IMG/VR virus record: IMGVR_UViG_3300037882_003354
Span: 248,001 to 312,000 of that record
Reading direction: 5' to 3' (one strand)
DNA length: 64,000 nt
In this document: positions 1-64,000 of the stretch, one piece after another
Position numbering within the stretch: position 1 is the first letter of the stretch
Layout: every line of letters begins with the position of its first letter
Notes under the pieces: model-generated
The model's database searches: none
What the model was told of the DNA's origin: nothing
Seen by the model: the letters and a program-made list of their open reading frames with translations, nothing else
Translations under genes and position numbers: made by a program

Positions 1-1
1 C

Positions 2-250
2 CGACACTATATATTTAAAGCAGTTCCGTATAATACATACTACGCAGGCGATTATGAAATAAATGGGAACGCAAATTATGCTCCCGTGTCCATGGTTACT
101 AGAAGTGATAGGGACGAATCATACATCATTAGTGCTAATAGAAGATCCCAGGATGCAGGTAATGCCAATGTTGGTCTAACTTCCCCAGCGGGCAGTGGAA
201 GTGAAACCCGCCCAAGAAACCTTGCACTATATGCAATTATCAAATATTAA
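2..250 (+). CDS. C-terminal part of a tail fibre / tail-collar protein (runs off the left edge)
   Basis: Open frame 2..250 ending ETRPRNLALYAIIKY*, the typical C-terminus of tail-collar/fibre proteins. Confidence 0.75.
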   Translation, partial: RHYIFKAVPYNTYYAGDYEINGNANYAPVSMVTRSDRDESYIISANRRSQDAGNANVGLTSPAGSGSETRPRNLALYAIIKY

Positions 251-264
251 ACTGGTTAACAAAC

Positions 265-1476
265 ATGCCTTATATTTTAAATAAAACCAACGGTGCCAAA
301 CTGGCCACAGTGGATGATGGAGCCGCCAATGTCTCAACAAGCCTGACTTTCGTGGGTAGGAATTATTCAGGCTATGGTGAGATTGTAAACGAAAACTTTC
401 TTAAATTACTGGAAAGTTCGGCCAACACCACCGCGCCTGCAAAACCCATTCAAGGACAACTGTGGTTTGACACCAACAACACCAGCCAACGATTGAACGT
501 GTGCCATGACGGCAAGTCTTTCAAGACCCTGGCCAATCTGTTCATACAAAACACCACGCCCGTTACCACCATTCGAGGAGACCTCTGGTGGGATTCTCAA
601 AACAATCAACTCAGGGCGTATAACGGCACTATATTTCAATTAATTGGGCCACCCACCAGTCGTTCGTCAAAATCATCTTGGGATTTTACAGAAGAAGCCA
701 GCACAGCCGATGTCAATACATTTAACCCCATCATAGAGGGACGAATTTCAACCAATGTGGTGGTGGTGGTTTCGGATGACGAATTCAACCCCTTGCAAAC
801 CTCAGAATTACGCCGGTCATTCCCTGTGATCAAACGCGGTGTAACCCTGGCTGGCACAACCAGTACTGGGGTAAGTGCAACTTCAGCGTCAGACGGTTAC
901 ATACTCTGGGGCACGGCAGCCAACGCACTCACAGCCAATGCCAGCGCCACGGTTGATGTGTTGCCCGGTACCACTGGTACATATTATGTTCCCTTGCTAA
1001 ACTCTGTGTCTGGCACAGGATTACCAGTGTTCTCCAGCAGCAACCTCAGCTATGACTACAATACCCGTGTGCTGTCTGCCACAGCCCTGGCGGCCCGATA
1101 TGCCGACCTTGCCGAACGTTATGCGGCTGATGACACATACGAAGAGGGAACTGTGGTGGTGATTGGCGGCGACTTTGAAGTCACGGTCACAACCGAATGT
1201 GCCAGTACAGCGGTGGCAGGCATAGTGAGTAAAAACCCTGCGTATATGATGAATTCTGAGGCTGGAAGTGACCAAACACACCCATATATTGCTCTAAAAG
1301 GCCGAGTTCCATGTAAAATCGTGGGCCAAGTGAACATGGGTGACTTATTGGTTACCAGTGTACACCCAGGGTACGCTTGTGCCTGGCAACCGGGCGACAG
1401 TCCCAATGCAGTCATAGGAAAAGCCCTGAGATCGCAATCCGAGGGCTTTGGGGTAATTGAAGTTCTGGTGGTTTAA
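265..1476 (+). CDS. Tail fibre/baseplate-associated structural protein with C-terminal intramolecular chaperone (peptidase G2-like) domain
   Basis: N-terminal MPYILNKTNG...LTFVGRNYSGYGEIVNENFLKLLE structural module; C-terminal YADLAERY...GTVVVIGG...GRVPCKIVG...GDLLVTS...IGKAL. Confidence 0.7.
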   Translation: MPYILNKTNGAKLATVDDGAANVSTSLTFVGRNYSGYGEIVNENFLKLLESSANTTAPAKPIQGQLWFDTNNTSQRLNVCHDGKSFKTLANLFIQNTTPVTTIRGDLWWDSQNNQLRAYNGTIFQLIGPPTSRSSKSSWDFTEEASTADVNTFNPIIEGRISTNVVVVVSDDEFNPLQTSELRRSFPVIKRGVTLAGTTSTGVSATSASDGYILWGTAANALTANASATVDVLPGTTGTYYVPLLNSVSGTGLPVFSSSNLSYDYNTRVLSATALAARYADLAERYAADDTYEEGTVVVIGGDFEVTVTTECASTAVAGIVSKNPAYMMNSEAGSDQTHPYIALKGRVPCKIVGQVNMGDLLVTSVHPGYACAWQPGDSPNAVIGKALRSQSEGFGVIEVLVV

Positions 1477-2360
1477 ACTGCCATGGGTGCCCGAATGGCA
1501 TCGTGACATTCATAGTCCACCAGTTCAACATCATCCATGCCGAAGTCGGTGATCACTTGAATATCGGCATTCAATTTAAGTGAAGGCAACTTTTTAGGTG
1601 TTCTGGACAGTTGCTCCTTCACCTGGTCCATGTGATTGTTGTAAATGTGTGCATCCCCTACTGACACAATCAAGTCCCCTACCCCCAGGTTACACACCTG
1701 TGCAATCATGTGAGTGAATAATGCGTATGACGCAATATTGAACGGAGCGCCTAATAGCATGTCCGCAGAACGCTGATACATGTGGCAACTGAGCCGCCCA
1801 TTGCTGACGTAAAATTGACTCATCATGTGACATGGTGGCAGGGCCATCAGATCAAGTTCTCCCGGATTCCATGCAGTGATGATGTGCCGTCTGCTGTACG
1901 GATCGTGCTTGATGCCCTCGATTAGTTCAATCAGTTGATCGTGATTCTGCAGAGCCACCTTGTTAATACAGATCAAGGGTTTACGCCACCGCCGCCACTG
2001 CACTCCATATATCCGTCCCAGGTCACCGGCGTGACGTTGTTTGCGTTGTTTGACCCAATAGTCGGCATTCGCGTTGTCGGTCCAGATGGTCTTTTTGTCA
2101 ATGTATCGATTGCCGTAGAGTATCTCTCTGAGTCGATTCTCATCTCCGCTGCCTTCAATGAACCAAAGTAGCTCACTGACCACCGAACGCCAGGCCAACT
2201 TCTTGGTGGTCACTGCGGGGAATCCCTGGTTGAGATCGAATCTCATTTGCAGACCAAAAATACCACGGGTTCCCACCCCCGTTCTATCAGGCCTGTCGTC
2301 ACCGTGCTCCAATATGGATTGCAGGGCATTGAGATATTCGTATTCTGGATGTGAGTTCAT
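1473..2360 (-). CDS. thyA: Thymidylate synthase
   Basis: FPAVTTKK, WNPGELDLMALPPCH, YQRSADMLLGAPFNIASY motifs. Confidence 0.97.
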   Translation of the reverse strand: MNSHPEYEYLNALQSILEHGDDRPDRTGVGTRGIFGLQMRFDLNQGFPAVTTKKLAWRSVVSELLWFIEGSGDENRLREILYGNRYIDKKTIWTDNANADYWVKQRKQRHAGDLGRIYGVQWRRWRKPLICINKVALQNHDQLIELIEGIKHDPYSRRHIITAWNPGELDLMALPPCHMMSQFYVSNGRLSCHMYQRSADMLLGAPFNIASYALFTHMIAQVCNLGVGDLIVSVGDAHIYNNHMDQVKEQLSRTPKKLPSLKLNADIQVITDFGMDDVELVDYECHDAIRAPMAV

Positions 2361-2836
2361 TTGTTGTATTCTTTGATTGAATGGGTTACGGGATCAGTAT
2401 ATGCAGCATGCTCGACAACATTTGTAAAGTTTTGTTTGACATACTTAAAATTAAAATATTTGTCACATGGATAATCTTGATCAATCTCCGTGACATAAAA
2501 TCTGTCCACCAAGTGCATGCAACTATCATACAATGCTTGGCCACCTATAATGAAGACGTCTTTATCTGGGTATAGCCAGTGGCATGCGTCTAATGCATCC
2601 TCTGGAGTCAAGTATCGATGATCTGATCCCTGGCAGTCATGACGGCTGATCACCATGTTAATTCTATTGGGCAATTTTTTACCCAGGCCGTTCCATGTGG
2701 TTGATCCCATGATCACCACATGATGGGTGGTCAATGTTTTAAACCACCGCATGTCATGCACAAGATGAGGCCAGGGCATGGATCCATGAAACCCAATGCC
2801 CTGGCCACGTTCAACTGCTACCATGCAGTTGATCAT
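2357..2836 (-). CDS. folA: Dihydrofolate reductase
   Basis: IGFHGSMPW, VIMGSTTW, LPNRINMVIS, FIIGGQALY; overlaps thyA start. Confidence 0.92.
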   Translation of the reverse strand: MINCMVAVERGQGIGFHGSMPWPHLVHDMRWFKTLTTHHVVIMGSTTWNGLGKKLPNRINMVISRHDCQGSDHRYLTPEDALDACHWLYPDKDVFIIGGQALYDSCMHLVDRFYVTEIDQDYPCDKYFNFKYVKQNFTNVVEHAAYTDPVTHSIKEYNK

Positions 2837-3420
2837 CAGGCTTGGACGGCAGCCCGCTTGGTTTTAGTCTTGGGCGGGTCCAGCGCATCTGCCTGCTTGC
2901 GAAGATCTTGCGCTTCCTGGAATAACCGATCTGCCTTGGCACGCATGTCCACCGCAGTGGTGGGCTGATCCTCCACCACAGGTTCAATGACGATTGCTTC
3001 AGTAATTGGCTGTTTGGCAGACTTGGTGGCAGGCTTACCATTTTCAGTAATGGCCAGATCCTCCAGGTTGACACCACGTTGTTCAGCAATGATCTTGTTC
3101 AGTTCATCTAATTGAACAGTGGCCTGCGTATTGGGAGTCATCAACACTAAATTAGTGGGAACCTTTTTCAAGTGTCCACGAGTGTGCAAATATTCCAACA
3201 TGTTGCTGCCGTCTGGGAATCGCCGAACGGATAGAATGTCTGCCAACTCGTTGGCGGATTGTGCACTCTCATCTTGAATCAGTGACATGAGTGAATCATG
3301 ATATGAATCAACAAGCCCTTGAGTTCCCACAACAAGTGCGCTCAGGTGGTCTCCGGGAAGTGTACGGTAGACCACCACAACCTTGGCGCTGTTGTTTTTC
3401 ATTTTTCCCACATGTTTCAT
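2836..3420 (-). CDS. Conserved hypothetical phage protein
   Basis: 194-aa ORF abutting neighbours in the operon; no family recognised. Confidence 0.75.
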   Translation of the reverse strand: MKHVGKMKNNSAKVVVVYRTLPGDHLSALVVGTQGLVDSYHDSLMSLIQDESAQSANELADILSVRRFPDGSNMLEYLHTRGHLKKVPTNLVLMTPNTQATVQLDELNKIIAEQRGVNLEDLAITENGKPATKSAKQPITEAIVIEPVVEDQPTTAVDMRAKADRLFQEAQDLRKQADALDPPKTKTKRAAVQA

Positions 3421-3432
3421 GTGAATCTCCTA

Positions 3433-3654
3433 TTAAGCTTCAGGTGCTTGATCTGCAGGCGGTGCCACTGCGTTTAAAAATGCATTGATACGATCAAATG
3501 TTGCGCCCACGGCGCTGACTTCGGCCGCACCAAATGCACCACGGCGAACGGCCATGTCCACAATAGTACGCAAATTTTTAAGATCGTTGATGCTGAGTTC
3601 TGGGGCAGCAGCGCCTTCGGCGGATTCGACTTGAGGTTGTTCTTGATTTTCCAT
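3433..3654 (-). CDS. Hypothetical protein
   Basis: 73-aa ORF with AGGAG upstream; packed in the operon. Confidence 0.7.
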   Translation of the reverse strand: MENQEQPQVESAEGAAAPELSINDLKNLRTIVDMAVRRGAFGAAEVSAVGATFDRINAFLNAVAPPADQAPEA

Positions 3655-3655
3655 T

Positions 3656-3961
3656 TTAAAATAACTCCTTGGTGTTGTTGTTTATGTAAGGGCATCCCAG
3701 CAGCAACAGGGTGATCTCCCTGCCGTCTTCCAGGCCGATTTCAATAACTTCTTTAATTTTATTATCTTGATCGATCATAACAGATTGTTTGATGCCATAT
3801 CTACTATTTAAGTTGTAGTTAATCCACTGTGTTAGAAATTTGATATCTACCAGCGGTCCAATTCGGACTGTGGTAAAGTGCGCTGGAATAAATTTTAACC
3901 TTCTCAATTTCAGCACACCCAGTGGGTTAACTTCACCTTTATTTAGCGACATTATATACAC
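3656..3961 (-). CDS. Hypothetical protein
   Basis: 101-aa ORF directly downstream of a TATAAATA box. Confidence 0.65.
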   Translation of the reverse strand: MYIMSLNKGEVNPLGVLKLRRLKFIPAHFTTVRIGPLVDIKFLTQWINYNLNSRYGIKQSVMIDQDNKIKEVIEIGLEDGREITLLLLGCPYINNNTKELF

Positions 3962-3963
3962 AC

Positions 3964-5220
3964 TTATTTATAATAGGCCGTCTGTCCGAACGGCGAAACA
4001 ATGTTTTCATTACCGTGGATGACAAACAATGCTTCGCAGTAGTTTTCATCTCCCCAGCTACCGGACGGATATCCGTCAGTGAACATGATGAACCGCTTGG
4101 GCTCGATTCCCTGCTCCTTCATGAAGGTATAGTTGACATCAAAGTCAGTACCACCACCACCCATGCAGGTATAGTCGTCAATTTCGTCAGCATTGTCGCT
4201 GGTAAATTGCTTGTATCCATAAACTTGCGTGTCGAACGTCCACAAGTCCAACTTGAAGTCTGTGTATTCTTCCATGATGCCCTTGACCTCTGTCAGAAAG
4301 TCCTTGGCCATGGCATCCGAAATGCTTCCACTCATGTCGATTGACACCGACACGTCGATGGTTTCTTCGTTCATCAGGCCGGGCAGGATGGCACCACAAT
4401 GTTGACTCTTACGATTGGGGCGGCTGAAACTGAAGTTGCTCTTGACGATACTCTGGATGTTCATGCGCAGCATCTGGCGCCAATCCATCTTGGGCTCAGT
4501 AAAGTTTTGGATCATTCGAGCCACGCCTACTGGCACACGGCCAGCGCCCGCAGCCTGAGATGCAGCCACCATGGCCTCTTTGATCTCATCGCGGATCTTC
4601 TTCTTTTCTTCAGCAGTGAGCCGTGGGCGGCCCTTGCCTTTTCCGTTTTCGTCCTCACCGTCGTCACCTTCACTATCGCCTTCACCGTCCAGGTGCTCGT
4701 CCAACAATTCTCCCAGTGTGGACAGGTCAATCTTGTCAGCCTTGTCGTAGACGTCGTCGTAAATTTCTTCGTAGCTCTTGCCGCGATATTGGTTGTCCTG
4801 ATAGATCTTGATCCAATTGGGCACCAGTCCAATGCGTTCGTCCACCAGGATTTGGTTGGTTGCATAGTCAGCAGCAATATTACTCAGCACTGGATCACGT
4901 TCACCGCGGCGACCCATGTGATCGAATACATTGTGCAGGACTTCGTGTGCGAAGCCAAATTCAGCCTCCTTGGGCTTGAGTTTGTTGACAAAGTCGTTAT
5001 TGTAATAAAAATTACGGCCGTCCGTGGCCAGGGTGGCACACCAGTCGGATGCATCAACCAATTGCAGACGTGTGGCCAGGTTGCCGAAAAAGGGATGGCG
5101 CAACAGCAAACCCACTCGCGCAGTGATCAACTTTTCCACAATCTTGTTCTTTTCAGCCTGGCTGTATTCCTTGCTGATCGTCGCCTTTTTAACTTTTTCA
5201 GTCTTCATTACTGCTGACAT
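3964..5220 (-). CDS. Putative metallopeptidase plus vWA domain protein (DUF2201-like)
   Basis: HEVLH zinc motif, acidic linker, vWA MIDAS-like DMSGS and GGGGTDF. Confidence 0.85.
   Translation of the reverse strand: MSAVMKTEKVKKATISKEYSQAEKNKIVEKLITARVGLLLRHPFFGNLATRLQLVDASDWCATLATDGRNFYYNNDFVNKLKPKEAEFGFAHEVLHNVFDHMGRRGERDPVLSNIAADYATNQILVDERIGLVPNWIKIYQDNQYRGKSYEEIYDDVYDKADKIDLSTLGELLDEHLDGEGDSEGDDGEDENGKGKGRPRLTAEEKKKIRDEIKEAMVAASQAAGAGRVPVGVARMIQNFTEPKMDWRQMLRMNIQSIVKSNFSFSRPNRKSQHCGAILPGLMNEETIDVSVSIDMSGSISDAMAKDFLTEVKGIMEEYTDFKLDLWTFDTQVYGYKQFTSDNADEIDDYTCMGGGGTDFDVNYTFMKEQGIEPKRFIMFTDGYPSGSWGDENYCEALFVIHGNENIVSPFGQTAYYK
3965..3972 (-). promoter_or_regulatory. T4-type late promoter TATAAATA
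   Basis: Exact reverse-complement match just upstream of the 3961 start. Confidence 0.6.
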
Positions 5221-5248
5221 GGTGTCTCCTTGTTAGTTGCTATGCACT

Positions 5249-5277
5249 ATTATACACTGATTTATCGGAGTAGTCAA
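5249..5277 (-). promoter_or_regulatory. sigma70-type promoter
   Basis: TTGACT-17 nt-TATAAT on the minus strand. Confidence 0.8.
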
Positions 5278-5305
5278 TGGAAACGGGCATCACTGCCCGT
5301 TAGGT

Positions 5306-6385
5306 TTATTCCATGGCCTGGATAATGTATTTTCCATACTTGTCATGGAAGCGATCGAAGTGCTTGAGCTTGGAAGCATCGAACGGCAACTGATAGTTGG
5401 TCAGTGCCACCTTGGCACCCATGACCACAAGTTCAGTGGGGAAGTTGTCCATCAGGAACTTGAAGAAATTGTCTGCCATGATGTCCCAACCCTTGACCTT
5501 CTTCTGATCTGCACTCTGCAGTTCGTAGCACAGGCTAATGGTCAATGAGTACATGGCGGAAATTTCCTTGATGACAATCTTGTCCACCTTGCCAGACAGA
5601 ATGTCTTCTGGATTGGGCATCTGCTTGGCCACCTTGCGGTGCGCCATGAACTTGACAGCCAGGCCTTCGCCAACTGCACCTGCCACCAGATCAGTCAGTG
5701 TGTTATCGTCAAGATCGTCGTCGTGCAGCAGGTCGCTGACGAAACTCCAGCTACGCGGAGTAGCGAATGCACGGCTGGAGCTCTTGGGATCGAAGTCGTA
5801 CAGATCTTGCTTGGCAAAACCCACATAGCCCACCACTTGATCGTGGATGGTGTTCTTGACGGCCCACTCTTGCCAGTCTTCAAAGTCGGTCTTGAGCTCC
5901 AAGTGGACGAAACGATTGGCCAGGGGAGCCGGCATGCGGTAGGTCACGCCCTTGTCGGCCTCTCGGTTGCCTGCTGCCACAATGCTCACGCCCTTGGGCA
6001 AACGGTAAGTGCCCACGCCACGGTTGAGAATCAACTGGAATGCTGCCGCCTGCGTGGCAGGAGCGGCGCTGTTCAACTCATCCAGGAACAGGATGGCGGT
6101 GGAATCCTCATCAGTAGGAAGTTCTGCCGGCGGCGCCCAGGTCATGGTGCCCGAATCGCTGTTGTAATAGGGGATGCCCTTGATGTCAGTGGGTTCCCAC
6201 AGGCTCAGACGAACGTCAATGACATCACGGCCTTGCTCGTCACCCAACTGCTTGACGATGTCGCTCTTGCCGATGCCAGGAGGCCCCCACATGAACACAG
6301 GACGCTGAATCTTCAGGCACTTGCGGATGCTCCGCTTGGCTTCGTTGGGAGTTACGGTGCGATTTGAGGAAATTTTCTCTGCCAT
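5306..6385 (-). CDS. MoxR-like AAA+ ATPase, partner of the vWA protein
   Basis: Walker A GPPGIGKS, Walker B ILFLDELN, AAGNRE, PLANRF. Confidence 0.88.
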   Translation of the reverse strand: MAEKISSNRTVTPNEAKRSIRKCLKIQRPVFMWGPPGIGKSDIVKQLGDEQGRDVIDVRLSLWEPTDIKGIPYYNSDSGTMTWAPPAELPTDEDSTAILFLDELNSAAPATQAAAFQLILNRGVGTYRLPKGVSIVAAGNREADKGVTYRMPAPLANRFVHLELKTDFEDWQEWAVKNTIHDQVVGYVGFAKQDLYDFDPKSSSRAFATPRSWSFVSDLLHDDDLDDNTLTDLVAGAVGEGLAVKFMAHRKVAKQMPNPEDILSGKVDKIVIKEISAMYSLTISLCYELQSADQKKVKGWDIMADNFFKFLMDNFPTELVVMGAKVALTNYQLPFDASKLKHFDRFHDKYGKYIIQAME

Positions 6386-6446
6386 GATAACTTTCTAAGT
6401 AGTGTGTTAGGGATATATTGAACACCATCTGCATCAATATGTATAT

Positions 6447-6475
6447 ATTGTACAGGAAAATCATCAGAATGTCAA
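6447..6475 (-). promoter_or_regulatory. sigma70-type promoter
   Basis: TTGACA-17 nt-TACAAT on the minus strand. Confidence 0.8.
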
Positions 6476-6849
6476 GCAGCCAGCCGTTCTGCCTTGGCTG
6501 AAATAAACTTTTTAAGATTGCCGGAGAACAGAATCAGTTGAACAGCCATCTTCTCTCCGAACACATATACTGACGTATTAGTGATGTAGAACGGGCAGTC
6601 CATGAGTCGATCCAGTTGGATGACAAAATGATTGTTCAAATCCAATGCACCCTCCAGATCGATTCGGTAAGATTTAACACCGGCCAGGGCCAGTGCATCA
6701 AAACCATCATCTGTCAGTCTCAGTCCACCACGTGGTTTTTTACGGCAACTGAACCACCATGCTCCTTGTGCCTGTCGAATGTCTTTCTCAGACGCGGTGG
6801 GATTTAATATTTCAAGAACCTTGCAGGTGAGTTCATCCTTGAGATTCAT
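6472..6849 (-). CDS. Hypothetical protein
   Basis: 125-aa ORF in the operon. Confidence 0.7.
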   Translation of the reverse strand: MNLKDELTCKVLEILNPTASEKDIRQAQGAWWFSCRKKPRGGLRLTDDGFDALALAGVKSYRIDLEGALDLNNHFVIQLDRLMDCPFYITNTSVYVFGEKMAVQLILFSGNLKKFISAKAERLAA

Positions 6850-7186
6850 TGCCCAGTTTTTCTCCGGTAGTTAATTTATAAACGGAAAAATCAGAGGAAT
6901 CATACATCTTGTTGAGTTTTTCGGCAAGATTTATTGCATGACCTTCATTGGAAAAACTGACTTTTTTATATTTTGGAGTTGCTTGATTGCCGATCAGACT
7001 GCCGGTTTTCAAATTAATGGGTCGGTTTTTATAAAATACTGCCCAGATGGCATCAGCTGCTAATACCTGTTCAGTTTTGTAATTTTTTTTATTGGTAATT
7101 TCCAATAAAATTTTCGGTTTGGGTCTTGGCATATACGGCTCTCCGGCAGCTCGTATATTTAGCGGAATCTCAGAAATCGCCGCCAT
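6833..7186 (-). CDS. Hypothetical protein
   Basis: 117-aa ORF overlapping both neighbours. Confidence 0.7.
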   Translation of the reverse strand: MAAISEIPLNIRAAGEPYMPRPKPKILLEITNKKNYKTEQVLAADAIWAVFYKNRPINLKTGSLIGNQATPKYKKVSFSNEGHAINLAEKLNKMYDSSDFSVYKLTTGEKLGNESQG

Positions 7187-7394
7187 CCATCTTAATTTCC
7201 ACGGTATTTGACGATTGTGCAGCAGATAGCAGTTGTTCCAGCTCTCCGTTGAGACGGGTCATTACTACCGACAGACTGTTCTGTAGATCGGTGACTTCTT
7301 TTATGGAAAAAGCCACAGTTTTTTGATTGGTTTTGATGGCGACCCTGGCTTTGTCCAGGAAATCTTCGATGGGCACGGTGTTCAGTTGTTTCAT
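7170..7394 (-). CDS. Hypothetical protein
   Basis: 74-aa ORF, ATGA overlap with upstream gene. Confidence 0.65.
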   Translation of the reverse strand: MKQLNTVPIEDFLDKARVAIKTNQKTVAFSIKEVTDLQNSLSVVMTRLNGELEQLLSAAQSSNTVEIKMDGGDF

Positions 7395-7870
7395 GGTTTG
7401 TTGAGTAAGTTTAATTCTGACTTCATTTCGCCTTCATTTTTGAAGGGTCCATGGAATGGGTAGCGTTCCAGTGTGATTAATTTTGGACAGAAACTTTTCA
7501 GCCAGCCCTTTCTAAATTTGATCACATAGTATCCGGCACAATATTGACTCTTGCTTTTGGCGCTTTTGGTATATAGCGGCAGTTTCTTTTTTATACTGTA
7601 CACAGGATTATAGGGCTTGGAACCACATGGAAAGTCATATATCATGAGGAGAGTACCATCGTCGGGACAGGTGCTATCCATGTTGGCCTCAAAACTAGCA
7701 ATATCAAATTTAGTCTTGATTTCAGACAGTGTTGCAGCCCCTGTTACCTTTTGACCACGGCTCCAGAACACATAGCCTTTTTTAACCTTGGATATGGATC
7801 CAATCTTTTCTTGATTGGATTTAACCAACCATTCCTTGTTGGGAATCAATACTTTGGCATTTGAACTCAC
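7391..7870 (-). CDS. Hypothetical protein
   Basis: Start re-picked to GTG at 7870 (GTGA overlap with upstream stop). Confidence 0.7.
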   Translation of the reverse strand: MSSNAKVLIPNKEWLVKSNQEKIGSISKVKKGYVFWSRGQKVTGAATLSEIKTKFDIASFEANMDSTCPDDGTLLMIYDFPCGSKPYNPVYSIKKKLPLYTKSAKSKSQYCAGYYVIKFRKGWLKSFCPKLITLERYPFHGPFKNEGEMKSELNLLNKP

Positions 7871-8859
7871 TGTGTGTACCTTGCATTTAATGGTTCCGCA
7901 TAACTCTGCACTTGTTCGCTGATCTTGACCAAGTCGTATTCGGAACAAAGTTTCAACAATCGTACGCCCACCTGAGAGATGTTTTTACCCTTGCTGATTT
8001 CTTGTTCAATCGCTTGTTGGATGAGTAGTTTGATTTCTGCTGGCTGCGCCGACAGGTCGCATAGCAATCTATTTCGATTGTAGTCATCCAACACACGATG
8101 TTCAACACCTTCATGATCAGTCCATCGTTGCAGCATCATGTTATTCCAGTTGTAACCACGATGATCACGATCGGCAAATGCCTCGCGCAGGCCAATCTTG
8201 TTCTTGGTTCCCCGTTCGCGGACACCAGGATATGCACTAAAGATGTTGTCAGATGTGTCGCCACGCATGCACTTTTCAAACAACAGCCATTCCGGATCAG
8301 GTGCGGGTTTCACTTCCTTGGTCTTCTTGTCCACCACCCGCTTGCCCTTGTCGTCGAAGTAGCCTTCGTGAGTGGTTGTCACAGCGGTCACACCATTGTA
8401 CTGTTTTACATTGGTTGCAATCAGTTGTGCGAAGTCACCATCAGTACTGATGATCACATGTTGGTCGTCAGTGTGACTTTGAATCCAGCCGGCGATCAGG
8501 TCGTCGGCTTCCAGCTGTTGATGCTGTAGTGCAGTGGCATTGGTCTTTTCTGCGATAAAGTCTTTAAACTCGTCAAATGTTTCCCAGAACACTCGATCTT
8601 CTTCGGCTTCCCTGGGACTCTGCGCCGCACGAGCATCTGACCGCTGTCGCTTGTAGGGTGCGTAATAATCCTTGCGCCAGCTGCGGCCCTCGAGAAAAAA
8701 GATCACATGGTCACCATGGAAATCGCGCCAGGCTTTTCTCACACTGCTTAAAACGGTGTGCAGACTCATGCCAATTTTATCTTCAGTGTCGCCGCGAACG
8801 ACGTGCCTGGCGCGAAAAAACAGGTTGGCTAGATCGACCAATATGTAAGTTTTATTCAT
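7867..8859 (-). CDS. rnh: RNase H / 5'-3' flap exonuclease (T4 Rnh-like, PIN/FEN fold)
   Basis: LVDLANLFFR, LEADDLIA, ISTDGDFAQL, GDTSDNIFSAYPG. Confidence 0.88.
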   Translation of the reverse strand: MNKTYILVDLANLFFRARHVVRGDTEDKIGMSLHTVLSSVRKAWRDFHGDHVIFFLEGRSWRKDYYAPYKRQRSDARAAQSPREAEEDRVFWETFDEFKDFIAEKTNATALQHQQLEADDLIAGWIQSHTDDQHVIISTDGDFAQLIATNVKQYNGVTAVTTTHEGYFDDKGKRVVDKKTKEVKPAPDPEWLLFEKCMRGDTSDNIFSAYPGVRERGTKNKIGLREAFADRDHRGYNWNNMMLQRWTDHEGVEHRVLDDYNRNRLLCDLSAQPAEIKLLIQQAIEQEISKGKNISQVGVRLLKLCSEYDLVKISEQVQSYAEPLNARYTQ

Positions 8860-8862
8860 GAG

Positions 8863-9477
8863 TTACTTGACTTTTTTATAACTTACCTTGCGTCCTTCTA
8901 CTCCATACTCAATCACCTCAAAATTATTTTTAATTAAATCTTCGTGTATCAATGCATGTGGGTAATCAGCAATATCGTCAAATATAAAAATTGTACCTGT
9001 GGCAGACCTTGGGTAAAAAAATCTCAATTCCCTGAATAAGCTGACTATGTCATGTGGCCCATCAAAGAACACTAGACTGTACTGGTTTATAATTTGTTTG
9101 TAGTCTTGATAAACTGGCACCCCATCGGCGAATCTAGAAAAGAATTCGGTATCCTCTAGGCAAAAGAATACAACATTCACTGGCTTTCCTTGCGCGAAGT
9201 TGTATATACCTGGCAAGGCTTCGTCGCGCATGTGGTTGCTATAACCACATTTCCGCAATTCGCCCTCTCTAGGTGCATAATCAATATCGCCATACGGGTC
9301 AATGCATACGACGTTTCTATTAATATCACCGGCGCTCAGTAGCCCATTAATGATATGGGATAGACTGCCACCTTTCCTAGTGCCGATTTCACATACAATT
9401 CCTTGCACGTCTTTGATTGCTGCGGCGGCATTATACAATACATGATAATCTCCGCTGTCTGTTGGTAGTGTTTCCAT
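8863..9477 (-). CDS. Class I SAM-dependent methyltransferase (Methyltransf_24/TylF-like)
   Basis: VCEIGTRKGGS, CIDPYG, LVFFDGPHD, FIFDD. Confidence 0.75.
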   Translation of the reverse strand: METLPTDSGDYHVLYNAAAAIKDVQGIVCEIGTRKGGSLSHIINGLLSAGDINRNVVCIDPYGDIDYAPREGELRKCGYSNHMRDEALPGIYNFAQGKPVNVVFFCLEDTEFFSRFADGVPVYQDYKQIINQYSLVFFDGPHDIVSLFRELRFFYPRSATGTIFIFDDIADYPHALIHEDLIKNNFEVIEYGVEGRKVSYKKVK

Positions 9478-9485
9478 ATATTTCC

Positions 9486-9842
9486 TTAGTAAACTTCCGA
9501 TTTTCCGTCGCCCAGATCATTTATATTAACATAGCCTGCGCCTCGGCGGTCCATGTTAATTCCGGCTTCGGCCCCGATATTCCGGCATAGATCGCCGAAC
9601 CACTTGTCCACAGTTTCTTCGTCGGAACTGCCAGAATATCCGCTGTTACGTAATTGTAGCACAAAATACTCATTCCAGTCAAGTTCAAAAAATCCGTTGC
9701 GAATATTGTCCTTGTTTACATGAGTGTCCAATACAGCCACCCAGGGTTCTTTTTTCTCTGTGGCGATCTCTTTTGCAGTCTTTTCCACCACTACTGGTGC
9801 TGGTTGACTGCCCAGCATTTTTTTAAAAAACTCTTTAATCAT
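9486..9842 (-). CDS. Hypothetical protein
   Basis: 118-aa ORF in the operon. Confidence 0.7.
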   Translation of the reverse strand: MIKEFFKKMLGSQPAPVVVEKTAKEIATEKKEPWVAVLDTHVNKDNIRNGFFELDWNEYFVLQLRNSGYSGSSDEETVDKWFGDLCRNIGAEAGINMDRRGAGYVNINDLGDGKSEVY

Positions 9843-10075
9843 GATCGTTCCTTTAATAATTGTAATAGATGTTCATGACTGTCCCTCCAACGCACTTCAG
9901 ACTTTCGACCAGCATCCGAGTTGGGAGATATAGCAAGCCCACGATATCCGTATTTCCAAAAAATAATTTTGTTGGTTATCTCACAACGGTGGGGTAGCCA
10001 GGCAAAGGACAATTGCCACGTGGCTCTGGAATAAAATGGGTCGTATGTTTGATAGTTTTCTGTGTAAAACATCAT
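9839..10075 (-). CDS. Hypothetical protein
   Basis: Start re-picked to ATG at 10075 (ATGA overlap with the queE stop). Confidence 0.55.
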   Translation of the reverse strand: MMFYTENYQTYDPFYSRATWQLSFAWLPHRCEITNKIIFWKYGYRGLAISPNSDAGRKSEVRWRDSHEHLLQLLKERS

Positions 10076-10923
10076 GTGCCCCATGCGTTGCGGAACAAAG
10101 GCACCTGCAATCGATCACTATATCGCAGTCCATGCTGCATGGCCAATTCGGCCACACGACGATTGTTCAGTGTGTATACACTTTCCACACCACCCACGGG
10201 CATGAGATAGATGGGTCCACGAAATCCAGCAGCACGATATTCAGCCGAGGCTTCCAAGGCATCAGCTACATCTGTTTCAGTGGCCACCACAAACTTCAGG
10301 TATGCATAACCCACCTGTTCATATTCGCAGACAACTTCCGGACGAATGGCATCCTCCCAGTTTTCACCACTGCATGGCAGTTTGGCACTGACTGAGAATG
10401 TGACCTCACCACCAGCGCCGTGTGGAAACTGCGCCTGATTCCAGGCTTGCAAGTACTCTTTAAATTCCTTGGTCAATCGCTGAGTGCCGTTGGTCTCAAA
10501 AGTAATCTCTTTTAGATTCTTCATCTTGGCATGCGCCAGCAAGTCAGGATAGGCCCGTTGCCAACCCAGCAAGGGCTCACCGCCTGTGATCACCAGGTGC
10601 TCATCACGCCATTCGCCGAACGGTAAAATTTCCATGATGCGGTCGGCGATGGCATCAGTGGTCAGCATGGGACTCAGATGTTTGAACTCCGGCATCCAGG
10701 AGGCGAAGGAGTCGCATCCTGACTTGACCAAGGGCAGGTCGTTGTATGTTTTATAATCTGCGATCTTGATCGCATGACGCTCTTGACTGGCTTCACCTGG
10801 CAGCATGCCAAATCCGTCACAGGTAAAATTACAACCAAATGTTCTCAAGAACACGGAGGGAACGCCCATATAACGTCCCTCTCCCTGGATTGAATAGAAT
10901 AATTCGCTTACTTTAATCTTCAT
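10072..10923 (-). CDS. queE: 7-carboxy-7-deazaguanine synthase (radical SAM QueE)
   Basis: KVSELFYSIQGEG, VFLRTFGCNFTC...GCDS, VITGGEPLL, ETNGT, VSAKL, YSDRLQV. Confidence 0.9.
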   Translation of the reverse strand: MKIKVSELFYSIQGEGRYMGVPSVFLRTFGCNFTCDGFGMLPGEASQERHAIKIADYKTYNDLPLVKSGCDSFASWMPEFKHLSPMLTTDAIADRIMEILPFGEWRDEHLVITGGEPLLGWQRAYPDLLAHAKMKNLKEITFETNGTQRLTKEFKEYLQAWNQAQFPHGAGGEVTFSVSAKLPCSGENWEDAIRPEVVCEYEQVGYAYLKFVVATETDVADALEASAEYRAAGFRGPIYLMPVGGVESVYTLNNRRVAELAMQHGLRYSDRLQVPLFRNAWGT

Positions 10924-11248
10924 GTTTTAATCCGTCCATAATGACTTTACGTTCTCTATTGTACACTTCTCTATTTAGAAAAGCAAGAAACTCTTCGTAC
11001 TCCATGTGCTCTGCATGCTTTAGCAGATTCTTGCAGGCCAGGTAGTAGTATCTGCGACGAGCAGACTTGGTGACACCCTTGGCACTCTCCACGGTGATCT
11101 GGAATGTACGTACCAACACGTCAGCGGCCTCGCTGGGTTTGCCATGCCATTCAACATCACCGTCATTGGTAATAACTAACACTGGTTCGCTTTGAGCGTT
11201 GTTGAATGTAAATGCAGAAGTATGGATATTGGTATAGGTTGGAGTCAT
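10913..11248 (-). CDS. Hypothetical protein
   Basis: Start re-picked to MTPTY at 11248; the longer version overlaps the HIT gene. Confidence 0.6.
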   Translation of the reverse strand: MTPTYTNIHTSAFTFNNAQSEPVLVITNDGDVEWHGKPSEAADVLVRTFQITVESAKGVTKSARRRYYYLACKNLLKHAEHMEYEEFLAFLNREVYNRERKVIMDGLKHED

Positions 11249-11276
11249 GGTGCCAACCCAGTTGCCCTGTACATGA

Positions 11277-11672
11277 TTACAGTTTTTTATATTGTGGTGA
11301 TCGATAGTTGCCTTGGCCCGGTATCGTATTACGCACGCCGCCCACCGGATCCGAGACATCGCCTGTTCTACGTGGGATAAGATGTATATGGGGCCAACTA
11401 ACAGTTTGACCAGCAGCCTGGCCTTGATTAATTCCCACGTTAAATGCATGCCATTCTCCTGATTCCACTTGTTGTTTGCCATATCTGACTGCATCTTCAA
11501 ATGCATTGGTCAAGATTGCCATGGTGTTATATTTAGGTACAAATAATAGATGCCCAGGAGTCACTGGGTATCGATCTCGATACACGGCCACATGAAAATC
11601 TTCCCGTACTAGGTCGTCCCAGGGTGCATCGCTATCGGACAGATGTTCAGGACCATCAAAAACTTTAATCAT
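11277..11672 (-). CDS. HIT family nucleotide hydrolase
   Basis: YPVTPGHLLFVPK, GQAAGQTV, HIHLIPRR. Confidence 0.9.
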   Translation of the reverse strand: MIKVFDGPEHLSDSDAPWDDLVREDFHVAVYRDRYPVTPGHLLFVPKYNTMAILTNAFEDAVRYGKQQVESGEWHAFNVGINQGQAAGQTVSWPHIHLIPRRTGDVSDPVGGVRNTIPGQGNYRSPQYKKL

Positions 11673-12406
11673 ACAATTTCCTCTAAGGTTGGTGAATAGT
11701 TGCCACGATGTTGCACCGTGATGCTGGCCACACGAGTGGCAAATTTAATGGCACCGGTGATGTCGTGACCATTTTCCAGGTACTTGTAGGTCAGCGCAGA
11801 CAGGAAGGTGTCCCCTGCACCGCATACATCACTGACTTCTACCAGGGGTGCAGGATACGTTTCATTCTGGTATCGAGCACCTGATGCACCCAGGGTGACG
11901 ATCAGGTCATCACAATGGGATGTTGCCTGGTTGAACTCCTGATTATTAATTTTGACAAATGCTCCACTGAATCTGGCAAGATCCGTCTTCTTGGTATCAA
12001 TGAACACTGGTCCAGGGAAGTTGTGAATCACGTGTTCTATATGTTGGTAAGACAGGAAACCCTTGTTGTAGTCGGAAATCACCACAGCATCGTAATATTC
12101 CCAGGGCTTGCTCACAGAGCCTTTCCAGGCGTCAATGTTGCCCTCGTCATCCACACGCAACAGATGTTGGCCCGATCGATCATCAATGTATCTGGTCTTG
12201 GTGATGATGGTTTGGTTGCTGATGAATGTGACATCACAATCCAAATTCAGCAGGTTTTCAAGTACATTGGCTGCCATGCCCGGCACTGTGTAGTATTCTC
12301 GGATTTTCATCACAGGAACTGGTGCTTCTGGACTCAAACGATCGCATGACCCAATGTAGTATTCGTCAGTGCACTGATCCCCCAGGAGTAAAATTTTAAA
12401 TGACAT
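11669..12406 (-). CDS. PfkB-family sugar kinase, HldE/RfaE kinase-domain-like (heptose-7-phosphate kinase)
   Basis: RLSPEAPVPV, GMAANV, SDYNKG, DVCGAGDTF. Confidence 0.85.
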   Translation of the reverse strand: MSFKILLLGDQCTDEYYIGSCDRLSPEAPVPVMKIREYYTVPGMAANVLENLLNLDCDVTFISNQTIITKTRYIDDRSGQHLLRVDDEGNIDAWKGSVSKPWEYYDAVVISDYNKGFLSYQHIEHVIHNFPGPVFIDTKKTDLARFSGAFVKINNQEFNQATSHCDDLIVTLGASGARYQNETYPAPLVEVSDVCGAGDTFLSALTYKYLENGHDITGAIKFATRVASITVQHRGNYSPTLEEIV

Positions 12407-12412
12407 GATGCC

Positions 12413-12913
12413 TCACTTGGTCCACCAATTTTCCCAGGTGTATTCAATCCAGACGTCGTCTTCCATCTTGTTGATTTCCATGCCAGCGTAATACACGCCC
12501 ACCTGGCAGTCACTGGCCAAGTTGTCAACAACAGTGGCAAATCTAACATTTTCATTCCAGACTTTTTCCCAGCGATCACAATCGTTGGGGTGACAAAGAG
12601 TGGGCCAGTCTTTCATGATCCAGTTGAGAGTGGCACCGGTATCGTTGATGTCGTCGACGACTAGTATTCGTTTGCCATCGTATGCATCCTCGGCCATGCC
12701 ACAGTCACTGACGGTGTCACCGCCATCCCGTAGACTGACGTTCAACGCCTTCATGGGCACACCCAGATAGTGGCTGATCATCACAGCGGGCAGCAGTCCG
12801 CCACGAGTGATACCCACCACATAATCGGGCCGCCACTCAGACACCACAATTTGCCTGCAAATATTGGATATCAGCGACTGAAATTTTACATGATCAATAA
12901 TGAGTTTTTTCAT
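12413..12913 (-). CDS. Purine phosphoribosyltransferase (Gpt/Hpt-like)
   Basis: VVGITRGGLLPA; PRPP loop ILVVDDINDTGAT. Confidence 0.85.
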   Translation of the reverse strand: MKKLIIDHVKFQSLISNICRQIVVSEWRPDYVVGITRGGLLPAVMISHYLGVPMKALNVSLRDGGDTVSDCGMAEDAYDGKRILVVDDINDTGATLNWIMKDWPTLCHPNDCDRWEKVWNENVRFATVVDNLASDCQVGVYYAGMEINKMEDDVWIEYTWENWWTK

Positions 12914-13245
12914 GATCGCTTGAGTGACTCCATGGTGATAATTTTATCCAGCTCTCGGCCAAAATCTTGATCACTGGTGATGACATACAGCCCAGTGGTA
13001 TTTCGATCGTGGTTATGATCGTAACGCTGCGTTTCCACGATCCTGCCACCAGTGGCCTGAAATACATGAAAACGCAGAGCACGTTCACGCTCCAGTGTAA
13101 TACTACCCGCTTCACTATCACGTGGAGGGCTACTCAGATACTTTGACTGTGACCTTTTGTTTGAGACTGAGATTATGTCTCGACGTTCGTCAGCATCGTA
13201 TGCTGATCGGCACTTGCGATTGAGCCAATTAAAAAACCAGTTCAT
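12910..13245 (-). CDS. Hypothetical protein
   Basis: 111-aa ORF in the operon. Confidence 0.7.
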   Translation of the reverse strand: MNWFFNWLNRKCRSAYDADERRDIISVSNKRSQSKYLSSPPRDSEAGSITLERERALRFHVFQATGGRIVETQRYDHNHDRNTTGLYVITSDQDFGRELDKIITMESLKRS

Positions 13246-13247
13246 GT

Positions 13248-14330
13248 TTATTCCTTTACAATATTATCGATCATAACACCGGCATTGAGATACTGTTCAA
13301 TTAGAATTTTACGCTGTTTGTCCAACGCATGCAAGTATTTTTCACGATTGTGAATACGCTCGCTGATAAACTCCACAACATCTGCGCGATGCAGTTCATA
13401 TGCTGCCACACTCTCGGTCCAGGCACTGGGATACTTGAATTCCGGCAGATACATTTCAGCATAACTGCATCGATCTGGCAACACGGGAATAACTCCAGCC
13501 AGCACACCTTCCATGATGCTGATGCCCAGATTTTCATGCAACGCACAACTGAAAATAATCTTGCTCCGACTCAACATCTGGTAATACTCGTCTTTGCTGA
13601 GATTCAACTTCTGCGTGATGACCATTCGGGACACCTGACACAGGTCAAATACCTGAGCTAGATCCTCAGCAATGTCAGGTTGCTTGTCGGCATTATACCT
13701 GTGCGGCCACATGACCAAATTGTCCGGATCTTTCTGCACATGGGCATATTGCGTCATAGCATCTACAATCATGCCATGCGGTTGTCCACTGCGCACAGCA
13801 CGATACTGTTCGCCAATGTCAATTTTTAGATTACGGAGGAACATGTCCTTGTGAAAGTCAGTGGCATAGTAATTGTACTTGCAACTATGGAACCAACTGC
13901 TCTCTGCCTGCCAGGGCCAGGGTTTTTGCATTTTGTATCCCAGGATGTCTGTGGGATCGTATGCTCCAGCATGCCAGATGGCATGTAGTTCCCAATCTTG
14001 TCCCATCAAGTCTCGCATGTATGCAATTTGCGTGATACACGGATTCCAAGCATCAGTAAACAGGATTTTGTCATTAGTGGTGACATTACCTGCATCCAAC
14101 TGGGTTATAAAGTTGCACAATTGAGTGCTTTTCCAAAAGTTTGTATCGGAAAAATTTAAAAATGCACCTGCTGTGACTTGCGTGGTACGTTGAACGCCAT
14201 CCAGCTGAATTACGGTAAACTTGTCGCCTGCTGCCTGAGCGAGTACTTGAGGAATGTTCTGATGCCATTGCATGGTATATCTGGAATCCAAGGGCTCCAG
14301 TGCAAAGATCCAAATGTTGGGTTTGTTCAT
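13248..14330 (-). CDS. GT-B glycosyltransferase, GTDC1/QTMAN (DUF3524)-like
   Basis: WPHRYNADKQPD, SKDEYYQML, SCALHENLGISIMEG, PVLPDRCSYAEM; GT-B E-x7-E sugar-nucleotide motif. Confidence 0.75.
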   Translation of the reverse strand: MNKPNIWIFALEPLDSRYTMQWHQNIPQVLAQAAGDKFTVIQLDGVQRTTQVTAGAFLNFSDTNFWKSTQLCNFITQLDAGNVTTNDKILFTDAWNPCITQIAYMRDLMGQDWELHAIWHAGAYDPTDILGYKMQKPWPWQAESSWFHSCKYNYYATDFHKDMFLRNLKIDIGEQYRAVRSGQPHGMIVDAMTQYAHVQKDPDNLVMWPHRYNADKQPDIAEDLAQVFDLCQVSRMVITQKLNLSKDEYYQMLSRSKIIFSCALHENLGISIMEGVLAGVIPVLPDRCSYAEMYLPEFKYPSAWTESVAAYELHRADVVEFISERIHNREKYLHALDKQRKILIEQYLNAGVMIDNIVKE

Positions 14331-14337
14331 TTATTTG

Positions 14338-14344
14338 ATAAATA
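14338..14344 (+). promoter_or_regulatory. T4-type late promoter core ATAAATA
   Basis: Lies 5 nt before the ATG at 14350 of a lone + strand gene. Confidence 0.55.
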
Positions 14345-14349
14345 TTTAC

Positions 14350-14601
14350 ATGCGTATCAAAGAATTACTTGCCGAAAAAACCATTGCAGCACCCACTGCC
14401 AGTCAGTGTCAGGTCAAACGGCTGAGTAATGTTCGTTATTCTCAATGTGTGGCACGTGGGCTCAAAGCTCATGACAGTGAGCACACTGATGGCACTGGTA
14501 CACAAGGTGTTAAAGGCAGTGGCCGGCATCTTCGTGGACGCAAAGTCAAGAGCACCAAGTACGGTGGTAGTTTAAAATACTATCCGGGCAGTCGGGAATA
14601 A
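14350..14601 (+). CDS. Small basic protein with capsid-targeting-like leader
   Basis: Start re-picked to MRIKELLAE; lone counter-oriented gene behind an ATAAATA box. Confidence 0.65.
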   Translation: MRIKELLAEKTIAAPTASQCQVKRLSNVRYSQCVARGLKAHDSEHTDGTGTQGVKGSGRHLRGRKVKSTKYGGSLKYYPGSRE

Positions 14602-14604
14602 GAT

Positions 14605-14844
14605 TCAAAAATCGCTCGACTGTTGTGCCGATTGAGCAGCCCGCTGCTCCCTGCGTGCCTTGCGCTCGTGGTATTCTTGAGCACGTTGAAAATCCCGATA
14701 TGCATCGGACTTGTACATGTCCTTGGGTTCAAATGGCAGTAGATTGAACCTGCAGTGATCCAGCCAATTTTCCAGATCATCAAAGATCTTGGAAACTTCA
14801 GGCTTCATCTTGAGGGTCTTCTGAATGTAGTGTGGCAGTGCCAT
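14605..14844 (-). CDS. Hypothetical protein
   Basis: Start re-picked to MALPHY at 14844. Confidence 0.6.
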   Translation of the reverse strand: MALPHYIQKTLKMKPEVSKIFDDLENWLDHCRFNLLPFEPKDMYKSDAYRDFQRAQEYHERKARREQRAAQSAQQSSDF

Positions 14845-14860
14845 GATTTTATTACCTTGA

Positions 14861-15325
14861 TTAAATTGTGATAGATTGAATTGGGCGAGAAGTGTTATAT
14901 CTAACGATGCATCCGTTCTCACCATCCTCGGACACCTCGATTTCTACCTCACGACGTGGATAGCGTGTGGCAATTTGCTCATAAAGATCGTCTGCGATCA
15001 TCTCGCAACTTTTATGATCCAATGACAATACTGCTTGGGAGTTTGAGTACAAATCTTCCAGCCAGCGTTTAAATTGAATAAATTCAATTTCCCGGTCATC
15101 ATGAAATACTTCAATAGCCACCCGGAAGTGAAAAATATGTCGATGCGGGGTTGCCAGGAATGACACATCATATCGGTCACCAGTGGCCAGTGCAGGATCT
15201 GTGGCAGCCGCTGGGTAGCAATGGATGCCTTCCTTGGCAAAAGTCACCCAAATTTTACGATTTGCCGAATTTCGAATTCGATTTCGTTGTTCTTGTAGCG
15301 CCAGGTTATGTTGTTCTTCAATCAT
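14861..15325 (-). CDS. QueD-like T-fold protein (QueD or DpdL-type)
   Basis: EGIHCYP, PHRHIFHFRV (HxH metal site), KSCEMIADDL, VSEDGENG. Confidence 0.7.
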   Translation of the reverse strand: MIEEQHNLALQEQRNRIRNSANRKIWVTFAKEGIHCYPAAATDPALATGDRYDVSFLATPHRHIFHFRVAIEVFHDDREIEFIQFKRWLEDLYSNSQAVLSLDHKSCEMIADDLYEQIATRYPRREVEIEVSEDGENGCIVRYNTSRPIQSITI

Positions 15326-15352
15326 ATGTTAAACGTAGGTTAGTAAGTAATT

Positions 15353-15381
15353 AGTATACAGGAAAACAGGTGATCAGTCAA
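15353..15381 (-). promoter_or_regulatory. sigma70-type promoter
   Basis: TTGACT-17 nt-TATACT on the minus strand. Confidence 0.75.
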
Positions 15382-15402
15382 GTTACTCCTGATCACCATG
15401 GT

Positions 15403-17040
15403 TCATTCGTCCAGGCTGTCTTCAAGACCCCTGAGTTTGTCGTCATCACGATTGGCAAAATCAATCTCATCTTGCGAAGTGTGTTCGAAATCAAACAAGT
15501 TGTTGAATGTGGTTGGCACTGGGCCAGTGGACCATGAACCGGCCAGATCGCACAAGAACGAATCTGCTTGTTCAATCATGTCAAATGCTTCCTGCTTGGT
15601 CTTGGTTTCAAAAAGTTCTGCAACAAACCGATTGAAATACAAAATATTACGTGGAACCCACACGCTGTATTCGTCCATGTTGGACTCTTTGGCGTTCAAC
15701 TTCCTCCAATGACGCCAATCGGGCAATTCGCGAGCGCATTCCATGTCCATGAGATGGTTTGCACGTTGTATTGCGGCAATATGTGAATAGACATTGTGTC
15801 CCATCATGAGTGCATATGCAAAACTATCCCAGGAAGTTCTGTTGGGAATCTTGTCCAGCTTGTTAAGCCGAGGGACAACCTTATAATGTTTTTTATTCAA
15901 GTGATCAAACTTTACCTGATTGTCCTGGTCATCTTTGCCCAGTTCCTTGTCTGTCTTGCGTACACCCAGGTCGTAATAACAGATGTCGCCCATGGTCAAC
16001 CGTCGACCGATTTCGCTTTCGAATGGGAATGGAATGTCGCTTCCTGCAAGTGCCTTGTTGTCAGGGGCTTTTTCCATAATAACACTCCAACGCTTTGCTG
16101 TATGTTGCGAGTTGGTGTAGACGAGTCCATATGCCGTGGCGACAAATGGGGATGCGCAGTCAAAAGAGATGGTAACGTCTTCATTAATGTGTTTCCTGAT
16201 TTGTCGTTGAATAGCAGTTAAGTAGCAGGCCCAATCCATCTGGGCAGTGCCCAGGAAGTGGATCCAGTTTTTGCCCTTGAGCAAACCATCTTCTCTCAGG
16301 GTCATCAAACGCTTGAGTGTGATGTCCATGTCACTCTTGGTACCGCTGCCAAATGCCCAGCCGTCAGCAGCACGATCACCCCATACCGCAGGATCACTAT
16401 ACTCCTTGACTCCGTTGTACCATTTTTCAGTCAGTTCCCAATCATCACCCTGCAAGACATTGAGTAACTTGGTCTTGCCCAGGCGGTTCTTGAGGAAATA
16501 CTCGTTGTTGAATCTGGTCTTTTCCAGACAGTCTTCAAACGTCTTCAATCCAGTCTTGGGACCGTGAGTTTCATCGCAAGCCCAGGTGGGAACGTCCAAC
16601 ATCATGGACCAATCTGCAGTTTCTTCCAACCAATACAAGATGTCATCTCGCATTTTATTGGCAGCCGCACCTTCAAAGTCTCTGAAGTCAAATTTAAGCA
16701 CACCCTTGCCGATCTGGAATCCACCGGAGTCACCCAGGATCAGCGTGTTGTTGCGATCTCGTTGTTGCACCATGGACTCCTGTGTGTAACTCTTCTTGAG
16801 ATCCAGTTGTGCGTGACCTGCCGAATACAGACCGTATTTGTAGGAAAAATATCCTTGTTCAGGATTCAGGAAGTTTAGTCCTTCAACTCCGCGATCAAAG
16901 CCGGCTGGCATGCGTGATGCAGGAACAAAATCTTCCAGGCGTTGTTTTGCTATGTAAGTTCCATAGAAGCCACTGATGGCCGGCAGGAAAATAGCGTAGT
17001 CTTTTTGCGACTCTGTTAGATTGATTGGTGGATTACTCAT
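15403..17040 (-). CDS. dpdA: TGT-fold transglycosylase, DpdA-like (7-deazaguanine insertion)
   Basis: Ordered TGT motifs GDSGGFQ, MMLDVP, NVLQG, GWAFG, HFLG, FDCASP, GHN. Confidence 0.8.
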   Translation of the reverse strand: MSNPPINLTESQKDYAIFLPAISGFYGTYIAKQRLEDFVPASRMPAGFDRGVEGLNFLNPEQGYFSYKYGLYSAGHAQLDLKKSYTQESMVQQRDRNNTLILGDSGGFQIGKGVLKFDFRDFEGAAANKMRDDILYWLEETADWSMMLDVPTWACDETHGPKTGLKTFEDCLEKTRFNNEYFLKNRLGKTKLLNVLQGDDWELTEKWYNGVKEYSDPAVWGDRAADGWAFGSGTKSDMDITLKRLMTLREDGLLKGKNWIHFLGTAQMDWACYLTAIQRQIRKHINEDVTISFDCASPFVATAYGLVYTNSQHTAKRWSVIMEKAPDNKALAGSDIPFPFESEIGRRLTMGDICYYDLGVRKTDKELGKDDQDNQVKFDHLNKKHYKVVPRLNKLDKIPNRTSWDSFAYALMMGHNVYSHIAAIQRANHLMDMECARELPDWRHWRKLNAKESNMDEYSVWVPRNILYFNRFVAELFETKTKQEAFDMIEQADSFLCDLAGSWSTGPVPTTFNNLFDFEHTSQDEIDFANRDDDKLRGLEDSLDE

Positions 17041-17050
17041 GTTTTATCGA

Positions 17051-17785
17051 TTAAGCCTGTGCTGGGATGATGTACTTGTAGACTGCCAGTCCGCTGTCCA
17101 GTGTAATTTGCATGGCGCCTTCGTTGCTGAAACTCATCTTGGCATTATTGGCATCTGCAATTTTTAGAATGGCCAGAATGCTGGACACTGGCCAAGTCCA
17201 GGTCTTGTTGACCTTGCCAGTGACACCAGTGGCAAATACAAACTCACCACCATGTGAACTCACATCACCGAATGTAAAGATCAACTTGTCGCCATCTGTC
17301 TTGGCCAGGAATGTGGTGTGCTCAGTATTGGCACCAGCCTGGAATTGGAATCGCTGGATGGCAGCAACTGTGGGCTCAACTTCCACATCCCACTTGACGC
17401 CGCGAAACTTCACAGTCTTGAGCTTTTCGTTGATAATGTCCTGGTTCATGAAGCGATAGTCGTTCTTGAAGTCTCCATCTTTATTTTCAAAGTGCAGCCC
17501 CACCGGAATGGTATCGCCATTACGATCAGCCATGGTAACTTCAATCTTGGCATCCTCTTGATATTCCTTGCCGTCCAGCAAATAACGCAGTTTGTCCAAC
17601 TGCGGCATGCCAAACGTGCCAATCATGTCGGGATAGGGATTGGTTGTTTCACTGTACATGATTACCGATCGATCATCGGCCATGGAATCCACCAGCGTCT
17701 TGTCCTCTGTGCCTGTAATTTTTACAATGTTCAAGAACCCCAGTTTATTTGTATGTGCCACGATGTCTTGTAAGATGTCTTTCAT
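17051..17785 (-). CDS. Probable DNA polymerase sliding clamp (gp45/PCNA-like)
   Basis: 244 aa, alternating beta/alpha pattern, C-terminal YKYIIPAQ, immediately downstream of polB. Confidence 0.55.
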   Translation of the reverse strand: MKDILQDIVAHTNKLGFLNIVKITGTEDKTLVDSMADDRSVIMYSETTNPYPDMIGTFGMPQLDKLRYLLDGKEYQEDAKIEVTMADRNGDTIPVGLHFENKDGDFKNDYRFMNQDIINEKLKTVKFRGVKWDVEVEPTVAAIQRFQFQAGANTEHTTFLAKTDGDKLIFTFGDVSSHGGEFVFATGVTGKVNKTWTWPVSSILAILKIADANNAKMSFSNEGAMQITLDSGLAVYKYIIPAQA

Positions 17786-17807
17786 GTTAATTTCCTTTGA
17801 TTAAGTT

Positions 17808-17836
17808 AGTATAGATATTTTTGTTGACCATGTCAA
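17808..17836 (-). promoter_or_regulatory. sigma70-type promoter
   Basis: TTGACA-17 nt-TATACT on the minus strand. Confidence 0.8.
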
Positions 17837-17845
17837 TGTTTAATT

Positions 17846-20515
17846 TCAATCGAATGAGAATAGTTTGCCAAATGTATTTGTTTCTGTGGTACTATTTAGG
17901 TCCCAATCCAAGACACCAATTAAATTGTCGATCTTGTTGTTGATGATCACAGCCTCCATCTCAGCATGATCAAATGGCAGTTCCTGGAACCATTTGGGTA
18001 ATCTCAATTCATCCACAGGATATGCAATGGATGTGTAGCCCAGGGGATTTGCTTTGACCTTGCACACAATGACCTTCATGCCGTCCACGATGTTGGTGCT
18101 GTACTTGTCTCCATTCATGCGCTTGAGCGTGTTCCAATTGATGCTGGCTCTCACATGTCCTGGCATGTTGGCCCGGCCGGCCTTGAGTTCATCGGCCTGG
18201 TACTTGGCGATGTTGTTGGCTCGCTTGGGACTGCCCTTCTCCCAACCAGGACGCGACTTGAACTCAGTGCGGAATTCGCAGATGCGAGCCAGCACTTCCT
18301 TCTCCTGCCCACCATTCAGCACCGTGGTCAGGATCTCCTCCAGGAACTTTTGCATGAACTCAGGTGTATCACTACGCCTGAGATCCAGTCCCATGGCCTT
18401 GATCTTGCCCGGCCGGCCTTCAATATCACTACGCTTGCCATCCTTGTCATAGTACAGCACAGCATAACGCTTCTTGGTAATGAACAGCCCCTTGATGGCC
18501 ACAATTTCACGACCAGCCTTGATGACTTCTCCACGACTCTTGGGACAATGGAATGCATCCAACATCAACTGCGGAAAGGTGCTGTTGACCTCTTGAGCAA
18601 TGGTGTCATACAGTTGCACCACTGTGTCCTTGTCCCAGCGAATTTGACCCTTGTTAATTTCAGTCTTCAACGAACTGTATGCACTAAAGTAGGCACTATC
18701 AGTGTCACCGTAGATGATGGATTTGCCCATGTGATCATATTCTCCAGTGATCACCTCGTTGATCTTGCCGGCCATGTGCCGGGCAATGGCGCGTCCTGTG
18801 AGTGTGGTGCTCTGTCCAATGCGTTTGTCGAAGAACCTACAACCGGAATTTAAGATGGCGCCGTACAGACTGTTCAAGTTAATCTTCTTGACCAGTTGTC
18901 GTTTGTCCCAGTACTCTTCCTCGATCTTGTTCTCGGCCAGTATGGCATCTTTGAGTTTGGCCTGCATTTCTTTTCTCTCGGAATACCAACGCTTGAGCAG
19001 ACCAGGAATGATGCCTTCACGCTCGTATGTGAAGATGGTGCCATTGGCTGACAACATCCAGGGCTTGTTGCTCTCATAGATCAATTCGTAAATTTGAGCA
19101 CCGCTCATGACATCAGTTTCGCCATTTTCCCAGTCCACGATGATGTCATGGCTACGATCCTGACTCATGACATATTCGTACTCGTCACTGCCAAACTTGC
19201 CTTCCCAGGCTCCTGAGAAAGTTGCGCCCTTGGCCATCTTGGCGTCAATGTCTGCCCGGGTATAATCCTGCCGCAGTTGCCCCACGATGGTTTCTGGTCC
19301 CATGTTCAGTGCACGAATCACTGATGGATACAGACTGTTGATGTCCATGCTGCCAATCCAGTCATGCAAGCCCTTCTTGGGATATGCCACGTATGCACCG
19401 GCTGCCTGTGACCCTTCATCGTCGTCCTTCTTGGGACGGCTGGGCACGATCAATCCTCTATGATGTGCTTCGTTGACAATGGCCTGCTCAGTGACTGCCA
19501 CTGCGCCCATGGTGGTTTGCAGCAGCACGGTATTTTCGTGTGCCACAGTATTGGCCAGATCCAGGAATTTAAGTTTCTTGTCCAGTTTGTCCAAGAGTGC
19601 ACAGTCCTGACGATTGTATTCAATAAACTTTTTAAAGTCATTGTTATACAACTGATCCAGGGTGCCTTCATAGACTGTTTTAGTCTCGCCCAGTTCGTAT
19701 TCAGCAATGGCATCCAGTCGATAACTGTGTCGTTCTTCGTAGGTGTACTTGCGGTACAGTTCCAGGCTGTCCAGGTGCACTCGGCCCACTAGATCATAAG
19801 TGCTTGCTGCCTTGCCGTATTTTTCGTATTCTCGCTTCTTGGGGAAATGATTCCACAGACAAAATCTGCGAGTGTCCTCTTTGCTCAGGGCCTTGGTCAC
19901 ACGGTTCACGGTGTAGGGAATATCGAAACCCTCGCTGTTCCAACCACTCAGCACATCGGCATCTTCAATAAGATTCAGAAAGGCATCCAGCATTTCGGCT
20001 TCTGTGTCAAACAGAATGGTATTGGGAAATTCTTTCACCATGTCCCTGGCCTGCTCTATGGTCAAGGTTTTGGGAGGTATTGCCAGGCACACCAGAGTGT
20101 CCATCCATTGCAGATGTACTGCAATGGCAGTGATGGGCATGAATGCATCTTCTGGACTGGCATAGCCGCGTTCAGGATCAAAGTCTACCTCAATGTCGAA
20201 CCAGGCCACGTTGAGTCGGGGACCATCTCGCCCCAGGTAATTCTCTTCCAGGCATCTGAACACTGGATTCATATCGCTCTCATACAAGCGATGATCACTG
20301 TGCACTCGTTGTTCTTTGGTGTGTTCCTTGAAGCTACGTGAAGTCACCTTGCTTAGGTTTTCACCATGTATGCTCTTGTACTTGCCACGAGCATCGGGAT
20401 AATAGAACATGTACTTGGCAGGATAATCTTGATAGATTCTGCCTTTTTTCGGGTCTCGCTCCACGACATGGATGATATCCTTGTCGCGATCCCATACTGA
20501 ATCCACATATGACAT
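17846..20515 (-). CDS. polB: Family B DNA polymerase with 3'-5' exonuclease
   Basis: Exo FDIEV, GWNSEGFDIPY, YNRQD; pol DINSLYPS, KINLNSLYG, YGDTDS, KKRYAV. Confidence 0.97.
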   Translation of the reverse strand: MSYVDSVWDRDKDIIHVVERDPKKGRIYQDYPAKYMFYYPDARGKYKSIHGENLSKVTSRSFKEHTKEQRVHSDHRLYESDMNPVFRCLEENYLGRDGPRLNVAWFDIEVDFDPERGYASPEDAFMPITAIAVHLQWMDTLVCLAIPPKTLTIEQARDMVKEFPNTILFDTEAEMLDAFLNLIEDADVLSGWNSEGFDIPYTVNRVTKALSKEDTRRFCLWNHFPKKREYEKYGKAASTYDLVGRVHLDSLELYRKYTYEERHSYRLDAIAEYELGETKTVYEGTLDQLYNNDFKKFIEYNRQDCALLDKLDKKLKFLDLANTVAHENTVLLQTTMGAVAVTEQAIVNEAHHRGLIVPSRPKKDDDEGSQAAGAYVAYPKKGLHDWIGSMDINSLYPSVIRALNMGPETIVGQLRQDYTRADIDAKMAKGATFSGAWEGKFGSDEYEYVMSQDRSHDIIVDWENGETDVMSGAQIYELIYESNKPWMLSANGTIFTYEREGIIPGLLKRWYSERKEMQAKLKDAILAENKIEEEYWDKRQLVKKINLNSLYGAILNSGCRFFDKRIGQSTTLTGRAIARHMAGKINEVITGEYDHMGKSIIYGDTDSAYFSAYSSLKTEINKGQIRWDKDTVVQLYDTIAQEVNSTFPQLMLDAFHCPKSRGEVIKAGREIVAIKGLFITKKRYAVLYYDKDGKRSDIEGRPGKIKAMGLDLRRSDTPEFMQKFLEEILTTVLNGGQEKEVLARICEFRTEFKSRPGWEKGSPKRANNIAKYQADELKAGRANMPGHVRASINWNTLKRMNGDKYSTNIVDGMKVIVCKVKANPLGYTSIAYPVDELRLPKWFQELPFDHAEMEAVIINNKIDNLIGVLDWDLNSTTETNTFGKLFSFD

Positions 20516-20588
20516 AACTCGTTCTCCTTTTGTGATTTACGGCTCACAAATACCCTGTTGATCACTTATGGCCGATCTTGCCTTGCTC

Positions 20589-20879
20589 TTAATTAATCAG
20601 CATCCTGACTAACCCAACACTGTCAATTGTGACTAACAGCATATAGTTTAACAGCATGCCAAAACTTTGTCTAGTATATGCGGCCCAGGCATACATACTA
20701 CATCCTATGATCCAGATGGGATACAGCATGAGCAAGGGCGGTGTGGGCACAGTGATGGCCATGATGATAGCACATCCGATACTCATGGCCCAGGCCGCCA
20801 GTTCTACCCAAAACCGATAGGGATGTGATCGTCGGTCCAATGCGATCCAGGTCAGAGTGCCCTGGAAAATTTTAATCAT
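20589..20879 (-). CDS. Small membrane protein
   Basis: Start re-picked to MIKIF at 20879; about three hydrophobic segments. Confidence 0.65.
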   Translation of the reverse strand: MIKIFQGTLTWIALDRRSHPYRFWVELAAWAMSIGCAIIMAITVPTPPLLMLYPIWIIGCSMYAWAAYTRQSFGMLLNYMLLVTIDSVGLVRMLIN

Positions 20880-21144
20880 CTTTACGGCGATTAGCGTGAC
20901 CGGAAATATCCACGATGGTCTCCAGATCATCAAATTCACGGAACACTTGGTCCCATTGATCCTTCTGTGCAATGCGAATTGCCTTGCGAATCACACTGGG
21001 TTTAACATCCAGTTCTTCTGCCACGGCCATGATGGTTTCTTTCAAACCCTCTGTGAGATCAGCGATCTCCTGCATGACTGTGATGCCCTCGGCAACGATT
21101 TGCTTGATTTTGGCCTGTTCCGGAGCACCGAATGATTTTCCCAT
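20872..21144 (-). CDS. dsDNA-binding protein, T4 DsbA/GapR(DUF2312)-like
   Basis: MQEIADLTEGLKETIMAVAEELDVKPSVIRKAIRIAQKD pattern. Confidence 0.6.
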   Translation of the reverse strand: MGKSFGAPEQAKIKQIVAEGITVMQEIADLTEGLKETIMAVAEELDVKPSVIRKAIRIAQKDQWDQVFREFDDLETIVDISGHANRRKDD

Positions 21145-21167
21145 GATTTTATATCTCCTTGTAAGCT

Positions 21168-21196
21168 AGTATACAACCTGACAAGGGATAAATCAA
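21168..21196 (-). promoter_or_regulatory. sigma70-type promoter
   Basis: TTGATT-17 nt-TATACT on the minus strand. Confidence 0.65.
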
Positions 21197-21197
21197 G

Positions 21198-21410
21198 TTA
21201 TTCAATAGTTTTGCCAGCCTTTTTCACCCAATCGTCTGGAATTCGATTATGTTTTTCCACAAAAAGGTCATGCAATTTTTTAGGAGTGATGTTATATTTT
21301 TTAGCGATGGATTTCATCATGTGATCAATGGCATCATATCCCAGCGGATTTTTTAAATCTTTTTCCAGATCCTTGACAGCATCTTCTCTGATCAAATCTA
21401 AAATTTTCAT
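21198..21410 (-). CDS. Hypothetical protein with capsid-targeting-like leader
   Basis: Starts MKILDLIRE. Confidence 0.7.
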   Translation of the reverse strand: MKILDLIREDAVKDLEKDLKNPLGYDAIDHMMKSIAKKYNITPKKLHDLFVEKHNRIPDDWVKKAGKTIE

Positions 21411-23566
21411 TTCTTCTTGCTGGGATTCTTGGCAGCATAACTAGCAGCCACTGCCATTTGACGACGCTTTTCCTTGGTCTTGCCACGGAATTGTGGAGCA
21501 TTGGATTTTTCAAAGTCTTTGATGTATACATCCACTGGCGCATTTGCTGGAATCTTCTCTGCCAGAACATTTTCTAGAGTGGCTTGCAACCTTTGGGCAT
21601 ACGCATCACTAGATTCGTTGGGCACACAATTGTTCACTCGGATGCCGCCCTTGATCTTGGTGCCCTCTTTGTGCTTGCCCTTCCAGCACTTGGCATCAAG
21701 TCGTTGTTTGATTTCCATCATGTTGTTGCCATGTGTTTCACACATGCCACAATCTGGACATGTCATTTCCATCATCAGGTCTTCATTGTGTTTTTTCTTA
21801 CCAGCACAATGTGCCTTTTGACTGAAGCCCTTGGGATGACTGCAATTGATGCTGCCCTTGTACTTTTGACTCCAGGCTTCATTATAGTTGTCGTGTTTGT
21901 CACGAATGGCATCCAACTTCTTTTCACTGGCACCATCACGCCCTGCCTTGGCCAATGATTGCATGCCTTTTTTACCATACTTCTCATAGCCTTTGGCAGC
22001 ACGACTCATTGTACGCTCGCCTTCTGCCACATCTTCTTCCTTGGCAGTCTTTGCTGCGTCTTTCCAGGCCTGGTCCGTGGGTGCTTTGGGGTTGGATGCA
22101 GATCTACTGGTGCCTGCCTGCTTGCGCTTGTTCACATAGTAGTAAAGACCTTTCTTCTCAGCCTCCGCTACACCTTGCTCGCCGATCTTGTCACCAGGAA
22201 CATTACCTTTCATTCGTATGACACTTTTAGCACTGTGACCGGCGGCAATGCGTCGGGCGTCGGCATCATCTTTGGCAACAAACTTCTTTACTTGACCATT
22301 ACGCAGCATCATTTCGTATTTTTGTGTTGATCCTTCTTCCACACCTTCGTCCTTGGCCCGTCCTGACTTCATGTTAGCCAACCAATGCGCCATGCGTTGC
22401 TTCTCACCAGAACTATGCCGGGCTGTGTCGCGCAATGAGCTGACACTGGCCCCGGTGTTGACTCCCGAACGTTTGGCCAGGCCCTTACGACCAGGGTTTT
22501 TGCCATCTTTGAAGTTTTCCGCCATGCCTGTGTCATGTTGCTCACCACTGATGCTTTGCAACACAGAATTTAGATAATCAGCGGCCTTGGTGATCTTGCT
22601 CTGTTGCCAGGCTTGCAATCCCTCACGTTCGCTGTACCGGCGCACCAGGTCCAACAAATTCACGGCATTTTTGGCAATGCTCTGCAACTCACTGCTGGCC
22701 ATCTGAATCTCGTGATCTTCCGACACACCTTCTTTTGGTTCAGGTAAGTCAGGTAAGCCTAATTTTTTAAGAAGTTCAGGATTTACTTTTTTTAGTTTTT
22801 GTAGTTGCGACTGTATTTCTTTTTTACGCTGGGCTATTGCTTCTGGGCTATAGGCGCGCTGTTCTCTACGATCACCGCTGGGAGTACGATTATCCATTTC
22901 GGTAACATCTTTACTTGCGGTCTTTTCGGACAATTTCTTGCCAATTTGTTCCGACCTGATCATTTTGATCAAACCGAGTTGTTCTCTGGCAATTTTATGT
23001 TCAGGATTCTTTTCCAGAGCACGATTCCAGAACTGTATTAAATCAGCCAATTCTTTGTCGCTCTTGCTTCTTAAATTTTGCTCTTGGTTGAAGGGGCTGG
23101 AATTAGAGCCCTCCGCCACATCTTTCTGGCCACGCAGGTCTTTCAACCGGGCCTTCAACTGGTTTAACTCGCCAGCATTACTGTCTGTTCCGGACAGTTT
23201 GCGGTCATACATTATTTGACGGATGCGAGTCTCAATTTGTTTTTCGGTGGTGTACTCATCTGCACTTTCAGCAAAAGGTTTTTTGTGTTTTTCGTTGCCC
23301 TGCTTCTGTGCTCGCTTTTTGTCCACGTGAGCGCCAGCACCTCCTGTGGTGGCATTCTTGGCTACAAAGTTTCTGGGCTTGCTAGTAGGAACCACTTCTT
23401 TTTTATCTGCTTCTTGTGCAATCAGATTGTCACCACGTTTGCGAACACCACCCATGGGGCTACTCACACTGGCAATACTTCCTGAACTGGTACCGCCGCC
23501 GGTTGCACTTTCCAGTGTATACACAGTTTCCGTTTTGTTTTGTTTTTTGCTGAATTCGGTTGTCAT
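21407..23566 (-). CDS. Large Lys-rich modular protein, probable internal head protein
   Basis: 719 aa of short basic modules separated by recurring (G/D)V(A/S/E)E-type motifs. Confidence 0.7.
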   Translation of the reverse strand: MTTEFSKKQNKTETVYTLESATGGGTSSGSIASVSSPMGGVRKRGDNLIAQEADKKEVVPTSKPRNFVAKNATTGGAGAHVDKKRAQKQGNEKHKKPFAESADEYTTEKQIETRIRQIMYDRKLSGTDSNAGELNQLKARLKDLRGQKDVAEGSNSSPFNQEQNLRSKSDKELADLIQFWNRALEKNPEHKIAREQLGLIKMIRSEQIGKKLSEKTASKDVTEMDNRTPSGDRREQRAYSPEAIAQRKKEIQSQLQKLKKVNPELLKKLGLPDLPEPKEGVSEDHEIQMASSELQSIAKNAVNLLDLVRRYSEREGLQAWQQSKITKAADYLNSVLQSISGEQHDTGMAENFKDGKNPGRKGLAKRSGVNTGASVSSLRDTARHSSGEKQRMAHWLANMKSGRAKDEGVEEGSTQKYEMMLRNGQVKKFVAKDDADARRIAAGHSAKSVIRMKGNVPGDKIGEQGVAEAEKKGLYYYVNKRKQAGTSRSASNPKAPTDQAWKDAAKTAKEEDVAEGERTMSRAAKGYEKYGKKGMQSLAKAGRDGASEKKLDAIRDKHDNYNEAWSQKYKGSINCSHPKGFSQKAHCAGKKKHNEDLMMEMTCPDCGMCETHGNNMMEIKQRLDAKCWKGKHKEGTKIKGGIRVNNCVPNESSDAYAQRLQATLENVLAEKIPANAPVDVYIKDFEKSNAPQFRGKTKEKRRQMAVAASYAAKNPSKKK

Positions 23567-23931
23567 TTTTTATTCATCCAATTGTTTATGGGACTCACAG
23601 TGTTGGTGGTCTTTAGTTCTTCACTGTCCATGTTACCATGATTGATGTCTTCGTAGTCGGCACCCATGGCCTCGGCTGCTTGCTTGAACATTTCTTGTTC
23701 TAGGGGTGTGTATGGATGCACAGTTTTCTTTTTGCCGTACCATGATTTATAATCCATATCCAGTGGATCAGATCCGTTGGCGCACGCCATGGCCAGGCCC
23801 ATTCGGTATGCTGTGTAAGTGCTATCCATACGCTCATGGTCGCCGTAGGTGTTGATGCCCACACTGGACTGTTGTGCTCTTTGGGAAATTTTTCCAACGG
23901 TTTTTTCCACAATGAATTCTTTGGATCTCAT
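23563..23931 (-). CDS. Hypothetical protein with capsid-targeting-like leader
   Basis: Starts MRSKEFIVE. Confidence 0.7.
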   Translation of the reverse strand: MRSKEFIVEKTVGKISQRAQQSSVGINTYGDHERMDSTYTAYRMGLAMACANGSDPLDMDYKSWYGKKKTVHPYTPLEQEMFKQAAEAMGADYEDINHGNMDSEELKTTNTVSPINNWMNKK

Positions 23932-23935
23932 GGCA

Positions 23936-24373
23936 TTATACTTTTGAACTGGCTTTTAGGAACCAGGCATGCTTTTTATGTGAGTCCATGCGTTCTGCAA
24001 GAAAATTTGAAAGTCCATGTGCACCAGCAACCTCAGCAGCATCATAATTTTTCTTTAATACTATCTGTATACGCTCGCTGTCTTGCAACAGTTCTTGGAT
24101 CATGTCTTCCTTGCTGGGCACGCGATCTTCATCTTCAATGCGGGTCAACATGCTGAGATTGTGGTAACTGGTGGGCATGTAACCCCCCAGTTTACGTACA
24201 TTTTCTGCATAGGGGTCAATGGCACCGTAAACTTCAGTGTAGATTTCTTCAAACAATTTATGGTATTCGTAAAAGTCTGACCCCTCTATGTTCCAGTGCA
24301 TGGAATGCACCTTGACATAAAAACTAAAAGTGGTGGCAAAACCTATACGAGTCAGTTGAATTAATTTATCCAT
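23936..24373 (-). CDS. dps: Dps / ferritin-like protein
   Basis: HSMHWNIEGSDFYEYHKLFEEIY, DPYAENVRKLG, HKKHAWFL. Confidence 0.9.
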   Translation of the reverse strand: MDKLIQLTRIGFATTFSFYVKVHSMHWNIEGSDFYEYHKLFEEIYTEVYGAIDPYAENVRKLGGYMPTSYHNLSMLTRIEDEDRVPSKEDMIQELLQDSERIQIVLKKNYDAAEVAGAHGLSNFLAERMDSHKKHAWFLKASSKV

Positions 24374-24374
24374 T

Positions 24375-24683
24375 TTATTCCCCCACCGGCTTCTCGCCGG
24401 TCATGTATTGTCTGGCAAACCATAATCGAAACCATTCGGGAGTGCCAGGGCGAATGTCATTCTGCCGCATGATCTCTGCCTTCTCTGTTCCGGTTACACT
24501 GATATTACTACCTTTATTTATTTCTTCTTGGTGGCGTCGGTATTCTGCCAGCCGGGCTTGACCACCCAGCCCTGCCAGATACTGTACAATTTTTAACTCG
24601 TGTATGGGATCCGCTGGGTCAAGATGGCAGTCATCAGGGTCATCCCTGGGGATATTATCAGTGCTTATTCGGTACTGCTTCAT
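24375..24683 (-). CDS. Hypothetical protein
   Basis: 102-aa ORF in the operon. Confidence 0.7.
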   Translation of the reverse strand: MKQYRISTDNIPRDDPDDCHLDPADPIHELKIVQYLAGLGGQARLAEYRRHQEEINKGSNISVTGTEKAEIMRQNDIRPGTPEWFRLWFARQYMTGEKPVGE

Positions 24684-26575
24684 TTGACTGCACGTTCTAT
24701 CAATCGCAGCATGGCCTGGGCCATGGCCATCTCATATTCTTCACCCAGCGGAACCTGACGGCTTTCTGCGACCGGCGCTGGTGCAGCAGGCGCCGCTGGT
24801 GCAGGTTCATCAGTCAGTCCCATGCCTTCTCTGGTGGCTTGATACAAGGTCTTGCCAGCCACTTGGATCTTGGCTCCAACTCCAGTTGCTTGTTGGAATC
24901 CTGACTCATTGCCCTCAGCGGCATATTTACGAGCCAAGGATCCACTGATTCCAGTGACATTGGTAGTATCAGCATCTCTTTCACCGCTGCTGACAAAACT
25001 CAGGTGCACATATTCTCTGGCACCTGCGGGGTCAGTCGAACGGACTGGTCCGCTGTTCCAGCCGTTGAGTAATTTCTCAATGCTGCCAGCACCCTTGCCC
25101 AGACGATCACTGCCGCCAATGAATGTCATGTTGCGGAATCCCTTGGCATACAACCAATTGGCTGCATAGATGGGACCCAGTACATAGTCAGTGACGATGT
25201 GCTTGGCAAACTCAGGATAAATTTGTTTGATGAACGCAGCCTTGGTGGCGGGATCCAGAGGATCGTCCTTGGTGCCACTGCTGTTGCTCAGGAATATGAA
25301 ACTGTTGGCGCCGCCGGTCTCCACGGTCTTTGCCATGACCAACTGATGTCCCAGGGTGGGTGGATTCATGCGGCCGAAACAGAACGCAGCCATGGGGCCC
25401 TGTTTTTTAGCAGCAACTTCTTCATCAGGCACTCGGTGCTTGGCAAAGTTGGCACGACTGAATCCCAGACGATCAATCAACTTGAGTTTGTCCTTGCCAC
25501 CACCGAAAACATAACCTTCGTGTGCGTTAACACCATCTGTGATGGCAATGATTTCACTGCCCTGTTGCTGGGAGTCAATCTGTTGCTTGATGTGTGTCTT
25601 GAGTTCAGTCACTGCTGCCCACATGGTCCAGATGCCCAACAGTCCAGGACCACCACCATCTTCTTGATACAACCAACCGTCCCGGTTGGTGCCCAGCATT
25701 TTTTGTGCAGCACCTTCGCTCAGTCGGCCACGAACAAACTCCAGGAATCTGGGCACGATTTCGTTGCTGATGTCATTCTCTTCCAGCATGCTGGTGATAA
25801 ACGGACCCATGGCTGTGATCACACTCTTGCCCTTCATGGCAGTCAGCTCATCAATAAATTTGTCCACAGCCGGCCCATTGGCAGCAATGATGTTTTGAGT
25901 CTCTTTGATCAAGTTGGGATTAATTTTAACTATTGGCTTATCACGCATTTCACCAACCATGAAAGTGACACCTTGTTTTTCTTTGAGACCCTTCAATCCC
26001 ACCAGTGGTGTGTCTCCCTGACCCAGACCAGGAATATAAGTGTGCACAGCAATACCGCCCACGCTGGCACCAATGGTTTCACCAAGTTCGCCCTCAATCT
26101 TCACACGATATTCCACGGTGTTGGGCTTGAATACAAAATATCCATTGTCAGTGGGTGGCGTACCAGTCCACATGAGATCGCCCATGTAGAAGAAATCGGT
26201 GCCCTGTGGTACAATTCGCTCCAGGGCAGGGCGCAAGATACTCTCCTTCTCCCAGAGATCATTACGGTTGGCGCCACGACCTTCGTCATATGCCCTGATG
26301 GTCATGAATTCCATCTTGCCCTTGGCCACCTTGTCGTACATGTGTTTGTCTGCAAACACCAGTTGACCCTGATCATCTCGTCCAAACACCACGGCGGGAA
26401 ATCCATCCCACTTGACAGTCACTGTCTTGGGGTCTTTTTGCAAGGAAATCAGTTCCTGCACCACTCGCTGTGCGCCCTTGCTGCCACTTGTGATGATGAG
26501 ATCTTCAGGGTGGTCAATGCCTTCACGCAACACCGGCGCTGTACTTGAACGGTTGAACAGTTCTCTTAGTATCAT
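24680..26575 (-). CDS. Fusion of an RNA-ligase-like (DUF6267-like) domain and a HxGH cytidylyltransferase-like domain
   Basis: VKWDGFPAVVFG (KxDG), HEGYVF, KLIDR; C-terminal FCFGRMNPPTLGH, IGGSDR, ISGSLAR. Confidence 0.7.
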   Translation of the reverse strand: MILRELFNRSSTAPVLREGIDHPEDLIITSGSKGAQRVVQELISLQKDPKTVTVKWDGFPAVVFGRDDQGQLVFADKHMYDKVAKGKMEFMTIRAYDEGRGANRNDLWEKESILRPALERIVPQGTDFFYMGDLMWTGTPPTDNGYFVFKPNTVEYRVKIEGELGETIGASVGGIAVHTYIPGLGQGDTPLVGLKGLKEKQGVTFMVGEMRDKPIVKINPNLIKETQNIIAANGPAVDKFIDELTAMKGKSVITAMGPFITSMLEENDISNEIVPRFLEFVRGRLSEGAAQKMLGTNRDGWLYQEDGGGPGLLGIWTMWAAVTELKTHIKQQIDSQQQGSEIIAITDGVNAHEGYVFGGGKDKLKLIDRLGFSRANFAKHRVPDEEVAAKKQGPMAAFCFGRMNPPTLGHQLVMAKTVETGGANSFIFLSNSSGTKDDPLDPATKAAFIKQIYPEFAKHIVTDYVLGPIYAANWLYAKGFRNMTFIGGSDRLGKGAGSIEKLLNGWNSGPVRSTDPAGAREYVHLSFVSSGERDADTTNVTGISGSLARKYAAEGNESGFQQATGVGAKIQVAGKTLYQATREGMGLTDEPAPAAPAAPAPVAESRQVPLGEEYEMAMAQAMLRLIERAVK

Positions 26576-27600
26576 GATGCAAATAATCCTTTAACCATTT
26601 CCAATCCACTCAGGATCTTTTTCTTGTCTTCTTCTGCCCGTGCCATGGCCTGTGGGGTCTCTGCCTTGTCACGTTTTTTGCCCTGAACATCTATCATGGC
26701 CTTCTCTTCATAACGACGGACAAACTGAGACAAGAAGTCATCTGCTGATGTAAAATTGGCCAGGTTGCCCTGACCAAACATGTTGTTGATTTCAAAACTA
26801 CGTGCCAATCCTTTGACACCGTTGACCAGTATGGAAATCTTGATGTTGTTGATGTCTGATCCTGTGTTTTGTTTTAACAATGGATCTACCTTGACTCGGC
26901 CGAGGTCACCACCTGCCTGCTGTACTTCGTATTTGAAGATGTCCAACAGCCAGGTGTTGGGATTGGTGGTGACTGTGACGGTCTGAGTGTCTTTTTGCTT
27001 GGAGAACGACACACGCTGGTCGTCCACAACTTTTAACTGTACTCCAGCATGTTGTATGCTCATGTCCAAGAGTTCACCAGTCACGCTGTACATGTTGCCA
27101 GCCAGTAATCCCTTTTGTCCACGCTCGGGTGTCACACGAGTGGCTCCCCAGTCTCTCATCTTTTCCTCGTGCCACATGAAATCAATCTGTACAAAGTCCT
27201 TGGCACCGATCTTGAATATGGGATGCCCGGGCTTGCTTTCGGCTGTGTCCACATAGGGCACATGCCCTGCTTTGACAAACTCGTCTGCTAGTTTATTCCA
27301 ATGGGTAGTGAACTGACCGTAACTGGTGCCCTCCACTGGCGGGGCGATCATTTGCAGATCAATGTCTCCGTATATTTTATCTGGATTCTCTGCGGCATCT
27401 TGCTCGTGGTAGGCGCTGCTGCCTGTGGGACGACCGCGTTCTACGGGGCCTAAACCTTTTTGTTCTAGGAATCGGTTAAAGTCTGTAACGAAGTTGTCAA
27501 CCACCTTGAGGGCATGACCCACCACAGCGGGATGCAACACAGTTCCTTGTGTGATCTTGGTGTCCCATCCACCTTCTCTGAGTAATTCAAAGATTTTCAT
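26572..27600 (-). CDS. Pol-beta superfamily nucleotidyltransferase
   Basis: PTGSS...YGDIDLQ (GS plus DxD), third acidic strand VQIDFM. Confidence 0.7.
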   Translation of the reverse strand: MKIFELLREGGWDTKITQGTVLHPAVVGHALKVVDNFVTDFNRFLEQKGLGPVERGRPTGSSAYHEQDAAENPDKIYGDIDLQMIAPPVEGTSYGQFTTHWNKLADEFVKAGHVPYVDTAESKPGHPIFKIGAKDFVQIDFMWHEEKMRDWGATRVTPERGQKGLLAGNMYSVTGELLDMSIQHAGVQLKVVDDQRVSFSKQKDTQTVTVTTNPNTWLLDIFKYEVQQAGGDLGRVKVDPLLKQNTGSDINNIKISILVNGVKGLARSFEINNMFGQGNLANFTSADDFLSQFVRRYEEKAMIDVQGKKRDKAETPQAMARAEEDKKKILSGLEMVKGLFAS

Positions 27601-28487
27601 TGTAGGTGGTCCATGATAAATCTAAACCACTCACGAGTACCTTCTTGCACAGCAGGTGCAGGGTAGAATTTTTCAACAGCCTTCCACTTTTCGGGATATC
27701 GTTGCAGGGCTTTCTTGATACCAGACAGACTGGATATGTCTCGGGCCGATGCTTCAGGTCCAATCAGGAACTGGGCAATTTTATCCTTCTCAGCACCACT
27801 GGCCACCACTTGCCCAGTCTCACGGTCCACCAACCCGTGGTCCGGACTGAATTGAAAGTTGCCCTTGGTCTCACCAGTCTTGGGATCCACTATTTGTTTT
27901 TGGCTGCTGACCTTGGCCAGTGCAGGGTAGATCTCATTCCACAAATCACCGCCACGCATGCCTGCATCCTGGCTGAAATCATGTGTGTGCAGACTCCAGC
28001 CTGCGCGTGGTCGCACAATGAGGTCTATGGAATAACTTTTACCACCGGCTGTATAATGCACAGTGAGTGTGCCAGGGTCTGTATCCATGCCGTTTGTGGT
28101 CATGTAGTCAGCCAGGGCAGCCTTGCTGGCGCTCATTTGCAATTTGGCTTTTTTTGCAGGATCTGACAGGGCGTTGGCCATGGCCTTGGGACCCATGGGC
28201 TTGTCAGAGGCGGCATTCCATTGTTCTATGTCGGCTGGAAACTTTTGCAGCAGTTCCTGTGGGTCGATCATGATGTCGATGTCGCCAGAATCTGTGCGTA
28301 ATGTGCCTGGATAGGGATGCTCGGGATCAAAACTGCCAGCACCACCAGATGTCCACCCTGCCGCTATGCCGGCTTTTTGCAATATGGGATTTATTTTAGC
28401 CTTGGCTGCAAGGTATGCTGCCTTGTCCACACGACTTAGGTCAACTCCTGCTGAGGCAAGGCGCTTGCCGGCTTCTTGTATGGTCAT
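27597..28487 (-). CDS. Pol-beta superfamily nucleotidyltransferase
   Basis: GGAGSF...SGDIDIMID, YSIDLIV. Confidence 0.65.
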   Translation of the reverse strand: MTIQEAGKRLASAGVDLSRVDKAAYLAAKAKINPILQKAGIAAGWTSGGAGSFDPEHPYPGTLRTDSGDIDIMIDPQELLQKFPADIEQWNAASDKPMGPKAMANALSDPAKKAKLQMSASKAALADYMTTNGMDTDPGTLTVHYTAGGKSYSIDLIVRPRAGWSLHTHDFSQDAGMRGGDLWNEIYPALAKVSSQKQIVDPKTGETKGNFQFSPDHGLVDRETGQVVASGAEKDKIAQFLIGPEASARDISSLSGIKKALQRYPEKWKAVEKFYPAPAVQEGTREWFRFIMDHLQ

Positions 28488-28488
28488 T

Positions 28489-28866
28489 TTATTGCCCCAG
28501 TTTGTACTTGTCCTTGATCACATCCTCTTGGAAGTGGTCAAACAGTTTTTCGCACATGTCTTTTTGTAATTCCTTGGTGAATATCTTTTCAGGATGGCCT
28601 GTCAAATCAGCATGCTTGTAATATTCCATGCATCCTTTCTTGACCATGGGCATGAACTCTTGTACCAGTGAGTCTTTGTCCAAGGTATCATGTTTTTTGT
28701 GTGCCTGTTGCATTTTCTTGGCCAGCGGCAGCAAGTAGTCTTTATGCAATCTGTCATGATCCACAATATACCAAAATAGGTCATCACCTATGTTTTTTTC
28801 TTTGTGATCCTTTTCCAACTTTTTGGTTGGATTCACGGCTTTTCCGAAGAATTCATTTAACAGCAT
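28489..28866 (-). CDS. Hypothetical protein
   Basis: 125-aa ORF starting MLLNEFF. Confidence 0.7.
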   Translation of the reverse strand: MLLNEFFGKAVNPTKKLEKDHKEKNIGDDLFWYIVDHDRLHKDYLLPLAKKMQQAHKKHDTLDKDSLVQEFMPMVKKGCMEYYKHADLTGHPEKIFTKELQKDMCEKLFDHFQEDVIKDKYKLGQ

Positions 28867-28896
28867 ATTATATGCCCCTGTAAATTTTGTGGTGCA

Positions 28897-29313
28897 TCAC
28901 CATGATCTGCAACTCCAATAGTTGGCCTTGGTTCTGGGTCCAGGATTATCGCAATGATGCCTTGCTCGGTAACTTCGTCTACGAGCAGGGTTGGATTTCT
29001 TAATACGCATGGTTTTGTCGCCAAAATTTACTTTTTTAATGTTGCCAGTCTTGGGATCCTTGACAAAGACCTTAGACTTTTTAACATCGCCAGCCATTTT
29101 TTTGTTCAAGGTGACTTTACGCCCGTGATATTCGGCTTCAGTCAAGTCAGTGATGGGCAAGTAGGCCAGGGCAATGGCATCGATGCTGATGACGGGTCCG
29201 TCATCTCGCATGCCGATGACAATGGTTTCTAACACAATGTCATCCAGTTCTAATTCAAAGACATCGCCCTCTTGGAGGTCATCTGAATTGGTCAATAGGT
29301 CGCTAAAACGCAT
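28897..29313 (-). CDS. Hypothetical basic protein of the type common in T4-like phages
   Basis: VKDPKTGNIKKVNFGD...RARHHCD...ANYWSCRSW. Confidence 0.75.
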   Translation of the reverse strand: MRFSDLLTNSDDLQEGDVFELELDDIVLETIVIGMRDDGPVISIDAIALAYLPITDLTEAEYHGRKVTLNKKMAGDVKKSKVFVKDPKTGNIKKVNFGDKTMRIKKSNPARRRSYRARHHCDNPGPRTKANYWSCRSW

Positions 29314-29331
29314 AATACTCTCCGTGCAGAG

Positions 29332-29338
29332 TATTTAT
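29332..29338 (-). promoter_or_regulatory. T4-type late promoter core ATAAATA
   Basis: About 19 nt upstream of the 29313 start, heading the head-protein gene run. Confidence 0.6.
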
Positions 29339-29360
29339 TACATTTTAATCAAATGAAAAT

Positions 29361-29756
29361 TTAGTGATTGTACAGTATGGACTCTACTGACCCAGCGTCG
29401 ATGGCAACATACCCACGCACCCAGACAAAGTTACCGGTGAAATTAAAGTAATCCACTGTGCTGGTGTTTCTAAAATTACCGAATGTATAGTTCACGGTGG
29501 TGTTGGTCACTGTGAACCAGTCAGATTCCACAGGGCTAGTGGCCAGGCTGGCCTGCATGGTCACAGTGCCAAAGAATTCAGGGCTGGCGGTGTACATGAC
29601 TGTGTGCAGTCCATCGCTGCTGCCGTAATACCCATCGCCCTGTACTGGCAGACTGGTATACACCAGGGTGGATGTTGCAGAATTGGGGTATACAACAGCC
29701 ACACTGCTGGTGCTGTTGTATATTGAGAATGTTAATCCTTGGCTTAGGGCTGGCAT
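29361..29756 (-). CDS. Probable structural protein
   Basis: Ser/Thr/aromatic-rich beta-type sequence, FTGNFVWVR; late box upstream. Confidence 0.65.
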   Translation of the reverse strand: MPALSQGLTFSIYNSTSSVAVVYPNSATSTLVYTSLPVQGDGYYGSSDGLHTVMYTASPEFFGTVTMQASLATSPVESDWFTVTNTTVNYTFGNFRNTSTVDYFNFTGNFVWVRGYVAIDAGSVESILYNH

Positions 29757-30448
29757 GACATTTCCTGTTCTAGTTCAGTATTTATACTATCTCGCGTTAT
29801 AAACTTGGTCACAGACTGCACAGCATCTCCCATGAACATGCCCACCATGGTCAACAATTGACTGTCTTCCACGTACAAGAAGGGTGTTTGAACCCATCCA
29901 CGATTGCCGCGAAACCACTCGGTGTTATTTTTAGAAACGTTGAATCGGTCTCCATAATTGCGAGACCAATCGTAAAACTTCTGTCTGAGTTCTCTTGTTG
30001 TGGTGTGTTTAAAAATCACCTTGTACATATACCGACCGTGTGGCAAGTCATCGCACAGCACGGCCTTGTGTCCATTCTCCAGGATAAAATCCAATTCAGT
30101 GTCAGTGTCGGGAGAATGAATCTCGGTAATCCACGGATTCAATGCTGTGGTAATCTGATTTAGCAAACCCACATCACCGCAAAATATATTAAAATGACGC
30201 CCCTCCACACGAGATTTTACATCAGTTCTGTTCAAAAACGGCTGTATTGCATGGAAGAATGTCCGTAGTTCTTGAGGATTGGCATTGATATGATTCTTAC
30301 CGTAGGTGGCCCATGATCCACCCATCATCAACCGTGATTGAGAGGTGTTACTGGCCCGCATGAGCTGGCTGGCGCCGTTGATCACGCAGCACACCTTGTA
30401 GGGCCATTTTTTGTAAAACAGCCGATTAGTTTTCAACTGGCGTGGCAT
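29744..30448 (-). CDS. Hypothetical protein
   Basis: Start re-picked to MPRQL at 30448. Confidence 0.7.
   Translation of the reverse strand: MPRQLKTNRLFYKKWPYKVCCVINGASQLMRASNTSQSRLMMGGSWATYGKNHINANPQELRTFFHAIQPFLNRTDVKSRVEGRHFNIFCGDVGLLNQITTALNPWITEIHSPDTDTELDFILENGHKAVLCDDLPHGRYMYKVIFKHTTTRELRQKFYDWSRNYGDRFNVSKNNTEWFRGNRGWVQTPFLYVEDSQLLTMVGMFMGDAVQSVTKFITRDSINTELEQEMSCQP
29779..29786 (-). promoter_or_regulatory. T4-type late promoter TATAAATA
   Basis: Exact match upstream of 29756. Confidence 0.65.
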
Positions 30449-32693
30449 CACTTTTAACCTTGACAACTGGTAAAATGTCTACAATATTGAGTTTTAACTT
30501 ATCGGCTTCTACCGACACCTCAACCATCCCGCCGTTGACCAGACGTCCGAACAGGATCTCCTTGCTCAATGGTTTCTTGATCATGTCATCAATGACACGC
30601 TGTAGCGGACGAGCTCCCATCTTGGGATCAAATCCGCGGCTGATCAGGTATTCCACGGCTGCGGCGTTGGGTTTGATATGAATGTTCTTTTCTTTGACCA
30701 GGGTGTTGAGATCATCAACAAACTTCTTGACGATCTTGGCCATGGTCACATGATCCAGCTTGCCGAATCTAATGACACCATCCAGTCGATTGCGGAACTC
30801 TGGTGCAAAGAACTTGTTGACAGCATCCTTGGGATCACTATCTCGTTCCAGGCTACCAAATCCCACACCGTTTTTGTCGGCATCAGCAGCACCCAGGTTG
30901 CTGGTCATGATGATGATAGCGTTGCGCCCATCGGCCCGCTTGCCATTGCTGCCCGTGATGAATCCGTTGTCCATCAACTGCAACATGATATTCAGCACAT
31001 CAGGGTGGGCCTTTTCCACTTCGTCCAGCAGCAGAATACAATTGGGATTTTCCTGGAGATTGGTGATCAGTTGTCCAGCATTGTCATCGAAACCCACGTA
31101 GCCCGGTGGGCTGCCGATAAACTTGGCCACTGAGTGCTTCTCTTGAAACTCACTCATATCAAATCGGATCAACTTGGTGTTCAGATTGGAGGCCAATTGT
31201 TTGGCTGCCTCAGTCTTGCCCACACCGGTGGGTCCCACGAACAGGAAACTGCCCACGGGTTTATTGGGAGACTTCAATCCAGCCTGTGCAATAAAGATTT
31301 TATCCAGCAACACTTCGATAGCTTTTTCCTGTCCGAACACCTTGGACTTCATGTTTTTCTCCAGGCCAGTTAGGTTGACGCTCTCTTTGTTTGAGATCTG
31401 ATCCACCGTCAAGTTGGCAATTTTGCTCACCTCGAACAAAATTTCATCGTGATCCACAATACCACCCACCTCGTCACGTACTTTGAACCTGGCACAAGCG
31501 CAGTCGATTAGATCGATGGCCTTGTCGGGCAATTTTTTATCTGCCATGTATTTCACGCTGTACTTGACAGCATCAGCAATGGCCTGACTGGTGATTTTGA
31601 CACCGTGGTGCTTTTCATAATACTTCTTGAGACCCTTGAGGATTTTGATGGCAGTGGCTTCATCAGGCTCGTCGATGGTCACACGCTGGAACCGGCGCAT
31701 GAGCGCACGATCCTTTTCAAAGTACTTGCGATACTCTTCCCAGGTGGTGCTGGCAATGACCTTGATGCCGCCCTTGCCCAGTGCAGACTTCAACATGTTG
31801 GCCATGTCGTTACTGCCACCATTGGATGCACCTGCACCATTCATCATGTGCGCTTCATCGATGAACACAATACAGTTGCCCTTCTTTTCCACGGCATTGA
31901 TCACTGACTTGAGTCTTTCCTCAAAATCACCACGGTACTTGCTGCCTGCCAGCATGGCTGAGATGTCCAGACTGTAAACTGTGTGATCCTTGATAAAGTT
32001 GGGCACATTGCCTTCATGAATTTTACGAGCAATGCCTTCTGCGATGGCTGTCTTGCCCACGCCTGGATCACCAATCAAGATGGCATTGGCCTTGGTACGC
32101 CGTGCCAACACCAGTTCGATTTCTTCAATCTCTCGATCGCGGCCAATCACAGGGTCAATCTTCTTGGCCTTGGCACGGGCACTAAGGTCTGTGCAAAATT
32201 GTGCCAACATTTTATCTGAATGCACTGATCCCCTGGTGGGGGCAACCTCATCCTCATCTTTAATTGATGTCTTACTGATGAACTCTACAAAACGATCTTT
32301 TTCAATGTTTGCTTTTTTTACAAAGAAGTTGGCATGGCTGGACTTTTCGGAGAACATGCTGATGAAGCAATCCATGGGTTCAACAGTGCGCCGGCCACTG
32401 AACAACACTTGTGTGAATGCTCGATTCAACATTCGATCCACAGTGGATGTTTTTCTAGGTTTCACGTTACCGTTGGTCACAATGTTCTGTAAATCAACAG
32501 CGATGTAAGACTCCAGGTCTCGTTTTAGGTCGTCTACATTTGCACCAAATGTGCCCAGAGTTTCTGCAAAGGTAGTGTTGCCCAGCATGCAGTATAAAAA
32601 ATGTTCAAGGGTAATGTATTCGTGATTATTATCACTGGCTAAAATTACAGCATCTTCAAAAATCTGTTCTAACTCTTTATTGGGTTCCAACAT
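30426..32693 (-). CDS. clpA: ATP-dependent Clp protease ATP-binding subunit ClpA
   Basis: HEYITLEH N-domain; D1 GDPGVGKT, FIDEAH; D2 GPTGVGKT, RFDMSEF, LLDEVEKAH, GARPLQR. Confidence 0.93.
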   Translation of the reverse strand: MLEPNKELEQIFEDAVILASDNNHEYITLEHFLYCMLGNTTFAETLGTFGANVDDLKRDLESYIAVDLQNIVTNGNVKPRKTSTVDRMLNRAFTQVLFSGRRTVEPMDCFISMFSEKSSHANFFVKKANIEKDRFVEFISKTSIKDEDEVAPTRGSVHSDKMLAQFCTDLSARAKAKKIDPVIGRDREIEEIELVLARRTKANAILIGDPGVGKTAIAEGIARKIHEGNVPNFIKDHTVYSLDISAMLAGSKYRGDFEERLKSVINAVEKKGNCIVFIDEAHMMNGAGASNGGSNDMANMLKSALGKGGIKVIASTTWEEYRKYFEKDRALMRRFQRVTIDEPDEATAIKILKGLKKYYEKHHGVKITSQAIADAVKYSVKYMADKKLPDKAIDLIDCACARFKVRDEVGGIVDHDEILFEVSKIANLTVDQISNKESVNLTGLEKNMKSKVFGQEKAIEVLLDKIFIAQAGLKSPNKPVGSFLFVGPTGVGKTEAAKQLASNLNTKLIRFDMSEFQEKHSVAKFIGSPPGYVGFDDNAGQLITNLQENPNCILLLDEVEKAHPDVLNIMLQLMDNGFITGSNGKRADGRNAIIIMTSNLGAADADKNGVGFGSLERDSDPKDAVNKFFAPEFRNRLDGVIRFGKLDHVTMAKIVKKFVDDLNTLVKEKNIHIKPNAAAVEYLISRGFDPKMGARPLQRVIDDMIKKPLSKEILFGRLVNGGMVEVSVEADKLKLNIVDILPVVKVKSDATPVEN

Positions 32694-33193
32694 TATCTAT
32701 AATTCCTTTTTTTGGTTTTTTTAACAGCCAATGCCCACTTGAGCACACTGACACGATCTTGATAAACAATACCTTCCAAATGATCTAATTCATGTAGGAA
32801 GCATTTGCAGTTGTATCCGTCGAACTCTGATTCTTGTAGTTCCCCTTGGGAGTTTTGCCATCTTGCAATTATTTTCTTTGGACGTTTGATGTTAACATAA
32901 ACATTGGGAAAACTCAAACATCCTTCTTCCAAATCGTCAGTCTCATCCACAGTGGCCACCACCATGGGATTGAAGAACGCTTGCACCGTGTCAGGATTGT
33001 CTCGGTGGCCCATGACAAACATTCGAGCACGGATGCCCACTTGGTTGGCAGCCAGTCCAATGCCATCATGTGTCAACATGGTGTCCGCCAGGTCTTTTTC
33101 CAGTTGCACAGGATTCAGGCTGGGATTTGCAAAATCAAATTCGGGCACACGCTCCCGCAAGATATCATTGGGAAATTTAATTATTTTCAACAT
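32693..33193 (-). CDS. def: Peptide deformylase
   Basis: GIGLAANQVG, EEGCLS, HELDH. Confidence 0.95.
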   Translation of the reverse strand: MLKIIKFPNDILRERVPEFDFANPSLNPVQLEKDLADTMLTHDGIGLAANQVGIRARMFVMGHRDNPDTVQAFFNPMVVATVDETDDLEEGCLSFPNVYVNIKRPKKIIARWQNSQGELQESEFDGYNCKCFLHELDHLEGIVYQDRVSVLKWALAVKKTKKRNYR

Positions 33194-33201
33194 GCTGATA
33201 T

Positions 33202-34044
33202 TTAATTAATGAATTGACGCAGTAATTCTTTTTGTCGATCAGACAGACCCACGGGCACAGTTATGTTGACACTGAGCAACATGCGACCTTTAAATCGGTT
33301 GTCCGATGCCTTGGGCATGCCATACCCTGCGGCCGCCAACACTTGACCGTGCTGTGTCCCGGGATTGATTTTAATTTCCAAGGTGCGCTGATCCAGAGTG
33401 GTCACGTTGATTGTGGTGCCCAGCATGGCGTCAACACAATTTAAACTTAGATTGGTCATCAGATCATCGCCCTGACGTTGAAATACAGCATGTGGCTGTA
33501 CATGTATAGTAAGGTGTAAATCTCCTCTGGGCAGGTTTACGTGGGCGTCATCTCCCAGCCCCTGCAATCGCAGCGTGACCCCATCGTGGACACCAGCGGG
33601 TATCCTGACCTCCACCACTTGATCCCTACCACTGGGCAATCGCAATGTGGCAATCAAATCCTTGCCATGAAACGCTTCCTCCAGAGTTATTGAGGTTTGA
33701 ATATTCAGTGTTCTGTTGCGCGGGGGCGGCTGTGGCGCACGCTGTCCAAAAATATCACCAAATGGATTACCATGCCCAAAGGCATGCGACATGAAATCTG
33801 ACATTGGATCCCGCCCCTGCTGGAATCCTGGAGGAAATCCCTGTGGTTGTGGGTTGTCGTATTGTTGCCGTTTGCCAGGATCACTCAGCGTGGCATATGC
33901 CTCTTGAATTTTTTTAAATTCGGTGTCGTCCCCACCTGTGCGGTCAGGGTGATGTCGCATGGCCAGTTTGCGATAGGATCGTTTGATGTCTTCTTCAGAA
34001 GCATTTCGCTCGACACCTAGTATTTGATAGTAATCTGTGGTCAT
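33202..34044 (-). CDS. dnaJ: DnaJ/CbpA-type co-chaperone without zinc finger
   Basis: DYYQILGV, HPD, G/F linker, C-terminal ITLEEAFHG, GDLHL, GMP. Confidence 0.92.
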   Translation of the reverse strand: MTTDYYQILGVERNASEEDIKRSYRKLAMRHHPDRTGGDDTEFKKIQEAYATLSDPGKRQQYDNPQPQGFPPGFQQGRDPMSDFMSHAFGHGNPFGDIFGQRAPQPPPRNRTLNIQTSITLEEAFHGKDLIATLRLPSGRDQVVEVRIPAGVHDGVTLRLQGLGDDAHVNLPRGDLHLTIHVQPHAVFQRQGDDLMTNLSLNCVDAMLGTTINVTTLDQRTLEIKINPGTQHGQVLAAAGYGMPKASDNRFKGRMLLSVNITVPVGLSDRQKELLRQFIN

Positions 34045-34051
34045 GAAAAAA

Positions 34052-34078
34052 GGTATAGTAAACTTAATATACTATACC
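34052..34078. repeat. 9-bp inverted repeat overlapping the -10 of the dnaJ promoter
   Basis: GGTATAGTA ... TACTATACC. Confidence 0.7.
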
Positions 34079-34094
34079 TTCCCGTGGGAGTCAA
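34066..34094 (-). promoter_or_regulatory. sigma70-type promoter
   Basis: TTGACT-17 nt-TATATT on the minus strand. Confidence 0.6.
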
Positions 34095-34103
34095 ATGATT
34101 ATA

Positions 34104-34421
34104 TCATGGTTCACCCAGTGGGGTATTTCCATTATTGGCACCAATCATTTTTTCTTTAGTACGTCCATATGCACTGATGCCCAGTATGGTTCCCATGGCC
34201 AGGTGGAACAATCCTGCGCCCTGCAGGGTCAATGGTTGCCATTGATTGGTGATCACACCATGCAGTAAACTTTGCATGGCGCTCCATAACACTGGCGCCA
34301 CTACAAAATCAAATACACACACCACCAGGTACATCCAACCCATGGAAGGTCGCCACTTGGACTGTATCCAATGTTCTGATTTGTGTTCTTCTGATAGCGT
34401 ATGTTCCACATGGTCTGTCAT
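34104..34421 (-). CDS. Holin (3TM, GTA-holin-like)
   Basis: WIQSKWRPSMGWMY, hydrophobic helices, ISAYGRTKEK; next to the endolysin. Confidence 0.75.
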   Translation of the reverse strand: MTDHVEHTLSEEHKSEHWIQSKWRPSMGWMYLVVCVFDFVVAPVLWSAMQSLLHGVITNQWQPLTLQGAGLFHLAMGTILGISAYGRTKEKMIGANNGNTPLGEP

Positions 34422-34422
34422 G

Positions 34423-35046
34423 TCAGGCTCCTAGAATTTTTAGTGCACGGGCATAATTAGTCTTGCGTTCTTCAAGACCCAGTGTGCCACCATTGATGCG
34501 TTTGGTCATGGTCAGGATGTCGCCGGTGTCAGCATATTGGTTGAGTTTGTTCTCTTTCCAGAACCAGCAAGCAGATTGAACTGCGCCTTCGATGGTGGTC
34601 AAAAACTCAGGCATGAGATTGATGTCGCGTTTGATGCTAGCGGCAAATGCTTGTTGATTTGCTCGGCCAGTCAGTTGAATCAATCCACGACCACAAAATT
34701 TTGCTCCATCACCGCTGGCCTCGTCGCCATTGCCCATGCGGTTTGCATATGCACGATTGGCTATCATTTCTGGTTTGTGAGCATACTTGTTGGCAGTCAC
34801 CAGGTCTGGGAAATGCTTGGGCCACACACGCATGAGGCTTTCTGCCCGATAGTTCAAGTTCTCTTTAAGAAATTTAAATCCACCGCTTTCATGTCCACAC
34901 TGAGCAACAAATGCAGCCACGCGTTGCTTGCTGTTGATGTCATATTGTGGCAACAACTTGGCCATGGCCTCGTGCCACTTGTCTATGTTGGCGTTGCCAG
35001 GTATAAGTTGAGCCAACTGTTCTTTGCTTGGTATAAAATCTGACAT
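34423..35046 (-). CDS. Glycoside hydrolase family 19 endolysin
   Basis: AAFVAQCGHESGG, GRGLIQLTGRANQ, SACWFW, TKRINGG. Confidence 0.92.
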   Translation of the reverse strand: MSDFIPSKEQLAQLIPGNANIDKWHEAMAKLLPQYDINSKQRVAAFVAQCGHESGGFKFLKENLNYRAESLMRVWPKHFPDLVTANKYAHKPEMIANRAYANRMGNGDEASGDGAKFCGRGLIQLTGRANQQAFAASIKRDINLMPEFLTTIEGAVQSACWFWKENKLNQYADTGDILTMTKRINGGTLGLEERKTNYARALKILGA

Positions 35047-35066
35047 TATGTACCCCTTTAACTTAT

Positions 35067-35321
35067 TTACGCCAAACTTGCCAAAGTTATCAACCCAGTT
35101 AATGCAACATTTATAAGTTCAGTAACCTCCATGTTGTCCATGTTTTTGTTGATATCGTTGGTTTTTACAATGTCATCAATCAATTGTACATACTCAGCCT
35201 GTGTAAGTAGTCCACATTTGAGCAATTCAGTGTATTGATTGGCAGTCTGTGCCGCACTTTGCAAAGCAGCATCCTGCGATCCATGCGATAGTAACGATTG
35301 TTGAAGTTGATCCATGTTCAT
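35067..35321 (-). CDS. Hypothetical protein
   Basis: 84-aa ORF inside the lysis cassette. Confidence 0.65.
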   Translation of the reverse strand: MNMDQLQQSLLSHGSQDAALQSAAQTANQYTELLKCGLLTQAEYVQLIDDIVKTNDINKNMDNMEVTELINVALTGLITLASLA

Positions 35322-35725
35322 CTTGGTCTAGCTCCTATAATGGTTTGCATTCTGTCTGCAGATGTTTCCATGCTTTCAAATTTGATCTTGCAAAATGCCG
35401 GGCTGACCTTGGCGGCATTGGCATACTGATTGTCTAACCCTTGTGCAATTTCCTGCAAGTTCTTGGAAGATTTGATTAATGCATCATTTCTTGGTATATG
35501 TTCGCTGTACAACGCGAACATCGTGATGTCCAGTGACAACTTGCTGGCATGCATCTTGCTGACCACTGGGTCATTGCATTGTTCTTTATAATGCCTGGCT
35601 TGCGCCCGAATGCCAGTTATTAGTTCGTACTCGTTGGAATCGTAGGGTGCCATTTGATATGCATCTACCACTGCGCAACCGGACAGCGCCAACAAGACTG
35701 AAGCAGCCAGCATGAACTTTTTCAT
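35318..35725 (-). CDS. Lipoprotein
   Basis: MKKFMLAASVLLALSGC signal and lipobox; start re-picked to 35725. Confidence 0.75.
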   Translation of the reverse strand: MKKFMLAASVLLALSGCAVVDAYQMAPYDSNEYELITGIRAQARHYKEQCNDPVVSKMHASKLSLDITMFALYSEHIPRNDALIKSSKNLQEIAQGLDNQYANAAKVSPAFCKIKFESMETSADRMQTIIGARPR

Positions 35726-35736
35726 ATGAACCATCC

Positions 35737-36009
35737 TTATTTGATGTTAGTGTGTATATTTTTCTGTGCGTTGTACCATTCTATCCAGGTGTCAACTTTT
35801 ACCTTGCACTGGTGGTATTGACCATAATTTTCAGTGACCACTGTGATCACACTGCTCAATTTGGCACCATCTGGGTTTACTTTTTTTAAATCCGGACATG
35901 TTTCCAGGAGTTCCTTGGGAGCATCAGGAAACTTGACCGCCACTGGCACAGTGGCTTGCATGCATCCTGTCAATAGGATCACAGGAAGTAGTATGGATAG
36001 TCTGTTCAT
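35737..36009 (-). CDS. o-spanin (Rz1-like lipoprotein)
   Basis: Lipobox LLTGC, Pro-rich KFPDAPKELLETCPDL, second Cys. Confidence 0.75.
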   Translation of the reverse strand: MNRLSILLPVILLTGCMQATVPVAVKFPDAPKELLETCPDLKKVNPDGAKLSSVITVVTENYGQYHQCKVKVDTWIEWYNAQKNIHTNIK

Positions 36010-36482
36010 TGTGTGTTTTCCTCTGCAGGTGTGGCTGGTGGAGTGAACGGATTTGTTGCAGCATCATTGAGTATCCGGGGCACTTCGGGATCCAGCACAC
36101 ATGCTTGATCTATTCTCTTTTCTATTTCTTTGATACGTTCGCGGTACACTATTTGTCTGTTGATGATCACCTGCTGTTTCTTTTGTCGTTCAATTGAGAG
36201 TTTTTGGTTGAGGTCTTGCGATTCTGTTGCAGCCTGGTCCAGTTTGACCTGCAGGTCCGCCACACGTTGACGCCACACTTTCTCAGTGTCGTAACTGCCA
36301 TAAAAGTATACCCCGGCTATGATGGCTATCAGCCCTATTGCTTGTAACGGTGCTTTATAAAATACCAGGGTGGGAATGAATCTGCACGCTGTACCAATCA
36401 CATACACTGCAATGCCGCCAAATAATATGGATAATACTGCTGTGTACAACCAAGTGTCTGGAATAAACGACAGCATCCACAT
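36006..36482 (-). CDS. i-spanin (Rz-like)
   Basis: N-terminal TM helices, coiled coil, C-terminal Cys; upstream of the o-spanin. Confidence 0.7.
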   Translation of the reverse strand: MWMLSFIPDTWLYTAVLSILFGGIAVYVIGTACRFIPTLVFYKAPLQAIGLIAIIAGVYFYGSYDTEKVWRQRVADLQVKLDQAATESQDLNQKLSIERQKKQQVIINRQIVYRERIKEIEKRIDQACVLDPEVPRILNDAATNPFTPPATPAEENTQ

Positions 36483-36484
36483 GG

Positions 36485-37240
36485 CTACCACCGGTCCTTT
36501 TCTATGACCACTGCTTGGTCACCGTTTCTAATAAGAAACTTGTTGCCTATTTTGTTGATGTCGTAATTGCCCAGATATTTGTTTAAGAATGTCACTTGTC
36601 CGTGACTGCTCTCGTCCAGGGCCAGGTGCCCGGGCACAGTGGCCTTCACTGCATCATAATCACCAATGGACACCAACTTGGCAGTGACATCACCTGCATA
36701 CGGCTTGCTGAATGTGATGGTACTGTCTGATTCCAGCGCCACAGAGGTCGCGCCTTGGTTAAAAAATTCCTGTATGTCCTGGGTTTTGTCTTCCAGTACT
36801 ACCTGCTGGTAGTCCTGTGGTGTCATGGGCACATGTTGTGATACAGATTCCGGGCTGAAGTCCACAGTTTTGGCTGATTTATAATACTTGAATTTCCAAT
36901 CGTAGCAGTCGCACAGCTGGCTGATACCGCTCATCAGATGTTTCAGTTGTCCGGGCAATCTGGGAGTTCTTGCTATTTCTACAAACACCTGATATTGGCC
37001 ATCCATTTCCTCACCGGCACTCATGTCAGCGTCCAGGATAAATGTGTATCCTTTTTCCATGAACTCCATGAGATCAGTGGCGGGGTATTTTTCCTTGACG
37101 CGAAAACCCAATACCACCACATCCTGGTCGTCGCCCATTTTGCTCTTGTATTGATCCACTGTGAATATGTCACTGACATATTCTTTTAGATCTTTTGCTC
37201 TCAGGCCTTCTGTGAGATTATGCTGGTGTTTCTTGAGCAT
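36485..37240 (-). CDS. Hypothetical protein
   Basis: 251-aa ORF, late-gene context. Confidence 0.75.
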   Translation of the reverse strand: MLKKHQHNLTEGLRAKDLKEYVSDIFTVDQYKSKMGDDQDVVVLGFRVKEKYPATDLMEFMEKGYTFILDADMSAGEEMDGQYQVFVEIARTPRLPGQLKHLMSGISQLCDCYDWKFKYYKSAKTVDFSPESVSQHVPMTPQDYQQVVLEDKTQDIQEFFNQGATSVALESDSTITFSKPYAGDVTAKLVSIGDYDAVKATVPGHLALDESSHGQVTFLNKYLGNYDINKIGNKFLIRNGDQAVVIEKDRW

Positions 37241-37745
37241 TGTTGGGGTTCTCCTGGGCTGCTTCGTCAGCGTTCATGGTCGCACTGGGATTGTAACGCA
37301 TCAATTCGGCCATTTGAATATGATCTTTATTTTCCTTGCCAACGTAGACATCTCGCATCAATGTCTTGGGCATGATCACGGTCACTGTCCATATGGGGTG
37401 TGCATCAATCTTGCCTTTCTTGGTACCTGGGCGGTAGTCGTCAGGATCTTTGATTTTTCTGGGAATCAGCACATTCTCTTTTTTATAGATCACCTGGCAC
37501 CCGTATTCGTAGAGTCGCCGGCCACCTTCAGGATCAGGCATCTCTTTTTCAGGCCACATGAATGTGCATGACACGCTGTATCTAGAAATGTTGGGCCCGG
37601 ACACCAACTCACCCTCCTCCCAGTTTTTAAACACGTAGATATCCAGTTCGTCAAACACTCTCTCATATTCCTTGAGTGTGTTAAACGCACTATTATTTTC
37701 GCTAAGTGTTTGGAGGTTTCGAATTACGTCAAGTATATCGTGCAT
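37218..37745 (-). CDS. Hypothetical protein
   Basis: 175-aa ORF behind an ATAAATA box. Confidence 0.75.
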   Translation of the reverse strand: MHDILDVIRNLQTLSENNSAFNTLKEYERVFDELDIYVFKNWEEGELVSGPNISRYSVSCTFMWPEKEMPDPEGGRRLYEYGCQVIYKKENVLIPRKIKDPDDYRPGTKKGKIDAHPIWTVTVIMPKTLMRDVYVGKENKDHIQMAELMRYNPSATMNADEAAQENPNNAQETPA

Positions 37746-37764
37746 GATTGGTCTCTTTACTGGT

Positions 37765-37771
37765 TATTTAT
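37765..37771 (-). promoter_or_regulatory. T4-type late promoter core ATAAATA
   Basis: Upstream of 37745, heading the lysis operon. Confidence 0.55.
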
Positions 37772-37891
37772 GATTTTTTACTAGTAAAATTCTAAAATCC
37801 CACAGGGCGATTATTGGGCTGTTTCCCATACTTTTTAATTTGATGCCGTAAATACTCGTGCAGGTCGATGTTCACCAACTGGGAGGTAAAA

Positions 37892-38629
37892 TTGCCAAGA
37901 GCCAGAAGACACGAAAAATTTCAAGATCAACGAAAAGATCGAGAAGCTAGCCATACTTCGAATCAACCTGATTCGAACATCAAGAAGCAGCGTCAAGTGA
38001 TGATTGTTCCTCGGAACACGTCACAAGAGAATTATCTCGAGATGCTAAAAAACCCTAAAAAATACATTGTTTTTGCCATCGGCCCTGCCGGTACAGGTAA
38101 AACCATGATGGCTGTGCAAATGGCCATCAAATTGTACAAAGAAGGAGCGATTAAAAAAATAATCATCACACGGCCAGCTGTGTCGGTGGATGAAGAGCAT
38201 GGGTTCTTACCAGGCACCCTGAATCAAAAAATGGAGCCCTGGACACGACCCATCATGGATGTGTTTGAGGAATACTATCATCCCAAGGAAATTTCAGACA
38301 TGCTGGATGACGGCGTTATTGAAATAAGCCCCCTGGCCATGATGCGTGGCAGGACATTTAAAAATGCCTTTATCATAGCCGACGAAATTCAGAACACCAC
38401 GCCCAGTCAGATGAAAATGCTACTGACCAGAATAGGTGAAGGATCTAGGATGGCCGTGACGGGCGATTTAAATCAAGCAGATCGACCCAGAGAAAATGGA
38501 TTGCTTGACTTTACTTCCAAACTGGGAGACCATGCGTGTAAAATGATTGCTTTTGCGTATTTTACCACCAACGATATTGAAAGACACCCCGTGGTCAAGG
38601 AGATATTATCAATATACAAAGATGAATAA
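37892..38629 (+). CDS. phoH: PhoH-like ATPase
   Basis: GPAGTGKT, ITRPAV, GFLPG, MRGRTF, DEIQN, GDLNQ; start re-picked to TTG after GGAGGT. Confidence 0.93.
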   Translation: MPRARRHEKFQDQRKDREASHTSNQPDSNIKKQRQVMIVPRNTSQENYLEMLKNPKKYIVFAIGPAGTGKTMMAVQMAIKLYKEGAIKKIIITRPAVSVDEEHGFLPGTLNQKMEPWTRPIMDVFEEYYHPKEISDMLDDGVIEISPLAMMRGRTFKNAFIIADEIQNTTPSQMKMLLTRIGEGSRMAVTGDLNQADRPRENGLLDFTSKLGDHACKMIAFAYFTTNDIERHPVVKEILSIYKDE

Positions 38630-38697
38630 CATTTAACTCACACACTGAAAACAAACCGCATGAACACTCGACCTGCAATCGATCATGCGGTTTCCCA

Positions 38698-39627
38698 TCA
38701 CTGGTCCTGCAATCTGGCCAGTTTTACCAAGACTGCTGCTAGATTTATTTCAGCGTCAGCCACCAGTGTGTGGTCCACTAATCCCTGCTTGATGATCAAC
38801 AACGCAGAGTCTTTTTTCTCTTCAGTATCACCGAATAATTCCAGATTTTCGTAGAGCCAGCGAAATATACTTTCCATTTCTTCCGCCTGTGCCCTTGAGC
38901 ACAGTAATTCGCGAGCAGCCCGTATCTTGCCGGCCTTGAACAACTCCACCATTTCAATCTTGTAATCGCTGCTGTCTGAACCACCGATCGTTGGAGACAG
39001 CAACACGCCATCAGACACATTTTGTTGCACCAGGTTGATGCACTTGCGCAGATCGGGATACGCCACCTTGACGTAGGTGTCCAGGGTGTCCAGGTCAAAT
39101 TCCACGTTCTCGGTAACCAGGATGGTGGCCACTCGAGCAGTATATTCTGTCTGATCAGTCTTCTCTACATGGAACCCCTGGCACCTGCTGTGCAGTGCGG
39201 GAATAATCTTGTTGGGATAGTTACAGGTCAAGATGAATCTGCTGGTGCTGGAATATGTTTCCATGACTCCGCGCAGGATGGCCTGCGCATTGGGCGTCAT
39301 ATAATCCGCCTCGTCCAGCAGCACCACCTTGAAGGGTCCGAATGGAATCATCTGTACAAAGTTGATGATCTTGTCGCGCACCGTTTCCACATTGTTTTCA
39401 CGACTGGCATTGATCTCTAAAACATCATATTCTTCGATGCCCAGTTCATGTAGTAGAACCTTGGCCAGTGTGGTCTTGCCAATGCCTGCAGCACCAGAAA
39501 ACAACAGATGCGGTATGGACCGTTCCTTGACCCAGGACTTGACCTGTCGCTTTTGTGCTTCATCTTTGAACACATATTCTTCGATAGTATTGGGCCTATA
39601 CAACTCTGTCCAGAGTTTCTTATTCAT
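38698..39627 (-). CDS. Clamp loader small subunit (RFC/T4 gp44-like)
   Basis: WTELYRP, GAAGIGKT, EINAS, LLDEAD, FILTCNY, SRC, DLRKCIN. Confidence 0.92.
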   Translation of the reverse strand: MNKKLWTELYRPNTIEEYVFKDEAQKRQVKSWVKERSIPHLLFSGAAGIGKTTLAKVLLHELGIEEYDVLEINASRENNVETVRDKIINFVQMIPFGPFKVVLLDEADYMTPNAQAILRGVMETYSSTSRFILTCNYPNKIIPALHSRCQGFHVEKTDQTEYTARVATILVTENVEFDLDTLDTYVKVAYPDLRKCINLVQQNVSDGVLLSPTIGGSDSSDYKIEMVELFKAGKIRAARELLCSRAQAEEMESIFRWLYENLELFGDTEEKKDSALLIIKQGLVDHTLVADAEINLAAVLVKLARLQDQ

Positions 39628-39775
39628 TTTTACCTTTAATTAAAATGTTGATCATTCTTGTTCTCCACAGTCTGGCATCCGACTCGGAATCAAATCCCGG
39701 ACTGAGCTCAGTGTCGTGGTCGTTGGTTTCCACCCAGACCCAGACTTCATTCCACTCATCATGAATGAGTGTCAT
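39620..39775 (-). CDS. Small hypothetical protein
   Basis: Start re-picked to MTLIHDE. Confidence 0.45.
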   Translation of the reverse strand: MTLIHDEWNEVWVWVETNDHDTELSPGFDSESDARLWRTRMINILIKGKNE

Positions 39776-39965
39776 GTTTGAACTCCATGTGAGGTAGGAT
39801 GCAGTTGTCGAAAATTTGTGCCATGTTATTGTAGATGTGCTCTCTTTCTGAGTGCGTGGTCCCACATGCCATGACATTGCAACCAAAACCCACTGCCCTT
39901 TCTAGGCCGTAGTCGTGTCTGTAAGTATAGCACATGGACAGAATGATGTCTTCACGAGTTTTCAT
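39759..39965 (-). CDS. Small hypothetical protein
   Basis: Start re-picked to MKTRED. Confidence 0.55.
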   Translation of the reverse strand: MKTREDIILSMCYTYRHDYGLERAVGFGCNVMACGTTHSEREHIYNNMAQIFDNCILPHMEFKHDTHS

Positions 39966-40425
39966 GTTTGGATCGTTCTGCCGCTGCCACTCTTTTACGC
40001 AGGCTGCTGCTGGAGAAGCTATGGTCTCTTCCATTGAAGACAATTTCTATGCCACGTTTCTTACAGATATCTTTGCCTGTAAATTCCTGATCAGCGTATT
40101 CCACACCTAATACTCTAACATCAACTGGTAAAATTAGCAATAGATCTTCAAGATCTTTTTCAGTCTGATAGACCACCACTTCGTCCACATTACGATTGGT
40201 GGCCAACTGAATTTGTCGCTCCACTATGCTCTGTATGGGAGCATTTTTAGTTGTGGGCCTGTCTATGGTGGGGTCTGTTTGTAGCGCAGCAATCAGGTAA
40301 TCGCAGTGGTTTCTCGCTTCGGCCAGCATGGCTATGTGACCAGAGTGAAAAAGATCAAATGCAGAAAACACGATGCCAATTTTAAACCCTTCTTGTTTGA
40401 GTTGTTTGACCTTGTTGAATATCAC
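39952..40425 (-). CDS. HxGH nucleotidyltransferase (TagD / RfaE domain II-like)
   Basis: SAFDLFHSGH, VDEVVVY, GVEY, FSSSSLR. Confidence 0.88.
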   Translation of the reverse strand: MIFNKVKQLKQEGFKIGIVFSAFDLFHSGHIAMLAEARNHCDYLIAALQTDPTIDRPTTKNAPIQSIVERQIQLATNRNVDEVVVYQTEKDLEDLLLILPVDVRVLGVEYADQEFTGKDICKKRGIEIVFNGRDHSFSSSSLRKRVAAAERSKHENS

Positions 40426-40455
40426 AGTTGTATGTCCTTACATCTTTTCACCGCA

Positions 40456-40788
40456 TCAGGCACGATACAGCATGTGTGGTTTTGCGTCGGCACTCATCAG
40501 GACTGCCTGGTTGTCCACCATACGAACTTCCATGCAGTCACCAGATGCAGTCTCCACTTGGATGGTGCGAGTCCAGCGCCCATGTTCGATCAAAATCCAT
40601 TGACCCACGGTGACGTCTTGTTGCTCAGGACCCACGGCCCACACCTGCGCCCATCTGGGAACAATGCCTTCAGCCTTGCCATCAGAGCTGGCAATAAAAA
40701 TACCACCTGAGGTTTTTTGCTCACCAAAGTCCATGTCACTGACCAGCACCTTGTCTCCCAGCGGTCGTACCGTACCTTGAACTTTCAT
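40456..40788 (-). CDS. groES: Co-chaperonin GroES
   Basis: VRPLGDKVLV, TSGGIFI, VWAVGP, VTVGQ. Confidence 0.85.
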   Translation of the reverse strand: MKVQGTVRPLGDKVLVSDMDFGEQKTSGGIFIASSDGKAEGIVPRWAQVWAVGPEQQDVTVGQWILIEHGRWTRTIQVETASGDCMEVRMVDNQAVLMSADAKPHMLYRA

Positions 40789-41061
40789 TTATTCTCCTGC
40801 CTGGGAGGATTTTTTAGGCTTGTTGACTTCTGCCTGTTCTGTGGACTTGATCACTGGGGTGGATCGCATGACCTGTGCTTGCGGATTGTCTTCGTAGTAA
40901 TCTGACACCACGTCTTCTCGCTTGCGAATGATCTTACCGCCAGGGCCCAGCTCGTCCCCCCTCGCATTAACTTTCATATTTCCAATCGCCGGCATTAACT
41001 CATTCTTCTTGATTAATTTTTCTAGATCGATTTCTTTACCTTGCATTGTTCTGTATACCAT
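40789..41061 (-). CDS. Hypothetical protein
   Basis: 90-aa ORF with GGAG upstream. Confidence 0.7.
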   Translation of the reverse strand: MVYRTMQGKEIDLEKLIKKNELMPAIGNMKVNARGDELGPGGKIIRKREDVVSDYYEDNPQAQVMRSTPVIKSTEQAEVNKPKKSSQAGE

Positions 41062-41071
41062 GATGGTCTCC

Positions 41072-41593
41072 TTATTTTAAAAACTCTTTGATATCAAGTT
41101 CGTACTTGATACTGTCCACTTTGTGCACGCCCATGAGGTATAGACAGTAGCTGGCCACTGAACTGCCACGGCCCACACCCCACACGATACCATGTGCTCG
41201 CATGGTATCCACTAGATATTTAAGATATACCAACAGGTCGTACATGCCATACTGAACAAACATTTCCAATTCTTGGTTGACTCGTGCGCGTTGTTGATCG
41301 GTGGTGCACTGATCGTACAACCATTCCACCAGAGGGAATTCTCCATAGTGTTGGGGCATGAACCAGTGTGCTTGGTTGGTCTGATCAAACTCCCGCTGAC
41401 TGATCATGATGTCGGACAGCGTGTGCAATCTGGGCATTCGATCAGCATTGATCTCGCATGCTTGATTGTATTGATCGATCACAGGCAGGTCATCCACATA
41501 TACCCCCCGCAGATCATGGATCTTGCTGTGGTATAATGCCGTAAATGCTTCTGACTCTGTTATGGATACGCGACTGTAATCGTCAATTTTCAC
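41072..41593 (-). CDS. DNA polymerase III alpha (DnaE)-like fragment
   Basis: RVNQEL...WGVGRGSSVASYCLYLMGVHKVDSIKYELDIKEFL matches the DnaE GPGRGS...GIT.IDP...FERFL segment. Confidence 0.75.
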   Translation of the reverse strand: MKIDDYSRVSITESEAFTALYHSKIHDLRGVYVDDLPVIDQYNQACEINADRMPRLHTLSDIMISQREFDQTNQAHWFMPQHYGEFPLVEWLYDQCTTDQQRARVNQELEMFVQYGMYDLLVYLKYLVDTMRAHGIVWGVGRGSSVASYCLYLMGVHKVDSIKYELDIKEFLK

Positions 41594-42140
41594 TCAATCC
41601 GCCTCTGATGACTCGTGGTTCGAATCCAGTGCTGTCGCTGATGTCCAGTTCGGCCCAGGATTTGTTGGTGCTGCCGGATCCTGTGTCGGTGGAATCTGAG
41701 TTCCACCAATGATCGCCTGCGAGTTCCAAATCAGCATCTTCAGGATCCACAATAGCATATTGTATGCGGTCGCCTATTGGGCTGTCAATGACCAGTTGAA
41801 TTATTTCAAAATACTTTTCAGCCAACACTGAAAACTTTCTGAGCAGTATGGAACCCAGGTAGAAATCGTAGGGATCCGTGGGCATGTGCACTATATTGGT
41901 GTCCAGCGATTTCAAGGTTTCAATCATGGCGCTGTCCTGATTGACAATCACGCTGTTGTGCAGATGATTTTCCACAAAATACCTGATCTTCTTGAAGCCA
42001 GTGACTATGTTGCTCTGCGCGTCACCGTTGGGTTCGATGCTGATACGAATGTTATAATGGTTGGGCAACATGCAATTTTCTATCACCAGGGTGCAACTGA
42101 AATCCACGGGCCATACCACGTCTTCTGAGTTAATTGACAT
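41583..42140 (-). CDS. Hypothetical protein
   Basis: 185-aa ORF in the operon. Confidence 0.7.
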   Translation of the reverse strand: MSINSEDVVWPVDFSCTLVIENCMLPNHYNIRISIEPNGDAQSNIVTGFKKIRYFVENHLHNSVIVNQDSAMIETLKSLDTNIVHMPTDPYDFYLGSILLRKFSVLAEKYFEIIQLVIDSPIGDRIQYAIVDPEDADLELAGDHWWNSDSTDTGSGSTNKSWAELDISDSTGFEPRVIRGGLSEN

Positions 42141-42372
42141 TGATTAAATCGTCCAATCCTTTTTCTTGTTTGTTGACCATGACTTTGTTGGTTTGCTTGT
42201 ATCGTTGCTGTTGTTCGGTCTTGTAGACTTCCAGAGCCATGATGATCTGTTGACACATGCCACCCTGTCCCAACCGGGCAGCCATGTGATACTTTTTACT
42301 CAGATCCTGGATCTTCTCCTCCAGATCTTTGTCTTTTAACTTGCCGGGATTGGCTAACAATGGGTGAAACAT
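42130..42372 (-). CDS. Hypothetical protein
   Basis: 80-aa helical ORF. Confidence 0.7.
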   Translation of the reverse strand: MFHPLLANPGKLKDKDLEEKIQDLSKKYHMAARLGQGGMCQQIIMALEVYKTEQQQRYKQTNKVMVNKQEKGLDDLINVN

Positions 42373-42378
42373 TGATGG

Positions 42379-44145
42379 TCAACCGGTGGTTTTCATTATG
42401 TAGAGCAGGGCATAGTACTGCGGCACAGTGGCCACGCTGTGCGTGTGTGCTATGGTATGATTGTGCGGTTGCCCGCCGCCAGTGCCACCGATCTGCTGCC
42501 CATCAAGCGACCCTGCGCTGCCGGTATATCCCGCATAACTGATGATCTGACTTGCATCCCTTACAAATCCCCCAACTCCATCGGTGGCAGTAACACCTGT
42601 ATCGCCAGAAAGATACGGATGGCTGTGCAGCGGCATCTGATCGATGGTCAGTGTGGTATCGCCGGTGTTGCTTGCACTGGAGGCACCGGTCGAGGTGGAT
42701 GCATGACCACCTATACTGGTTGCTGCATATATACCGCTGGTGACAGTGGTGGCAGCGACTATGAATTTCCCCCTCAGGTCCGGGGTATCGTTCAGGCCAT
42801 CGCACACAGCCCAGCCCGGGGGAATTGACGCCTTGGTGGCCCCAGACCACATGATGATGGTTCCACGGGGTAAAATGTCATGCACAAATTCTGTGGTGGC
42901 CAGGGAGAGGCTGTTATTTTCCACTGGCAGCGTCTGTGTGGCCACAGGGGATCCTGAACCATCAAGTGCATTGAATTTGGCCCAGGTGTTTCCACCTGCA
43001 GCAAAGTCAGCAACTGCTATGTATAGAGCAGTTGAATCGGCTGCCACTTGGCCCCTAAGGTCCCCCGGTCGACCCCTGGGCACATTTGTAGGAACCCCTG
43101 TCACCAGGTTGAGCAATTCCGGTTGGCCTGGAAATCTGGGGTTGGTAAAAATCATGTTGGGCTGGGTGGAATACGGAGTTGTTAATAGATTTGAATCAAA
43201 CTCTGTGGTGGTCACCTTGTCACCATCCAGGTCCAGGCTCAGCACTGTAAATGTTGCGGTAAGTGAGGTAGAATTGAACAGAAACTTGGCGTTCAGCCGG
43301 ATGCCCTCAATGCTGGTCACTGCGAATTGGGTGGATGTGCTGCTGTTAACATCAGACTGCAGATCGTTGACAACACCCAAAAATTTGGTAGACACCTGAT
43401 TGGGCAACAACGCCAGGTTTCCAGCCGACGATGTGGATATGTTGGTCACCACAGTGAAATACGTGGTAGTTGACTGTTCTGTGGTGAATATGTTGGAACC
43501 CAATTGCAGACTGGTGGTGGCAGTCACACGGTTGCCCTTGACCAAATCAGAATTAACGTTGGTGGTGCTAGTGATGGAATCAAGTATTTGTCCATTGACC
43601 TTCCTGACAAACAGGTTTTCACTGGTGCCATCACTGTGGATTTCGAACAGCACAGGCACACCTGTGATGAGTTTGATGGGCAAGGGCTCTGAGCTCAAAT
43701 TCACCACGTTGACTCCCAGGAAGTCCACGTCTGTGTCATACGGAGTGCTCTTGGATATGGCCAGCGTGAGGTTGCCTGATTTGTTGTCTCCGGGCCAGTT
43801 GCTCACGGTGATGCGGTGTGTGCCCTGACCCACGCTGATTTTCTGATAGCTGCCATTGCGGTAGTCCACAGTCAGGTCGCCAGCACTGCTCACTGATTCA
43901 TTATCATACACAAATGTCGAGCAATTCTTAAATTGAGCCTGCGTGACCAGACTTTGTCCAAAATCGTTGTCTTGGTTCAATCGCACCAGGTTGGTTTGCA
44001 GGTCGGTGATTTCGTCATTGGCCGTGTTCAGTGCCAGGGCAATGTTTTTATAGTTGTCCCTGAATCCCTGGCTGTCATTGTCCACCCCGGGCAAGGGGTA
44101 GTTCTGATTGATTTTGTTGATGTAATTACTGGTTGTACTGGACAA
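42379..44145 (-). CDS. Tail fibre / structural protein with phage tail-collar domain
   Basis: PRGTIIMWSG...IPPGWAVCDG...PDLRGKF; HTH-type His repeats; PQYYALLYIMK end. Confidence 0.85.
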   Translation of the reverse strand: MSSTTSNYINKINQNYPLPGVDNDSQGFRDNYKNIALALNTANDEITDLQTNLVRLNQDNDFGQSLVTQAQFKNCSTFVYDNESVSSAGDLTVDYRNGSYQKISVGQGTHRITVSNWPGDNKSGNLTLAISKSTPYDTDVDFLGVNVVNLSSEPLPIKLITGVPVLFEIHSDGTSENLFVRKVNGQILDSITSTTNVNSDLVKGNRVTATTSLQLGSNIFTTEQSTTTYFTVVTNISTSSAGNLALLPNQVSTKFLGVVNDLQSDVNSSTSTQFAVTSIEGIRLNAKFLFNSTSLTATFTVLSLDLDGDKVTTTEFDSNLLTTPYSTQPNMIFTNPRFPGQPELLNLVTGVPTNVPRGRPGDLRGQVAADSTALYIAVADFAAGGNTWAKFNALDGSGSPVATQTLPVENNSLSLATTEFVHDILPRGTIIMWSGATKASIPPGWAVCDGLNDTPDLRGKFIVAATTVTSGIYAATSIGGHASTSTGASSASNTGDTTLTIDQMPLHSHPYLSGDTGVTATDGVGGFVRDASQIISYAGYTGSAGSLDGQQIGGTGGGQPHNHTIAHTHSVATVPQYYALLYIMKTTG

Positions 44146-44172
44146 TTTCTGGCTCCGTGATCGTTATATGAC

Positions 44173-44179
44173 TATTTAT
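44173..44179 (-). promoter_or_regulatory. T4-type late promoter core ATAAATA
   Basis: Upstream of 44145. Confidence 0.55.
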
Positions 44180-44189
44180 TGATGGAATT

Positions 44190-47100
44190 TCAGGAGAACT
44201 TTTTCTTAAACTCTTCAAATTCTTTGCTGAGTTCCTTGATGGCCTCCACCAACAAAGGCACCACCTTCTCGTACTGAATGGTCCGGTAGTTCTCACCTGA
44301 CTTGCTGTCACCGTTTTCATCACTATCAAACGGAGCCAACTTGACTGCCTCCGGCAATACAGCTTCCAATTCGTCGGCAAATAATCCAACTATGGATTCA
44401 TCAGTGGAGAACCCCAGCTGTTCAGCCAATTGATTGGGAGTGTACCGGATGCCAGTCAGGGCCCTGACCTTGGTCACAGCATCAGTAATCACACAAACAT
44501 TGGTTTTCAATCTACGATCTGAAAAGAATGCTGTGATGTCACCCGTAGTTGTCAAAGCACCACTAAATTCATGACATTTTGCAACATACGGAATAGTACC
44601 TTCATCGATTGTGGCTGCGTTAGTTCCGACAAATCCAATGTAGCCCTGTCTTACTCCACCGCTGTGCGGGAAAAATTCAACATATCCAGACTTTGCACTA
44701 GTGCCAGTGCGTAGAGTTAAGAATCCGTTAGTTGTGCCAACCTGCGTGGTCAGCAATGTGGCATTTAGTGTGCCAGCAGTGCCAGACGCAGCAGCACCAA
44801 TTCCCACGCTGGTAAATTGCAGGCTGCTGGTGCTGTTGATGCACAATATGCCAGTGCTGTCCACCCGGATGCGCTCTGCAGTACCAGCGCCAATCAACAC
44901 AGTGCTTGACAATCCATTCGAACCAATTAATGCACCAATGACAGTGTTATTGATACCAGTGGTTATTGCACAACCAGCACAGTATCCAATGCCAATATTG
45001 CGGGATCCGATGGTATTACTCACGAGCGCATTCCATCCAACGGCAGTGTTGTCAACCCCACTGGTGTTGGCGTTCAAGGCACAGGCACCTATTGCTGTGT
45101 TTGTAATACCAGTGATGTTGCACTGGAGTGCATAACTACCCACTGCGGTGTTTAAGCCACCATTTGTGTTTCTAAAGAGCGTATCGTTGCCAACGGCTGT
45201 GTTGCATCCGCCACCGGTATTCTGCACAAGCGCACCAACTCCCAGGCCTGTATTGTAGCAGCCGACAATGTTGCATTTGAGTGTACCATACCCAATGGCC
45301 ACGTTATTAACACCGCCAGAGTTGCAGTAGAGTGCACCGACACCTTGTGCGGTGTTTCCACAGCCGTTAATGTTGAAGTATAGTGCACAAGCGCCAATAG
45401 CTGTATTGTTGTTGCCATATCCAGAGGGGCCAGGGCTGTTGTTGGAGAAAAGCGCATTATGACCCACGGCAGTGTTGTAGCTGTTTTCTATGGCGTTTGA
45501 TAGCGCACCAGTGCCCACAGCCAAGTTGCCCCAGCCGGTGGTGTTGGCAGCCATGGCAAGGGCACCTATGGCCACATTGCCGTCGGTAGTGTTTTGCCTA
45601 AGCGCAAAACAACCTATTGCGATATTACTGCAACCGATAATATTGTTAGAAAGTGCATTATATCCCACTGCAAAGTTGTTGTTGCCAATAGTATTTTTAC
45701 CCAGTGAACTGGTGCCCTGTGCAAAGTTATTGCAACCAGTGGTGTTGTTGACCAGTGCATGGCATCCAGCTGCAAAATTATAGCAACCAGTCTGTGTCTT
45801 GTTACCGGCACAGCAACCTATGCCCACGTTGCCCAGTCCAGTGGTGTAGCCGAACACTGATCCCAGGCTGGTGGGAGTGGCCAGGGTGCTGGCGGCACTA
45901 CTACCCACATATCCTGCCGCTGACGAACCAGTGTAACCTGTACTTCCGATGTATCCAGGATCACCCCTGGAGCCCACCCATCCCACCGATCCAGTGTATC
46001 CCTGACTGCCCACATAGCCACTACTGCCGGTGTAACCAATGCTGCCAGTGTATCCACGACTGCCAGTATATCCATTACTGCCGTTATAACCAACGTCACC
46101 CCGACTGCCGGTGTAACCCAGAACTCCCGATCCCGCATATCCAGTGGACGCTGATCCGGTGTAGCCAATGAGGCCACGACTGCCTGTGTATCCCAGCACA
46201 CCCGATCCCACATATCCCGTGGCAGCTGAGCCGGTGTAACCCACGCTGCCCTGGTATCCCACTCCTATGGAACCAGTGTATCCCAGTACAGCCGATCCCA
46301 CATATCCAGCACCGGCGGAGCCAGTATAACCCAGGCTACCACTATATCCAAATCCTGTGGAACCAGTGTAACCCAGACTGCCGGTGTATCCCTGTGTTCC
46401 TGAACCAGTGTAGCCAATGCCCTGCGAACCAGCATAACCCGCGCTGCCGCTGTATCCTATGCCCGACGAACCAGCATAACCGCGACTGCCAATGTAGCCA
46501 ATGCTGCCAGTGTAACCAATTGATCCAGTGAAGCCAACACCCTGTGAACCAGCGTATCCTGAACTGCCAGTGTAACCTTGAGCGCCCGATCCTGTGTAGC
46601 CAACACCTTGTGAACCAGTGTAACCCTGGCTACCAGTGTAACCTTGGGCGCCCGATCCTGTGTACCCAAGCAGACCGCGACTGCCCACGTAGCCCACGCT
46701 GCCGGTGTAGCCCAGCACACTGGAACCGGAATATCCAATGCCCTGTGAACCGGTATATCCTGAACTGCCAGTGTAACCCTGTGGGCCCTGTACATTGCTT
46801 GCCGAGCCGGTGTATCCTATGCTGCCCACGTACCCTCGGCTGCCCGAGTAACCAGATGGTCCCACAATTTTACCAACATCAGAAAATCCTGACACATTAC
46901 CCGGAGCAGTGGCATTGGAGTAGACCCATAAATTACCCGAATTCGCAGCAATATATCCATCGCCAATATTGATGGGACCAACGATGCTGGCGAACTGGCT
47001 GGTGGTGGCTTCAGTCACACTGCCCTTGATGTTGAGGCCAGAGCCCAGGGAACCAGTGTACCCAAAATCACCTCTAGAGCCACGACTGCCCACATATCCC

Positions 47101-50100
47101 GTGTCTCCCAGACTGCCAGTATAACCAATGGATCCAGTATAACCTCGACTGCCGGTGTATCCCAGACTGCCGTCGTATCCTCTGCTGCCGGTATAACCCA
47201 GGGACCCAGTGTATCCCTGTGGGCCTGACACTGTGCTGTTTGCACCTGAACTGCCAGCATACCCAATGCTGCCAACGTAACCAACTGATCCAGTATAGCC
47301 CAGGCTGCCGGTATAGCCCAGGCTACCGGCATATCCTGAATCTCCGCGACTGCCAGTATAACCAATGGATCCGGTATAACCAATGCTACCGGTGTATCCT
47401 TGACTGCCCACATACCCTCGACTGCCAGTGTATCCTTGACTGCCGGTATAACCAATTGACCCAGTGTAACCAGATGGTCCTACAATTACACCAACATCGA
47501 TAAATCCTGACACGTTACCTGGGGCACTGGAATTGGCATACACCCACAAGCGGCCAGTGTCTATTGCAATATATCCATCCCCCAGGGCAGGAGTACTTAT
47601 GCTTGAAAGGTCTGACGACGTGAGCACGCTGCCCTTGATGTTAAGTCCAGTGCCAGCACTTCCGGTGTATCCAATACTACCGGTGTATCCTTGACTGCCA
47701 GTGTATCCTTGACTGCCAGTATAGCCACGACTGCCAGTGTAGCCTATACTTCCAGTATACCCAATTGATCCTGTGTAACCAGTTGATCCCTGATATCCAT
47801 TAACGCCCTGTGATCCATCGTAACCAGCAGAACCAGTATAACCGCGGGATCCTGCATAGCCTGTGGATCCAACATAGCCAACAACGCCGGCGGTGTATGG
47901 TACTCCGTTGATGCACAGGCCGTTGGCATCCACCTTGATACGCTCGCAAGTGCCAGCACCTATTAACACTGTGCATACACAGCCTGCACCAGCCTGCAAC
48001 TGACCGATCACTGTGTTGCTGTGTCCAGTGGTTATGGCACATCCTGCACAAAACCCAATGCCAATGTTGTCGCTGGAAGTTGCACTGGCCAAGGAGTTGA
48101 CACCGATGGCAATATTGCAGTTGCCTGTACTGGAAACACCCAGACTGCCGAATCCCATGCTGATGTTGTCACAACCAGTGATGTTATAAATCAGCGCATT
48201 GCAACCCAGGGCAATATTGCTGTTGCCGAATTCGTTAAAAAATAATGAATTATATCCCATGGCAATATTATTATTGCCAGTGGTGTTACTGTTCAAGGAT
48301 TGGTAACCCACTGCAAAGTTATCACAGCCAGTGGTGTTGCCTTGAAGTGCGCTGCCCCCAACGGCCGTGTTGCGTGTGCCCAGCGTGTTTCCGTAGAGAG
48401 CTCTGTGTCCAATGGCTGTGTTATAACAACCATTGGTGTTGCTATAGAGTGCATATGCACCCTGAGCTGTGTTATTGCAACCAGTGGTATTGTTGTGAAG
48501 TGCACTGTAACCTTGTGCCACGTTATAACAACCGGTGGTATTGCTGAGGAGTGCACTACTGCCCTGAGCAGTATTATAACCACCAAGGGTGTTGTTTTGT
48601 AGTGAATTGGCACCCTGGGCTGTGTTGAAGCAGCCAGTGGTGTTAGTAATCAGTGCAGCAGCACCTTGAGCTGTATTGTAGCAGCCAGAGGTATTACTAT
48701 AGAGTACATTGTTACCCTGACCTGTGTTACCGCAGCCAGTGGTATTACTGTAAAGCGCAGAATAACCCTGGGCTGAGTTGTTACAACCGGTGGTATTACT
48801 ATAGAGTGCATTAAAACCCAGAGCTGTGTTGCTGCTGCCCAGTGTGCTGCTGCGTAGTGCTTGGTGTCCGATGGCCGTGTTGTTGATGCCAGAGGTGCTG
48901 GATTTTAATGCTTCTGATCCAATGGCTATATTATAGCCGCCCACAGTATTGGTCACCAGTGCACACAGACCAATGGCTATGTTGTCAGTTCCTGTCTGTG
49001 TGGTATTACCCGAGCAGTAGCCCACGCTGATGTTGCCCAGGTTTGACGTGGTATAAGCATACACTGTGCCCAGTGATGTTGGCGTTGCAGGGCTAGTACT
49101 ACCGGCACTGAATAATGCACCGTTTTGATAAAGGTTGCCATTAAAATGTATGTCACAGCCAACCCCCAGGCCACCCACAATGGTCACGGCACCAGTGATG
49201 GTGGAAATGGCATTGGCAGTAGACAGCACATTGACATTGGTGGCTGTGGCCGTGAATATGGGAGTACCCAGCGACCTTACAGCCAGGGTTCCTTCAGAGT
49301 TGATCAGGTCCACACTCTGGCTGGTGCTGTTTTGTATGCTGATGCCCGCAGTATTTGATCCCTTGTTCTTGAAAAGTGCACTGGCAGTAAAACTGGGGAA
49401 TGTCTGTGCGCTGTTGATTTCAAAGGTGGATTGATTGCCTGCATATACACCGCCACCCAGCCCCAGCCCGCCAACAACGATCACAGCACCAGTGGTTGTT
49501 GATGTGGCAATAGTGGAACTGGTGACTGCAATTTTGGGCATGGTCAGTATGCCACTGCTGGCCACGTAACTTAGGCCACTGTTGGCACCCAGGCTGAGAT
49601 AATCTCCCACAGCCGAAGCCATGGTGGGATAATATACTGTGGAACTGGTATTGGTTATATTATTGACAAAAATCCTGTCGGCCTGGCCGGAAGTAACTGA
49701 TCCAAAGATGCTGGAAGTACTAACCCAGGTGGCAGTGGTGCCCTGTGATTGCAACAAATAACCAGCTGTGCCTATGGGAATGAACGCAGTGGTGCTGTTT
49801 CCAGTCTGTATGGGTATGGAGCCAGTGGCGCCGCCCACCAGATTGACTGCAGAATTCACCTGCGCGGGTGCTGACCCGGTGTACCCAATGAGTCCGCGAC
49901 TGCCTGCATAACCAATGCTTCCAGTATAACCCTGAGAACCCACATAACCACGGCTGCCAGTGTACCCAATGCTGCCTGAGTAACCCAGGCCGCTTGAGCC
50001 GGTGTAGCCAGTGCTGCCCAGATATCCACGACTGCCAGTATAGCCTATGCTGCCGGTGTAGCCCAGACTGCCGGCACTGCCATTATATCCTGTGTCTCCT

Positions 50101-50309
50101 CGACTGCCTGTATACCCGATTAATCCTCGAGATCCAATGTATCCCCTGGGGCCCTGGGGGCCCTGGGCGCCTTCAGTGCCCAGTATTGCTGCGGCTCTCG
50201 CCACAGTCAGTGTCAATTCAGTGCCGCCCTCCGTGACAATAAACAGCGTTTCCCCAACAGTGGGGCTGGTCAGTGGTATTAGAGATTCGAGTTCTTGACG
50301 GATGGGCAT
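44190..50309 (-). CDS. Long tail fibre with collagen-like repeats, beta-roll repeats and C-terminal S74-type chaperone
   Basis: GYTGSx hexapeptide runs, NTAxGxxALxxNTTG 14-mers, SDRRLKTNV...YEKVVPLLVEAIKEL. Confidence 0.88.
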   Translation of the reverse strand: MPIRQELESLIPLTSPTVGETLFIVTEGGTELTLTVARAAAILGTEGAQGPQGPRGYIGSRGLIGYTGSRGDTGYNGSAGSLGYTGSIGYTGSRGYLGSTGYTGSSGLGYSGSIGYTGSRGYVGSQGYTGSIGYAGSRGLIGYTGSAPAQVNSAVNLVGGATGSIPIQTGNSTTAFIPIGTAGYLLQSQGTTATWVSTSSIFGSVTSGQADRIFVNNITNTSSTVYYPTMASAVGDYLSLGANSGLSYVASSGILTMPKIAVTSSTIATSTTTGAVIVVGGLGLGGGVYAGNQSTFEINSAQTFPSFTASALFKNKGSNTAGISIQNSTSQSVDLINSEGTLAVRSLGTPIFTATATNVNVLSTANAISTITGAVTIVGGLGVGCDIHFNGNLYQNGALFSAGSTSPATPTSLGTVYAYTTSNLGNISVGYCSGNTTQTGTDNIAIGLCALVTNTVGGYNIAIGSEALKSSTSGINNTAIGHQALRSSTLGSSNTALGFNALYSNTTGCNNSAQGYSALYSNTTGCGNTGQGNNVLYSNTSGCYNTAQGAAALITNTTGCFNTAQGANSLQNNTLGGYNTAQGSSALLSNTTGCYNVAQGYSALHNNTTGCNNTAQGAYALYSNTNGCYNTAIGHRALYGNTLGTRNTAVGGSALQGNTTGCDNFAVGYQSLNSNTTGNNNIAMGYNSLFFNEFGNSNIALGCNALIYNITGCDNISMGFGSLGVSSTGNCNIAIGVNSLASATSSDNIGIGFCAGCAITTGHSNTVIGQLQAGAGCVCTVLIGAGTCERIKVDANGLCINGVPYTAGVVGYVGSTGYAGSRGYTGSAGYDGSQGVNGYQGSTGYTGSIGYTGSIGYTGSRGYTGSQGYTGSQGYTGSIGYTGSAGTGLNIKGSVLTSSDLSSISTPALGDGYIAIDTGRLWVYANSSAPGNVSGFIDVGVIVGPSGYTGSIGYTGSQGYTGSRGYVGSQGYTGSIGYTGSIGYTGSRGDSGYAGSLGYTGSLGYTGSVGYVGSIGYAGSSGANSTVSGPQGYTGSLGYTGSRGYDGSLGYTGSRGYTGSIGYTGSLGDTGYVGSRGSRGDFGYTGSLGSGLNIKGSVTEATTSQFASIVGPINIGDGYIAANSGNLWVYSNATAPGNVSGFSDVGKIVGPSGYSGSRGYVGSIGYTGSASNVQGPQGYTGSSGYTGSQGIGYSGSSVLGYTGSVGYVGSRGLLGYTGSGAQGYTGSQGYTGSQGVGYTGSGAQGYTGSSGYAGSQGVGFTGSIGYTGSIGYIGSRGYAGSSGIGYSGSAGYAGSQGIGYTGSGTQGYTGSLGYTGSTGFGYSGSLGYTGSAGAGYVGSAVLGYTGSIGVGYQGSVGYTGSAATGYVGSGVLGYTGSRGLIGYTGSASTGYAGSGVLGYTGSRGDVGYNGSNGYTGSRGYTGSIGYTGSSGYVGSQGYTGSVGWVGSRGDPGYIGSTGYTGSSAAGYVGSSAASTLATPTSLGSVFGYTTGLGNVGIGCCAGNKTQTGCYNFAAGCHALVNNTTGCNNFAQGTSSLGKNTIGNNNFAVGYNALSNNIIGCSNIAIGCFALRQNTTDGNVAIGALAMAANTTGWGNLAVGTGALSNAIENSYNTAVGHNALFSNNSPGPSGYGNNNTAIGACALYFNINGCGNTAQGVGALYCNSGGVNNVAIGYGTLKCNIVGCYNTGLGVGALVQNTGGGCNTAVGNDTLFRNTNGGLNTAVGSYALQCNITGITNTAIGACALNANTSGVDNTAVGWNALVSNTIGSRNIGIGYCAGCAITTGINNTVIGALIGSNGLSSTVLIGAGTAERIRVDSTGILCINSTSSLQFTSVGIGAAASGTAGTLNATLLTTQVGTTNGFLTLRTGTSAKSGYVEFFPHSGGVRQGYIGFVGTNAATIDEGTIPYVAKCHEFSGALTTTGDITAFFSDRRLKTNVCVITDAVTKVRALTGIRYTPNQLAEQLGFSTDESIVGLFADELEAVLPEAVKLAPFDSDENGDSKSGENYRTIQYEKVVPLLVEAIKELSKEFEEFKKKFS
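45895..47890 (-). repeat. Main collagen-like coding repeat block (about 18-nt unit; boundaries approximate)
   Basis: Gly at every third residue, GYTGS(I/R/Q/L/A); a shorter block lies at about 49875..50171. Confidence 0.85.
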
Positions 50310-50334
50310 TATGTTAATTACCTGTTATAAAAGA

Positions 50335-50341
50335 TATTTAT
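50335..50341 (-). promoter_or_regulatory. T4-type late promoter core ATAAATA
   Basis: Upstream of the 50309 fibre start. Confidence 0.55.
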
Positions 50342-50418
50342 CCGGGTGGACATGTGGCTGTATCACCAACATATTTAACATTTTCCAGTGTAAAATTTCA
50401 CATTTATTGACGAATAGT

Positions 50419-50447
50419 TTGACTGCACTGGAATTTCGCCGTATAAT
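50419..50447 (+). promoter_or_regulatory. sigma70-type promoter opening the + strand arm
   Basis: TTGACT-17 nt-TATAAT. Confidence 0.82.
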
Positions 50448-50487
50448 ATGCGTATCATACCAGGACAGCAGGGACAGAGTATTTTGC

Positions 50488-50564
50488 ACGGCCATACCGG
50501 AACGCTCTTCTAAAGCGTAGTACCGTAATTGGAGTCAATGTGGGTTCGAGTCCCGCTGGCCGTA
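50488..50564 (+). tRNA. tRNA-Arg(TCT)-like element lacking a D arm
   Basis: Acceptor ACGGCCA/TGGCCGT; anticodon arm ACGCT-CTTCTAA-AGCGT; T arm GTGGG-TTCGAGT-CCCGC; only 7 nt where the D arm should be. Confidence 0.65.
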
Positions 50565-50609
50565 CAAAATACTTTCGAACAGCTGAATCAACACAATAAC
50601 CAACAAATC

Positions 50610-51389
50610 ATGAGTAGAAAACTAACCATCATAACTAGAACATGCGGCAGAGTATTTGCCATTCACGGAAGCCGATACATTGACCGAACCAAGGCCGAAA
50701 TTATCAACACCTGCCTCAGCAGTCTGGTCCACAGCATCAACCGGGTGCAAGGACATGAGATTGAGTTGTATGTGCTGGACGATCACAGTGACGATGCTGT
50801 GACGGCAGACATCAAGACCATATTGTCCAAGTGCAAATTTCCCACAGAGTTCATACCAGTTGTGGACGGCACTGGCGCCAGCCACACCTGTTTCAAGGTG
50901 TACGACCTGGTGGAAAAACACGCCACTGACCTCTGGTTGCACGTGGAGGATGATTATCTGCACGTGCCCGAATCCATTCAGGACATGATTGACACGGTGG
51001 ATCACTTGGAGGTCAATACTGGACGAATGATTGCCATCAATCCACACGATGATCCGCACCGCTACTCCAGCCAAATTTATGAAAGCATCCTGCTGTACGG
51101 CCCCGAGCGGCATTATCGCACGGTCAAACACAGCACATACACCTGCCTGGCCAGTCGTGCCATTTACGACACCTATCGAGATCTCTTCCAGGAATCGGCA
51201 GAGTGGATACTCAGACGTGGTGAAGACGAGCACATCAATCGGGTGTGGAGCAAGCCTGATGTCATGATGTTCAGCCCCATACCCAGTGTGGCCCTGCATT
51301 TGGCAGACGAAATGAGTCGAGATCCTTACCTGGACATTGACCAACTATGGAACAGTGTGCCTGAACTCTGGAGGACGGATCATGAGTAA
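50610..51389 (+). CDS. GT-A (family 2-like) glycosyltransferase
   Basis: YVLDDHS, WLHVEDDY, SVALH; start re-picked to MSRKL. Confidence 0.72.
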   Translation: MSRKLTIITRTCGRVFAIHGSRYIDRTKAEIINTCLSSLVHSINRVQGHEIELYVLDDHSDDAVTADIKTILSKCKFPTEFIPVVDGTGASHTCFKVYDLVEKHATDLWLHVEDDYLHVPESIQDMIDTVDHLEVNTGRMIAINPHDDPHRYSSQIYESILLYGPERHYRTVKHSTYTCLASRAIYDTYRDLFQESAEWILRRGEDEHINRVWSKPDVMMFSPIPSVALHLADEMSRDPYLDIDQLWNSVPELWRTDHE

Positions 51390-52206
51390 TCGAACATTTC
51401 TTCATGCTGGCACTTTTGGCGACACCATTTATGCCCTGAATGTCATCAAGTTACTGGGCGGCGGCGATCTTTACATCGAATTAAATGGCATGGATGCTCT
51501 GGCACGGAAAATGTGGGGCGGTGGTGATGCAGGGGATCACAGAGGCAGATACACTCAACAAGACATTGATTTTATCCTGCCCTTGCTTGAAAAACAAAGT
51601 TACATCAACCAGGTGAAGATCTGGAACGGGGAACACATAGACCATGATCTCAGGGATCACTATAAATTTTGGGCCAAGAGGGAGGGAAAAATAGAAAACT
51701 GGATGGGCAACCAAACAGAAACCTATGCAATCGCCTGCGGCTTGGACATACACCAGCACAGACAGGACCTCTTGATCAATCCCTGGTTGGACAACATTGA
51801 TCCGGTGTCAATTCCAGGTAAACCCATCATTCTCAATCGCACACATCGACACATCAGACGCGACACTTTCAACATGCAGTTGACTAATGATCAATGTGAT
51901 CACTGGATCAAGGAAGACAGTTTGCTGGACATGGCGGTGTTTGTGGGCGCTCCACAGGAGCATGCAGAATTTTGTGAACAATATGCATGTGATATCCAAT
52001 ACCGACCAGTGACTGACATGCTGGAAATGGCGCAGCTGATAAAAGGATCCGAACAGTTTATCGGAAACCAGAGCATGGCATTGAGCCTGGCCATAGCACT
52101 GGGTAAAACTTTTTGGTGTGAAATTCGGGTGGATTACGAAGATATAAAAACACCACACGGATATGGCGACGTCTGGTTCCCCAGGGCCAATGGTCATTAT
52201 TTTTAA
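51382..52206 (+). CDS. GT9-like (heptosyltransferase-like) glycosyltransferase
   Basis: HAGTFGDTIYAL; MLEMAQLIKGSEQFIGNQSMALSLAIALGK. Confidence 0.65.
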   Translation: MSNRTFLHAGTFGDTIYALNVIKLLGGGDLYIELNGMDALARKMWGGGDAGDHRGRYTQQDIDFILPLLEKQSYINQVKIWNGEHIDHDLRDHYKFWAKREGKIENWMGNQTETYAIACGLDIHQHRQDLLINPWLDNIDPVSIPGKPIILNRTHRHIRRDTFNMQLTNDQCDHWIKEDSLLDMAVFVGAPQEHAEFCEQYACDIQYRPVTDMLEMAQLIKGSEQFIGNQSMALSLAIALGKTFWCEIRVDYEDIKTPHGYGDVWFPRANGHYF

Positions 52207-52229
52207 CAGTGATTGATAAAAGGATTAAC

Positions 52230-53072
52230 ATGAGCAAGAATTTAGTTTTAGGAGCCGCTTTCGGCTATGGCGTGGAAAAAGTCAAACCATTCGTTCTGTC
52301 ACTGCGCAGACACTATGATGGTATCATTGTGTTTGTGGTTGAGCATGTGACTGATGAATTGGCTGAATTTTATCAGGAGCATGACATTTACACCTGTGTG
52401 CCCGAAGGTCCAGTCAATCGCGGATATGCCAATGTTGATAGATTCAGGTATTATCTGGACTGCCTGGAAAACTTTGACGACATTGACAACGTCATGCTGA
52501 CCGACATTCGTGATGTGGTGTTTCAAAGCAATCCATTTGATCACTATCCCAAACACGATATTGAATTATTTGCTGAACCGGAAGTGTTTGGCAAGTGCAA
52601 TCATAATGGTCCTTGGTATTCAGGATTATACGGTGCACAGCAGCTGGACAAGATCAAAGATGAATACGTGCTGTGTGCTGGCACCACCCTGGGCAAGTTT
52701 GACACCATGGTGCAATACATCACAGTTTTGATTGAAGAAATTGCCAAGTTGGAACAGGCAGGCCTGGCACATGGCACCTGCGATCAGGCTGTGCACAATC
52801 ACATTGTTTATACCGGAAGGTTTTCTGATTACCGAATCAATCATAACGGTCAAGGCCTGGTGGCCACCATGCACCATAGCAAGACACTGACATTCGATCG
52901 ACAGGGACGCATGTTAAATCATGACGGCTCGCCCACACCAGTGGTGCATCAATATGATCGGTGTGGTGCCATGAGTGTGGTTTTTCTTAAAAACGCGCTG
53001 GGGCTGACAGGCAAGGGCATTCGAACAGCCGCGGAGTATGCCGCAAATAATTTTTTCGAACATGATTTGTAA
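52230..53072 (+). CDS. Putative GT-A glycosyltransferase
   Basis: LTDIRDVVFQSNPF, LCAGT, DQAVHN, VVHQYDR. Confidence 0.65.
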   Translation: MSKNLVLGAAFGYGVEKVKPFVLSLRRHYDGIIVFVVEHVTDELAEFYQEHDIYTCVPEGPVNRGYANVDRFRYYLDCLENFDDIDNVMLTDIRDVVFQSNPFDHYPKHDIELFAEPEVFGKCNHNGPWYSGLYGAQQLDKIKDEYVLCAGTTLGKFDTMVQYITVLIEEIAKLEQAGLAHGTCDQAVHNHIVYTGRFSDYRINHNGQGLVATMHHSKTLTFDRQGRMLNHDGSPTPVVHQYDRCGAMSVVFLKNALGLTGKGIRTAAEYAANNFFEHDL

Positions 53073-53650
53073 TGATACATGTTATCGCCACATCAGCCAA
53101 CATAGAAAATAATTATGCTGTCAGGAAGCAGCAGTATCTAACCGGACTGTGTAGTATTATTTCAAATTATAAAATCAATCCTTACATCATAGAAACTTGC
53201 AGTCCAACAAACTACCTAGCTGAACATTTTGTTGGACATAGCAATTACTCGGAAAACAAAGGAATTAGTGAATTTATCAATATCGATAACTTTTTTAAGA
53301 ACACTGATTTAAAATTGGAAGATGACGATGTTATTATTAAAACTTCTCTGAGATACGAGATCGTCTCTCCACATTTACTAGATGTAATCAAATCTAATGA
53401 TCACGAAGTATACTGTAAATCTTCATCGGACATTTATGGACCTCAAGACACCGGTGTGCATTGTTTTTTATTTGCCATGAAATATAAATGTTGGAAAAAC
53501 TTTTTAAATACATTCGATAGACATGTGCACCGTGATCAACCCATAGAGGGTCAATTGGCAGATTACTTCAAAAAAACAGATACTAAATATCTGGATAAAC
53601 TGGGCATACTAGCAAATCCAGCCAATCATAACAAAATTTACACAGTATAA
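53072..53650 (+). CDS. Hypothetical protein, visibly AT-rich
   Basis: 192-aa ORF within the glycosylation block. Confidence 0.7.
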   Translation: MIHVIATSANIENNYAVRKQQYLTGLCSIISNYKINPYIIETCSPTNYLAEHFVGHSNYSENKGISEFINIDNFFKNTDLKLEDDDVIIKTSLRYEIVSPHLLDVIKSNDHEVYCKSSSDIYGPQDTGVHCFLFAMKYKCWKNFLNTFDRHVHRDQPIEGQLADYFKKTDTKYLDKLGILANPANHNKIYTV

Positions 53651-53658
53651 AGGCAAAC

Positions 53659-54198
53659 ATGTCACATCAAGCACAAATAGATTATTGTCTCTGGGTAAAG
53701 AACAAATTCCCAGAATTTTTTAAAAACACACGAGTGGTTGATTTCGGGTCCTTGGACATCAACGGCAGCAACCGGCGTTTCTTTGACAATTGTGAGTACA
53801 CTGGTTTAGACATTGGTGCTGGCAACAATGTGGACATTGTCACCAGGGCACACGAATATCATGCCCCGGATGCACACTACGATGTGGTGGTTTCTACAGA
53901 AATGTTTGAACATGACAAATACCTGCATCTCAGTCTGCCCAACATGGTCAGGGTACTGAGACCCGGCGGCCTGTTTTTCTGGACATGTGCAACCACAGGC
54001 AGGCATGAGCATGGGACTAGGAGAACAGAACCTTCTGCATCTCCGTTCACATCGCAAGCAGACGATGGCTGGGATGACTTCTACGAAAATGTAGACCAAG
54101 CCAAGGTCAGACAAATATTAGACATCGATGCTCTGTTCAGCGAGTATGCATTTGATGTTCTGGGATATGACATCAGATTTTATGGAATAAAAAAATAA
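53659..54198 (+). CDS. Class I SAM-dependent methyltransferase
   Basis: VVDFGSLDING, YTGLDI, DVVVSTEMFEHD, LRPGG. Confidence 0.88.
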   Translation: MSHQAQIDYCLWVKNKFPEFFKNTRVVDFGSLDINGSNRRFFDNCEYTGLDIGAGNNVDIVTRAHEYHAPDAHYDVVVSTEMFEHDKYLHLSLPNMVRVLRPGGLFFWTCATTGRHEHGTRRTEPSASPFTSQADDGWDDFYENVDQAKVRQILDIDALFSEYAFDVLGYDIRFYGIKK

Positions 54199-54209
54199 TC
54201 AAAAAGCAG

Positions 54210-54238
54210 TCGACAGCGGCAGCAGCCGACTGTATACT
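54210..54238 (+). promoter_or_regulatory. sigma70-type promoter for the tRNA cluster
   Basis: TCGACA-17 nt-TATACT, embedded in a CAGTCG/CGACTG inverted repeat. Confidence 0.65.
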
Positions 54239-54275
54239 ATACGTCATAGTATTGAAACAAATTAGTGTGTTATAC

Positions 54276-54348
54276 TCTCCAGTAGCTCAGCGGTAGTAGC
54301 ATTTGACTGTTAATCAAAGGGTCCGTGGTTCGATCCCACGCTGGAGAG
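54276..54348 (+). tRNA. tRNA-Asn(GTT), CCA not encoded
   Basis: TCTCCAG/CTGGAGA; TTTGA-CTGTTAA-TCAAA; G73. Confidence 0.92.
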
Positions 54349-54366
54349 CATAACACATTAATTCAT

Positions 54367-54442
54367 GGGCTGTGATTGAGCTGGGGTTCTTGGCTGCTTT
54401 GCAAGCAGTTATCGGTGGGTTCGATTCCCACACGGTCCACCA
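54367..54442 (+). tRNA. tRNA-Ala(TGC)
   Basis: G3:U70 and A73; GCTGC-TTTGCAA-GCAGT; CCA encoded; weak D stem. Confidence 0.8.
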
Positions 54443-54452
54443 AAATGATAAA

Positions 54453-54540
54453 GGAAGATTGGCAGAGTGGCCGATTGCGTCAGTCTTGAAAACTGAAGAC
54501 CCCAACGGGTCCGTGAGTTCGAATCTCACATCTTCCTCCA
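54453..54540 (+). tRNA. tRNA-Ser(TGA)
   Basis: TCAGT-CTTGAAA-ACTGA, long variable arm, CCA. Confidence 0.92.
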
Positions 54541-54542
54541 AG

Positions 54543-54571
54543 TTGACATGAGCAGCGACCGGCTGTACAAT
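54543..54571 (+). promoter_or_regulatory. sigma70-type promoter
   Basis: TTGACA-17 nt-TACAAT directly before tRNA-Lys. Confidence 0.8.
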
Positions 54572-54579
54572 CAGATCAT

Positions 54580-54655
54580 GGGACGATAGCTCAGTTGGTA
54601 GAGCAGTAGACTTTTAATTTATTGGCCGTGGGATCGTGCCCCACTCGTCCCACCA
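54580..54655 (+). tRNA. tRNA-Lys(TTT) with variant T loop
   Basis: GTAGA-CTTTTAA-TTTAT; T loop ATCGTGC; CCA. Confidence 0.88.
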
Positions 54656-54660
54656 TATTA

Positions 54661-54761
54661 AAACACATTCAACGGCAACCGGGATACCTAGCAACTGGAC
54701 GCAGGGGCTATCCAAATAGTAGGGCACTACAGCCGAAAGCTAGGACTAGAGTGTGTTTCCA
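54661..54761 (+). ncRNA. Candidate structured RNA of about 100 nt
   Basis: 10-bp closing stem AAACACATTC/GAGTGTGTTT followed by CCA; inner CCTAGC/GCTAGG helix; strand inferred from context. Confidence 0.5.
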
Positions 54762-54764
54762 TAT

Positions 54765-55010
54765 GGTGGATTAATTGTGTTGTCATGGAAAATGGCTGTG
54801 TTCACCAGCCCAGTGTTAAGAGATCAATTGGGGGAGTGCCGGCTTCGATCATGATCATAGATCATGGTTCAACCCAATCTCAACGGAGACGACGAATCCT
54901 GGACCACACAGTCCGGGCAATAAGCGTCCGGGGAAAGAAAAAATATTTCCATCCCACAAACGACAGCAGGGCGATTGCTGTTCATAATATGACAACACAA
55001 TTAATCCACC
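54765..55010 (+). ncRNA. Candidate 246-nt structured RNA
   Basis: Perfect 22-bp terminal inverted repeat plus at least five internal helices; strand inferred from context. Confidence 0.65.
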
Positions 55011-55025
55011 TGGCAAGATACACGT

Positions 55026-55033
55026 TATAAATA
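55026..55033 (+). promoter_or_regulatory. T4-type late promoter TATAAATA upstream of tRNA-Ser
   Basis: Exact match flanked by CACGT/ACGTG. Confidence 0.5.
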
Positions 55034-55053
55034 CACGTGAAGAACAATGAACT

Positions 55054-55141
55054 GGATAGTTGGCCGAGTGGTTAAGGCAACGGTTTGCTAAACCGTCGCT
55101 CCGAAAGGGGCGCATAGGTTCGAATCCTATACTATCCGCCA
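55054..55141 (+). tRNA. tRNA-Ser(GCT)
   Basis: ACGGT-TTGCTAA-ACCGT, long variable arm, G73, CCA. Confidence 0.93.
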
Positions 55142-55151
55142 AATTTATCCT

Positions 55152-55227
55152 GGGTCCTTAACTCAGCCGGTAGAGTGTCTGCCTTAAAGGCAGAATGTCG
55201 TCAGTTCGAACCTGGCAGGACCCACCA
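55152..55227 (+). tRNA. Class I tRNA with anticodon TAA (nominally Leu)
   Basis: TCTGC-CTTAAAG-GCAGA; 5-nt variable loop ATGTC; A73, CCA. Confidence 0.8.
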
Positions 55228-55233
55228 ACACAT

Positions 55234-55315
55234 GCATCAGTGTCAGATTGGGAATGAAGCGGTCTGCAAAACCGCTCCGAAAGGGAAGTAGGTTCGATTC
55301 CTACCTGATGCTCCA
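55234..55315 (+). tRNA. tRNA-Cys(GCA) with long variable arm
   Basis: GCGGT-CTGCAAA-ACCGC; U73; variable region TCCGAAAGGGAA. Confidence 0.88.
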
Positions 55316-55338
55316 ATTAATTTTACCACTTGCCACTG

Positions 55339-55367
55339 TTGACGCATAACTAAGATATGTATACACT
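55339..55367 (+). promoter_or_regulatory. sigma70-type promoter
   Basis: TTGACG-17 nt-TACACT. Confidence 0.65.
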
Positions 55368-55373
55368 TTATTC

Positions 55374-55484
55374 ACGGTTGTGAGTGGAATTGGCAGACCT
55401 CCAAAAGAATCGTTGTATGATTTGAGGGATGGGGCAGAGTTATAAACATCGCCTTTGTAGGTTCGAGACCTACCAACCGTACCA
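55374..55484 (+). ncRNA. 111-nt tRNA-like element with expanded anticodon/variable region
   Basis: ACGGTTG/CAACCGT-A-CCA; Leu-type D loop GGAATTGGCAGAC; T arm GTAGG-TTCGAGA-CCTAC. Confidence 0.7.
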
Positions 55485-55527
55485 AAAATAAAAATAATAA
55501 TAATAACAATAACAACATATATCATTT

Positions 55528-56349
55528 ATGATCATAGATTGCTTTACATTTTTTAACGAGCTGGATGTGCTGGAGGGTAGATTGGAATATCTGTATGACA
55601 CAGTGGATTATTTTGTCATTGTGGAAGCCGATATAACACACAGTGGTGCTGCCAAGCCCATGCAATATGCAGAAAACATGCGTCGGTACCACAAGTATTC
55701 AAAGAAAATATTGTACATGCCCGTGTCCATTGATCCCAGTCAGTACAATCTTGATTACCGGCCTGCGACATTTGAACCCACTGCACCACAATGGAGTGTG
55801 GAAAATCTGCAAAGGAATCACATAGCCAAGGCCTTGGCGCTGTTTCCTGATGATGCCATGGTGGGCATAAGTGATGCGGATGAAATCCCCAGCAAATCAG
55901 CCATTGAACTGGCCAAGTACATCCTGGGTTCTGAAACAGAGGCCTGCTGTCTGGAGCAAGAGATGTTTTATTATAATTTCCGCCAGCAGGCCACCATTGG
56001 ATGGATACCTGGTGCCCTGGTCACCAACCGATTTGCCAAGCAAGTGTCTCCGCAGGGAGTTAGAAATCAAGCCATGTGGGGTCAGTTAACTCGAATTCCA
56101 CAGGGTGGCTGGCACCTGAGCTATTGGGGATCGCCTGAAGACATTTCGTATAAAATTAAAAATTTTGCACATCAAGAACTAAACAATGCTGAATTCACTA
56201 ACATTGATAACATTCAACAACGTATAGCAACAGGGCGAGACCCGTTCGACCGTGCACCTATGGTGCATGTGGATCCCATGAGTTTGCCCAAATTGCCACA
56301 CGAAGTGGTTGGTATTTTTGGCAAAGATTTTAAAAATTTTACACGCTGA
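55528..56349 (+). CDS. GT17 (MGAT3-like) glycosyltransferase
   Basis: MIIDCFTFFNELDVL, FVIVEA, QRN, ISDADEIP, GGWHLSY. Confidence 0.85.
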   Translation: MIIDCFTFFNELDVLEGRLEYLYDTVDYFVIVEADITHSGAAKPMQYAENMRRYHKYSKKILYMPVSIDPSQYNLDYRPATFEPTAPQWSVENLQRNHIAKALALFPDDAMVGISDADEIPSKSAIELAKYILGSETEACCLEQEMFYYNFRQQATIGWIPGALVTNRFAKQVSPQGVRNQAMWGQLTRIPQGGWHLSYWGSPEDISYKIKNFAHQELNNAEFTNIDNIQQRIATGRDPFDRAPMVHVDPMSLPKLPHEVVGIFGKDFKNFTR

Positions 56350-56368
56350 CACCTGGAGTAATTAACAC

Positions 56369-58021
56369 ATGATCATAGATTGCTTTACATTTTTTAACGA
56401 ACTTGATCTGCTGGAAGGCAGGTTGGAATATCTGTATGATACAGTGGATTATTTTGTCATTGTGGAAGCTGATGTAACACACAGTGGCCAACCTAAACCA
56501 CTCAACTATCTGGAAAATATTGCAAGGTATCACAAATTTTCTGATAAAATTCTGTACTTTCCAGTGCACATTGATGTCAGCGCATACGATTGGAGTGTCA
56601 AACATGCTGCAGATGACCTAACATCACCACACTGGCAAGTGGAAAACCTGCAGCGCAATCACATAGCCACAGCGTTGAAATTATTTGATCCACAAGCATG
56701 GATCATGATTGGAGATCTGGATGAAATACCCAACCGTGATGTGATCCAGTATGCAATATCATGTGTAAATGACACCCAGCCCATGTGTACTTTCAGGCAG
56801 GACATGTTCTATTATAATTTCAATCAAAAGCAAATTGGCTCCTGGCCGGGCACAGTGGTGACCACCAATCAATACGTGATTAATCATGGCCCACAACAGA
56901 TCAGAATGTGGCGATGGGGCTTTGGAGTCACGTGCGGCTGGCACCTGAGCTACTGGGGTTCACCAGAAAAGATTAAACTTAAACTGGAAAATTTTGCACA
57001 TCATGAATATAACACAAGTGAGTTTACTGATGTGGATAAAATAGCAGAACGAATTAAAGCAGGCAAGGATATATTTGATCGTGGTGATCACTGCCGATGT
57101 ATTCCAGTGGATCGATCTTCACTGCCTGCAGATTTATTGAGAGTATTCGGAAAATACGAAATTATAAATGTTGATAACACAGTCCACCAACCTAAGAATT
57201 TAGTGCTGGGAATTGCACTGGGCTACGGTGTGGACGAAATAAAGAATTTTATTTTAAGTTTTAGGGCGTACAACCAACGGGATTGCATCAACCTGATCAT
57301 GGACCAGTCCACACTGGATAAAACCCAGAATTTTTTAAAGTCACAAAATGTGGACATCACGTTGTTTGATCTGCATGATGCAATGGGCACCACACCAGTG
57401 AACAATCTCAGATTTGAACAATATGGAAAGATTATCACTCAGGGAACATATAAAAATATTTTATCAACTGACATTCGGGATGTGATATTCCAGAAAGATC
57501 CCTTTGTAAACCTGCCCGACCATCCCTACCTGTACTTGTTTCAAGAAGACAGTGGTGTCCCCATTGGTGAAGAAGTATACAATTCATTGTGGATAAAAAA
57601 TGCATATGGTGATCAAATACTAGATCAAATAAAAGATCAATTGGTCATCTGCGTGGGCACAGTCATGGCCAGCGCACCAAAGATGTTGGAGTATGTGGAT
57701 TTCGTCACTGCTGAATTAAAAAAATTCAAGGAAAGATCCCCGGATGTCTGGAGAGCCCATGCGTTTGAACAGGCGCCGGGCATGTATTTGGGTTATGCAA
57801 AAGAACAAAAGATTCAGGGCCTGGAAATAAAACCCAGCGGACACATTGTGGGCACCATAGGACTGTCCCTGACACACCACCTGGCCCGTGATCAAATAGA
57901 AGGTCGAGGGGACGGATTCGTCTACGTGAACGGTCTAGTGCCGGAGATAATCCACCAATATGACCGACACAAAGAGCTGGTGGCATTCTTCAATCAGAAA
58001 TACAGCATGCCTGAGTCCTAA
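56369..58021 (+). CDS. GT17 glycosyltransferase fused to a second GT-A-like domain
   Basis: N half paralogous to 55528; C half (STDIRDVIFQKDPF, IIHQYDR) paralogous to 52230. Confidence 0.85.
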   Translation: MIIDCFTFFNELDLLEGRLEYLYDTVDYFVIVEADVTHSGQPKPLNYLENIARYHKFSDKILYFPVHIDVSAYDWSVKHAADDLTSPHWQVENLQRNHIATALKLFDPQAWIMIGDLDEIPNRDVIQYAISCVNDTQPMCTFRQDMFYYNFNQKQIGSWPGTVVTTNQYVINHGPQQIRMWRWGFGVTCGWHLSYWGSPEKIKLKLENFAHHEYNTSEFTDVDKIAERIKAGKDIFDRGDHCRCIPVDRSSLPADLLRVFGKYEIINVDNTVHQPKNLVLGIALGYGVDEIKNFILSFRAYNQRDCINLIMDQSTLDKTQNFLKSQNVDITLFDLHDAMGTTPVNNLRFEQYGKIITQGTYKNILSTDIRDVIFQKDPFVNLPDHPYLYLFQEDSGVPIGEEVYNSLWIKNAYGDQILDQIKDQLVICVGTVMASAPKMLEYVDFVTAELKKFKERSPDVWRAHAFEQAPGMYLGYAKEQKIQGLEIKPSGHIVGTIGLSLTHHLARDQIEGRGDGFVYVNGLVPEIIHQYDRHKELVAFFNQKYSMPES

Positions 58022-58028
58022 CATGCAG

Positions 58029-58058
58029 TTGACTGTTCAGTTGACCATGTAGTATACT
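58029..58058 (+). promoter_or_regulatory. sigma70-type promoter
   Basis: TTGACT-18 nt-TATACT. Confidence 0.6.
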
Positions 58059-58079
58059 ATCATTTACAAAGGAAAAACC

Positions 58080-58286
58080 ATGCCCAGACACTCATCACAA
58101 CAAGCAGTAGAAGCCGTTGGCAATCGCTATGACCTGGTGCACATTGCCAGCATCCGAGCACGAGAATTGTCTCGTGGTGCCGCGCCCTTGATCCCCACCA
58201 CCAACGGATTTCTAGTAACTGCACTAGCAGAAATCCAGGCTGGCGAGGTGGGTCGCGAATACCTGGATAAATTAAAACAACGGTAA
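58080..58286 (+). CDS. rpoZ: RNA polymerase omega subunit homologue
   Basis: AVEAVGNRYDLVHIASIRAREL...LVTALAEIQAG matches the omega pattern VGNRFDLVLVAARRARQL...VIALREI. Confidence 0.85.
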   Translation: MPRHSSQQAVEAVGNRYDLVHIASIRARELSRGAAPLIPTTNGFLVTALAEIQAGEVGREYLDKLKQR

Positions 58287-58296
58287 AAAAATAATT

Positions 58297-58381
58297 GGGA
58301 ATGTGGCGTAATTGGTAGCCGCACCAGATTTAGGTTCTGGCGCCGAAAGGTGTGTGAGTTCGAGTCTCACCATTCCCACCA
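58297..58381 (+). tRNA. tRNA-Leu(TAG)
   Basis: CCAGA-TTTAGGT-TCTGG, long variable arm, A73, CCA. Confidence 0.93.
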
Positions 58382-58404
58382 AAAATAACAAAAGGCGATA
58401 CAAC

Positions 58405-58647
58405 ATGGAAATAACACAACTAGAAATGGCATACACAGATCTGATCACAGATGCCAGTCCCGCCACCTTGCACATGGCAAATCGCGTGCGTGATATACTC
58501 ATGCAGCATGCGCCAGGCAACATGGACTCACTGGGCATGTTGACTGCACTGGATCCAGTGAGCCAGATTGAATTTCTGCCCAAAAGAGAACAAATGAAAA
58601 AATATATGAATTTGGTTTCTATTGCCATCAGGGACACAGCACCATGA
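58405..58647 (+). CDS. Hypothetical protein
   Basis: Start re-picked to MEITQL, downstream of the tRNA. Confidence 0.6.
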   Translation: MEITQLEMAYTDLITDASPATLHMANRVRDILMQHAPGNMDSLGMLTALDPVSQIEFLPKREQMKKYMNLVSIAIRDTAP

Positions 58648-58901
58648 CCAACCTGATAAAAGAAACACTGGAAAACGGCGACGTCTACGAATTTGATCTG
58701 GACGTATGCAACGCAGCGGCTGATCAGGCGCTGGAAGAACTCTTGGAAAAAGAGGGCGAGGTGGAAAACTTTGACTTTGTGGCCAGCGTCTTCAGCTTGT
58801 TTGTGGCCAGCATCAGCATCCTGACTCAGTCGGGTTGGACCACGGATGAGTTGATCAACGAAGTCATGGCCAGCACAGAACATACGGACACACAACATTA
58901 A
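58644..58901 (+). CDS. Hypothetical acidic protein
   Basis: 85-aa ORF, ATGA overlap. Confidence 0.65.
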   Translation: MTNLIKETLENGDVYEFDLDVCNAAADQALEELLEKEGEVENFDFVASVFSLFVASISILTQSGWTTDELINEVMASTEHTDTQH

Positions 58902-58915
58902 CACAAGGAAATCAA

Positions 58916-59098
58916 ATGAGCCACGGTGGAAAAGGCAGTAGAGCAAGACCCTACAGCGTGACCAATGACGAGTATTCTCGACGGTGGGACGCCATCTTTG
59001 GTCGCGACCTGGATAAAAAGACCCCGCCTGAAGAACCCACGCCGCCTGAAGTCGCTCCTGTGGAAAATGACACACACCCAATGCCCGCTGATAAGTAA
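58916..59098 (+). CDS. Hypothetical protein
   Basis: MSHGGKGSRARP...WDAIFG; AAGGA upstream. Confidence 0.65.
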   Translation: MSHGGKGSRARPYSVTNDEYSRRWDAIFGRDLDKKTPPEEPTPPEVAPVENDTHPMPADK

Positions 59099-59101
59099 TC
59101 A

Positions 59102-59130
59102 TTGACACTGTATAAGAAATTTGTTATAAT
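59102..59130 (+). promoter_or_regulatory. Consensus sigma70 promoter
   Basis: TTGACA-17 nt-TATAAT exact. Confidence 0.88.
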
Positions 59131-59140
59131 AATAAAATAC

Positions 59141-59223
59141 GCTGGAGTCGCATAGTGGCAATTGCAACGGTTTTGTAAGCCGTCGGGAAACCTCCGTGAG
59201 TTCGAGTCTCACCTTCAGCACCA
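59141..59223 (+). tRNA. tRNA-Thr(TGT) with long variable arm
   Basis: G1-C72, C2-G71; ACGGT-TTTGTAA-GCCGT; variable region CGGGAAACCTCC; CCA. Confidence 0.82.
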
Positions 59224-59245
59224 ATCGACATATAAAGTACATGGA

Positions 59246-59321
59246 GCGGCGTTAGCTCAGTTGGTAGAGCGCGATCCTTCCACGTTCGAGGTCATCGGTT
59301 CGAGCCCGATACGCCGCTCCA
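59246..59321 (+). tRNA. tRNA-Gly(TCC)
   Basis: GCGGCGT/ACGCCGC, U73, loop CTTCCAC, CCA. Confidence 0.88.
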
Positions 59322-59349
59322 TGTACTTCAACCTTTCAACCTCTTAATC

Positions 59350-59910
59350 ATGTCATTAACTGAATTTGCAAAAAACCATCATCCCAGAACCGACAAATAC
59401 GACCTGGGATACATTGACGAATTTTACCATGAGTTGTTTGCACCCAGGGTGCATGCTGTAAAAAATTTACTCGAGATTGGAGTTTATCAGGGCAATTCCA
59501 TTCTACTGTGGCGAGACTTCTTCCCCCATGCATCCATCACTGGAGTGGACATCAATCAATGTCCGCGATTGCACTCGGAACCCAGGGTAAATGTTTTTTA
59601 CGAAAACGCTTATGCCCAAAGTTTTGTTGACAAATTTCCCAAGAACTTGTTTGACGTCATTATTGACGATGGTCCGCACACATTTGAAAGCATGGAGTTC
59701 TTCTTAAAGAATTATCTAGCCTTGGTCAAGCCTGGTGGATTGTTGATTTTAGAGGACATCATTAATCCTGCATGGACTCCTGAGTTATTGAAATTGATTG
59801 ATCCTGGGGTCAGCAAGGTCACAGTGGTGGACATGCGAGGCAAGCAACTTAATGCTAATTTGTTGCAAGATTGGAAAAACGGTCTCGATGTAATTATTGT
59901 GGAAAAGTGA
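59350..59910 (+). CDS. Class I SAM-dependent methyltransferase
   Basis: LLEIGVYQGNS, ITGVDI, DVIIDDGPH, VKPGGLLILEDI. Confidence 0.88.
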   Translation: MSLTEFAKNHHPRTDKYDLGYIDEFYHELFAPRVHAVKNLLEIGVYQGNSILLWRDFFPHASITGVDINQCPRLHSEPRVNVFYENAYAQSFVDKFPKNLFDVIIDDGPHTFESMEFFLKNYLALVKPGGLLILEDIINPAWTPELLKLIDPGVSKVTVVDMRGKQLNANLLQDWKNGLDVIIVEK

Positions 59911-59926
59911 TCAAGCGAGGTATCGC

Positions 59927-60391
59927 ATGCCTACATTGTATGTATTAGTGGGTGTTCCGGGCAGTGGAAAAAGCACCTGGGCACTGAGTCAAGAATGGGC
60001 ACTATCCTGTGCTTATATCAACACTGATAAATTTGTCCAAGCATATGCTAGGACCCGGGGCCAGACCTATTCAGAAGTATTTGAGTTCATCATGCCCCGG
60101 GCTGTGCGTATGATGACAGATGAGGTCATTGCTGCCCGAGAACAAGGTCAAGATATCATCTGGGATCAGACATCCACCACCAGGCACAGCCGTGAGAAGA
60201 AGTTGGTCATGTTGCCAGATCATCGCAAGATTGCAGTGGTGTTTGCCACACCTGATGCCGCTGAATTATCCCGGCGATTGAACAGCCGTCCGGGAAAAAT
60301 CATTCCTGATCATGTGGTAAATGACATGATTGAAAATTTTGAACAACCCACACTGGCAGAAGGATTTGATCAAATCTGGATGGTCAGTTGA
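59927..60391 (+). CDS. P-loop kinase, polynucleotide-kinase-like (AAA_33)
   Basis: LVGVPGSGKSTWA, INTD, IIWDQT, RRLNSR; start re-picked. Confidence 0.82.
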   Translation: MPTLYVLVGVPGSGKSTWALSQEWALSCAYINTDKFVQAYARTRGQTYSEVFEFIMPRAVRMMTDEVIAAREQGQDIIWDQTSTTRHSREKKLVMLPDHRKIAVVFATPDAAELSRRLNSRPGKIIPDHVVNDMIENFEQPTLAEGFDQIWMVS

Positions 60392-60403
60392 CTAGAGAGT
60401 ATC

Positions 60404-60970
60404 ATGCCATCAGTATTTTTAGTATCAGACACACATTTTTCACACCTGGGAGTCTGCCGATTTCTTCGTAGCGACGGCATAACCAAACTGCGTCCCTGGG
60501 ACTCGGCCGAAGAAATGGACGAGGAAATGGTACGACGGTGGAATGATCGTGTGCGACCCAACGATAAGGTATATCACTTGGGCGATGTGGTCATGAAACG
60601 CAAGGACCTGAGCATCATGAGTCGGCTGAACGGCGACAAGGTGCTGATCCGTGGCAATCACGACATCTACAAGATGTCTGATTACGCTGAATATTTCCGC
60701 GACATTCGAGGTTACCATGTGATGAATGGACTCATACTGAGCCACATTCCCATTCATGAGGAGAGCCTGGGCAGGTTTGGCACCAATGTGCATGGACATA
60801 CTCATGCCAACCGTGTGATGAAAGACGGTGCTATTGATGTTCGATATCACTGCGTCTGTGTTGAGCAAATTGACTACACTCCCATACTGTTTGAACATGT
60901 ACTCGAGCGAATTGAAGCAGAAGGCGGACATGTGGGGTTTCGTAATGGCAATGGTCCTGTGGCTGATTGA
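60404..60970 (+). CDS. Calcineurin-like metallophosphoesterase
   Basis: SDTHF, HLGDV, GNHD, SHIP, HGHTH. Confidence 0.9.
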   Translation: MPSVFLVSDTHFSHLGVCRFLRSDGITKLRPWDSAEEMDEEMVRRWNDRVRPNDKVYHLGDVVMKRKDLSIMSRLNGDKVLIRGNHDIYKMSDYAEYFRDIRGYHVMNGLILSHIPIHEESLGRFGTNVHGHTHANRVMKDGAIDVRYHCVCVEQIDYTPILFEHVLERIEAEGGHVGFRNGNGPVAD

Positions 60971-60971
60971 C

Positions 60972-61355
60972 ATGTCAGTTGTCCAATTTTTCAATAAAAG
61001 AAAACTATTAGCCATCTGCGGGTTATTGGTCTGCGGTGCAACTCATGCTCAATGGACACATGTCATGGACGATATATATCTTGACTTTCCAAAAATAAGG
61101 CAAATTAATAACAACACTTTCCAGGCTTGGATGCTTGCAAATACAAAAACTCCCGGTAGCTCGATGTTTTTAGCAGAATTTGACTGCCAAAAGAAACGTG
61201 TGAGCATGATACGAGTTGTAATTTTTGCTAAACCCATGGGAACGGGGGATGTGCTTCGTTCAGGAACATACTCTGATTGGGGCTCCATTATATCCGACAG
61301 CCCGCTGGATGCCGTGTCTACGGCACTTTGTCGTAAAACTAGAATAACTCATTGA
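60972..61355 (+). CDS. Probable exported protein
   Basis: Signal-like LLAICGLLVCGATHA, two Cys (EFDC...ALC); start re-picked. Confidence 0.6.
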   Translation: MSVVQFFNKRKLLAICGLLVCGATHAQWTHVMDDIYLDFPKIRQINNNTFQAWMLANTKTPGSSMFLAEFDCQKKRVSMIRVVIFAKPMGTGDVLRSGTYSDWGSIISDSPLDAVSTALCRKTRITH

Positions 61356-61380
61356 CAATATGACAGTAATACGTTATACT
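61352..61380 (+). promoter_or_regulatory. sigma70-type promoter
   Basis: TTGACA-17 nt-TATACT. Confidence 0.8.
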
Positions 61381-61411
61381 ATATACATAAGTTAACATAA
61401 AAGTTTATCAT

Positions 61412-61488
61412 GGGACGGCAGCTTGAGCATGAGGAGCACGGGTCTCATAAACCCGAGGTAATGGGTGCGAATCCCATACGTCCTACCA
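61412..61488 (+). tRNA. tRNA-CAT (Ile2 or elongator Met), divergent D and T loops
   Basis: CGGGT-CTCATAA-ACCCG; T loop TGCGAAT; D loop lacks GG; CCA. Confidence 0.72.
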
Positions 61489-61495
61489 GTACCCT

Positions 61496-61527
61496 GCCCG
61501 GCTATTGACAAGTAGCCGGGCATTTTG
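61496..61527 (+). terminator. Possible intrinsic terminator
   Basis: GCCCGGCTA/TAGCCGGGC hairpin followed by ATTTT. Confidence 0.5.
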
Positions 61528-61547
61528 GTCAACAGATAACCCTTATC

Positions 61548-62150
61548 ATGCATGTGTTAAGAACTTTACCCAGTCATGTGGCAGTTGCAGTGTCTGGCGG
61601 TGTGGACAGCCTGGTGCTGTTGCACTGGTTGAATCAACGTCGCCAGGTCACGGCAGTACACTACCGTCATGACAGTGATTTTGCACAGGAAGAATATTCA
61701 TTTGTCAGCGACTTCTGTCAAGAACGCGGCATCAACCTAATCACACAAACGCAGACACCCAGCGGCCAACATGGACTGAGTCAGGAAGAATATTGGAGGA
61801 GAGCACGATATGATTTTTTTAAAAACATTACACTACCGGTATGCACTGGTCATACACTGGATGATGCAGTGGAGTGGTATCTATTTTCCTGTCTTAATGG
61901 TCAAGGCCATTACATGGAATACAGTCACGCCAATGTGATCCGACCCTTCCTGGCCACTAGAAAATCTCAATTGATTGAGTATGCTCAGACCCATCAAATC
62001 GTCTGGTTGGAAGACCCCAGCAACCAAGATGTGGAGTTTGCCGCAAGAAACCGAATTCGTCATGACATTCTGCCCACCGCGCTCCTGATCAACCCAGGGC
62101 TACACAACATGGTGAGGAAACGAATTATTGAAAAATTAGGTCGGGTGTAA
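61548..62150 (+). CDS. tilS: tRNA(Ile)-lysidine synthetase, catalytic domain only
   Basis: AVAVSGGVDS, TGHTLDD, IRPFL, EDPSNQD, RNRIRH. Confidence 0.88.
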   Translation: MHVLRTLPSHVAVAVSGGVDSLVLLHWLNQRRQVTAVHYRHDSDFAQEEYSFVSDFCQERGINLITQTQTPSGQHGLSQEEYWRRARYDFFKNITLPVCTGHTLDDAVEWYLFSCLNGQGHYMEYSHANVIRPFLATRKSQLIEYAQTHQIVWLEDPSNQDVEFAARNRIRHDILPTALLINPGLHNMVRKRIIEKLGRV

Positions 62151-62156
62151 TATACT
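62128..62156 (+). promoter_or_regulatory. sigma70-type promoter
   Basis: TTGAAA-17 nt-TATACT. Confidence 0.55.
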
Positions 62157-62168
62157 AATAACTACACG

Positions 62169-63194
62169 ATGAAACCCATTCTACACATCCTATCCAACCC
62201 CTACGGCACAGTCAACACCAACAACAGAATTGATCCATTTTCCATGCTCACATGGAAATTCATCCATCACATGACGGCCAGGGGTTGGCCATGCATTCAT
62301 TATAGCACACCGGGTTCCCAGGTGGATTGCATGCAGGTGCCGTGCCTGGACGAAATTGTGCCTGATCAGGAAACCAACGTCATCAGGTACAATGAACGTG
62401 CCGCTCATGAAATCGCTCTGAGAAAGCAGCCTGGGGACATGATTCTGTGTTTTTATGGTGCTGGCAACGGCCAGGCGGCCCTGGCTCATCCAGACTGCAA
62501 AATCATTGAACCTGTGGTGTGTTATAATACCAAGGCAGTGTTTGCAGAATTCCGAGTGTTTGGCAGTTACGCACACATGCACATGTTCTACGGTGAACGA
62601 GGCATGCTCATGAACCCCAGTAGTTTTGATGCCATGATTCCCAATGCCATTACCGCCAGTGAATTTGATTTCTCTGAGCACAAGGATGATTATTTCTTGT
62701 ATTTCGGTCGTGTGATCGAACACAAGGGGGTGCAGGTGGCCATTCAAGCCACTGAGGCCGCCGGCAAAAAATTAATCATTGCTGGCCCTGGCACATTGCA
62801 GAGCATGGGATATCTGGAAACGCCCAGTCATGTGACCATGATGGGGCTGTGTGATGCTGATCAACGCAGGCAGTTGATGAGCGGGGCCCGAGCAATTTTA
62901 GGACCCACAATATATGTGGAACCGTTTGGCAACATGGTGGCTGAAGGGTACATGAGTGGCACACCAGCCATCACCACCGACTGGGGTGGTTTTACTGACA
63001 CAGTGGTTCAAGGTGTCACAGGATTCCGATGCAGAGAATTCCGCGAGTTCGTACAGGCAATTGATCAGATCGACAGGATCGACCCACATGCCTGCCGCAA
63101 ATGGGCACTGGACAATTACGAAGATTCAGTGGTGCATGACAAGTTTGATGCCTACCTGGAAAAAATTATAACCAAGGATTTTTACCGATCATGA
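62169..63194 (+). CDS. GT4 (GT-B) glycosyltransferase
   Basis: YFGRVIEHKG, EPFGNMVAEGYMSGTPAITTDWGGFTD. Confidence 0.88.
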   Translation: MKPILHILSNPYGTVNTNNRIDPFSMLTWKFIHHMTARGWPCIHYSTPGSQVDCMQVPCLDEIVPDQETNVIRYNERAAHEIALRKQPGDMILCFYGAGNGQAALAHPDCKIIEPVVCYNTKAVFAEFRVFGSYAHMHMFYGERGMLMNPSSFDAMIPNAITASEFDFSEHKDDYFLYFGRVIEHKGVQVAIQATEAAGKKLIIAGPGTLQSMGYLETPSHVTMMGLCDADQRRQLMSGARAILGPTIYVEPFGNMVAEGYMSGTPAITTDWGGFTDTVVQGVTGFRCREFREFVQAIDQIDRIDPHACRKWALDNYEDSVVHDKFDAYLEKIITKDFYRS

Positions 63195-63739
63195 ATGTAC
63201 ATTTGATAATTGTGGATGATTTCTATCAGGATCCTGACAGCATACGAAATTATGCATTGAGTCAGGAATTCTCTGTCAAAGGCAATTTTCCCGGCGCACG
63301 AACTGTGCCATATCTGCCCGACGATGTCAAGACGGCCATCTCCCATCACATGCAATTTGCAGGTGGCGTGACCGATTGGTTGGTGGAGAGCGGATACACT
63401 GGAGCCTTCCAACTGGCCACCGCCGGTGACAGGACCTGGATACACGCTGATCACTACAACATGTGGGCCGCTGTATGCTATTTGACTCCCAATGCACCGC
63501 ACACCGGTGGCACTGGATTTTTCAGGCACCGTGCCAGTGGTGATTACAACCGTGTGGATTCAGATCATGAAGGTCAGGATTATACCAAGTGGGATTTATT
63601 CGATGTGGTGGGCAACAAATACAACCGATTGGTCATCTATCGTTCAGATCTGTTTCACACCAGCCTGGATTATTTTGGCAGCACACCTGAAGATGGCAGA
63701 TTGTTTCAAACATTCTTTTTTAACACCAGACGGTATTAA
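63191..63739 (+). CDS. 2OG-Fe(II) oxygenase-like protein (DUF6445-like)
   Basis: IIVDDFYQDPD, WIHAD (HxD), GTGFF, YNRLVIY...FHTS, RLFQTFF. Confidence 0.75.
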   Translation: MNVHLIIVDDFYQDPDSIRNYALSQEFSVKGNFPGARTVPYLPDDVKTAISHHMQFAGGVTDWLVESGYTGAFQLATAGDRTWIHADHYNMWAAVCYLTPNAPHTGGTGFFRHRASGDYNRVDSDHEGQDYTKWDLFDVVGNKYNRLVIYRSDLFHTSLDYFGSTPEDGRLFQTFFFNTRRY

Positions 63740-63740
63740 C

Positions 63741-64000
63741 ATGAAGGAACGGTTCAAACAATTTTATATGGATGTGGCTGAACGAACAGCCCAATTGTCG
63801 CGAGCCAAACGATTGCAAGTGGGAAGTTTGGTGGTCAAAGATGACAGCATCATCAGTTACGGATATAATGGAACTCCCGCAGGCTGGGATAATGTGTGCG
63901 AAAATGTCATTGGATATGGCACTGATGGTATGCCAGTGTTGAAAACCCGACCAGAAGTGCTGCATGCAGAAATGAATTGTCTGATGAAGCTGGCCAAAGG
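63741..64000 (+). CDS. dCMP deaminase (runs off the right edge)
   Basis: QVGSLVVKDD.IISYGYNGTPAG, VLHAEMN. Confidence 0.9.
   Translation, partial: MKERFKQFYMDVAERTAQLSRAKRLQVGSLVVKDDSIISYGYNGTPAGWDNVCENVIGYGTDGMPVLKTRPEVLHAEMNCLMKLAK

What the first reader, a model, noticed from the sequence alone, without database searches (positions are those of the whole stretch)
10072..17040. 7-deazaguanine modification cluster with a QTMAN/GTDC1-like glycosyltransferase: candidate glycosylated deazaguanine in phage DNA
Seen: QueE, a PRTase, a GT-B glycosyltransferase, a QueD-like protein and a TGT-fold protein lie in one minus-strand run directly downstream of polB and the clamp. The GT carries WPHRYNADKQPD...SKDEYYQML...SCALHENLGISIMEG...PVLPDRCSYAEM. 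From memory this parallels the GTDC1/DUF3524 pattern WPHRWEHDKDPE...SKDDYFQVL...STAKHEFFGVAMLEA...PLCPKDLVYPEI. Established: DpdA transglycosylases insert 7-deazaguanines (preQ0, preQ1, ADG, G+, CDG and others) into phage DNA, and GTDC1 is QTMAN, which mannosylates queuosine, a 7-deazaguanine, in tRNA. Inference: this GT adds a sugar to a DpdA-inserted deazaguanine. I know of no characterised glycosyl-deazaguanine in DNA. FolE and QueC were not seen in this window.
Basis: partly seen in the sequence, partly recalled or inferred. Interest (0 to 1): 0.88.

Follow-up and report, generated by a model that had tools for sequence, protein, structure and literature searches.

The report
Sugar-adding enzyme inside phage deazaguanine cluster
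A giant uncultured phage carries genes for replacing guanine in its DNA with a 7-deazaguanine base. Wired into that gene set, here and in at least six other phage lineages, is a sugar-transferring enzyme related to the one that puts mannose on queuosine in tRNA, which points to a sugar-bearing deazaguanine in DNA that nobody has yet described.

Summary
The gene run is real but needs corrections. The "QueD-like" gene is DpdL, the proposed 7-carboxy-7-deazaguanine decarboxylase; it carries the LxxxHRHxF signature. The 545-aa protein keeps the catalytic motifs of tRNA-guanine transglycosylases, so it is DpdA-like.

The glycosyltransferase (GT) has a GT4 GT-B fold. Its C-terminal (donor) domain is specifically QTMAN/GTDC1-like: hhalign 99.4% against verified bacterial QTMAN_N proteins, versus 0.5% against a control GT4. 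Its N-terminal (acceptor) domain does not match Pfam QTMAN_N.

Homologues of the GT lie within about 3 kb of DpdL in six isolate-phage lineages: PA5oct-like, Phosso, ACP17, X1/BUDD, BCSR5 and BUCT-ZZ01. DpdA-like genes were seen in the clusters I read (PA5oct, ACP17, X1, BUCT-ZZ01); Phosso's lies elsewhere in its genome. In 56 of 80 related metagenomic loci, mannose-type and other sugar-nucleotide genes are interleaved with DpdA, DpdL and the GT.

The best reading is a glycosylated 7-deazaguanine derivative in phage DNA. The attachment site is unknown, because this pathway makes no queuosine-like side chain. No such base turned up in the literature library. FolE and QueD are absent from the window. 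Nothing here is chemically proven; the finding is new and directly testable on cultured phages.

The parts
15403..17040 (-). DpdA-like DNA-guanine transglycosylase: a 545-aa member of the TGT superfamily, in a subfamily of its own
   Evidence: Motifs DSGGFQ (104-109), LDV, LQG, HFLG and SFDC (292-295) align with the catalytic motifs of E. coli Tgt and with ACP17, X1 and BUCT DpdA3-type proteins. D104 and D294 are invariant in 26 homologues. The top Foldseek hit is TGT 3hfy, at E 0.013, probability 0.99, on a model of pLDDT 58. It is 43% identical to PA5oct gp0316, which sits beside the PA5oct GT. It has no Pfam hit.
14861..15325 (-). DpdL, a QueD-like T-fold protein proposed to decarboxylate 7-carboxy-7-deazaguanine. 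The true start is probably about 22 codons downstream of the ORF start.
   Evidence: It carries LATPHRHIF, which fits the DpdL signature LxxxHRHxF (PMC10516641 section 16). It is 57% identical to the ACP17 homologue and 32% to phiST CGPG_00067. PHROG 17812 matches at 6.8e-35.
14605..14925 (-). 106-aa ORF of unknown function between DpdL and the GT
   Evidence: No family hit. Present in 10 of 54 related loci.
13248..14330 (-). Glycosyltransferase with a GT4 GT-B fold, a QTMAN/GTDC1-like C-terminal domain and a divergent N-terminal domain
   Evidence: R211, K216 and the EX7E pair E266/E274 are invariant in the family.
12910..13245 (-). 111-aa ORF of unknown function, specific to this lineage
   Evidence: No family hit. 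Present in 2 of 54 related loci.
12413..12913 (-). Xanthine/guanine-type phosphoribosyltransferase
   Evidence: Pfam Pribosyltran 1.9e-13; NCBIfam XPRT 5.4e-10, below cut-off. PRPP-binding motif VVDDINDTG. Present in 33 of 54 related loci. Homologues lie in the deazaguanine clusters of other phages.
11669..12406 (-). PfkB-family sugar kinase, closest to heptose-7-phosphate 1-kinase (HldE domain I); specific to this lineage
   Evidence: NCBIfam rfaE_dom_I 4.4e-40, below cut-off; Pfam PfkB 1.3e-15. It is 40-47% identical to cyanophage kinases that sit beside a heptose-1-P adenylyltransferase and GmhA. Found in only 1 of 54 related loci.
11277..11672 (-). HIT-domain protein (nucleotide hydrolase or transferase family). 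Its start overlaps the PfkB stop codon by 4 nt.
   Evidence: Pfam HIT 3.6e-10, 40.8 bits against a cut-off of 21.5. PHIHLIP motif.
10913..11506 (-). 197-aa ORF of unknown function. It overlaps the HIT ORF, so the real gene is probably shorter.
   Evidence: No family hit. Present in 2 of 54 related loci.
10072..10923 (-). QueE-like radical-SAM 7-carboxy-7-deazaguanine synthase
   Evidence: PHROG 2076 5.7e-51, matched over its whole length. NCBIfam QueE models reach 2.6e-14 and weaker, all below cut-off. It is 45% identical to BUCT-ZZ01 QueE.
17051..17785 (-). 244-aa protein conserved next to polB (context). It may be a sliding clamp.
   Evidence: 34% identical to the Phosso protein annotated as a sliding clamp and 36% to PA5oct gp0314, annotated as a structural protein. 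No Pfam hit.
17846..20515 (-). Family-B-type DNA polymerase (context)
   Evidence: 50-52% identical to annotated DNA polymerases of PA5oct and Phosso.
39952..40425 (-). Cytidylyltransferase-like nucleotidyltransferase, a possible partner of the PfkB kinase for making an NDP-sugar donor
   Evidence: Pfam CTP_transf_like 3.3e-9. It is 60% identical to the nucleotidyltransferase found inside the deazaguanine clusters of relatives.

Best explanation
The run encodes a DpdL-type 7-deazaguanine DNA-modification pathway with a glycosylation step built into it.

Inferred from the family assignments:
- QueE makes 7-carboxy-7-deazaguanine (CDG). The upstream FolE and QueD steps are encoded elsewhere in the 322-kb genome or supplied by the host.
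- DpdL converts CDG to a 7-deazaguanine-type base.
- The 545-aa TGT-superfamily protein exchanges guanine in phage DNA for that base.

Inferred from the conserved gene linkage:
- The QTMAN-related retaining GT4 enzyme transfers a hexose or heptose, probably manno-configured, from an NDP-sugar onto the deazaguanine-derived base.
- This most likely happens after the base is in DNA, less likely on the free base before insertion.
- The result would be a glycosylated deazaguanine that shields the DNA from restriction.

In this phage the donor sugar may be supplied by the lineage-specific PfkB heptose-kinase-like enzyme, together with the HIT protein and/or the cytidylyltransferase-like enzyme at 39952-40425. 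The PRTase most likely recycles the guanine released by base exchange into GMP, which feeds the pathway again.

The atom that receives the sugar is not known.
For: 1. Enzyme identities.

2. The catalytic residues of the GT (R211, K216, E266, E274) and of the DpdA-like protein (D104, D294) are invariant across their families.

3. The genes overlap or abut: GT/p111 leave a 2-nt gap, and p111/PRT and PfkB/HIT overlap by 4 nt. They are probably co-expressed.

4. The GT lies within about 3 kb of DpdL in six isolate-phage lineages as well as in this clade. The DpdA-type genes seen in those clusters belong to two different subfamilies.

5. In complete related loci, 52 of 54 carry DpdL and 52 of 54 carry the DpdA-like gene alongside the GT.

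6. In 56 of 80 related loci, sugar-nucleotide genes are interleaved between DpdA/DpdL/GT and FolE/QueE. They are a nucleotidyltransferase fused to a mannose-6-P-isomerase cupin, a phosphomannomutase, a UDP-Glc/GDP-Man dehydrogenase, an epimerase/dehydratase, a DegT aminotransferase and a second GT4.

7. The GT's donor domain is specifically related to the QTMAN family. That family's one characterised activity is mannosylation of a 7-deazaguanine nucleoside within a nucleic acid.

8. PA5oct carries the same DpdA-GT-DpdL trio. Its virion DNA resists several G-containing restriction sites and is sensed by nucleases that target hypermodified DNA, but the modification has not been identified (PMC12191111).
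Against: - 7-deazaguanine and CDG lack the hydroxylated side chain that QTMAN glycosylates, and no gene that would build one was found. An O-glycoside is not obvious. The alternatives (N2, O6, a carboxyl ester, C7) have no precedent for a GT4 enzyme acting on DNA.
- The GT's N-terminal acceptor domain does not match QTMAN_N.
- The family is acidic (pI about 5.6), which gives no hint of DNA binding.
- DpdL occurs without the GT in about seven other lineages. One is phiST, whose DNA holds plain dDG, so the GT is not needed to make or insert the base.
- DpdL's decarboxylase activity has never been reconstituted (PMC10516641).
- The DpdA-like assignment rests on motifs and a weak fold match. Profile comparison to DpdA3 proteins was not significant.
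Confidence: 0.45

Rival explanations
1. The GT glycosylates the free 7-deazaguanine base or a nucleotide of it, not DNA. Huimycin's GT4 enzyme HuiG does something similar when it N-glycosylates the 2-amino group of a preQ0-derived base. The product would be either a small molecule or a precursor that the divergent DpdA then inserts. The PRTase would turn the base into a nucleotide, as in tubercidin biosynthesis.
For: The top structural neighbours of the GT all use small-molecule acceptors: BshA, MshA, SenB, sucrose-phosphate synthase, GlgM. A GT4-family enzyme that glycosylates a deazapurine base is known, as is a CDG-PRTase-decarboxylase route without QueC (bioRxiv 10.64898/2026.04.15.718813). 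The PRTase recurs in phage deazaguanine clusters. The GT family is acidic.
Against: A TGT-type pocket is tight around N2 and N9 of the base, so a glycosylated base would fit poorly. A secreted or free deazapurine glycoside has no obvious use for a lytic phage. The cluster lies among replication genes, as DNA-modification modules do. PA5oct virion DNA itself is modified.
Confidence: 0.2
2. The GT is a true QTMAN-like tRNA enzyme. It glycosylates queuosine-34 (or another deazaguanine) in host or phage tRNA to tune translation, and it merely shares a neighbourhood with the DNA-modification genes.
For: The C-domain relationship to the QTMAN family is specific. Bacterial hosts carry Q34 tRNAs. The bacterial QTMAN-like genes stand alone, as housekeeping tRNA-modification genes usually do.
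Against: The acceptor-side QTMAN_N domain is not detected in the window GT or in six phage homologues. The tight linkage to DpdL across lineages goes unexplained. Interleaved, variable sugar cassettes with aminotransferases, dehydrogenases and a second GT fit arms-race diversification of a DNA decoration better than a tRNA mark.
Confidence: 0.1
3. The GT and the sugar genes serve something unrelated, such as glycosylating a virion protein, a cell-envelope component or another DNA base. They sit by the deazaguanine genes only because this stretch downstream of polB is a hot spot for accessory genes.
For: The region is variable in content among relatives. More distant GT homologues in PhiXhv-type Xanthomonas phages sit with GlmS and a deacetylase and have no DpdL. 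DpdL works without the GT in phiST.
Against: Adjacency to DpdL holds in six isolate lineages with otherwise different genome layouts, including T4-like phages and jumbo phages. No hydroxymethyl-pyrimidine pathway was seen: ThyA sits beside DHFR, as a true thymidylate synthase would. Chance predicts about 0.01 co-occurrences where 18 are observed.
Confidence: 0.1

Closest known systems
QTMAN / GTDC1 (tRNA-queuosine alpha-mannosyltransferase; Pfam QTMAN_N PF12038 plus Glycos_transf_1) and its bacterial homologues
   Same: Both have a GT4 GT-B fold. The C-terminal domains align at hhalign 99.4%, E 5e-22. They share the motif W-P/N-H-R-x-x-x-D-K and the region around EX7E. Both are linked to a 7-deazaguanine base in a nucleic acid.
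   Different: Pfam does not recognise the N-terminal domain, and the HENQ and FNS-type motifs of the bacterial family are not conserved. The gene is encoded by phages inside a DNA-modification cluster. The pathway makes no queuosine, so the acceptor group must differ. The donor sugar is unknown.
Phage DpdL/DpdA3 pathway that gives 2'-deoxy-7-deazaguanosine (dDG), as in Cellulophaga phage phiST (Cui, Hutinet et al., NAR 2023, PMC10516641)
   Same: Both have QueE, DpdL with the LxxxHRHxF signature and a TGT-superfamily transglycosylase, and both lack QueC. A related PRTase also occurs in phiST-like phages.
   Different: phiST has no GT homologue. The transglycosylase here is a 545-aa subfamily only about 17% identical to DpdA3-type proteins. 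FolE and QueD are not in the window. Sugar-activation genes are attached.
Post-replicative glycosylation of phage DNA bases, for example T4 alpha- and beta-glucosyltransferases on 5-hydroxymethylcytosine and the varied glycans on 5hmC and 5-hydroxycytosine (bioRxiv 10.1101/2023.12.21.572611; PMC13326640)
   Same: The logic is the same: a base-modification core plus GTs, with sugar-nucleotide cassettes that vary between related phages.
   Different: Those systems act on hydroxylated pyrimidines. This would be a purine analogue with no known hydroxyl handle. The GT family also differs: the T4 enzymes are not among the top structural matches.
Huimycin and dapiramicin tailoring (the GT4-type enzyme HuiG) and tubercidin biosynthesis (a CDG-specific PRTase plus a decarboxylase)
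   Same: A GT4-family enzyme decorates a 7-deazaguanine-type base. The tubercidin route is also QueC-less and combines CDG, a PRTase and a decarboxylation.
   Different: Those are bacterial secondary-metabolite pathways acting on free bases and nucleotides. No sequence relationship to them was tested here. The UbiD decarboxylase, GMP reductase and methyltransferase of those pathways are absent.

Membership tests
QTMAN / GTDC1 family (Pfam PF12038 QTMAN_N + GT4 C-domain) | N-terminal QTMAN_N (formerly DUF3524) domain | tested here: not met
   Pfam gives no hit, even at E<=10, for the window GT. It gives none at E<=1 for six phage homologues. All 28 bacterial controls hit it, at E as low as 1.5e-64. 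N-domain-only hhalign gives 21% probability, E 1e-3, over 135 collinear columns, against 1% or less for a control GT4. The signal is weak and does not establish membership.
QTMAN / GTDC1 family (Pfam PF12038 QTMAN_N + GT4 C-domain) | C-terminal domain with the family motif W-[NP]-H-R-W-E-[HY]-D-K and the EX7E region | tested here: met
   The window GT has WPHRYNADK and HENLGISIME. C-domain hhalign is 99.4%, E 4.9e-22, against 0.5% for a control GT4. The QTMAN-like profile scores the phage GTs at 62-65 bits, while the best solved GT4 scores 41 bits.
QTMAN / GTDC1 family (Pfam PF12038 QTMAN_N + GT4 C-domain) | Acceptor is queuosine-34 of tRNA and donor is GDP-mannose | not testable with these tools
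   Context only. No QueC, QueF, QueA or QueG was found in the window. Mannose-pathway genes (a PMI-cupin plus nucleotidyltransferase fusion, and PMM) lie next to the GT in relatives.
GT4 retaining GT-B glycosyltransferases | Two Rossmann-like domains (GT-B fold) and an EX7E motif in the C-domain | tested here: met
   The model has pLDDT 91. Foldseek matches BshA, MshA, SenB and glycogen synthase at E 1e-9 to 1e-8. E266 and E274 are invariant. The Pfam Glycos_transf_1 match is weak (E 0.0035, below cut-off).
DpdA / tRNA-guanine transglycosylase superfamily | TIM-barrel with the DSGGFQ substrate-binding Asp and the FDC nucleophile Asp | tested here: met
   LGDSGGFQ (102-109) and SFDC (292-295) align with E. 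coli Tgt and with DpdA3-type proteins. Both Asp residues are invariant in 26 homologues.
DpdA / tRNA-guanine transglycosylase superfamily | Statistically significant sequence or fold match to TGT (PF01702) or to DpdA3 | tested here: inconclusive
   No Pfam hit. BLAST to ACP17 DpdA3 gives E 0.001 over 219 residues. hhalign to single DpdA3 sequences is not significant. Foldseek puts TGT on top, but at E 0.013 and on a model of pLDDT 58.
DpdL (proposed CDG decarboxylase) | QueD-like T-fold in which CxxxHGH is replaced by LxxxHRHxF, with homology to phiST CGPG_00067 | tested here: met
   LATPHRHIF is present. tblastn finds phiST CGPG_00067 at 32% identity and the ACP17 homologue at 57%.
DpdL (proposed CDG decarboxylase) | Occurs with DpdA, FolE, QueD and QueE but without QueC | tested here: inconclusive
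   DpdA-like and QueE are present, and no QueC was found. FolE and QueD are missing from the 64-kb window. Among related loci, 73 of 80 have FolE and 22 of 80 have QueD.
QueE (7-carboxy-7-deazaguanine synthase) | Match to a curated QueE model above its cut-off | tested here: not met
   The NCBIfam QueE equivalogs score 53 bits or less against cut-offs of at least 200. The full-length PHROG QueE-like match (5.7e-51) and 45% identity to the annotated BUCT-ZZ01 QueE support a divergent QueE.
Tubercidin-type nucleotide route (CDG PRTase + UbiD decarboxylase + GMP reductase + phosphatase) | PRTase together with a UbiD-family decarboxylase and a GMP reductase | tested here: not met
   Only the PRTase is present. 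No UbiD or GMP-reductase domain appeared among the roughly 50 window ORFs scanned.

The most novel reading that the evidence does not exclude
A widespread clade of jumbo phages, and several cultured phages (PA5oct-like, Phosso, ACP17, X1/BUDD, BCSR5, BUCT-ZZ01), carry in their DNA a glycosylated 7-deazaguanine. This would be the first sugar-bearing purine analogue in any genome. It would be made by a QTMAN-related transferase that evolved a new acceptor domain. The sugar, manno-hexose, heptose, amino or uronic derivatives, or a disaccharide, would vary between lineages through swapped sugar-nucleotide cassettes.
Probability: 0.4. Interest if true: 0.9.

Novelty: new variant of a known kind. 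Interest (0 to 1): 0.8.

Why it matters
Every known 7-deazaguanine in DNA (preQ0, preQ1, ADG, G+, CDG, DG and the methyl- and formyl-preQ1 forms) is a small base, and every known DNA glycosylation is on a hydroxylated pyrimidine.

A sugar on a deazapurine would be a new class of DNA hypermodification. It would bear on restriction enzymes, CRISPR, defence by DNA glycosylases and END nucleases, and sequencing chemistry. It would also give a function to a very abundant unannotated phage protein family: about 3,900 clusters at 90% identity, none with a Pfam domain.

The finding links a vertebrate tRNA-modifying enzyme family (QTMAN/GTDC1) and its uncharacterised bacterial relatives to phage DNA biology. 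It may also explain the still unidentified G modification of PA5oct, a phage studied as a potential therapeutic agent against Pseudomonas aeruginosa.

It can be tested at once, because several cultured phages carry the module.

Tried and rejected
- Megablast of the 7.1-kb region against 50,697 phage records gave no match.
- Profile searches of the GT and the 545-aa family against PDB sequences gave no meaningful hit.
- Pfam, NCBIfam and PHROGs gave nothing for p106, p111, p197 or the 545-aa protein.
- hhalign of the 545-aa alignment against single DpdA3 sequences was not significant. The alignment has very low diversity (Neff 1.5), and the AlphaFold model was poor (pLDDT 58). The TGT assignment therefore rests on motifs plus a weak Foldseek hit.
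- I looked for a conserved neighbourhood around the bacterial QTMAN-like genes in 120 genomes, hoping for a hint at their acceptor. None was found; no neighbour family occurs in more than 5 loci.
- The isoelectric point of the GT family (about 5.6) does not separate DNA-, tRNA- and small-molecule-acting readings, because the bacterial QTMAN-like proteins are also acidic.
- I searched the window for FolE, QueD, a QueC-like PP-loop enzyme, MazG and the sugar genes of relatives by tblastn. Only the cytidylyltransferase-like gene at 39952-40425 was found.
- Four full-text literature searches for a glycosylated deazaguanine in DNA found none. The library is not exhaustive.
- I considered that ThyA (1473-2360) might be a pyrimidine hydroxymethylase providing a GT acceptor and rejected it. 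It matches thymidylate synthase over its full length at 1.8e-103 and sits next to DHFR.
- I did not use the representative-protein search or the third homologue search. The families are so large that the top hits would all have been close members.

Full report
**What is in the sequence**

The window is part of IMG/VR contig IMGVR_UViG_3300037882_003354 (322.5 kb), a jumbo phage; its GT matches locus L127 at 100%. The region has no near-identical DNA among 50,697 deposited phage genomes. On the minus strand, read in the direction of transcription, the genes are:

| Coordinates | Gene |
|---|---|
| 17846-20515 | polB, 50-52% identical to the polymerases of Pseudomonas phage PA5oct and Sinorhizobium phage Phosso |
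| 17051-17785 | 244-aa protein that Phosso annotates as a sliding clamp |
| 15403-17040 | 545-aa protein |
| 14861-15325 | 154-aa protein |
| 14605-14925 | 106-aa ORF |
| 13248-14330 | glycosyltransferase (GT) |
| 12910-13245 | 111-aa ORF |
| 12413-12913 | phosphoribosyltransferase (PRTase) |
| 11669-12406 | PfkB-family kinase |
| 11277-11672 | HIT-domain protein |
| 10913-11506 | 197-aa ORF, which overlaps the HIT ORF and is probably shorter |
| 10072-10923 | QueE |

Several neighbours overlap by 4 nt or are separated by only a few bases, so the run looks like one expression unit.

**Corrections to the observation**

- *The "QueD-like" protein is DpdL.* It carries LATPHRHIF, which fits the LxxxHRHxF signature that distinguishes DpdL from QueD's CxxxHGH (PMC10516641). 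It is 57% identical to the ACP17 homologue and 32% to phiST CGPG_00067, the founding DpdL. DpdL is the proposed decarboxylase that turns 7-carboxy-7-deazaguanine (CDG) into 7-deazaguanine. That activity has never been reconstituted.
- *The 545-aa protein is a TGT-superfamily member.* It has no Pfam, NCBIfam or PHROG hit. In an alignment with E. coli Tgt and DpdA3-type proteins it nevertheless shows the TGT barrel motifs in the right order: DSGGFQ, LDV, LQG, HFLG and SFDC. Both catalytic aspartates are invariant in 26 homologues. Its AlphaFold model is poor (pLDDT 58), but TGT is still the top Foldseek match, at E 0.013 and probability 0.99. I accept it as a divergent DpdA-like transglycosylase. 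Membership in the DpdA3 subfamily is not shown.
It is 40-47% identical to cyanophage kinases that sit beside a heptose-1-phosphate adenylyltransferase and GmhA.
- *FolE, QueD and QueC are not in the window*.

**Is the GT QTMAN/GTDC1-like?**

The GT model is confident (pLDDT 91). Its best structural matches are retaining GT4 GT-B enzymes such as BshA, MshA, SenB and glycogen synthase. No GTDC1 structure appeared among those hits, so the fold alone cannot settle the question.

Pfam's QTMAN_N model (PF12038, formerly DUF3524) does not hit the window GT or six phage homologues. To test the relationship directly, I fetched bacterial genes carrying the motif W-x-H-R-W-E-[HY]-D-K from the genome collection. 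All 28 sampled proteins hit QTMAN_N, at E as low as 1.5e-64. The comparisons then gave:

- Whole-protein profile-profile comparison of the phage GT family with these proteins: 99.2% probability, E 2.7e-19, over 262 columns.
- With the database size held equal, the phage GT profile finds 86 of 92 bacterial QTMAN-like proteins at E<1e-3 (best 5.8e-18). It finds no glycosyltransferase at all among 177,635 PDB sequences.
- In the other direction, the QTMAN-like profile scores the phage GTs at 62-65 bits. Its best solved GT4 scores 41 bits, and TarM and PimA score 22-27 bits.
- Split by domain, the C-terminal halves match at 99.4% (E 4.9e-22), while a control phage GT4 gives 0.5%.
- The N-terminal halves give only 21% (E 1e-3, 135 collinear columns), against 1% or less for the controls.

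The acceptor-binding half has diverged beyond recognition. The GT is related to the QTMAN family but is not a demonstrated member of it.

**Does the GT travel with the deazaguanine genes?**

Yes.

- Among deposited phages, GT homologues occur in 23 records and DpdL in 29. Eighteen records have both, where chance predicts about 0.01.
- These 18 records form six lineages: PA5oct-like jumbo phages, Phosso, Acidovorax phage ACP17, Xanthomonas phages X1/BUDD, Burkholderia phage BCSR5 and the T4-like cyanophage BUCT-ZZ01.
- In all six lineages the GT lies within about 3 kb of DpdL. In the five clusters I read it is one gene away or closer. A DpdA-type gene lies in the same cluster in PA5oct, ACP17, X1 and BUCT-ZZ01, and those genes come from two different DpdA subfamilies. 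Phosso's 545-aa homologue sits about 170 kb from its GT; I did not read the BUDD and BCSR5 clusters.
- The five GT records without DpdL are the most distant homologues (22% identity). They sit with GlmS and a deacetylase.
- In 54 related IMG/VR loci with at least 6 kb on both sides of the GT, 52 carry DpdL, 52 the DpdA-like gene, 36 QueE and 33 the PRTase.
- DpdL also exists without the GT in about seven lineages. One is phiST, whose DNA contains plain dDG. The GT is therefore an add-on to the pathway, not a requirement for making the base.

**Sugar genes inside the cluster**

Clustering the ORFs of the 80 related loci and scanning representatives gave the strongest new evidence. FolE follows the GT directly in 73 of 80 loci; the window is an exception. 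In 56 of 80 loci, one or more sugar-nucleotide genes are interleaved with DpdA, DpdL and the GT:

| Gene | Related loci (of 80) |
|---|---|
| Cytidylyltransferase-like domain fused to a mannose-6-phosphate-isomerase cupin | 27 |
| DegT-type aminotransferase | 15 |
| Stand-alone cytidylyltransferase-like enzyme | 13 |
| Phosphomannomutase | 12 |
| UDP-glucose/GDP-mannose dehydrogenase | 11 |
| Second, ordinary GT4 | 11 |
| Epimerase/dehydratase | 9 |

Fifteen loci also carry a Vut_1/YhhQ-type transporter, the family that imports queuosine precursors. Fourteen carry SAM synthetase.

The window's lineage has instead the heptose-kinase-like PfkB and the HIT protein. It also has a cytidylyltransferase-like gene at 39952-40425 that is 60% identical to the one inside relatives' clusters. 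A conserved base-modification core with swappable sugar cassettes is the pattern known from phages that glycosylate hydroxylated pyrimidines.

**Most likely mechanism**

The steps below are inferred, not shown.

1. QueE makes CDG.
2. DpdL turns CDG into a 7-deazaguanine-type base.
3. The DpdA-like enzyme exchanges that base for guanine in phage DNA.
4. The GT adds a probably manno-configured sugar from an NDP-sugar to the base, most likely after insertion.
5. The PRTase most plausibly salvages the released guanine into GMP, which closes a loop back to GTP and FolE.

I put 0.45 on the sugar ending up on the deazaguanine in virion DNA, and more on the weaker claim that the GT belongs to this pathway.

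The main weakness is chemical. Neither 7-deazaguanine nor CDG has the hydroxylated side chain that QTMAN uses, and no gene for building one was found. The attachment atom (N2, O6, a carboxyl ester or C7) is open.

Independent support comes from PA5oct, which has the same DpdA-GT-DpdL trio. Its DNA resists several G-containing restriction sites and is attacked by nucleases that sense hypermodified DNA, yet the modification has not been identified (PMC12191111).

**Rivals**

- The GT may act on the free base or a nucleotide. The GT4-type enzyme HuiG of huimycin biosynthesis and the CDG-PRTase-decarboxylase route of tubercidin are precedents. Confidence 0.2.
- The GT may be a true tRNA queuosine glycosyltransferase. 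Confidence 0.1.
- The GT may do something unrelated, and this stretch may simply be a hot spot for accessory genes. Confidence 0.1.

**Novelty**

Four full-text searches found no description of a glycosylated deazaguanine in DNA, and no discussion of this GT or of the PRTase in phage deazaguanine clusters. The GT family is large, about 3,900 clusters at 90% identity, many on contigs of 200-390 kb, and it has no annotation.

I rate the finding a new variant of known kinds (7-deazaguanine DNA modification and DNA glycosylation), with interest 0.8. It is unproven but directly testable on cultured phages.

Noticed in passing
window 12413-12913 (-); L005:3087-3548; L211:5947-6342; L210:5983-6468: The xanthine/guanine-type PRTase has homologues in only 24 of 50,697 phage records. 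Where I looked, they sit inside or beside 7-deazaguanine clusters: BUCT-ZZ01, PA5oct-like phages, Flavobacterium phage immuto_2-6A (between QueE and FolE, near DpdA) and Brevundimonas phage MaInes (next to FolE, a dNMP kinase and RNR). In phiST it is about 17 kb from the cluster. The 2023 DpdA paper never mentions a PRTase. It could recycle the guanine released by base exchange, or make deazaguanine nucleotides as in tubercidin biosynthesis.
   Followed up: partly
Their ORFs overlap by 4 nt. The kinase was found in only 1 of 54 complete related loci, and its nearest relatives lie in cyanophage ADP-heptose cassettes. This suggests a lineage-specific donor sugar.
   Followed up: partly
L127-L206 (related IMG/VR loci), compared with window 12413-13245: FolE directly follows the GT in 73 of 80 related loci, but it is missing from that position and from the whole 64-kb window. 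The window has p111, PRTase, PfkB, HIT and p197 there instead. QueD is also absent. These genes are either elsewhere in the 322-kb genome or supplied by the host.
   Followed up: partly
e.g. L178:5379-5987, L173:13235-14326, L177:5680-6690: Some related clusters also carry a Vut_1/YhhQ-type transporter from the queuosine-precursor uptake family (15 loci), SAM synthetase (14 loci) and a radical-SAM/SPASM protein (15 loci).
   Followed up: no
e.g. L139:8183-9172: A second, ordinary GT4 glycosyltransferase and a metallophosphoesterase sit immediately upstream of DpdL-GT in 11 related loci. This hints at a disaccharide or a further-processed sugar in that sublineage.
   Followed up: no
window 39952-40425 (-): A cytidylyltransferase-like nucleotidyltransferase lies among replication genes (a clamp-loader-like AAA protein, Cpn10). 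It is 60% identical to the one inside relatives' deazaguanine clusters.
   Followed up: partly
window 8863-9477 (-): A SAM-dependent methyltransferase (Pfam Methyltransf_24) lies just downstream of QueE. It was found in only 1 of 54 related loci. Its target is unknown.
   Followed up: no
L213:6245-7396 (Vibrio phage Bakedbeans gp176): The DpdL homology falls in the C-terminal third of an annotated 383-aa protein, so DpdL may be fused to another domain there. In Rhizobium phage RHph_I1_18, DpdL is followed by a macro-domain (Appr-1-p processing) protein instead of a GT.
   Followed up: no
They have no conserved gene neighbourhood, and the literature searched says nothing about their function.
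   Followed up: partly
window 1473-2836 (-), 3964-6385 (-), 23936-24373 (-), 44190-50309 (-): Other contents of the window: a ThyA-DHFR pair, a DUF2201 metallopeptidase/VWA protein with an AAA ATPase, a ferritin-like protein and a 2039-aa ORF.
   Followed up: no

Follow-up and report, generated by a model that had tools for sequence, protein, structure and literature searches.

The DNA analyzed in this study (hereafter 'the window') is a stretch of 64,000 nucleotides, positions 248,001-312,000 of IMG/VR record IMGVR_UViG_3300037882_003354. This record is 322,512 bp in length with direct terminal repeats and a G+C content of 47.9%. It is the genome of a jumbo phage, and the same phage sequence recurs in freshwater or lake metagenomes from 13 studies. 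Nucleotides 50488-50564 encode a tRNA-like RNA of 77 nt before the CCA (Table 1), whose neighbors are a tail-fiber gene and small ORFs. The ORFs that begin at 50610 encode three proteins of ~260-290 amino acids, one of which has a weak match to glycosyltransferases, and are followed by genes for a 192-amino-acid protein and a SAM methyltransferase and then by a tRNA array at 54276. A search for a terminator-like site between the tRNA gene and the ORFs from 50610 returned none.

A previous sequence-only reading of this locus described perfect acceptor and anticodon arms, a canonical T arm, a linker of only 7 nt (TACCGGA, 50495-50501) between the acceptor and anticodon stems, a 'variable region' of 21 nt (50519-50539), and a CAA where a CCA would be expected. 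All of these features are indeed present in the sequence. The same reading termed the RNA 'D-armless', which is correct insofar as there is no D hairpin, as evident by the 7 nt available for it and by the alignment to the Rfam tRNA model (RF00005). The gene scores 40.6 bits with this model relative to a gathering score of 29, and the alignment deletes the D-loop, leaving 2 + 2 nt and no D-arm hairpin. The term says too little in that the D arm is replaced by a covarying long-range helix and by a relocated D-loop-like segment, as described below. ARAGORN gives no call for the window copy. Attempts by hand to recover a canonical cloverleaf by assuming an intron, a permutation or an alternative register were rejected, as none restored the D hairpin. 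Likewise, a minus-strand Rfam match named 'Plastid-ycf2' (32 bits relative to a gathering score of 65.7) was rejected as a mirror image of the tRNA. Rfam also reports a Tymo_tRNA-like match elsewhere in the window, and its matches other than tRNA are weak.

Folding the tRNA alone with RNAfold reveals no unusual stability (z = -1.39). The predicted structure pairs CGG at nucleotides 11-13 of the gene with CCG at nucleotides 36-38, such that the anticodon arm is enclosed by a second short helix. Thus, the 21-nt 'variable region' is a composite of a 4-nt bulge, one 3-nt strand of this helix, and a 14-nt segment that resembles a D-loop. RNAfold additionally places an ATTG/CAAT mini-hairpin in this region. 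This hairpin was rejected because it is not conserved and because shorter versions of the segment cannot form it, and therefore the region was treated as a loop.

Table 1. Elements of the rewired tRNA gene and its flanks, in window coordinates.
Feature	Position	Strand	Basis or remark
Promoter TTGACT-17-TATAAT, sigma-70-type	50419..50447	+	11/12 match; predicted start ~50454-50456
5' leader strand of 12-bp leader-trailer duplex	50475..50486	+	extends acceptor stem; C50487 opposite discriminator
Acceptor stem, 5' strand ACGGCCA	50488..50494	+	all 7 pairs covary across family
Connector U8-A9-Y10 (TAC)	50495..50497	+	T8 and A9 invariant, n = 69 sequences
Long-range 3-bp helix, 5' strand CGG	50498..50500	+	pairs with 50523-50525; proposed D-stem stand-in
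Unpaired single A at junction of long-range helix and anticodon stem	50501	+	alignment
Anticodon arm: stem ACGCT/AGCGT, loop CTTCTAA	50502..50518	+	all 5 stem pairs covary
Anticodon TCT, predicted to read AGA	50509-50511	+	sequence
Anticodon stem strands	50502-50506 / 50514-50518	+	perfect pairing
4-nt bulge AGTA, 3' side of extended anticodon arm	50519..50522	+	A32, G33 and A35 invariant, n = 69
Long-range helix, 3' strand CCG	50523..50525	+	RNAfold and covariation
D-loop-like 14-nt segment TAATTGGAGTCAAT, abuts T stem	50526..50539	+	D-loop words, GGA
Proposed equivalents in D-loop-like segment	A14 = 50527, R15 = 50528, G18 G19 = 50531-50532, A20 = 50533, Y48 = 50539	+	
T arm: stem GTGGG/CCCGC, loop TTCGAGT	50540..50556	+	4/5 pairs covary
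T stem strands	50540-50544 / 50552-50556	+	5 bp
Acceptor 3' strand TGGCCGT and discriminator A (50564)	50557..50564	+	pairs with 50488-50494
3' trailer strand, starts CAA; CCA not encoded	50565..50576	+	leader-trailer duplex

The unusual architecture of this RNA is not unique to the window. A blastn search of phage records showed that Limnohabitans phage DC31 and Agrobacterium phage Atu_ph04 share this core, and their copies have different yet fully complementary acceptor and anticodon stems and encode the CCA. Pattern scans of IMG/VR then expanded the collection to 45 and subsequently to at least 69 distinct Arg(UCU) sequences, and because these patterns fixed parts of the core, the letters in question are conserved in part by design of the search. 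In total, at least ~137 distinct sequences share the architecture, and among the matches listed they derive from at least ~150 viral contigs, several cultured phages, and a few metagenome-assembled genomes (MAGs). Additional cultured carriers include Pseudomonas phages PAK_P2, JG003 and phiPsa397, five vB_PpuM phages, and Stenotrophomonas phage SOVA965, in all of which the site of the gene is unannotated. The gene is also present in two Alishewanella phages, where it is annotated 'tRNA-Ser'. ARAGORN was also run on 93 rewired genes and called none of them. The linker between the acceptor and anticodon stems is 7 nt in every member. The sequence-only reading had called for a search for homologues with the same deletion, and had reasoned that a unique copy whose close relatives retain a normal D arm would indicate a pseudogene or an assembly error. 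The relatives have no normal D arm either, and the window copy is one of many.

Every helix of these RNAs is maintained by compensatory changes. In an alignment of the 69 Arg(UCU) sequences, 99.3% of the cells that should be paired are paired, versus ~40% when the partners are slid relative to each other. Double changes occur at 16 of the 17 pairs of the classical stems, including 7/7 in the acceptor stem, 5/5 in the anticodon stem and 4/5 in the T stem. These changes bear out the earlier argument that the intact arms reflect selection rather than decay.

The long-range helix required a separate evaluation, as the first search patterns fixed its letters. Therefore, a later scan left nucleotides 36-38 free as a test of the pairing. 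The combinations recovered were CGG/CCG, CAC/GTG, CAG/CTG and CTC/GAG, which are complementary every time, and wider sets add ACC/GGT, GCC/GGC, CGA/TCG, CCC/GGG and others. Among the 69 Arg(UCU) sequences this helix is 100% paired, with 12:37 present as GC in 55, AU in 11 and UA in 3, and with 13:36 present as GC in 60 and CG in 9. There are no one-sided changes at either pair. In the most diverse set, for which the alignment was fitted to the model, the two outer helix pairs are formed in 42/42 sequences with four Watson-Crick types each. One subclass deviates at the third pair of the helix and at the first pair of the anticodon stem, both of which are mismatched or in another register.

The segment located 3' of the long-range helix resembles an Arg-type D-loop. 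It spans 12-14 nt, begins with U-A-R, carries GG-A, and ends with A-Y where it meets the T stem, and the GGA is found in 131/132 sequences. A direct comparison is offered by locus L099, where a canonical tRNA-Arg(TCT) resides only 8 nt from a rewired copy and carries the same words in its ordinary D-loop (GTAATTGGAT). Columns 41 and 52 of the alignment, near the two ends of this segment, are A and U in 67 sequences and G and C in 2 (n = 69), a joint A...U to G...C switch. On the strength of these two GC cases, thin as they are, the columns may behave like the 15:48 pair of canonical tRNAs. Together with T8, the A at column 40 and the GG, these columns make up a conserved set of candidate equivalents for the canonical U8:A14 and R15:Y48 pairs and for the elbow in which G18 G19 contact pseudouridine-55 and C56.

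From these observations we propose that a 3-bp helix with one strand on either side of the anticodon arm has taken the place of the D stem, and that the D-loop has been relocated to a position abutting the T arm, with the regions corresponding to nucleotides 22-26 and 44-47 eliminated. The resulting long arm would consist of helices of 5 bp and 3 bp separated by a 1-by-4 internal loop, perhaps with an added contact between Y10 and U39. This gives approximately as many layers as a canonical tRNA has in its stack of anticodon and D stems, and therefore the distance from the anticodon to the CCA could be kept. This three-dimensional model was derived by reasoning rather than by computation.

The bacterial Arg identity set comprises A20, C35, U/G36 and A/G73, and the Ile set includes G16, U20, U21 and A73 (PMC9976931). 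When the anticodon loop was freed while the Arg-type core remained fixed, all true members still carried TCT, and a covariance model detected further copies, bearing CCT and ACG, at the same loci. Two further scans specified only the D-loop-like words beside a TTCGAAT T loop and left the anticodon free, and a structural matcher recognized at least 137 distinct sequences in their output. Among the matches listed, sequences with GG followed by A carry Arg anticodons only (TCT in 88, ACG in 19, TCG in 10 and CCT in 7), and those with GG followed by a letter other than A carry Ile-type anticodons only (TAT in 6, GAT in 5 and CAT in 2). Viewed from the other direction, again among the matches listed, the letter after GG is A in 121/124 members with Arg anticodons, the other three reading GGGA, and is T in 13/13 Ile-type members, all of which have a discriminator A. 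The discriminator of the Arg-anticodon members is A in 52, G in 47 and T in 25. A notion that the class might be devoted to Arg alone was discarded once the scan for letters other than A20 recovered the Ile-type members. Because the letter after GG tracks the anticodon as known identity rules would predict, these data argue that synthetases read the D-loop-like segment as a D-loop. The window copy carries letters of the ArgRS set, namely the A at 50533 after GG, the TCT at 50509-50511 and the discriminator A at 50564, and A50533 is the probable equivalent of A20.

The gene also appears to be equipped for expression. The sequence-only reading had noted a strong TTGACT-17-TATAAT promoter with the tRNA as its first element, and this holds. 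Sites of this class (≥11/12 match) number 60 in the phage genome versus ~6.3 in shuffled sequences, an approximately ten-fold enrichment, and 5 of the 60, including the window site, are positioned just upstream of tRNA or tRNA-like genes. Therefore, the promoter is very probably real. A 346-nt Logan contig from a metatranscriptome run corresponds to nucleotides 50473-50818 and begins 26 nt after the -10 hexamer. This contig fits transcription from the promoter without proving it, as it is an assembled sequence in which RNA ends and strand cannot be read and which could derive from DNA carry-over, and so it constitutes weak evidence for transcription.

Sequences flanking the tRNA suggest how such a transcript might be processed. 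The region from 50455 through 50600 folds at -44.3 kcal/mol (z = -3.4), with a 12-bp duplex between leader and trailer directly beneath the acceptor stem. The same arrangement is present in a relative (L064/L089) with compensatory changes (GTACTTTGC / GCAAAGTAC), and leader-trailer pairing is also seen with two canonical tRNAs of the phage, those for Asn and Gly. Because the CAA is embedded in this duplex, and because a relative shares the arrangement, we consider it to be part of the processing design and not a damaged CCA. CCA is encoded in 94/132 sequences of the family (71%), and the other 29% lack it like the window copy. Among the other tRNA matches in the phage genome, 10/12 encode the CCA.

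The phage genome encodes 11 tRNAs that ARAGORN can call, the majority for codons ending in A and none for Arg, and no second Arg tRNA was found anywhere in the 322-kb genome. AGA accounts for 19% of its Arg codons and occurs 8.1 times per 1000 codons. A covariance model of the family (R1) finds a single copy in the genome at 91.4 bits, with ordinary tRNAs scoring no higher than 33 bits. Domain searches of the 322-kb genome detected no ArgRS (PF00750), no CCA-adding enzyme (PF01743) and no Rnl2-type RNA ligase (PF09414). With neither a CCA-adding enzyme nor an ArgRS gene in the phage, host enzymes would have to finish and charge the tRNA.

At 59/93 loci of the family another tRNA is present within 1 kb, often at a distance of 5-16 nt. 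Phage arrays of 12-26 tRNAs include Arg(acg) or Arg(tcg) and lack canonical Arg(tct), and the rewired and canonical forms occur together at only 4/93 loci (L088, L099/L102 and L115). The rewired genes occupy the Arg(UCU) slot of these arrays.

The architecture is almost confined to phages, with at least ~10 genome matches compared to viral contigs numbering well over 100. The Arg(UCU) form was found in at least ~10 contigs, all of them from MAGs, among the matches listed for 185,579 species genomes. In two Actinomycetota MAGs, the contigs that carry the gene are 1.28 Mb and 331 kb long, and the Rfam tRNA model gives the MAG copies 33.7 and 38.5 bits. The copy in one of these two, MAG G001, scores 92 bits with the family covariance model and is located amid housekeeping genes, with an ECF transporter, a rhodanese, a DUF2017 protein, an RNase T-like exonuclease and tRNA-His as neighbors. 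This locus is syntenic with that of a second species, with ~84% identity on both flanks, and the rewired gene is present in 0/59 other relatives. G001 has 45 tRNA matches, of which 43 are typed by ARAGORN, and they form a single-copy set in which Arg acg, ccg and cct are present and canonical tct is absent. The rewired gene is thus the only UCU candidate in the assembled MAG, and AGA decoding there, if used, needs the rewired RNA. This finding is suggestive of a sole tRNA-Arg(UCU), in a genome where AGA may be very rare.

Taken together, we favor the view that nucleotides 50488-50564 encode a functional, AGA-decoding tRNA-Arg(UCU) with a non-canonical but conserved architecture, to which we assign a probability of roughly 0.78. 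The suggestion of an 'unusual functional adaptor' in the sequence-only reading is therefore the one that the comparative evidence favors. In the mature RNA, nucleotides 11-13 would pair with three nucleotides located 3' of the anticodon arm in place of a D hairpin, and the anticodon arm would form the tip of one long arm of about the same length as stacked anticodon and D stems. The next 12-14 nt would bear A14, R15, G18 G19, position 20, A21 and Y48 and run directly into the T stem, where they could engage the T loop in the usual elbow and offer A20 to arginyl-tRNA synthetase. Expression would begin at the consensus host-type promoter, yielding a transcript on which the tRNA is first and which continues into the downstream ORFs. 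This precursor would fold into the leader-trailer duplex, be trimmed and receive its CCA through host enzymes, be charged by host ArgRS via A20, C35, U36 and A73, and then decode AGA in a phage that encodes no other Arg tRNA.

An alternative, which takes up the decoy idea of the sequence-only reading, is that the RNA is a decoy or shield, a tRNA-shaped molecule produced early by a strong promoter in order to absorb or evade host anticodon nucleases, similar tRNA-targeting effectors or tRNA sensors, with translation secondary or absent. Published reports document tRNA-cleaving defenses and phage tRNAs that evade them, including PARIS/AriB (PMC11464382, PMC12409363), retron effectors (PMC11555353) and bacterial Schlafen nucleases (PMC13056530). 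The near confinement of the architecture to phages and the consensus promoter that seems to drive the window gene would both suit such a function. However, a pure decoy has no need for a perfect 7-bp acceptor stem, for the CCA that most members encode, for a discriminator that obeys identity rules, or for a particular letter at position 20. The occupied Arg(UCU) slot in tRNA arrays and the status of the gene as the only tRNA-Arg(UCU) candidate in a cellular genome also speak against it, and our analysis identified no nuclease that strikes Arg or Ile tRNAs through the D arm. With nothing specific in its favor, we judge a pure decoy to be unlikely. A milder version is compatible with a decoding tRNA-Arg(UCU), in which the RNA decodes and its rewired core has been selected to escape nucleases that require a D arm.

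It is also conceivable that the tRNA-like fold acts as processing punctuation in a 5' leader, recruiting RNase P, RNase Z or RNase III to cut and stabilize the mRNA of the ORFs from 50610, with the tRNA-like product as a by-product. The position of the element at the front of a transcript that would run into ORFs with no intervening terminator, the 12-bp duplex, the RNA-library contig that spans the tRNA and the ORF start, and the leader-trailer pairing of two other phage tRNAs are all in keeping with this idea. But in most other phages the element sits within tRNA arrays and not before ORFs, and punctuation would have no need for a strict anticodon loop, Arg-only anticodons and A20, which makes this explanation quite improbable. 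Finally, the gene might be regarded as a pseudogene in decay, a product of misassembly, or a tRNA remnant deposited at an att site by integration, on the grounds that ARAGORN is blind to the window copy, that its CCA is absent, and that tRNA fragments are common at integration sites (PMC9897764), but there is very little chance that this is correct given at least ~137 distinct sequences with compensatory changes in every helix, an identical sequence in contigs from independent freshwater metagenome studies, the presence of both acceptor strands where an att fragment would retain only the 3' part of a tRNA beside an integrase or prophage border, and the occurrence of the gene within tRNA arrays and in PAK_P2 and other virulent phages.

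The proposed tRNA-Arg(UCU) can be compared with several known classes of RNA. It resembles canonical tRNA-Arg(UCU) in its 7-bp acceptor stem, 5-bp T stem with a TTCGA loop, 5-bp anticodon stem with a CUUCUAA loop, A or G discriminator, usually encoded CCA, length of ~77 nt, and location in phage arrays. The canonical copies at L088, L099 and L115 also share its D-loop words (UAAUUGGAU) with A20. The rewired class differs in having no D hairpin and no 26 and 44-47 regions. In addition, the strand that pairs with nucleotides 11-13 follows the anticodon arm instead of preceding it, and the D-loop separates this strand from the T stem. To our knowledge, the D-hairpin cloverleaf is regarded as a universal feature of cytosolic, bacterial and phage tRNAs, and the known exceptions are organellar.

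Certain metazoan mitochondrial tRNAs, such as mammalian tRNA-Ser(AGY) and nematode tRNA-Ser, likewise do without the D hairpin and join the acceptor and anticodon stems by a short connector (for reviews, PMC4013460 and PMC7609411). In the mammalian case, the anticodon arm has been proposed to be extended. Mitochondrial D-armless tRNAs are ~55-65 nt in length and AT-rich, lack the elbow formed between GG and the T loop, and function with co-evolved mitochondrial factors. In contrast, the rewired class is of full length, with 77 nt plus CCA for the window copy, retains both a canonical T loop and a GG-bearing D-loop-like segment, and occurs in phages and bacteria, where it must use ordinary ArgRS, EF-Tu, RNase P and ribosomes. 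Thus, the likeness to mitochondrial armless tRNAs that was drawn previously does not extend to the relocated GG/A20 segment and the long-range helix.

Permuted and split tRNA genes, as found in Cyanidioschyzon merolae and Nanoarchaeum, have an altered order of elements that processing restores to a canonical mature tRNA. The order of elements along the rewired gene is also non-canonical, but its acceptor strands are at the gene ends, no circular permutation or trans-splicing restores the order, and the mature RNA would itself be non-canonical. The RNAs tmRNA, YrlA and the plant-virus 3' TLS lack a functional anticodon arm or reside inside larger RNAs. The rewired RNA shares their acceptor/T-arm mimicry and differs in its perfect anticodon stem-loop and tRNA size. 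Also comparable are the allo-tRNAs and the (8/4) and (9/3) tRNAs of bacteria and phages, which are likewise non-canonical, come from metagenomes or phage clusters, and are missed or mis-typed by tRNA finders (PMC5389517). Those RNAs have an altered acceptor/T split and long variable arms and keep the D arm (Mukai et al., PMC5389517), whereas in the rewired class the 7/5 split is retained and the rebuilding affects the D arm. Natural non-canonical tRNAs were reviewed in 2020, and that review is silent on phages and on bacterial tRNAs without a D hairpin (PMC7609411). A literature search of partial coverage found no description of the rewired class, which is apparently undescribed, although a 2023 catalogue of candidate structured RNAs from IMG/VR may hold the class unnoticed (PMC10690425).

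A broader proposal, for which we consider the odds to be even, is that these RNAs represent a second tRNA architecture present in bacteria and mainly in their phages, encompassing Arg (UCU, CCU, ACG and UCG) and Ile-type (UAU, GAU and CAU) members that would function with ordinary ArgRS, IleRS and ribosomes, and that may have replaced canonical tRNA-Arg(UCU) in at least one actinobacterial lineage. If this is true, then the class would reveal what RNase P, CCA-adding enzyme, ArgRS and IleRS, EF-Tu, modification enzymes and the ribosome need from the core of a tRNA. It would also account for tRNA-Arg(UCU) genes that seem to be 'missing' from phage arrays and some MAGs, and would provide a natural scaffold for engineering orthogonal tRNAs. 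The near restriction to phages would then point to selection, either for escape from tRNA-targeting defenses or for protection from the phage's own attack on host tRNAs. This would make it possible to test concretely whether the escape of phage tRNAs from tRNA-targeting immunity evolves through structure, and not only through changes in the anticodon loop. Cultured carriers, including the PAK_P2-like Pseudomonas phages, Atu_ph04, SOVA965 and DC31, make these questions directly testable.

Among the matches listed from the IMG/VR scans, rewired tRNA genes, in which a long-range helix enclosing the anticodon arm takes the place of the D hairpin, also carry Ile-type anticodons (TAT, GAT and CAT). 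At the 11 loci concerned, the D-loop-like segment that directly precedes the T stem reads GGT in place of GGA, the discriminator is A, and CCA is not encoded. The rewired form is therefore not limited to arginine.

Variation is also evident in the shape of the family. The divergent member from an Alishewanella phage scores 62.9 bits, has the anticodon TCT and is labelled ‘tRNA-Ser’ in its GenBank entry. Its internal loop is mostly paired, yielding a single long, almost continuous arm. The two Arg(ACG) members with insertions carry an additional 12-30 nucleotides within the D-loop-like segment, in part hairpin-forming, and each would constitute a rewired tRNA bearing a true extra arm.

A second recurring tRNA-like element was noted at eight IMG/VR loci (L170, L178, L182, L185, L191, L193, L199 and L204), for which ARAGORN makes no call. 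A hairpin, GATCCTG..AAGGATAC, is followed by ACAG.CAGCA and by TTCCA-loop-GGA, which resembles an anticodon arm; next comes a T arm of canonical form, and the element ends in ACCA. It may represent an additional non-canonical class of phage tRNA.

Two further candidates lie in the window. The weak tRNA match with anticodon CAU has an imperfect acceptor stem, receives no ARAGORN call and is preceded by a promoter-like site; it may be an additional non-standard tRNA of this phage. The weak match to the rewired-tRNA model is located directly 3′ of a tRNA-Cys gene, yields no Rfam match at E <= 1, and is probably either a chance match or a degenerate tRNA remnant. Leader-trailer complementarity lengthens the acceptor stems of two canonical tRNAs, and its presence in both tRNA-Asn and tRNA-Gly suggests a common design for precursor processing in this phage.

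Across the whole phage genome, we observed 60 near-consensus promoter sites (TTGACA-16..18-TATAAT) versus ~6 expected. About 30 of them are crowded on one strand within 16 kb outside the window, at a spacing of roughly 250-700 bp. The pattern resembles that of an early region in which host RNA polymerase transcribes numerous short units. Beside the tRNA promoter region, a long ORF encodes a protein in which collagen triple-helix sequence occurs in seven stretches and a Peptidase_S74 domain (intramolecular chaperone) occupies the C-terminus. In PHROG the protein best matches tail fibres and tail spikes; it is a giant collagen-like fibre.

Locations of the features discussed
Feature	Location	Strand	Remarks
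Ile-type rewired tRNAs	IMG/VR loci L289, L294, L323, L339, L341, L345, L360, L373, L381, L387, L396		
Divergent rewired tRNA	L135 1485-1563 = OQ508956.1 17417-17495		Alishewanella phage vB_AspM_Slicko01
Rewired Arg(ACG) with insertion	L122 2948-3039		
Rewired Arg(ACG) with insertion	L104 5134-5229		
Weak tRNA match, CAU	window 61413-61484	+	29.3 bits, barely above gathering score
Promoter-like site	window 61352-61380		11/12 consensus; tRNA-like match starts 33 nt downstream
Weak rewired-tRNA-model match	window 55409-55484	+	20.5 bits
tRNA-Asn, canonical	window 54276-54348		leader-trailer ~8 bp; CCA not encoded
tRNA-Gly, canonical	window 59246-59318		leader-trailer 11 bp, including its own CCA
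Promoter-dense region	phage genome (G000:C1) about 119,000-135,500	+	
ORF, 2039 aa	window 44190-50309	-	divergent from tRNA promoter region
HNH gene beside rewired tRNA	L001		Limnohabitans phage DC31
HNH gene beside rewired tRNA	L134		Pseudomonas phage PAK_P2
HNH gene beside rewired tRNA	L136		Stenotrophomonas phage SOVA965

In three unrelated cultured phages, HNH (homing) endonuclease genes directly adjoin the rewired tRNA gene. Such neighbours could provide a means for its horizontal spread.

What the first reader, a model, noticed from the sequence alone, without database searches (positions are those of the whole stretch)
54765..55010. Unannotated 246-nt RNA closed by a perfect 22-bp stem in the tRNA cluster
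Seen: GGTGGATTAATTGTGTTGTCAT (54765-54786) is the exact reverse complement of 54989-55010. Inside: GGCTG/CAGCC (54794-54810), an interrupted helix GTT..GAGA..TTGGG/CCCAA-TCTC-AAC (54815-54884) capped by CATGATC/GATCATG, CCTGGAC/GTCCGGG (54898-54917), GGAAA/TTTCC, and ACAGCA/TGCTGT (54963-54981). It has no tRNA or tmRNA ends. Inference: a functional multibranch RNA. Options include a 6S-like RNAP decoy (the phage also encodes omega), a retron msr-msd-like RNA or decoy (long a1/a2-type repeats with a G right after the stem, though no RT in this window), or a defence sponge.
Basis: partly seen in the sequence, partly recalled or inferred. Interest (0 to 1): 0.72.

Follow-up and report, generated by a model that had tools for sequence, protein, structure and literature searches.

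The report
New self-pairing RNA in phage tRNA arrays
The 246-base element is a real, transcribed member of a previously uncatalogued family of folded RNAs in the tRNA gene arrays of uncultivated freshwater phages, and one of its loops looks built to pair with a second copy of the same RNA.

Summary
The 22-nt arms at 54765-54786 and 54989-55010 are perfectly complementary (23 bp with a closing G.U), and the copy is unique in the 322.5-kb phage genome.

The element is not a MITE, retron, 6S, Y RNA, tRNA or tmRNA, and no Rfam 15 family matches it. It is a divergent member of a structured RNA family that I collected from IMG/VR and JGI freshwater contigs: 32 sequences, plus 10 close relatives of the window copy. 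Members are 195-282 nt, occur once per phage record, lie on the tRNA strand, and almost always sit inside the tRNA array.

Covariation is strong: 95% of cells are paired, 35 of 41 pairs show changes on both sides, and 0 of 500 shuffles reach this.

The architecture is a long closing helix P1, a five-way junction with near-invariant A-rich joiners, and helices P2, P3, P4-P6 and P7.

The apical P3 loop always carries a palindrome of 6 nt or more. There are 11 kinds; the window has GCCGGC. This is the published signature of a symmetric kissing loop between two molecules.

Three lake metatranscriptomes hold contigs over the interior (about 54787-54995) but none over the flanking genes.

The biological role is unknown. 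My best reading is a stable RNA cut from the tRNA transcript that pairs with itself.

The parts
54765..54787 (+). P1, 5' arm of the closing helix (22 perfect pairs plus G54787.U54988)
   Evidence: P1 covaries: 17 of 23 pairs changed on both sides in 32 sequences, and 16 of 23 in the 11-sequence window subgroup with 97.6% of cells paired. It is not covered by the RNA contigs of runs X16 and X17.
54788..54793 (+). J1/2 joiner GAAAAU. With G54787 it forms the family's invariant GGAAAA.
   Evidence: Invariant columns in alignments A2 and A5.
54794..54810 (+). P2 hairpin GGCUG-UGUUCAC-CAGCC
   Evidence: All 4 modelled pairs covary across the family (helix 2).
54811..54819 (+). J2/3 joiner CAGUGUUAA (UAAUGCAC in the main group of the family)
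54820..54881 (+). P3 domain: outer helix GAGAU/AUCUC and UGGG/CCCA enclosing hairpins P3a and P3b
   Evidence: In the family, all 6 P3 pairs covary, with up to 21 of 32 sequences changed on both sides at a single pair (helix 3).
54833..54846 (+). P3a apical hairpin with the palindrome GCCGGC at 54838-54843, the proposed symmetric kissing loop L3
   Evidence: all 18 distinct L3 loops hold a palindrome of 6 nt or more, in 11 kinds.
54847..54869 (+). P3b, a 10-bp hairpin specific to the window subgroup
   Evidence: The sequence is replaced by other hairpin-forming sequences in L283, L591-L594 and L602. MAFFT aligns it poorly, so the counts are low (helix 7).
54884..54930 (+). P4-P6 arm: CGGA/UCCG, a conserved internal loop (GACGACGAAUC opposite AAUAAGCG), and the P6 hairpin 54898-54917 with loop CACACA
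   Evidence: Natural variant G54915>A turns U.G into U-A. The main group has the equivalent ACGAAAG / AUAAG loop.
54931..54955 (+). Variable-region hairpin GGGA..GAAA / UUUC..UCCC, absent from the main group
   Evidence: Length and sequence vary among relatives.
54956..54961 (+). Joiner ACAAAC (UAAAAGCAAAC in the main group)
   Evidence: AAAC is invariant in A5, and the preceding C nearly so. The motif is conserved in A2.
54962..54982 (+). P7 hairpin with loop GGGCGAU
   Evidence: 100% of cells paired and 5 of 8 pairs changed on both sides in A5. All 6 pairs covary in A4 (helix 5).
54983..54987 (+). J7/1 joiner CAUAA (family motif CCAUAAC)
54988..55010 (+). P1, 3' arm
   Evidence: As for the 5' arm. 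The RNA contig of X17 ends at 54995, inside this arm.
54787..54995 (+). Stretch represented in metatranscriptome contigs, taken as the abundant RNA species
   Evidence: X16 covers 54787-54948 (depth 29), X17 covers 54789-54995 (depth 30), and X15 covers 54681-54943 (depth 5). A sequencing adapter is joined at 54786/54787. The RNA runs show no coverage over 53694-54257 or 55292-56400, where DNA run X1 is even at about 22x.
54543..54571 (+). Sigma-70-like promoter match (TTGACA, 17 nt, TACAAT; 11 of 12) upstream of tRNA-Lys. It may be the start of the transcript that carries the element.
   Evidence: This is a consensus match only.
54650..54771 (+). Upstream 'type A' inter-tRNA spacer hairpin. 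Its 5' arm starts in the CCACCA end of tRNA-Lys, and its 3' arm ends in the GGUGG that opens P1.
   Evidence: I2. The arm motif is found in 95 IMG/VR stretches, typically between a tRNA 3' end and the next tRNA.

Best explanation
The element is the window phage's single copy of a structured non-coding RNA family that lives in the tRNA arrays of uncultivated freshwater phages.

Shown:
- It lies on the tRNA strand, between tRNA-Lys and tRNA-Ser.
- Its helices P1, P2, P3, P6 and P7 are kept by compensatory changes, while the joiners of a five-way junction are almost invariant.
- RNA from its interior is present in three lake metatranscriptomes in which the neighbouring protein genes are silent.

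Inferred:
- It is transcribed with the tRNAs, possibly from the sigma-70-like promoter at 54543-54571.
- The long helix P1 pairs the sequence after the upstream tRNA (or spacer) with the sequence before the next tRNA. It serves as a closing and processing stem, like the stems that flank rRNAs.
- A double-strand-specific host nuclease followed by trimming (or another cut at the top of P1) releases a core of about 205 nt that begins GGAAAAU.
- The core folds around the conserved A-rich junction. It pairs with a second copy through the self-complementary loop L3 (GCCGGC here), giving a symmetric homodimer.
- In many relatives a second self-complementary loop, L6, could allow larger assemblies.

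The downstream biological role is not known. The most likely area is translation or tRNA biology during infection, by analogy with ROOL and GOLLD, the other phage RNAs found near tRNA islands.
For: Family and covariation:
- nhmmer leads L197 and L245, then 36 IMG/VR loci found with a 5' motif, and members with unrelated P1 sequences found with a 3' motif.
- RNAalifold finds 27 of 41 pairs with compensatory changes.
- On the 32-sequence alignment, 95.0% of cells are paired against 74.8% when shuffled. 35 of 41 pairs change on both sides, 0 of 500 shuffles reach this, and controls with the partner columns slid by 1-3 positions give 34-52%.
- In the window subgroup P1 is 97.6% paired with 16 of 23 pairs changed on both sides, and P7 is 100% paired.

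Strand: U.G pairs occur at fixed P1 positions. The model scores 118 bits on + against 30.6 on -.

Context: B lies on the same strand as every tRNA called in all 34 loci, and tRNAs flank it directly in most. There is one copy per record in 24 of 24 records.

Expression: with coordinates as given under parts. The variant G54915>A keeps a pair.

Self-pairing: all 18 distinct L3 loops have a palindrome of 6 nt or more, about 3.9 are expected by chance, and there are 11 kinds whose central tetranucleotides are 8 different self-complementary words. The same signature was used and confirmed by cryo-EM for OLE and GOLLD.

No dedicated protein partner: the only proteins shared by G000, G054 and G055 but not found in G005 or G006 are the large terminase, a UvsW-like helicase and an endolysin.
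Against: - No experiment shows dimerisation. Complex prediction does not accept RNA-only jobs.
- In the window's own minimum-free-energy fold the palindrome is partly inside a weak 5-bp stem.
- The palindrome could instead be the site of a dimeric protein, although 11 different sequences argue against sequence-specific recognition.
- The end at 54787 could be a reverse-transcriptase stop or a fragmentation bias at a 23-bp helix rather than a true RNA end. Run X15 has a contig that runs through the 5' arm.
- The phages encode no RNase III, so the processing enzyme is assumed to come from the host.
- A cut at the top of the helix is not the usual mid-helix RNase III pattern.
- The RNA is missing from close PolB relatives with large tRNA arrays, so it is dispensable for the array itself.
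- Part of the family was retrieved with patterns that fix P1 or P2 sequence, which inflates the apparent conservation of those parts.
Confidence: 0.6

Rival explanations
1. It is a purely cis-acting spacer. The structure exists only to organise folding and cleavage of the polycistronic tRNA precursor, and the excised piece is a by-product with no function of its own.
For: It always sits between tRNAs. P1 pairs tRNA-proximal trailer with leader. The same arrays contain simpler 'type A' hairpin spacers whose conserved arms enclose freely variable interiors of about 7 to 110 nt.
Against: A spacer does not need about 50 near-invariant junction nucleotides, five covarying helices or a loop that stays palindromic through 11 sequence changes. 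There is only one copy per genome although arrays have many spacers. The interior accumulates to contig depths of 29-30 where neighbouring spacers show none.
Confidence: 0.13
2. It is the RNA partner or decoy of a host protein, for example a sponge for a defence nuclease or a translation factor. The conserved junction is the protein-binding site and the palindromic loop is bound by a dimeric protein.
For: The conserved single-stranded joiners and the internal loop (ACGAAAG / AUAAG) look like recognition surfaces. No phage protein co-occurs with the RNA, so any partner would come from the host. tRNA-array position is shared with phage counter-defence tRNAs (my own knowledge, not tested here).
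Against: There is no direct evidence. A sequence-specific protein site would not tolerate 11 different palindromes.
Confidence: 0.15
3. It is a self-cleaving or otherwise catalytic RNA. The sharp end at 54786/54787, between the P1 5' arm and the invariant GGAAAA, is the product of its own cleavage.
For: It has the ribozyme-like pattern of an invariant junction with variable helices. The same boundary appears in two libraries, and an adapter-joined contig marks it in X17.
Against: No known ribozyme family matches. The boundary is equally explained by a reverse-transcriptase stop at a 23-bp helix. X15 holds a contig that spans the site.
Confidence: 0.07
4. It is a DNA-level element: a miniature inverted-repeat transposon, or a cruciform used in replication or recombination.
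For: It has perfect 22-bp terminal inverted repeats on a 246-bp unit. tRNA neighbours differ between phages, which fits mobility of array modules.
Against: There is no target-site duplication (flanks ..CATAT and TGGCA..). It is single-copy in every record. Fixed U.G pairs would be A.C mismatches on the other strand. Internal hairpins covary. The closest relative L601 already has a mismatch in the arms. RNA is detected.
Confidence: 0.02
5. It is a retron-like msr-msd RNA, or a short protein-coding gene (ORF 54785-55030, 81 aa).
For: It has long terminal repeats with a G right after the stem, and an open frame of 81 codons.
Against: There is no reverse transcriptase in three complete or near-complete genomes that carry it. 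The ORF has no Pfam match. The longest open frame changes strand and phase from member to member.
Confidence: 0.01

Closest known systems
ROOL and GOLLD RNAs (Rfam families; phage and prophage RNAs near tRNA islands that form RNA-only cages)
   Same: All are encoded by phages in or beside tRNA arrays, have multi-helix folds with strong covariation, and have no known protein partner. Self-complementary loops covary between different palindromes, which in GOLLD and OLE marks kissing loops between chains.
   Different: There is no sequence or model similarity (no Rfam hit at E <= 10). This RNA is 195-282 nt, against about 580 nt and over 800 nt. It has one closing helix and a five-way junction. 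Oligomerisation here is inferred, not observed.
T4 rnaC and rnaD (species 1 and 2 stable RNAs in the T4 tRNA cluster)
   Same: They are small stable RNAs of unknown function encoded in a phage tRNA cluster on the tRNA strand. From my own knowledge they are cut out of the tRNA precursor, and species 1 is an RNase III substrate in vitro.
   Different: They are not homologous: the family model scores 5 bits or less on them. rnaC ends in a tRNA-like T arm. They have no long closing helix and no palindromic loop.
manA and similar short phage RNA motifs that self-assemble
   Same: These are RNAs under 200 nt, reported in a 2026 preprint to form homo-oligomers from trimers up to a 60-mer. This shows that small RNAs can do what is proposed here.
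   Different: This is an unrelated family. manA is in Rfam and did not match, and its genomic context differs.
rRNA processing stems (long helices pairing the sequences that flank 16S and 23S rRNA)
   Same: A covarying helix of about 20 bp or more brings together the two flanks of a stable RNA inside a polycistronic transcript, and is largely absent from the mature species.
   Different: Here the cargo is a 200-nt RNA in a tRNA operon. The cleaving enzyme and the cleavage sites are not known.

Membership tests
6S RNA | Matches a 6S covariance model | tested here: not met
   cmscan at E <= 10 over 54500-55200 and over two family members gives no 6S hit.
6S RNA | Rod-like double-stranded RNA with a large central bubble that mimics an open promoter | tested here: not met
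   The consensus is a closing helix on a five-way junction with four hairpin arms.
6S RNA | Binds RNA polymerase holoenzyme and templates product RNA | not testable with these tools
   Needs biochemistry.
Retron msr-msd | Reverse transcriptase gene next to the RNA | tested here: not met
   PF00078 is absent from G000, G054 and G055 (two complete genomes and one 92% complete) and from two further records.
Retron msr-msd | Terminal inverted repeats (a1/a2) with a branching G just inside | tested here: inconclusive
   A long terminal helix is followed by an invariant GG, but this shape is not specific to retrons.
MITE or other transposon | Terminal inverted repeats | tested here: met
   22-bp perfect repeats.
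MITE or other transposon | Target-site duplication and several dispersed copies | tested here: not met
   The flanks differ. There is one copy in the genome and in each of 24 records.
ROOL / GOLLD | Matches the Rfam model of either family | tested here: not met
ROOL / GOLLD | Phage-encoded, in or beside tRNA islands | tested here: met
ROOL / GOLLD | Homo-oligomer held by kissing loops | tested here: inconclusive
   The palindrome covariation signature is present. There is no physical test, because complex prediction refuses RNA-only input.
Y RNA / YrlA | Ro60 (TROVE) gene in the genome, and a tRNA-like module in the RNA | tested here: not met
   PF05731 is absent. The only YrlA hit (16.5 bits, gathering score 69) lies on the upstream tRNAs, not on the element. 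The element has no T arm.
T4 rnaC / rnaD | Sequence and structure homology | tested here: not met
   The family model with filters off scores 5 bits or less over rnaC and rnaD.
tRNA / tmRNA | Cloverleaf, or acceptor plus T arm | tested here: not met
   ARAGORN and Rfam call nothing in 54656-55053.
The new family itself (tRNA-array RNA, 'family B') | P1 closing helix, GGAAAA joiner, P2, P3 with palindromic apex, conserved internal loop, P7, CAUAA(C/U) joiner | tested here: met
   The window copy matches the model end to end at 118 bits, E 2e-26, and carries each feature.

The most novel reading that the evidence does not exclude
This may be a roughly 200-nt phage RNA that assembles with itself without protein. 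It would form a symmetric dimer through loop L3. In the many relatives with a second self-complementary loop L6 (GGCC, UGCA, UGAUCA, AGCU) it could form rings, chains or cages. That would make it a minimal, independently evolved counterpart of ROOL and GOLLD in the same genomic niche, perhaps freeing itself from the tRNA transcript by cutting at the top of P1.
Probability: 0.3. Interest if true: 0.85.

Novelty: new variant of a known kind. Interest (0 to 1): 0.7.

Why it matters
Phage tRNA arrays are usually read as codon-supply or counter-defence cassettes. Yet they repeatedly harbour elaborate RNAs whose function has stayed unknown for decades: T4 species 1 and 2, ROOL and GOLLD.

A third, much smaller family in the same niche, with the same self-pairing signature, suggests that self-assembling RNA is a recurring accessory of phage tRNA operons. 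At about 200 nt it is far easier to handle for structure work and mutational tests than the 600-800-nt RNAs. It also comes with a ready set of natural loop swaps for testing dimerisation.

The family is also a useful annotation marker for uncultivated freshwater phages.

Tried and rejected
- Rfam at gathering and at E <= 10 thresholds on the window copy and two members: nothing.
- blastn against 50,697 GenBank phages with the window copy and with a consensus-like member: no match.
- Exact 22-nt arm in IMG/VR: none.
- Neighbouring proteins as anchors for relatives: the methyltransferase gave 1 locus and GT17 gave 80 unrelated loci, none with the element.
- PolB relatives at 79-87% identity: no blastn match in 16 records and no model match in 50, including three with 25-38 tRNAs. 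The RNA is therefore accessory.
Filtering with the family HMM kept 6 viral members and no bacterial one.
- The 13-nt match CATGATCATAGAT to the start of the two GT17 genes (D3) was judged to be chance: about 0.5 such matches are expected for a 246-nt query in this window.
- The ORF at 54785-55030 was rejected.
- Retron, Ro/Y RNA and a phage RNase III were rejected by family searches.
- The search for a co-occurring phage protein found only core genes.
- T4 rnaC and rnaD are not homologous.
- The supplement of the IMG/VR structured-RNA catalogue (PMC10690425) is not held, so I could not check whether this family is among its 8,495 unnamed candidates.

Full report
**1. The observation**

The window is bases 248001-312000 of a 322,512-bp IMG/VR phage record with direct terminal repeats. 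The phage encodes a family-B DNA polymerase, a ClpB-like ATPase and a 2039-aa collagen-repeat fibre.

The arms 54765-54786 and 54989-55010 are perfectly complementary over 22 nt. Nothing within 3 mismatches of the arm occurs elsewhere in the window, where 0.01 matches are expected by chance. A G.U pair extends the helix to 23 bp.

The element lies between tRNA-Lys (ends 54655) and tRNA-Ser (starts 55054), in a run of seven tRNA genes on the + strand.

**2. What it is not**

- No Rfam 15 family matches, even at E <= 10.
- The element is single-copy in the genome and has no duplicated target site.
- Its 81-codon ORF has no Pfam match, and the frame is not conserved in relatives.
- GenBank phages hold nothing similar.

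**3. Finding relatives**

PolB at 79-87% identity shows that the phage belongs to a large clade of freshwater contigs. However, the element is absent from 50 of these records, including three with 25-38 tRNA genes.

The breakthrough came through the sequence just upstream. A 'type A' hairpin spacer has conserved arms, and its 3' arm motif occurs in 95 IMG/VR stretches. In the loci fetched with that motif, nhmmer gave two weak full-length hits to the element. These shared its ends and showed compensated differences in the long stem.

I then collected members in four steps:
- A 5' motif scan gave 36 loci.
- A 3' motif scan, filtered with the family HMM, added members whose P1 has an unrelated sequence. 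L361 is one example, with a 19-bp helix made of different letters.
- A covariance model built from 27 unique sequences finds exactly one strong hit in each of 24 records. The opposite strand scores far lower.
- A 19-nt motif shared by the window copy and L283 retrieved the window's own subgroup from IMG/VR and JGI metagenomes.

**4. Architecture and covariation**

From 5' to 3' the family has these elements:
- P1, typically 18-25 bp, often starting at the CCA of the preceding tRNA.
- Joiner GGAAAA(A/U).
- P2 hairpin.
- Joiner UAAUGCAC.. (CAGUG.. in the window subgroup).
- P3 with an apical loop L3.
- Joiner ..CGAGUUG.
- An arm P4-P5-P6, interrupted by a conserved internal loop (ACGAAAG opposite AUAAG; in the window GACGACGAAUC opposite AAUAAGCG).
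- Joiner UAAAAGCAAACG.
- P7 hairpin.
- Joiner CCAUAAC.
- P1 3' arm.

The window copy has three extras: hairpin P3b, a longer P3, and a variable-region hairpin.

On 32 distinct sequences, 95.0% of cells are standard pairs, against 74.8% after shuffling and 34-52% when the partner columns are slid by 1-3 positions. 35 of 41 pairs change on both sides, and no shuffle in 500 reaches the observed values.

In the 11-sequence window subgroup, P1 is 97.6% paired with 16 of 23 pairs changed on both sides. P7 is 100% paired. The closest relative, L601, compensates GGUGG/CCACC to GGUUG/CAACC but also carries one mismatch. The perfection of the window's stem is therefore incidental.

Fixed U.G pairs and the strand asymmetry of model scores place the RNA on the tRNA strand.

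**5. The palindromic loop**

In every member the apex of P3 carries a palindrome of at least 6 nt. The 11 kinds are GCCGGC (the window and its subgroup), CUGCAG, CCUGCAGG, CUAGCUAG, CGGCCG, GUCGAC, GUGCAC, UGAUCA, UGUACA, UUCGAA and ACUAGU. All 18 distinct loop sequences have one, where shuffling predicts about 4.

The outer two letters could be a closing base pair. The central four letters take eight different values, and every one of them is self-complementary. Adjacent nucleotides cannot pair within one chain, so this pattern points to pairing between two chains. The same argument was made, and confirmed by cryo-EM, for OLE and GOLLD.

A second loop, L6, is self-complementary in 20 of the 32 aligned members (GGCC, UGCA, UGAUCA). 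It is always different from L3 in the same molecule. Another 8 of the 32 have GACG instead. In the window subgroup L6 is AGCU or contains CGCG in several members, but it is CACACA in the window copy.

**6. Expression**

Contigs from three metatranscriptomes of different studies lie on the interior of the element:
- X16 covers 54787-54948 at depth 29.
- X17 covers 54789-54995 at depth 30.
- X15 covers 54681-54943 at depth 5.

None of the three covers 53694-54257 or 55292-56400. DNA run X1 covers the whole stretch evenly at about 22x. DNA contamination is therefore unlikely.

In X17 a sequencing adapter is joined at 54786/54787. A contig of an L283-like variant also starts there. The boundary is the top of P1, so it is either a true 5' end or a reverse-transcriptase stop at a formed helix.

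The natural variants either keep pairs (G54915>A turns U.G into U-A) or fall in loops.

A near-consensus sigma-70 promoter match lies just upstream of tRNA-Lys, and no terminator-like site follows the element.

**7. Context and partners**

In all 34 loci the RNA is on the same strand as every tRNA called there, and tRNAs flank it directly in most. Its most frequent neighbours are tRNA-Glu(UUC) on the left and tRNA-Tyr, tRNA-Ser or tRNA-Asp on the right. No protein family recurs beside it.

It occurs in phages of 97, 174 and 322 kb. Their large terminases are only 26-31% identical, and few proteins are detectably shared. The only proteins shared with G054 and G055 but not found in two close relatives that lack the RNA are the terminase, a UvsW-like helicase and an endolysin.

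None of these phages encodes a reverse transcriptase, RNase III or Ro60.

**8. Interpretation**

The evidence establishes a new structured RNA family and places the finding in it.

The mechanism I commit to has three steps. The RNA is transcribed with the tRNAs. The core is then released with the help of the P1 stem. The core then forms a symmetric homodimer through L3. The first step rests on strand, position and RNA contigs. The second rests on the absence of the 5' arm from two RNA libraries. The third rests on palindrome covariation and a published precedent.

The biological purpose is open. The rivals, with my estimates, are a mere processing spacer (0.13), a host-protein decoy or partner (0.15), a ribozyme (0.07), a DNA-level element (0.02), and a retron or protein-coding gene (0.01).

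**9. Comparison with known systems**

It works most like ROOL and GOLLD in niche and in self-pairing signature, and like T4 rnaC/rnaD in being a stable RNA inside a tRNA operon. It is a member of none of these families.

I could not check whether it is among the unnamed candidates of the IMG/VR structured-RNA survey.

Noticed in passing
window 54650-54771; L182:11154-11268(-); loci L186-L280: A second, simpler repeat class in these tRNA arrays ('type A' spacer). Conserved arms CCAUAUAAAAACACAYU and AGUGUGUUUCUAUAUGGUG, with a fixed A.C mismatch, enclose interiors of about 7 to 110 nt that vary freely and sometimes contain T-arm-like pieces. The 5' arm typically starts in the CCA of one tRNA and the 3' arm typically ends at the next tRNA. 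The 3' arm motif is found in 95 IMG/VR stretches. It may be a processing hairpin or a recombination module for shuffling tRNA cassettes.
   Followed up: partly
window 55374-55484: A tRNA-like sequence with acceptor stem ACGGUUG/CAACCGU plus ACCA and a good T arm. ARAGORN and Rfam do not call it at default settings. At a relaxed threshold ARAGORN reads it as tRNA-Leu(GAG) with a 17-nt insert in the anticodon arm.
   Followed up: partly
window 54543-54571 and 54210-54238: Sigma-70-like promoter matches (11 of 12 and 10 of 12) directly upstream of tRNA-Lys and tRNA-Asn. They suggest that host RNA polymerase drives sub-clusters of the array.
   Followed up: no
window 55528-56349 and 56369-58021: Two tandem glycosyltransferase family 17 genes (273 and 550 aa) whose first 119 nt are 92% identical. 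They sit between parts of the tRNA array.
   Followed up: partly
window 50488-50564 and 61413-61484: Two tRNA matches by Rfam (40.6 and 29.3 bits) that ARAGORN does not report.
   Followed up: no
genome 45244-45616, minus strand (outside the window): ARAGORN calls a permuted tmRNA with tag peptide AANDDAYLMAA. This was not verified.
   Followed up: no
L182:9863-10373(-), L183:4000-4341, L181:4455-4672: Another conserved non-coding stretch in the tRNA arrays of PolB relatives, 86% identical over 224 nt between two records. It is not called as tRNA and may be a further RNA gene.
   Followed up: no
L179-L182, gaps between tRNAs: Many inter-tRNA gaps of 500-750 nt in relatives hold low-GC ORFs of about 160-220 aa. 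They resemble homing endonuclease insertions such as T4 segB, but were not tested.
   Followed up: no
family members with L6 = GACG (L284, L286, L291, L292, L313, L338, L361, L245): When loop L6 is not self-complementary it is almost always GACG. This could pair with the UGUC that precedes the palindrome in L3, in the same molecule or between molecules. This remains unexplained.
   Followed up: partly
window 50529-53072: Three consecutive ORFs of 286-289 aa with no Pfam match, possibly paralogues, upstream of the array.
   Followed up: no
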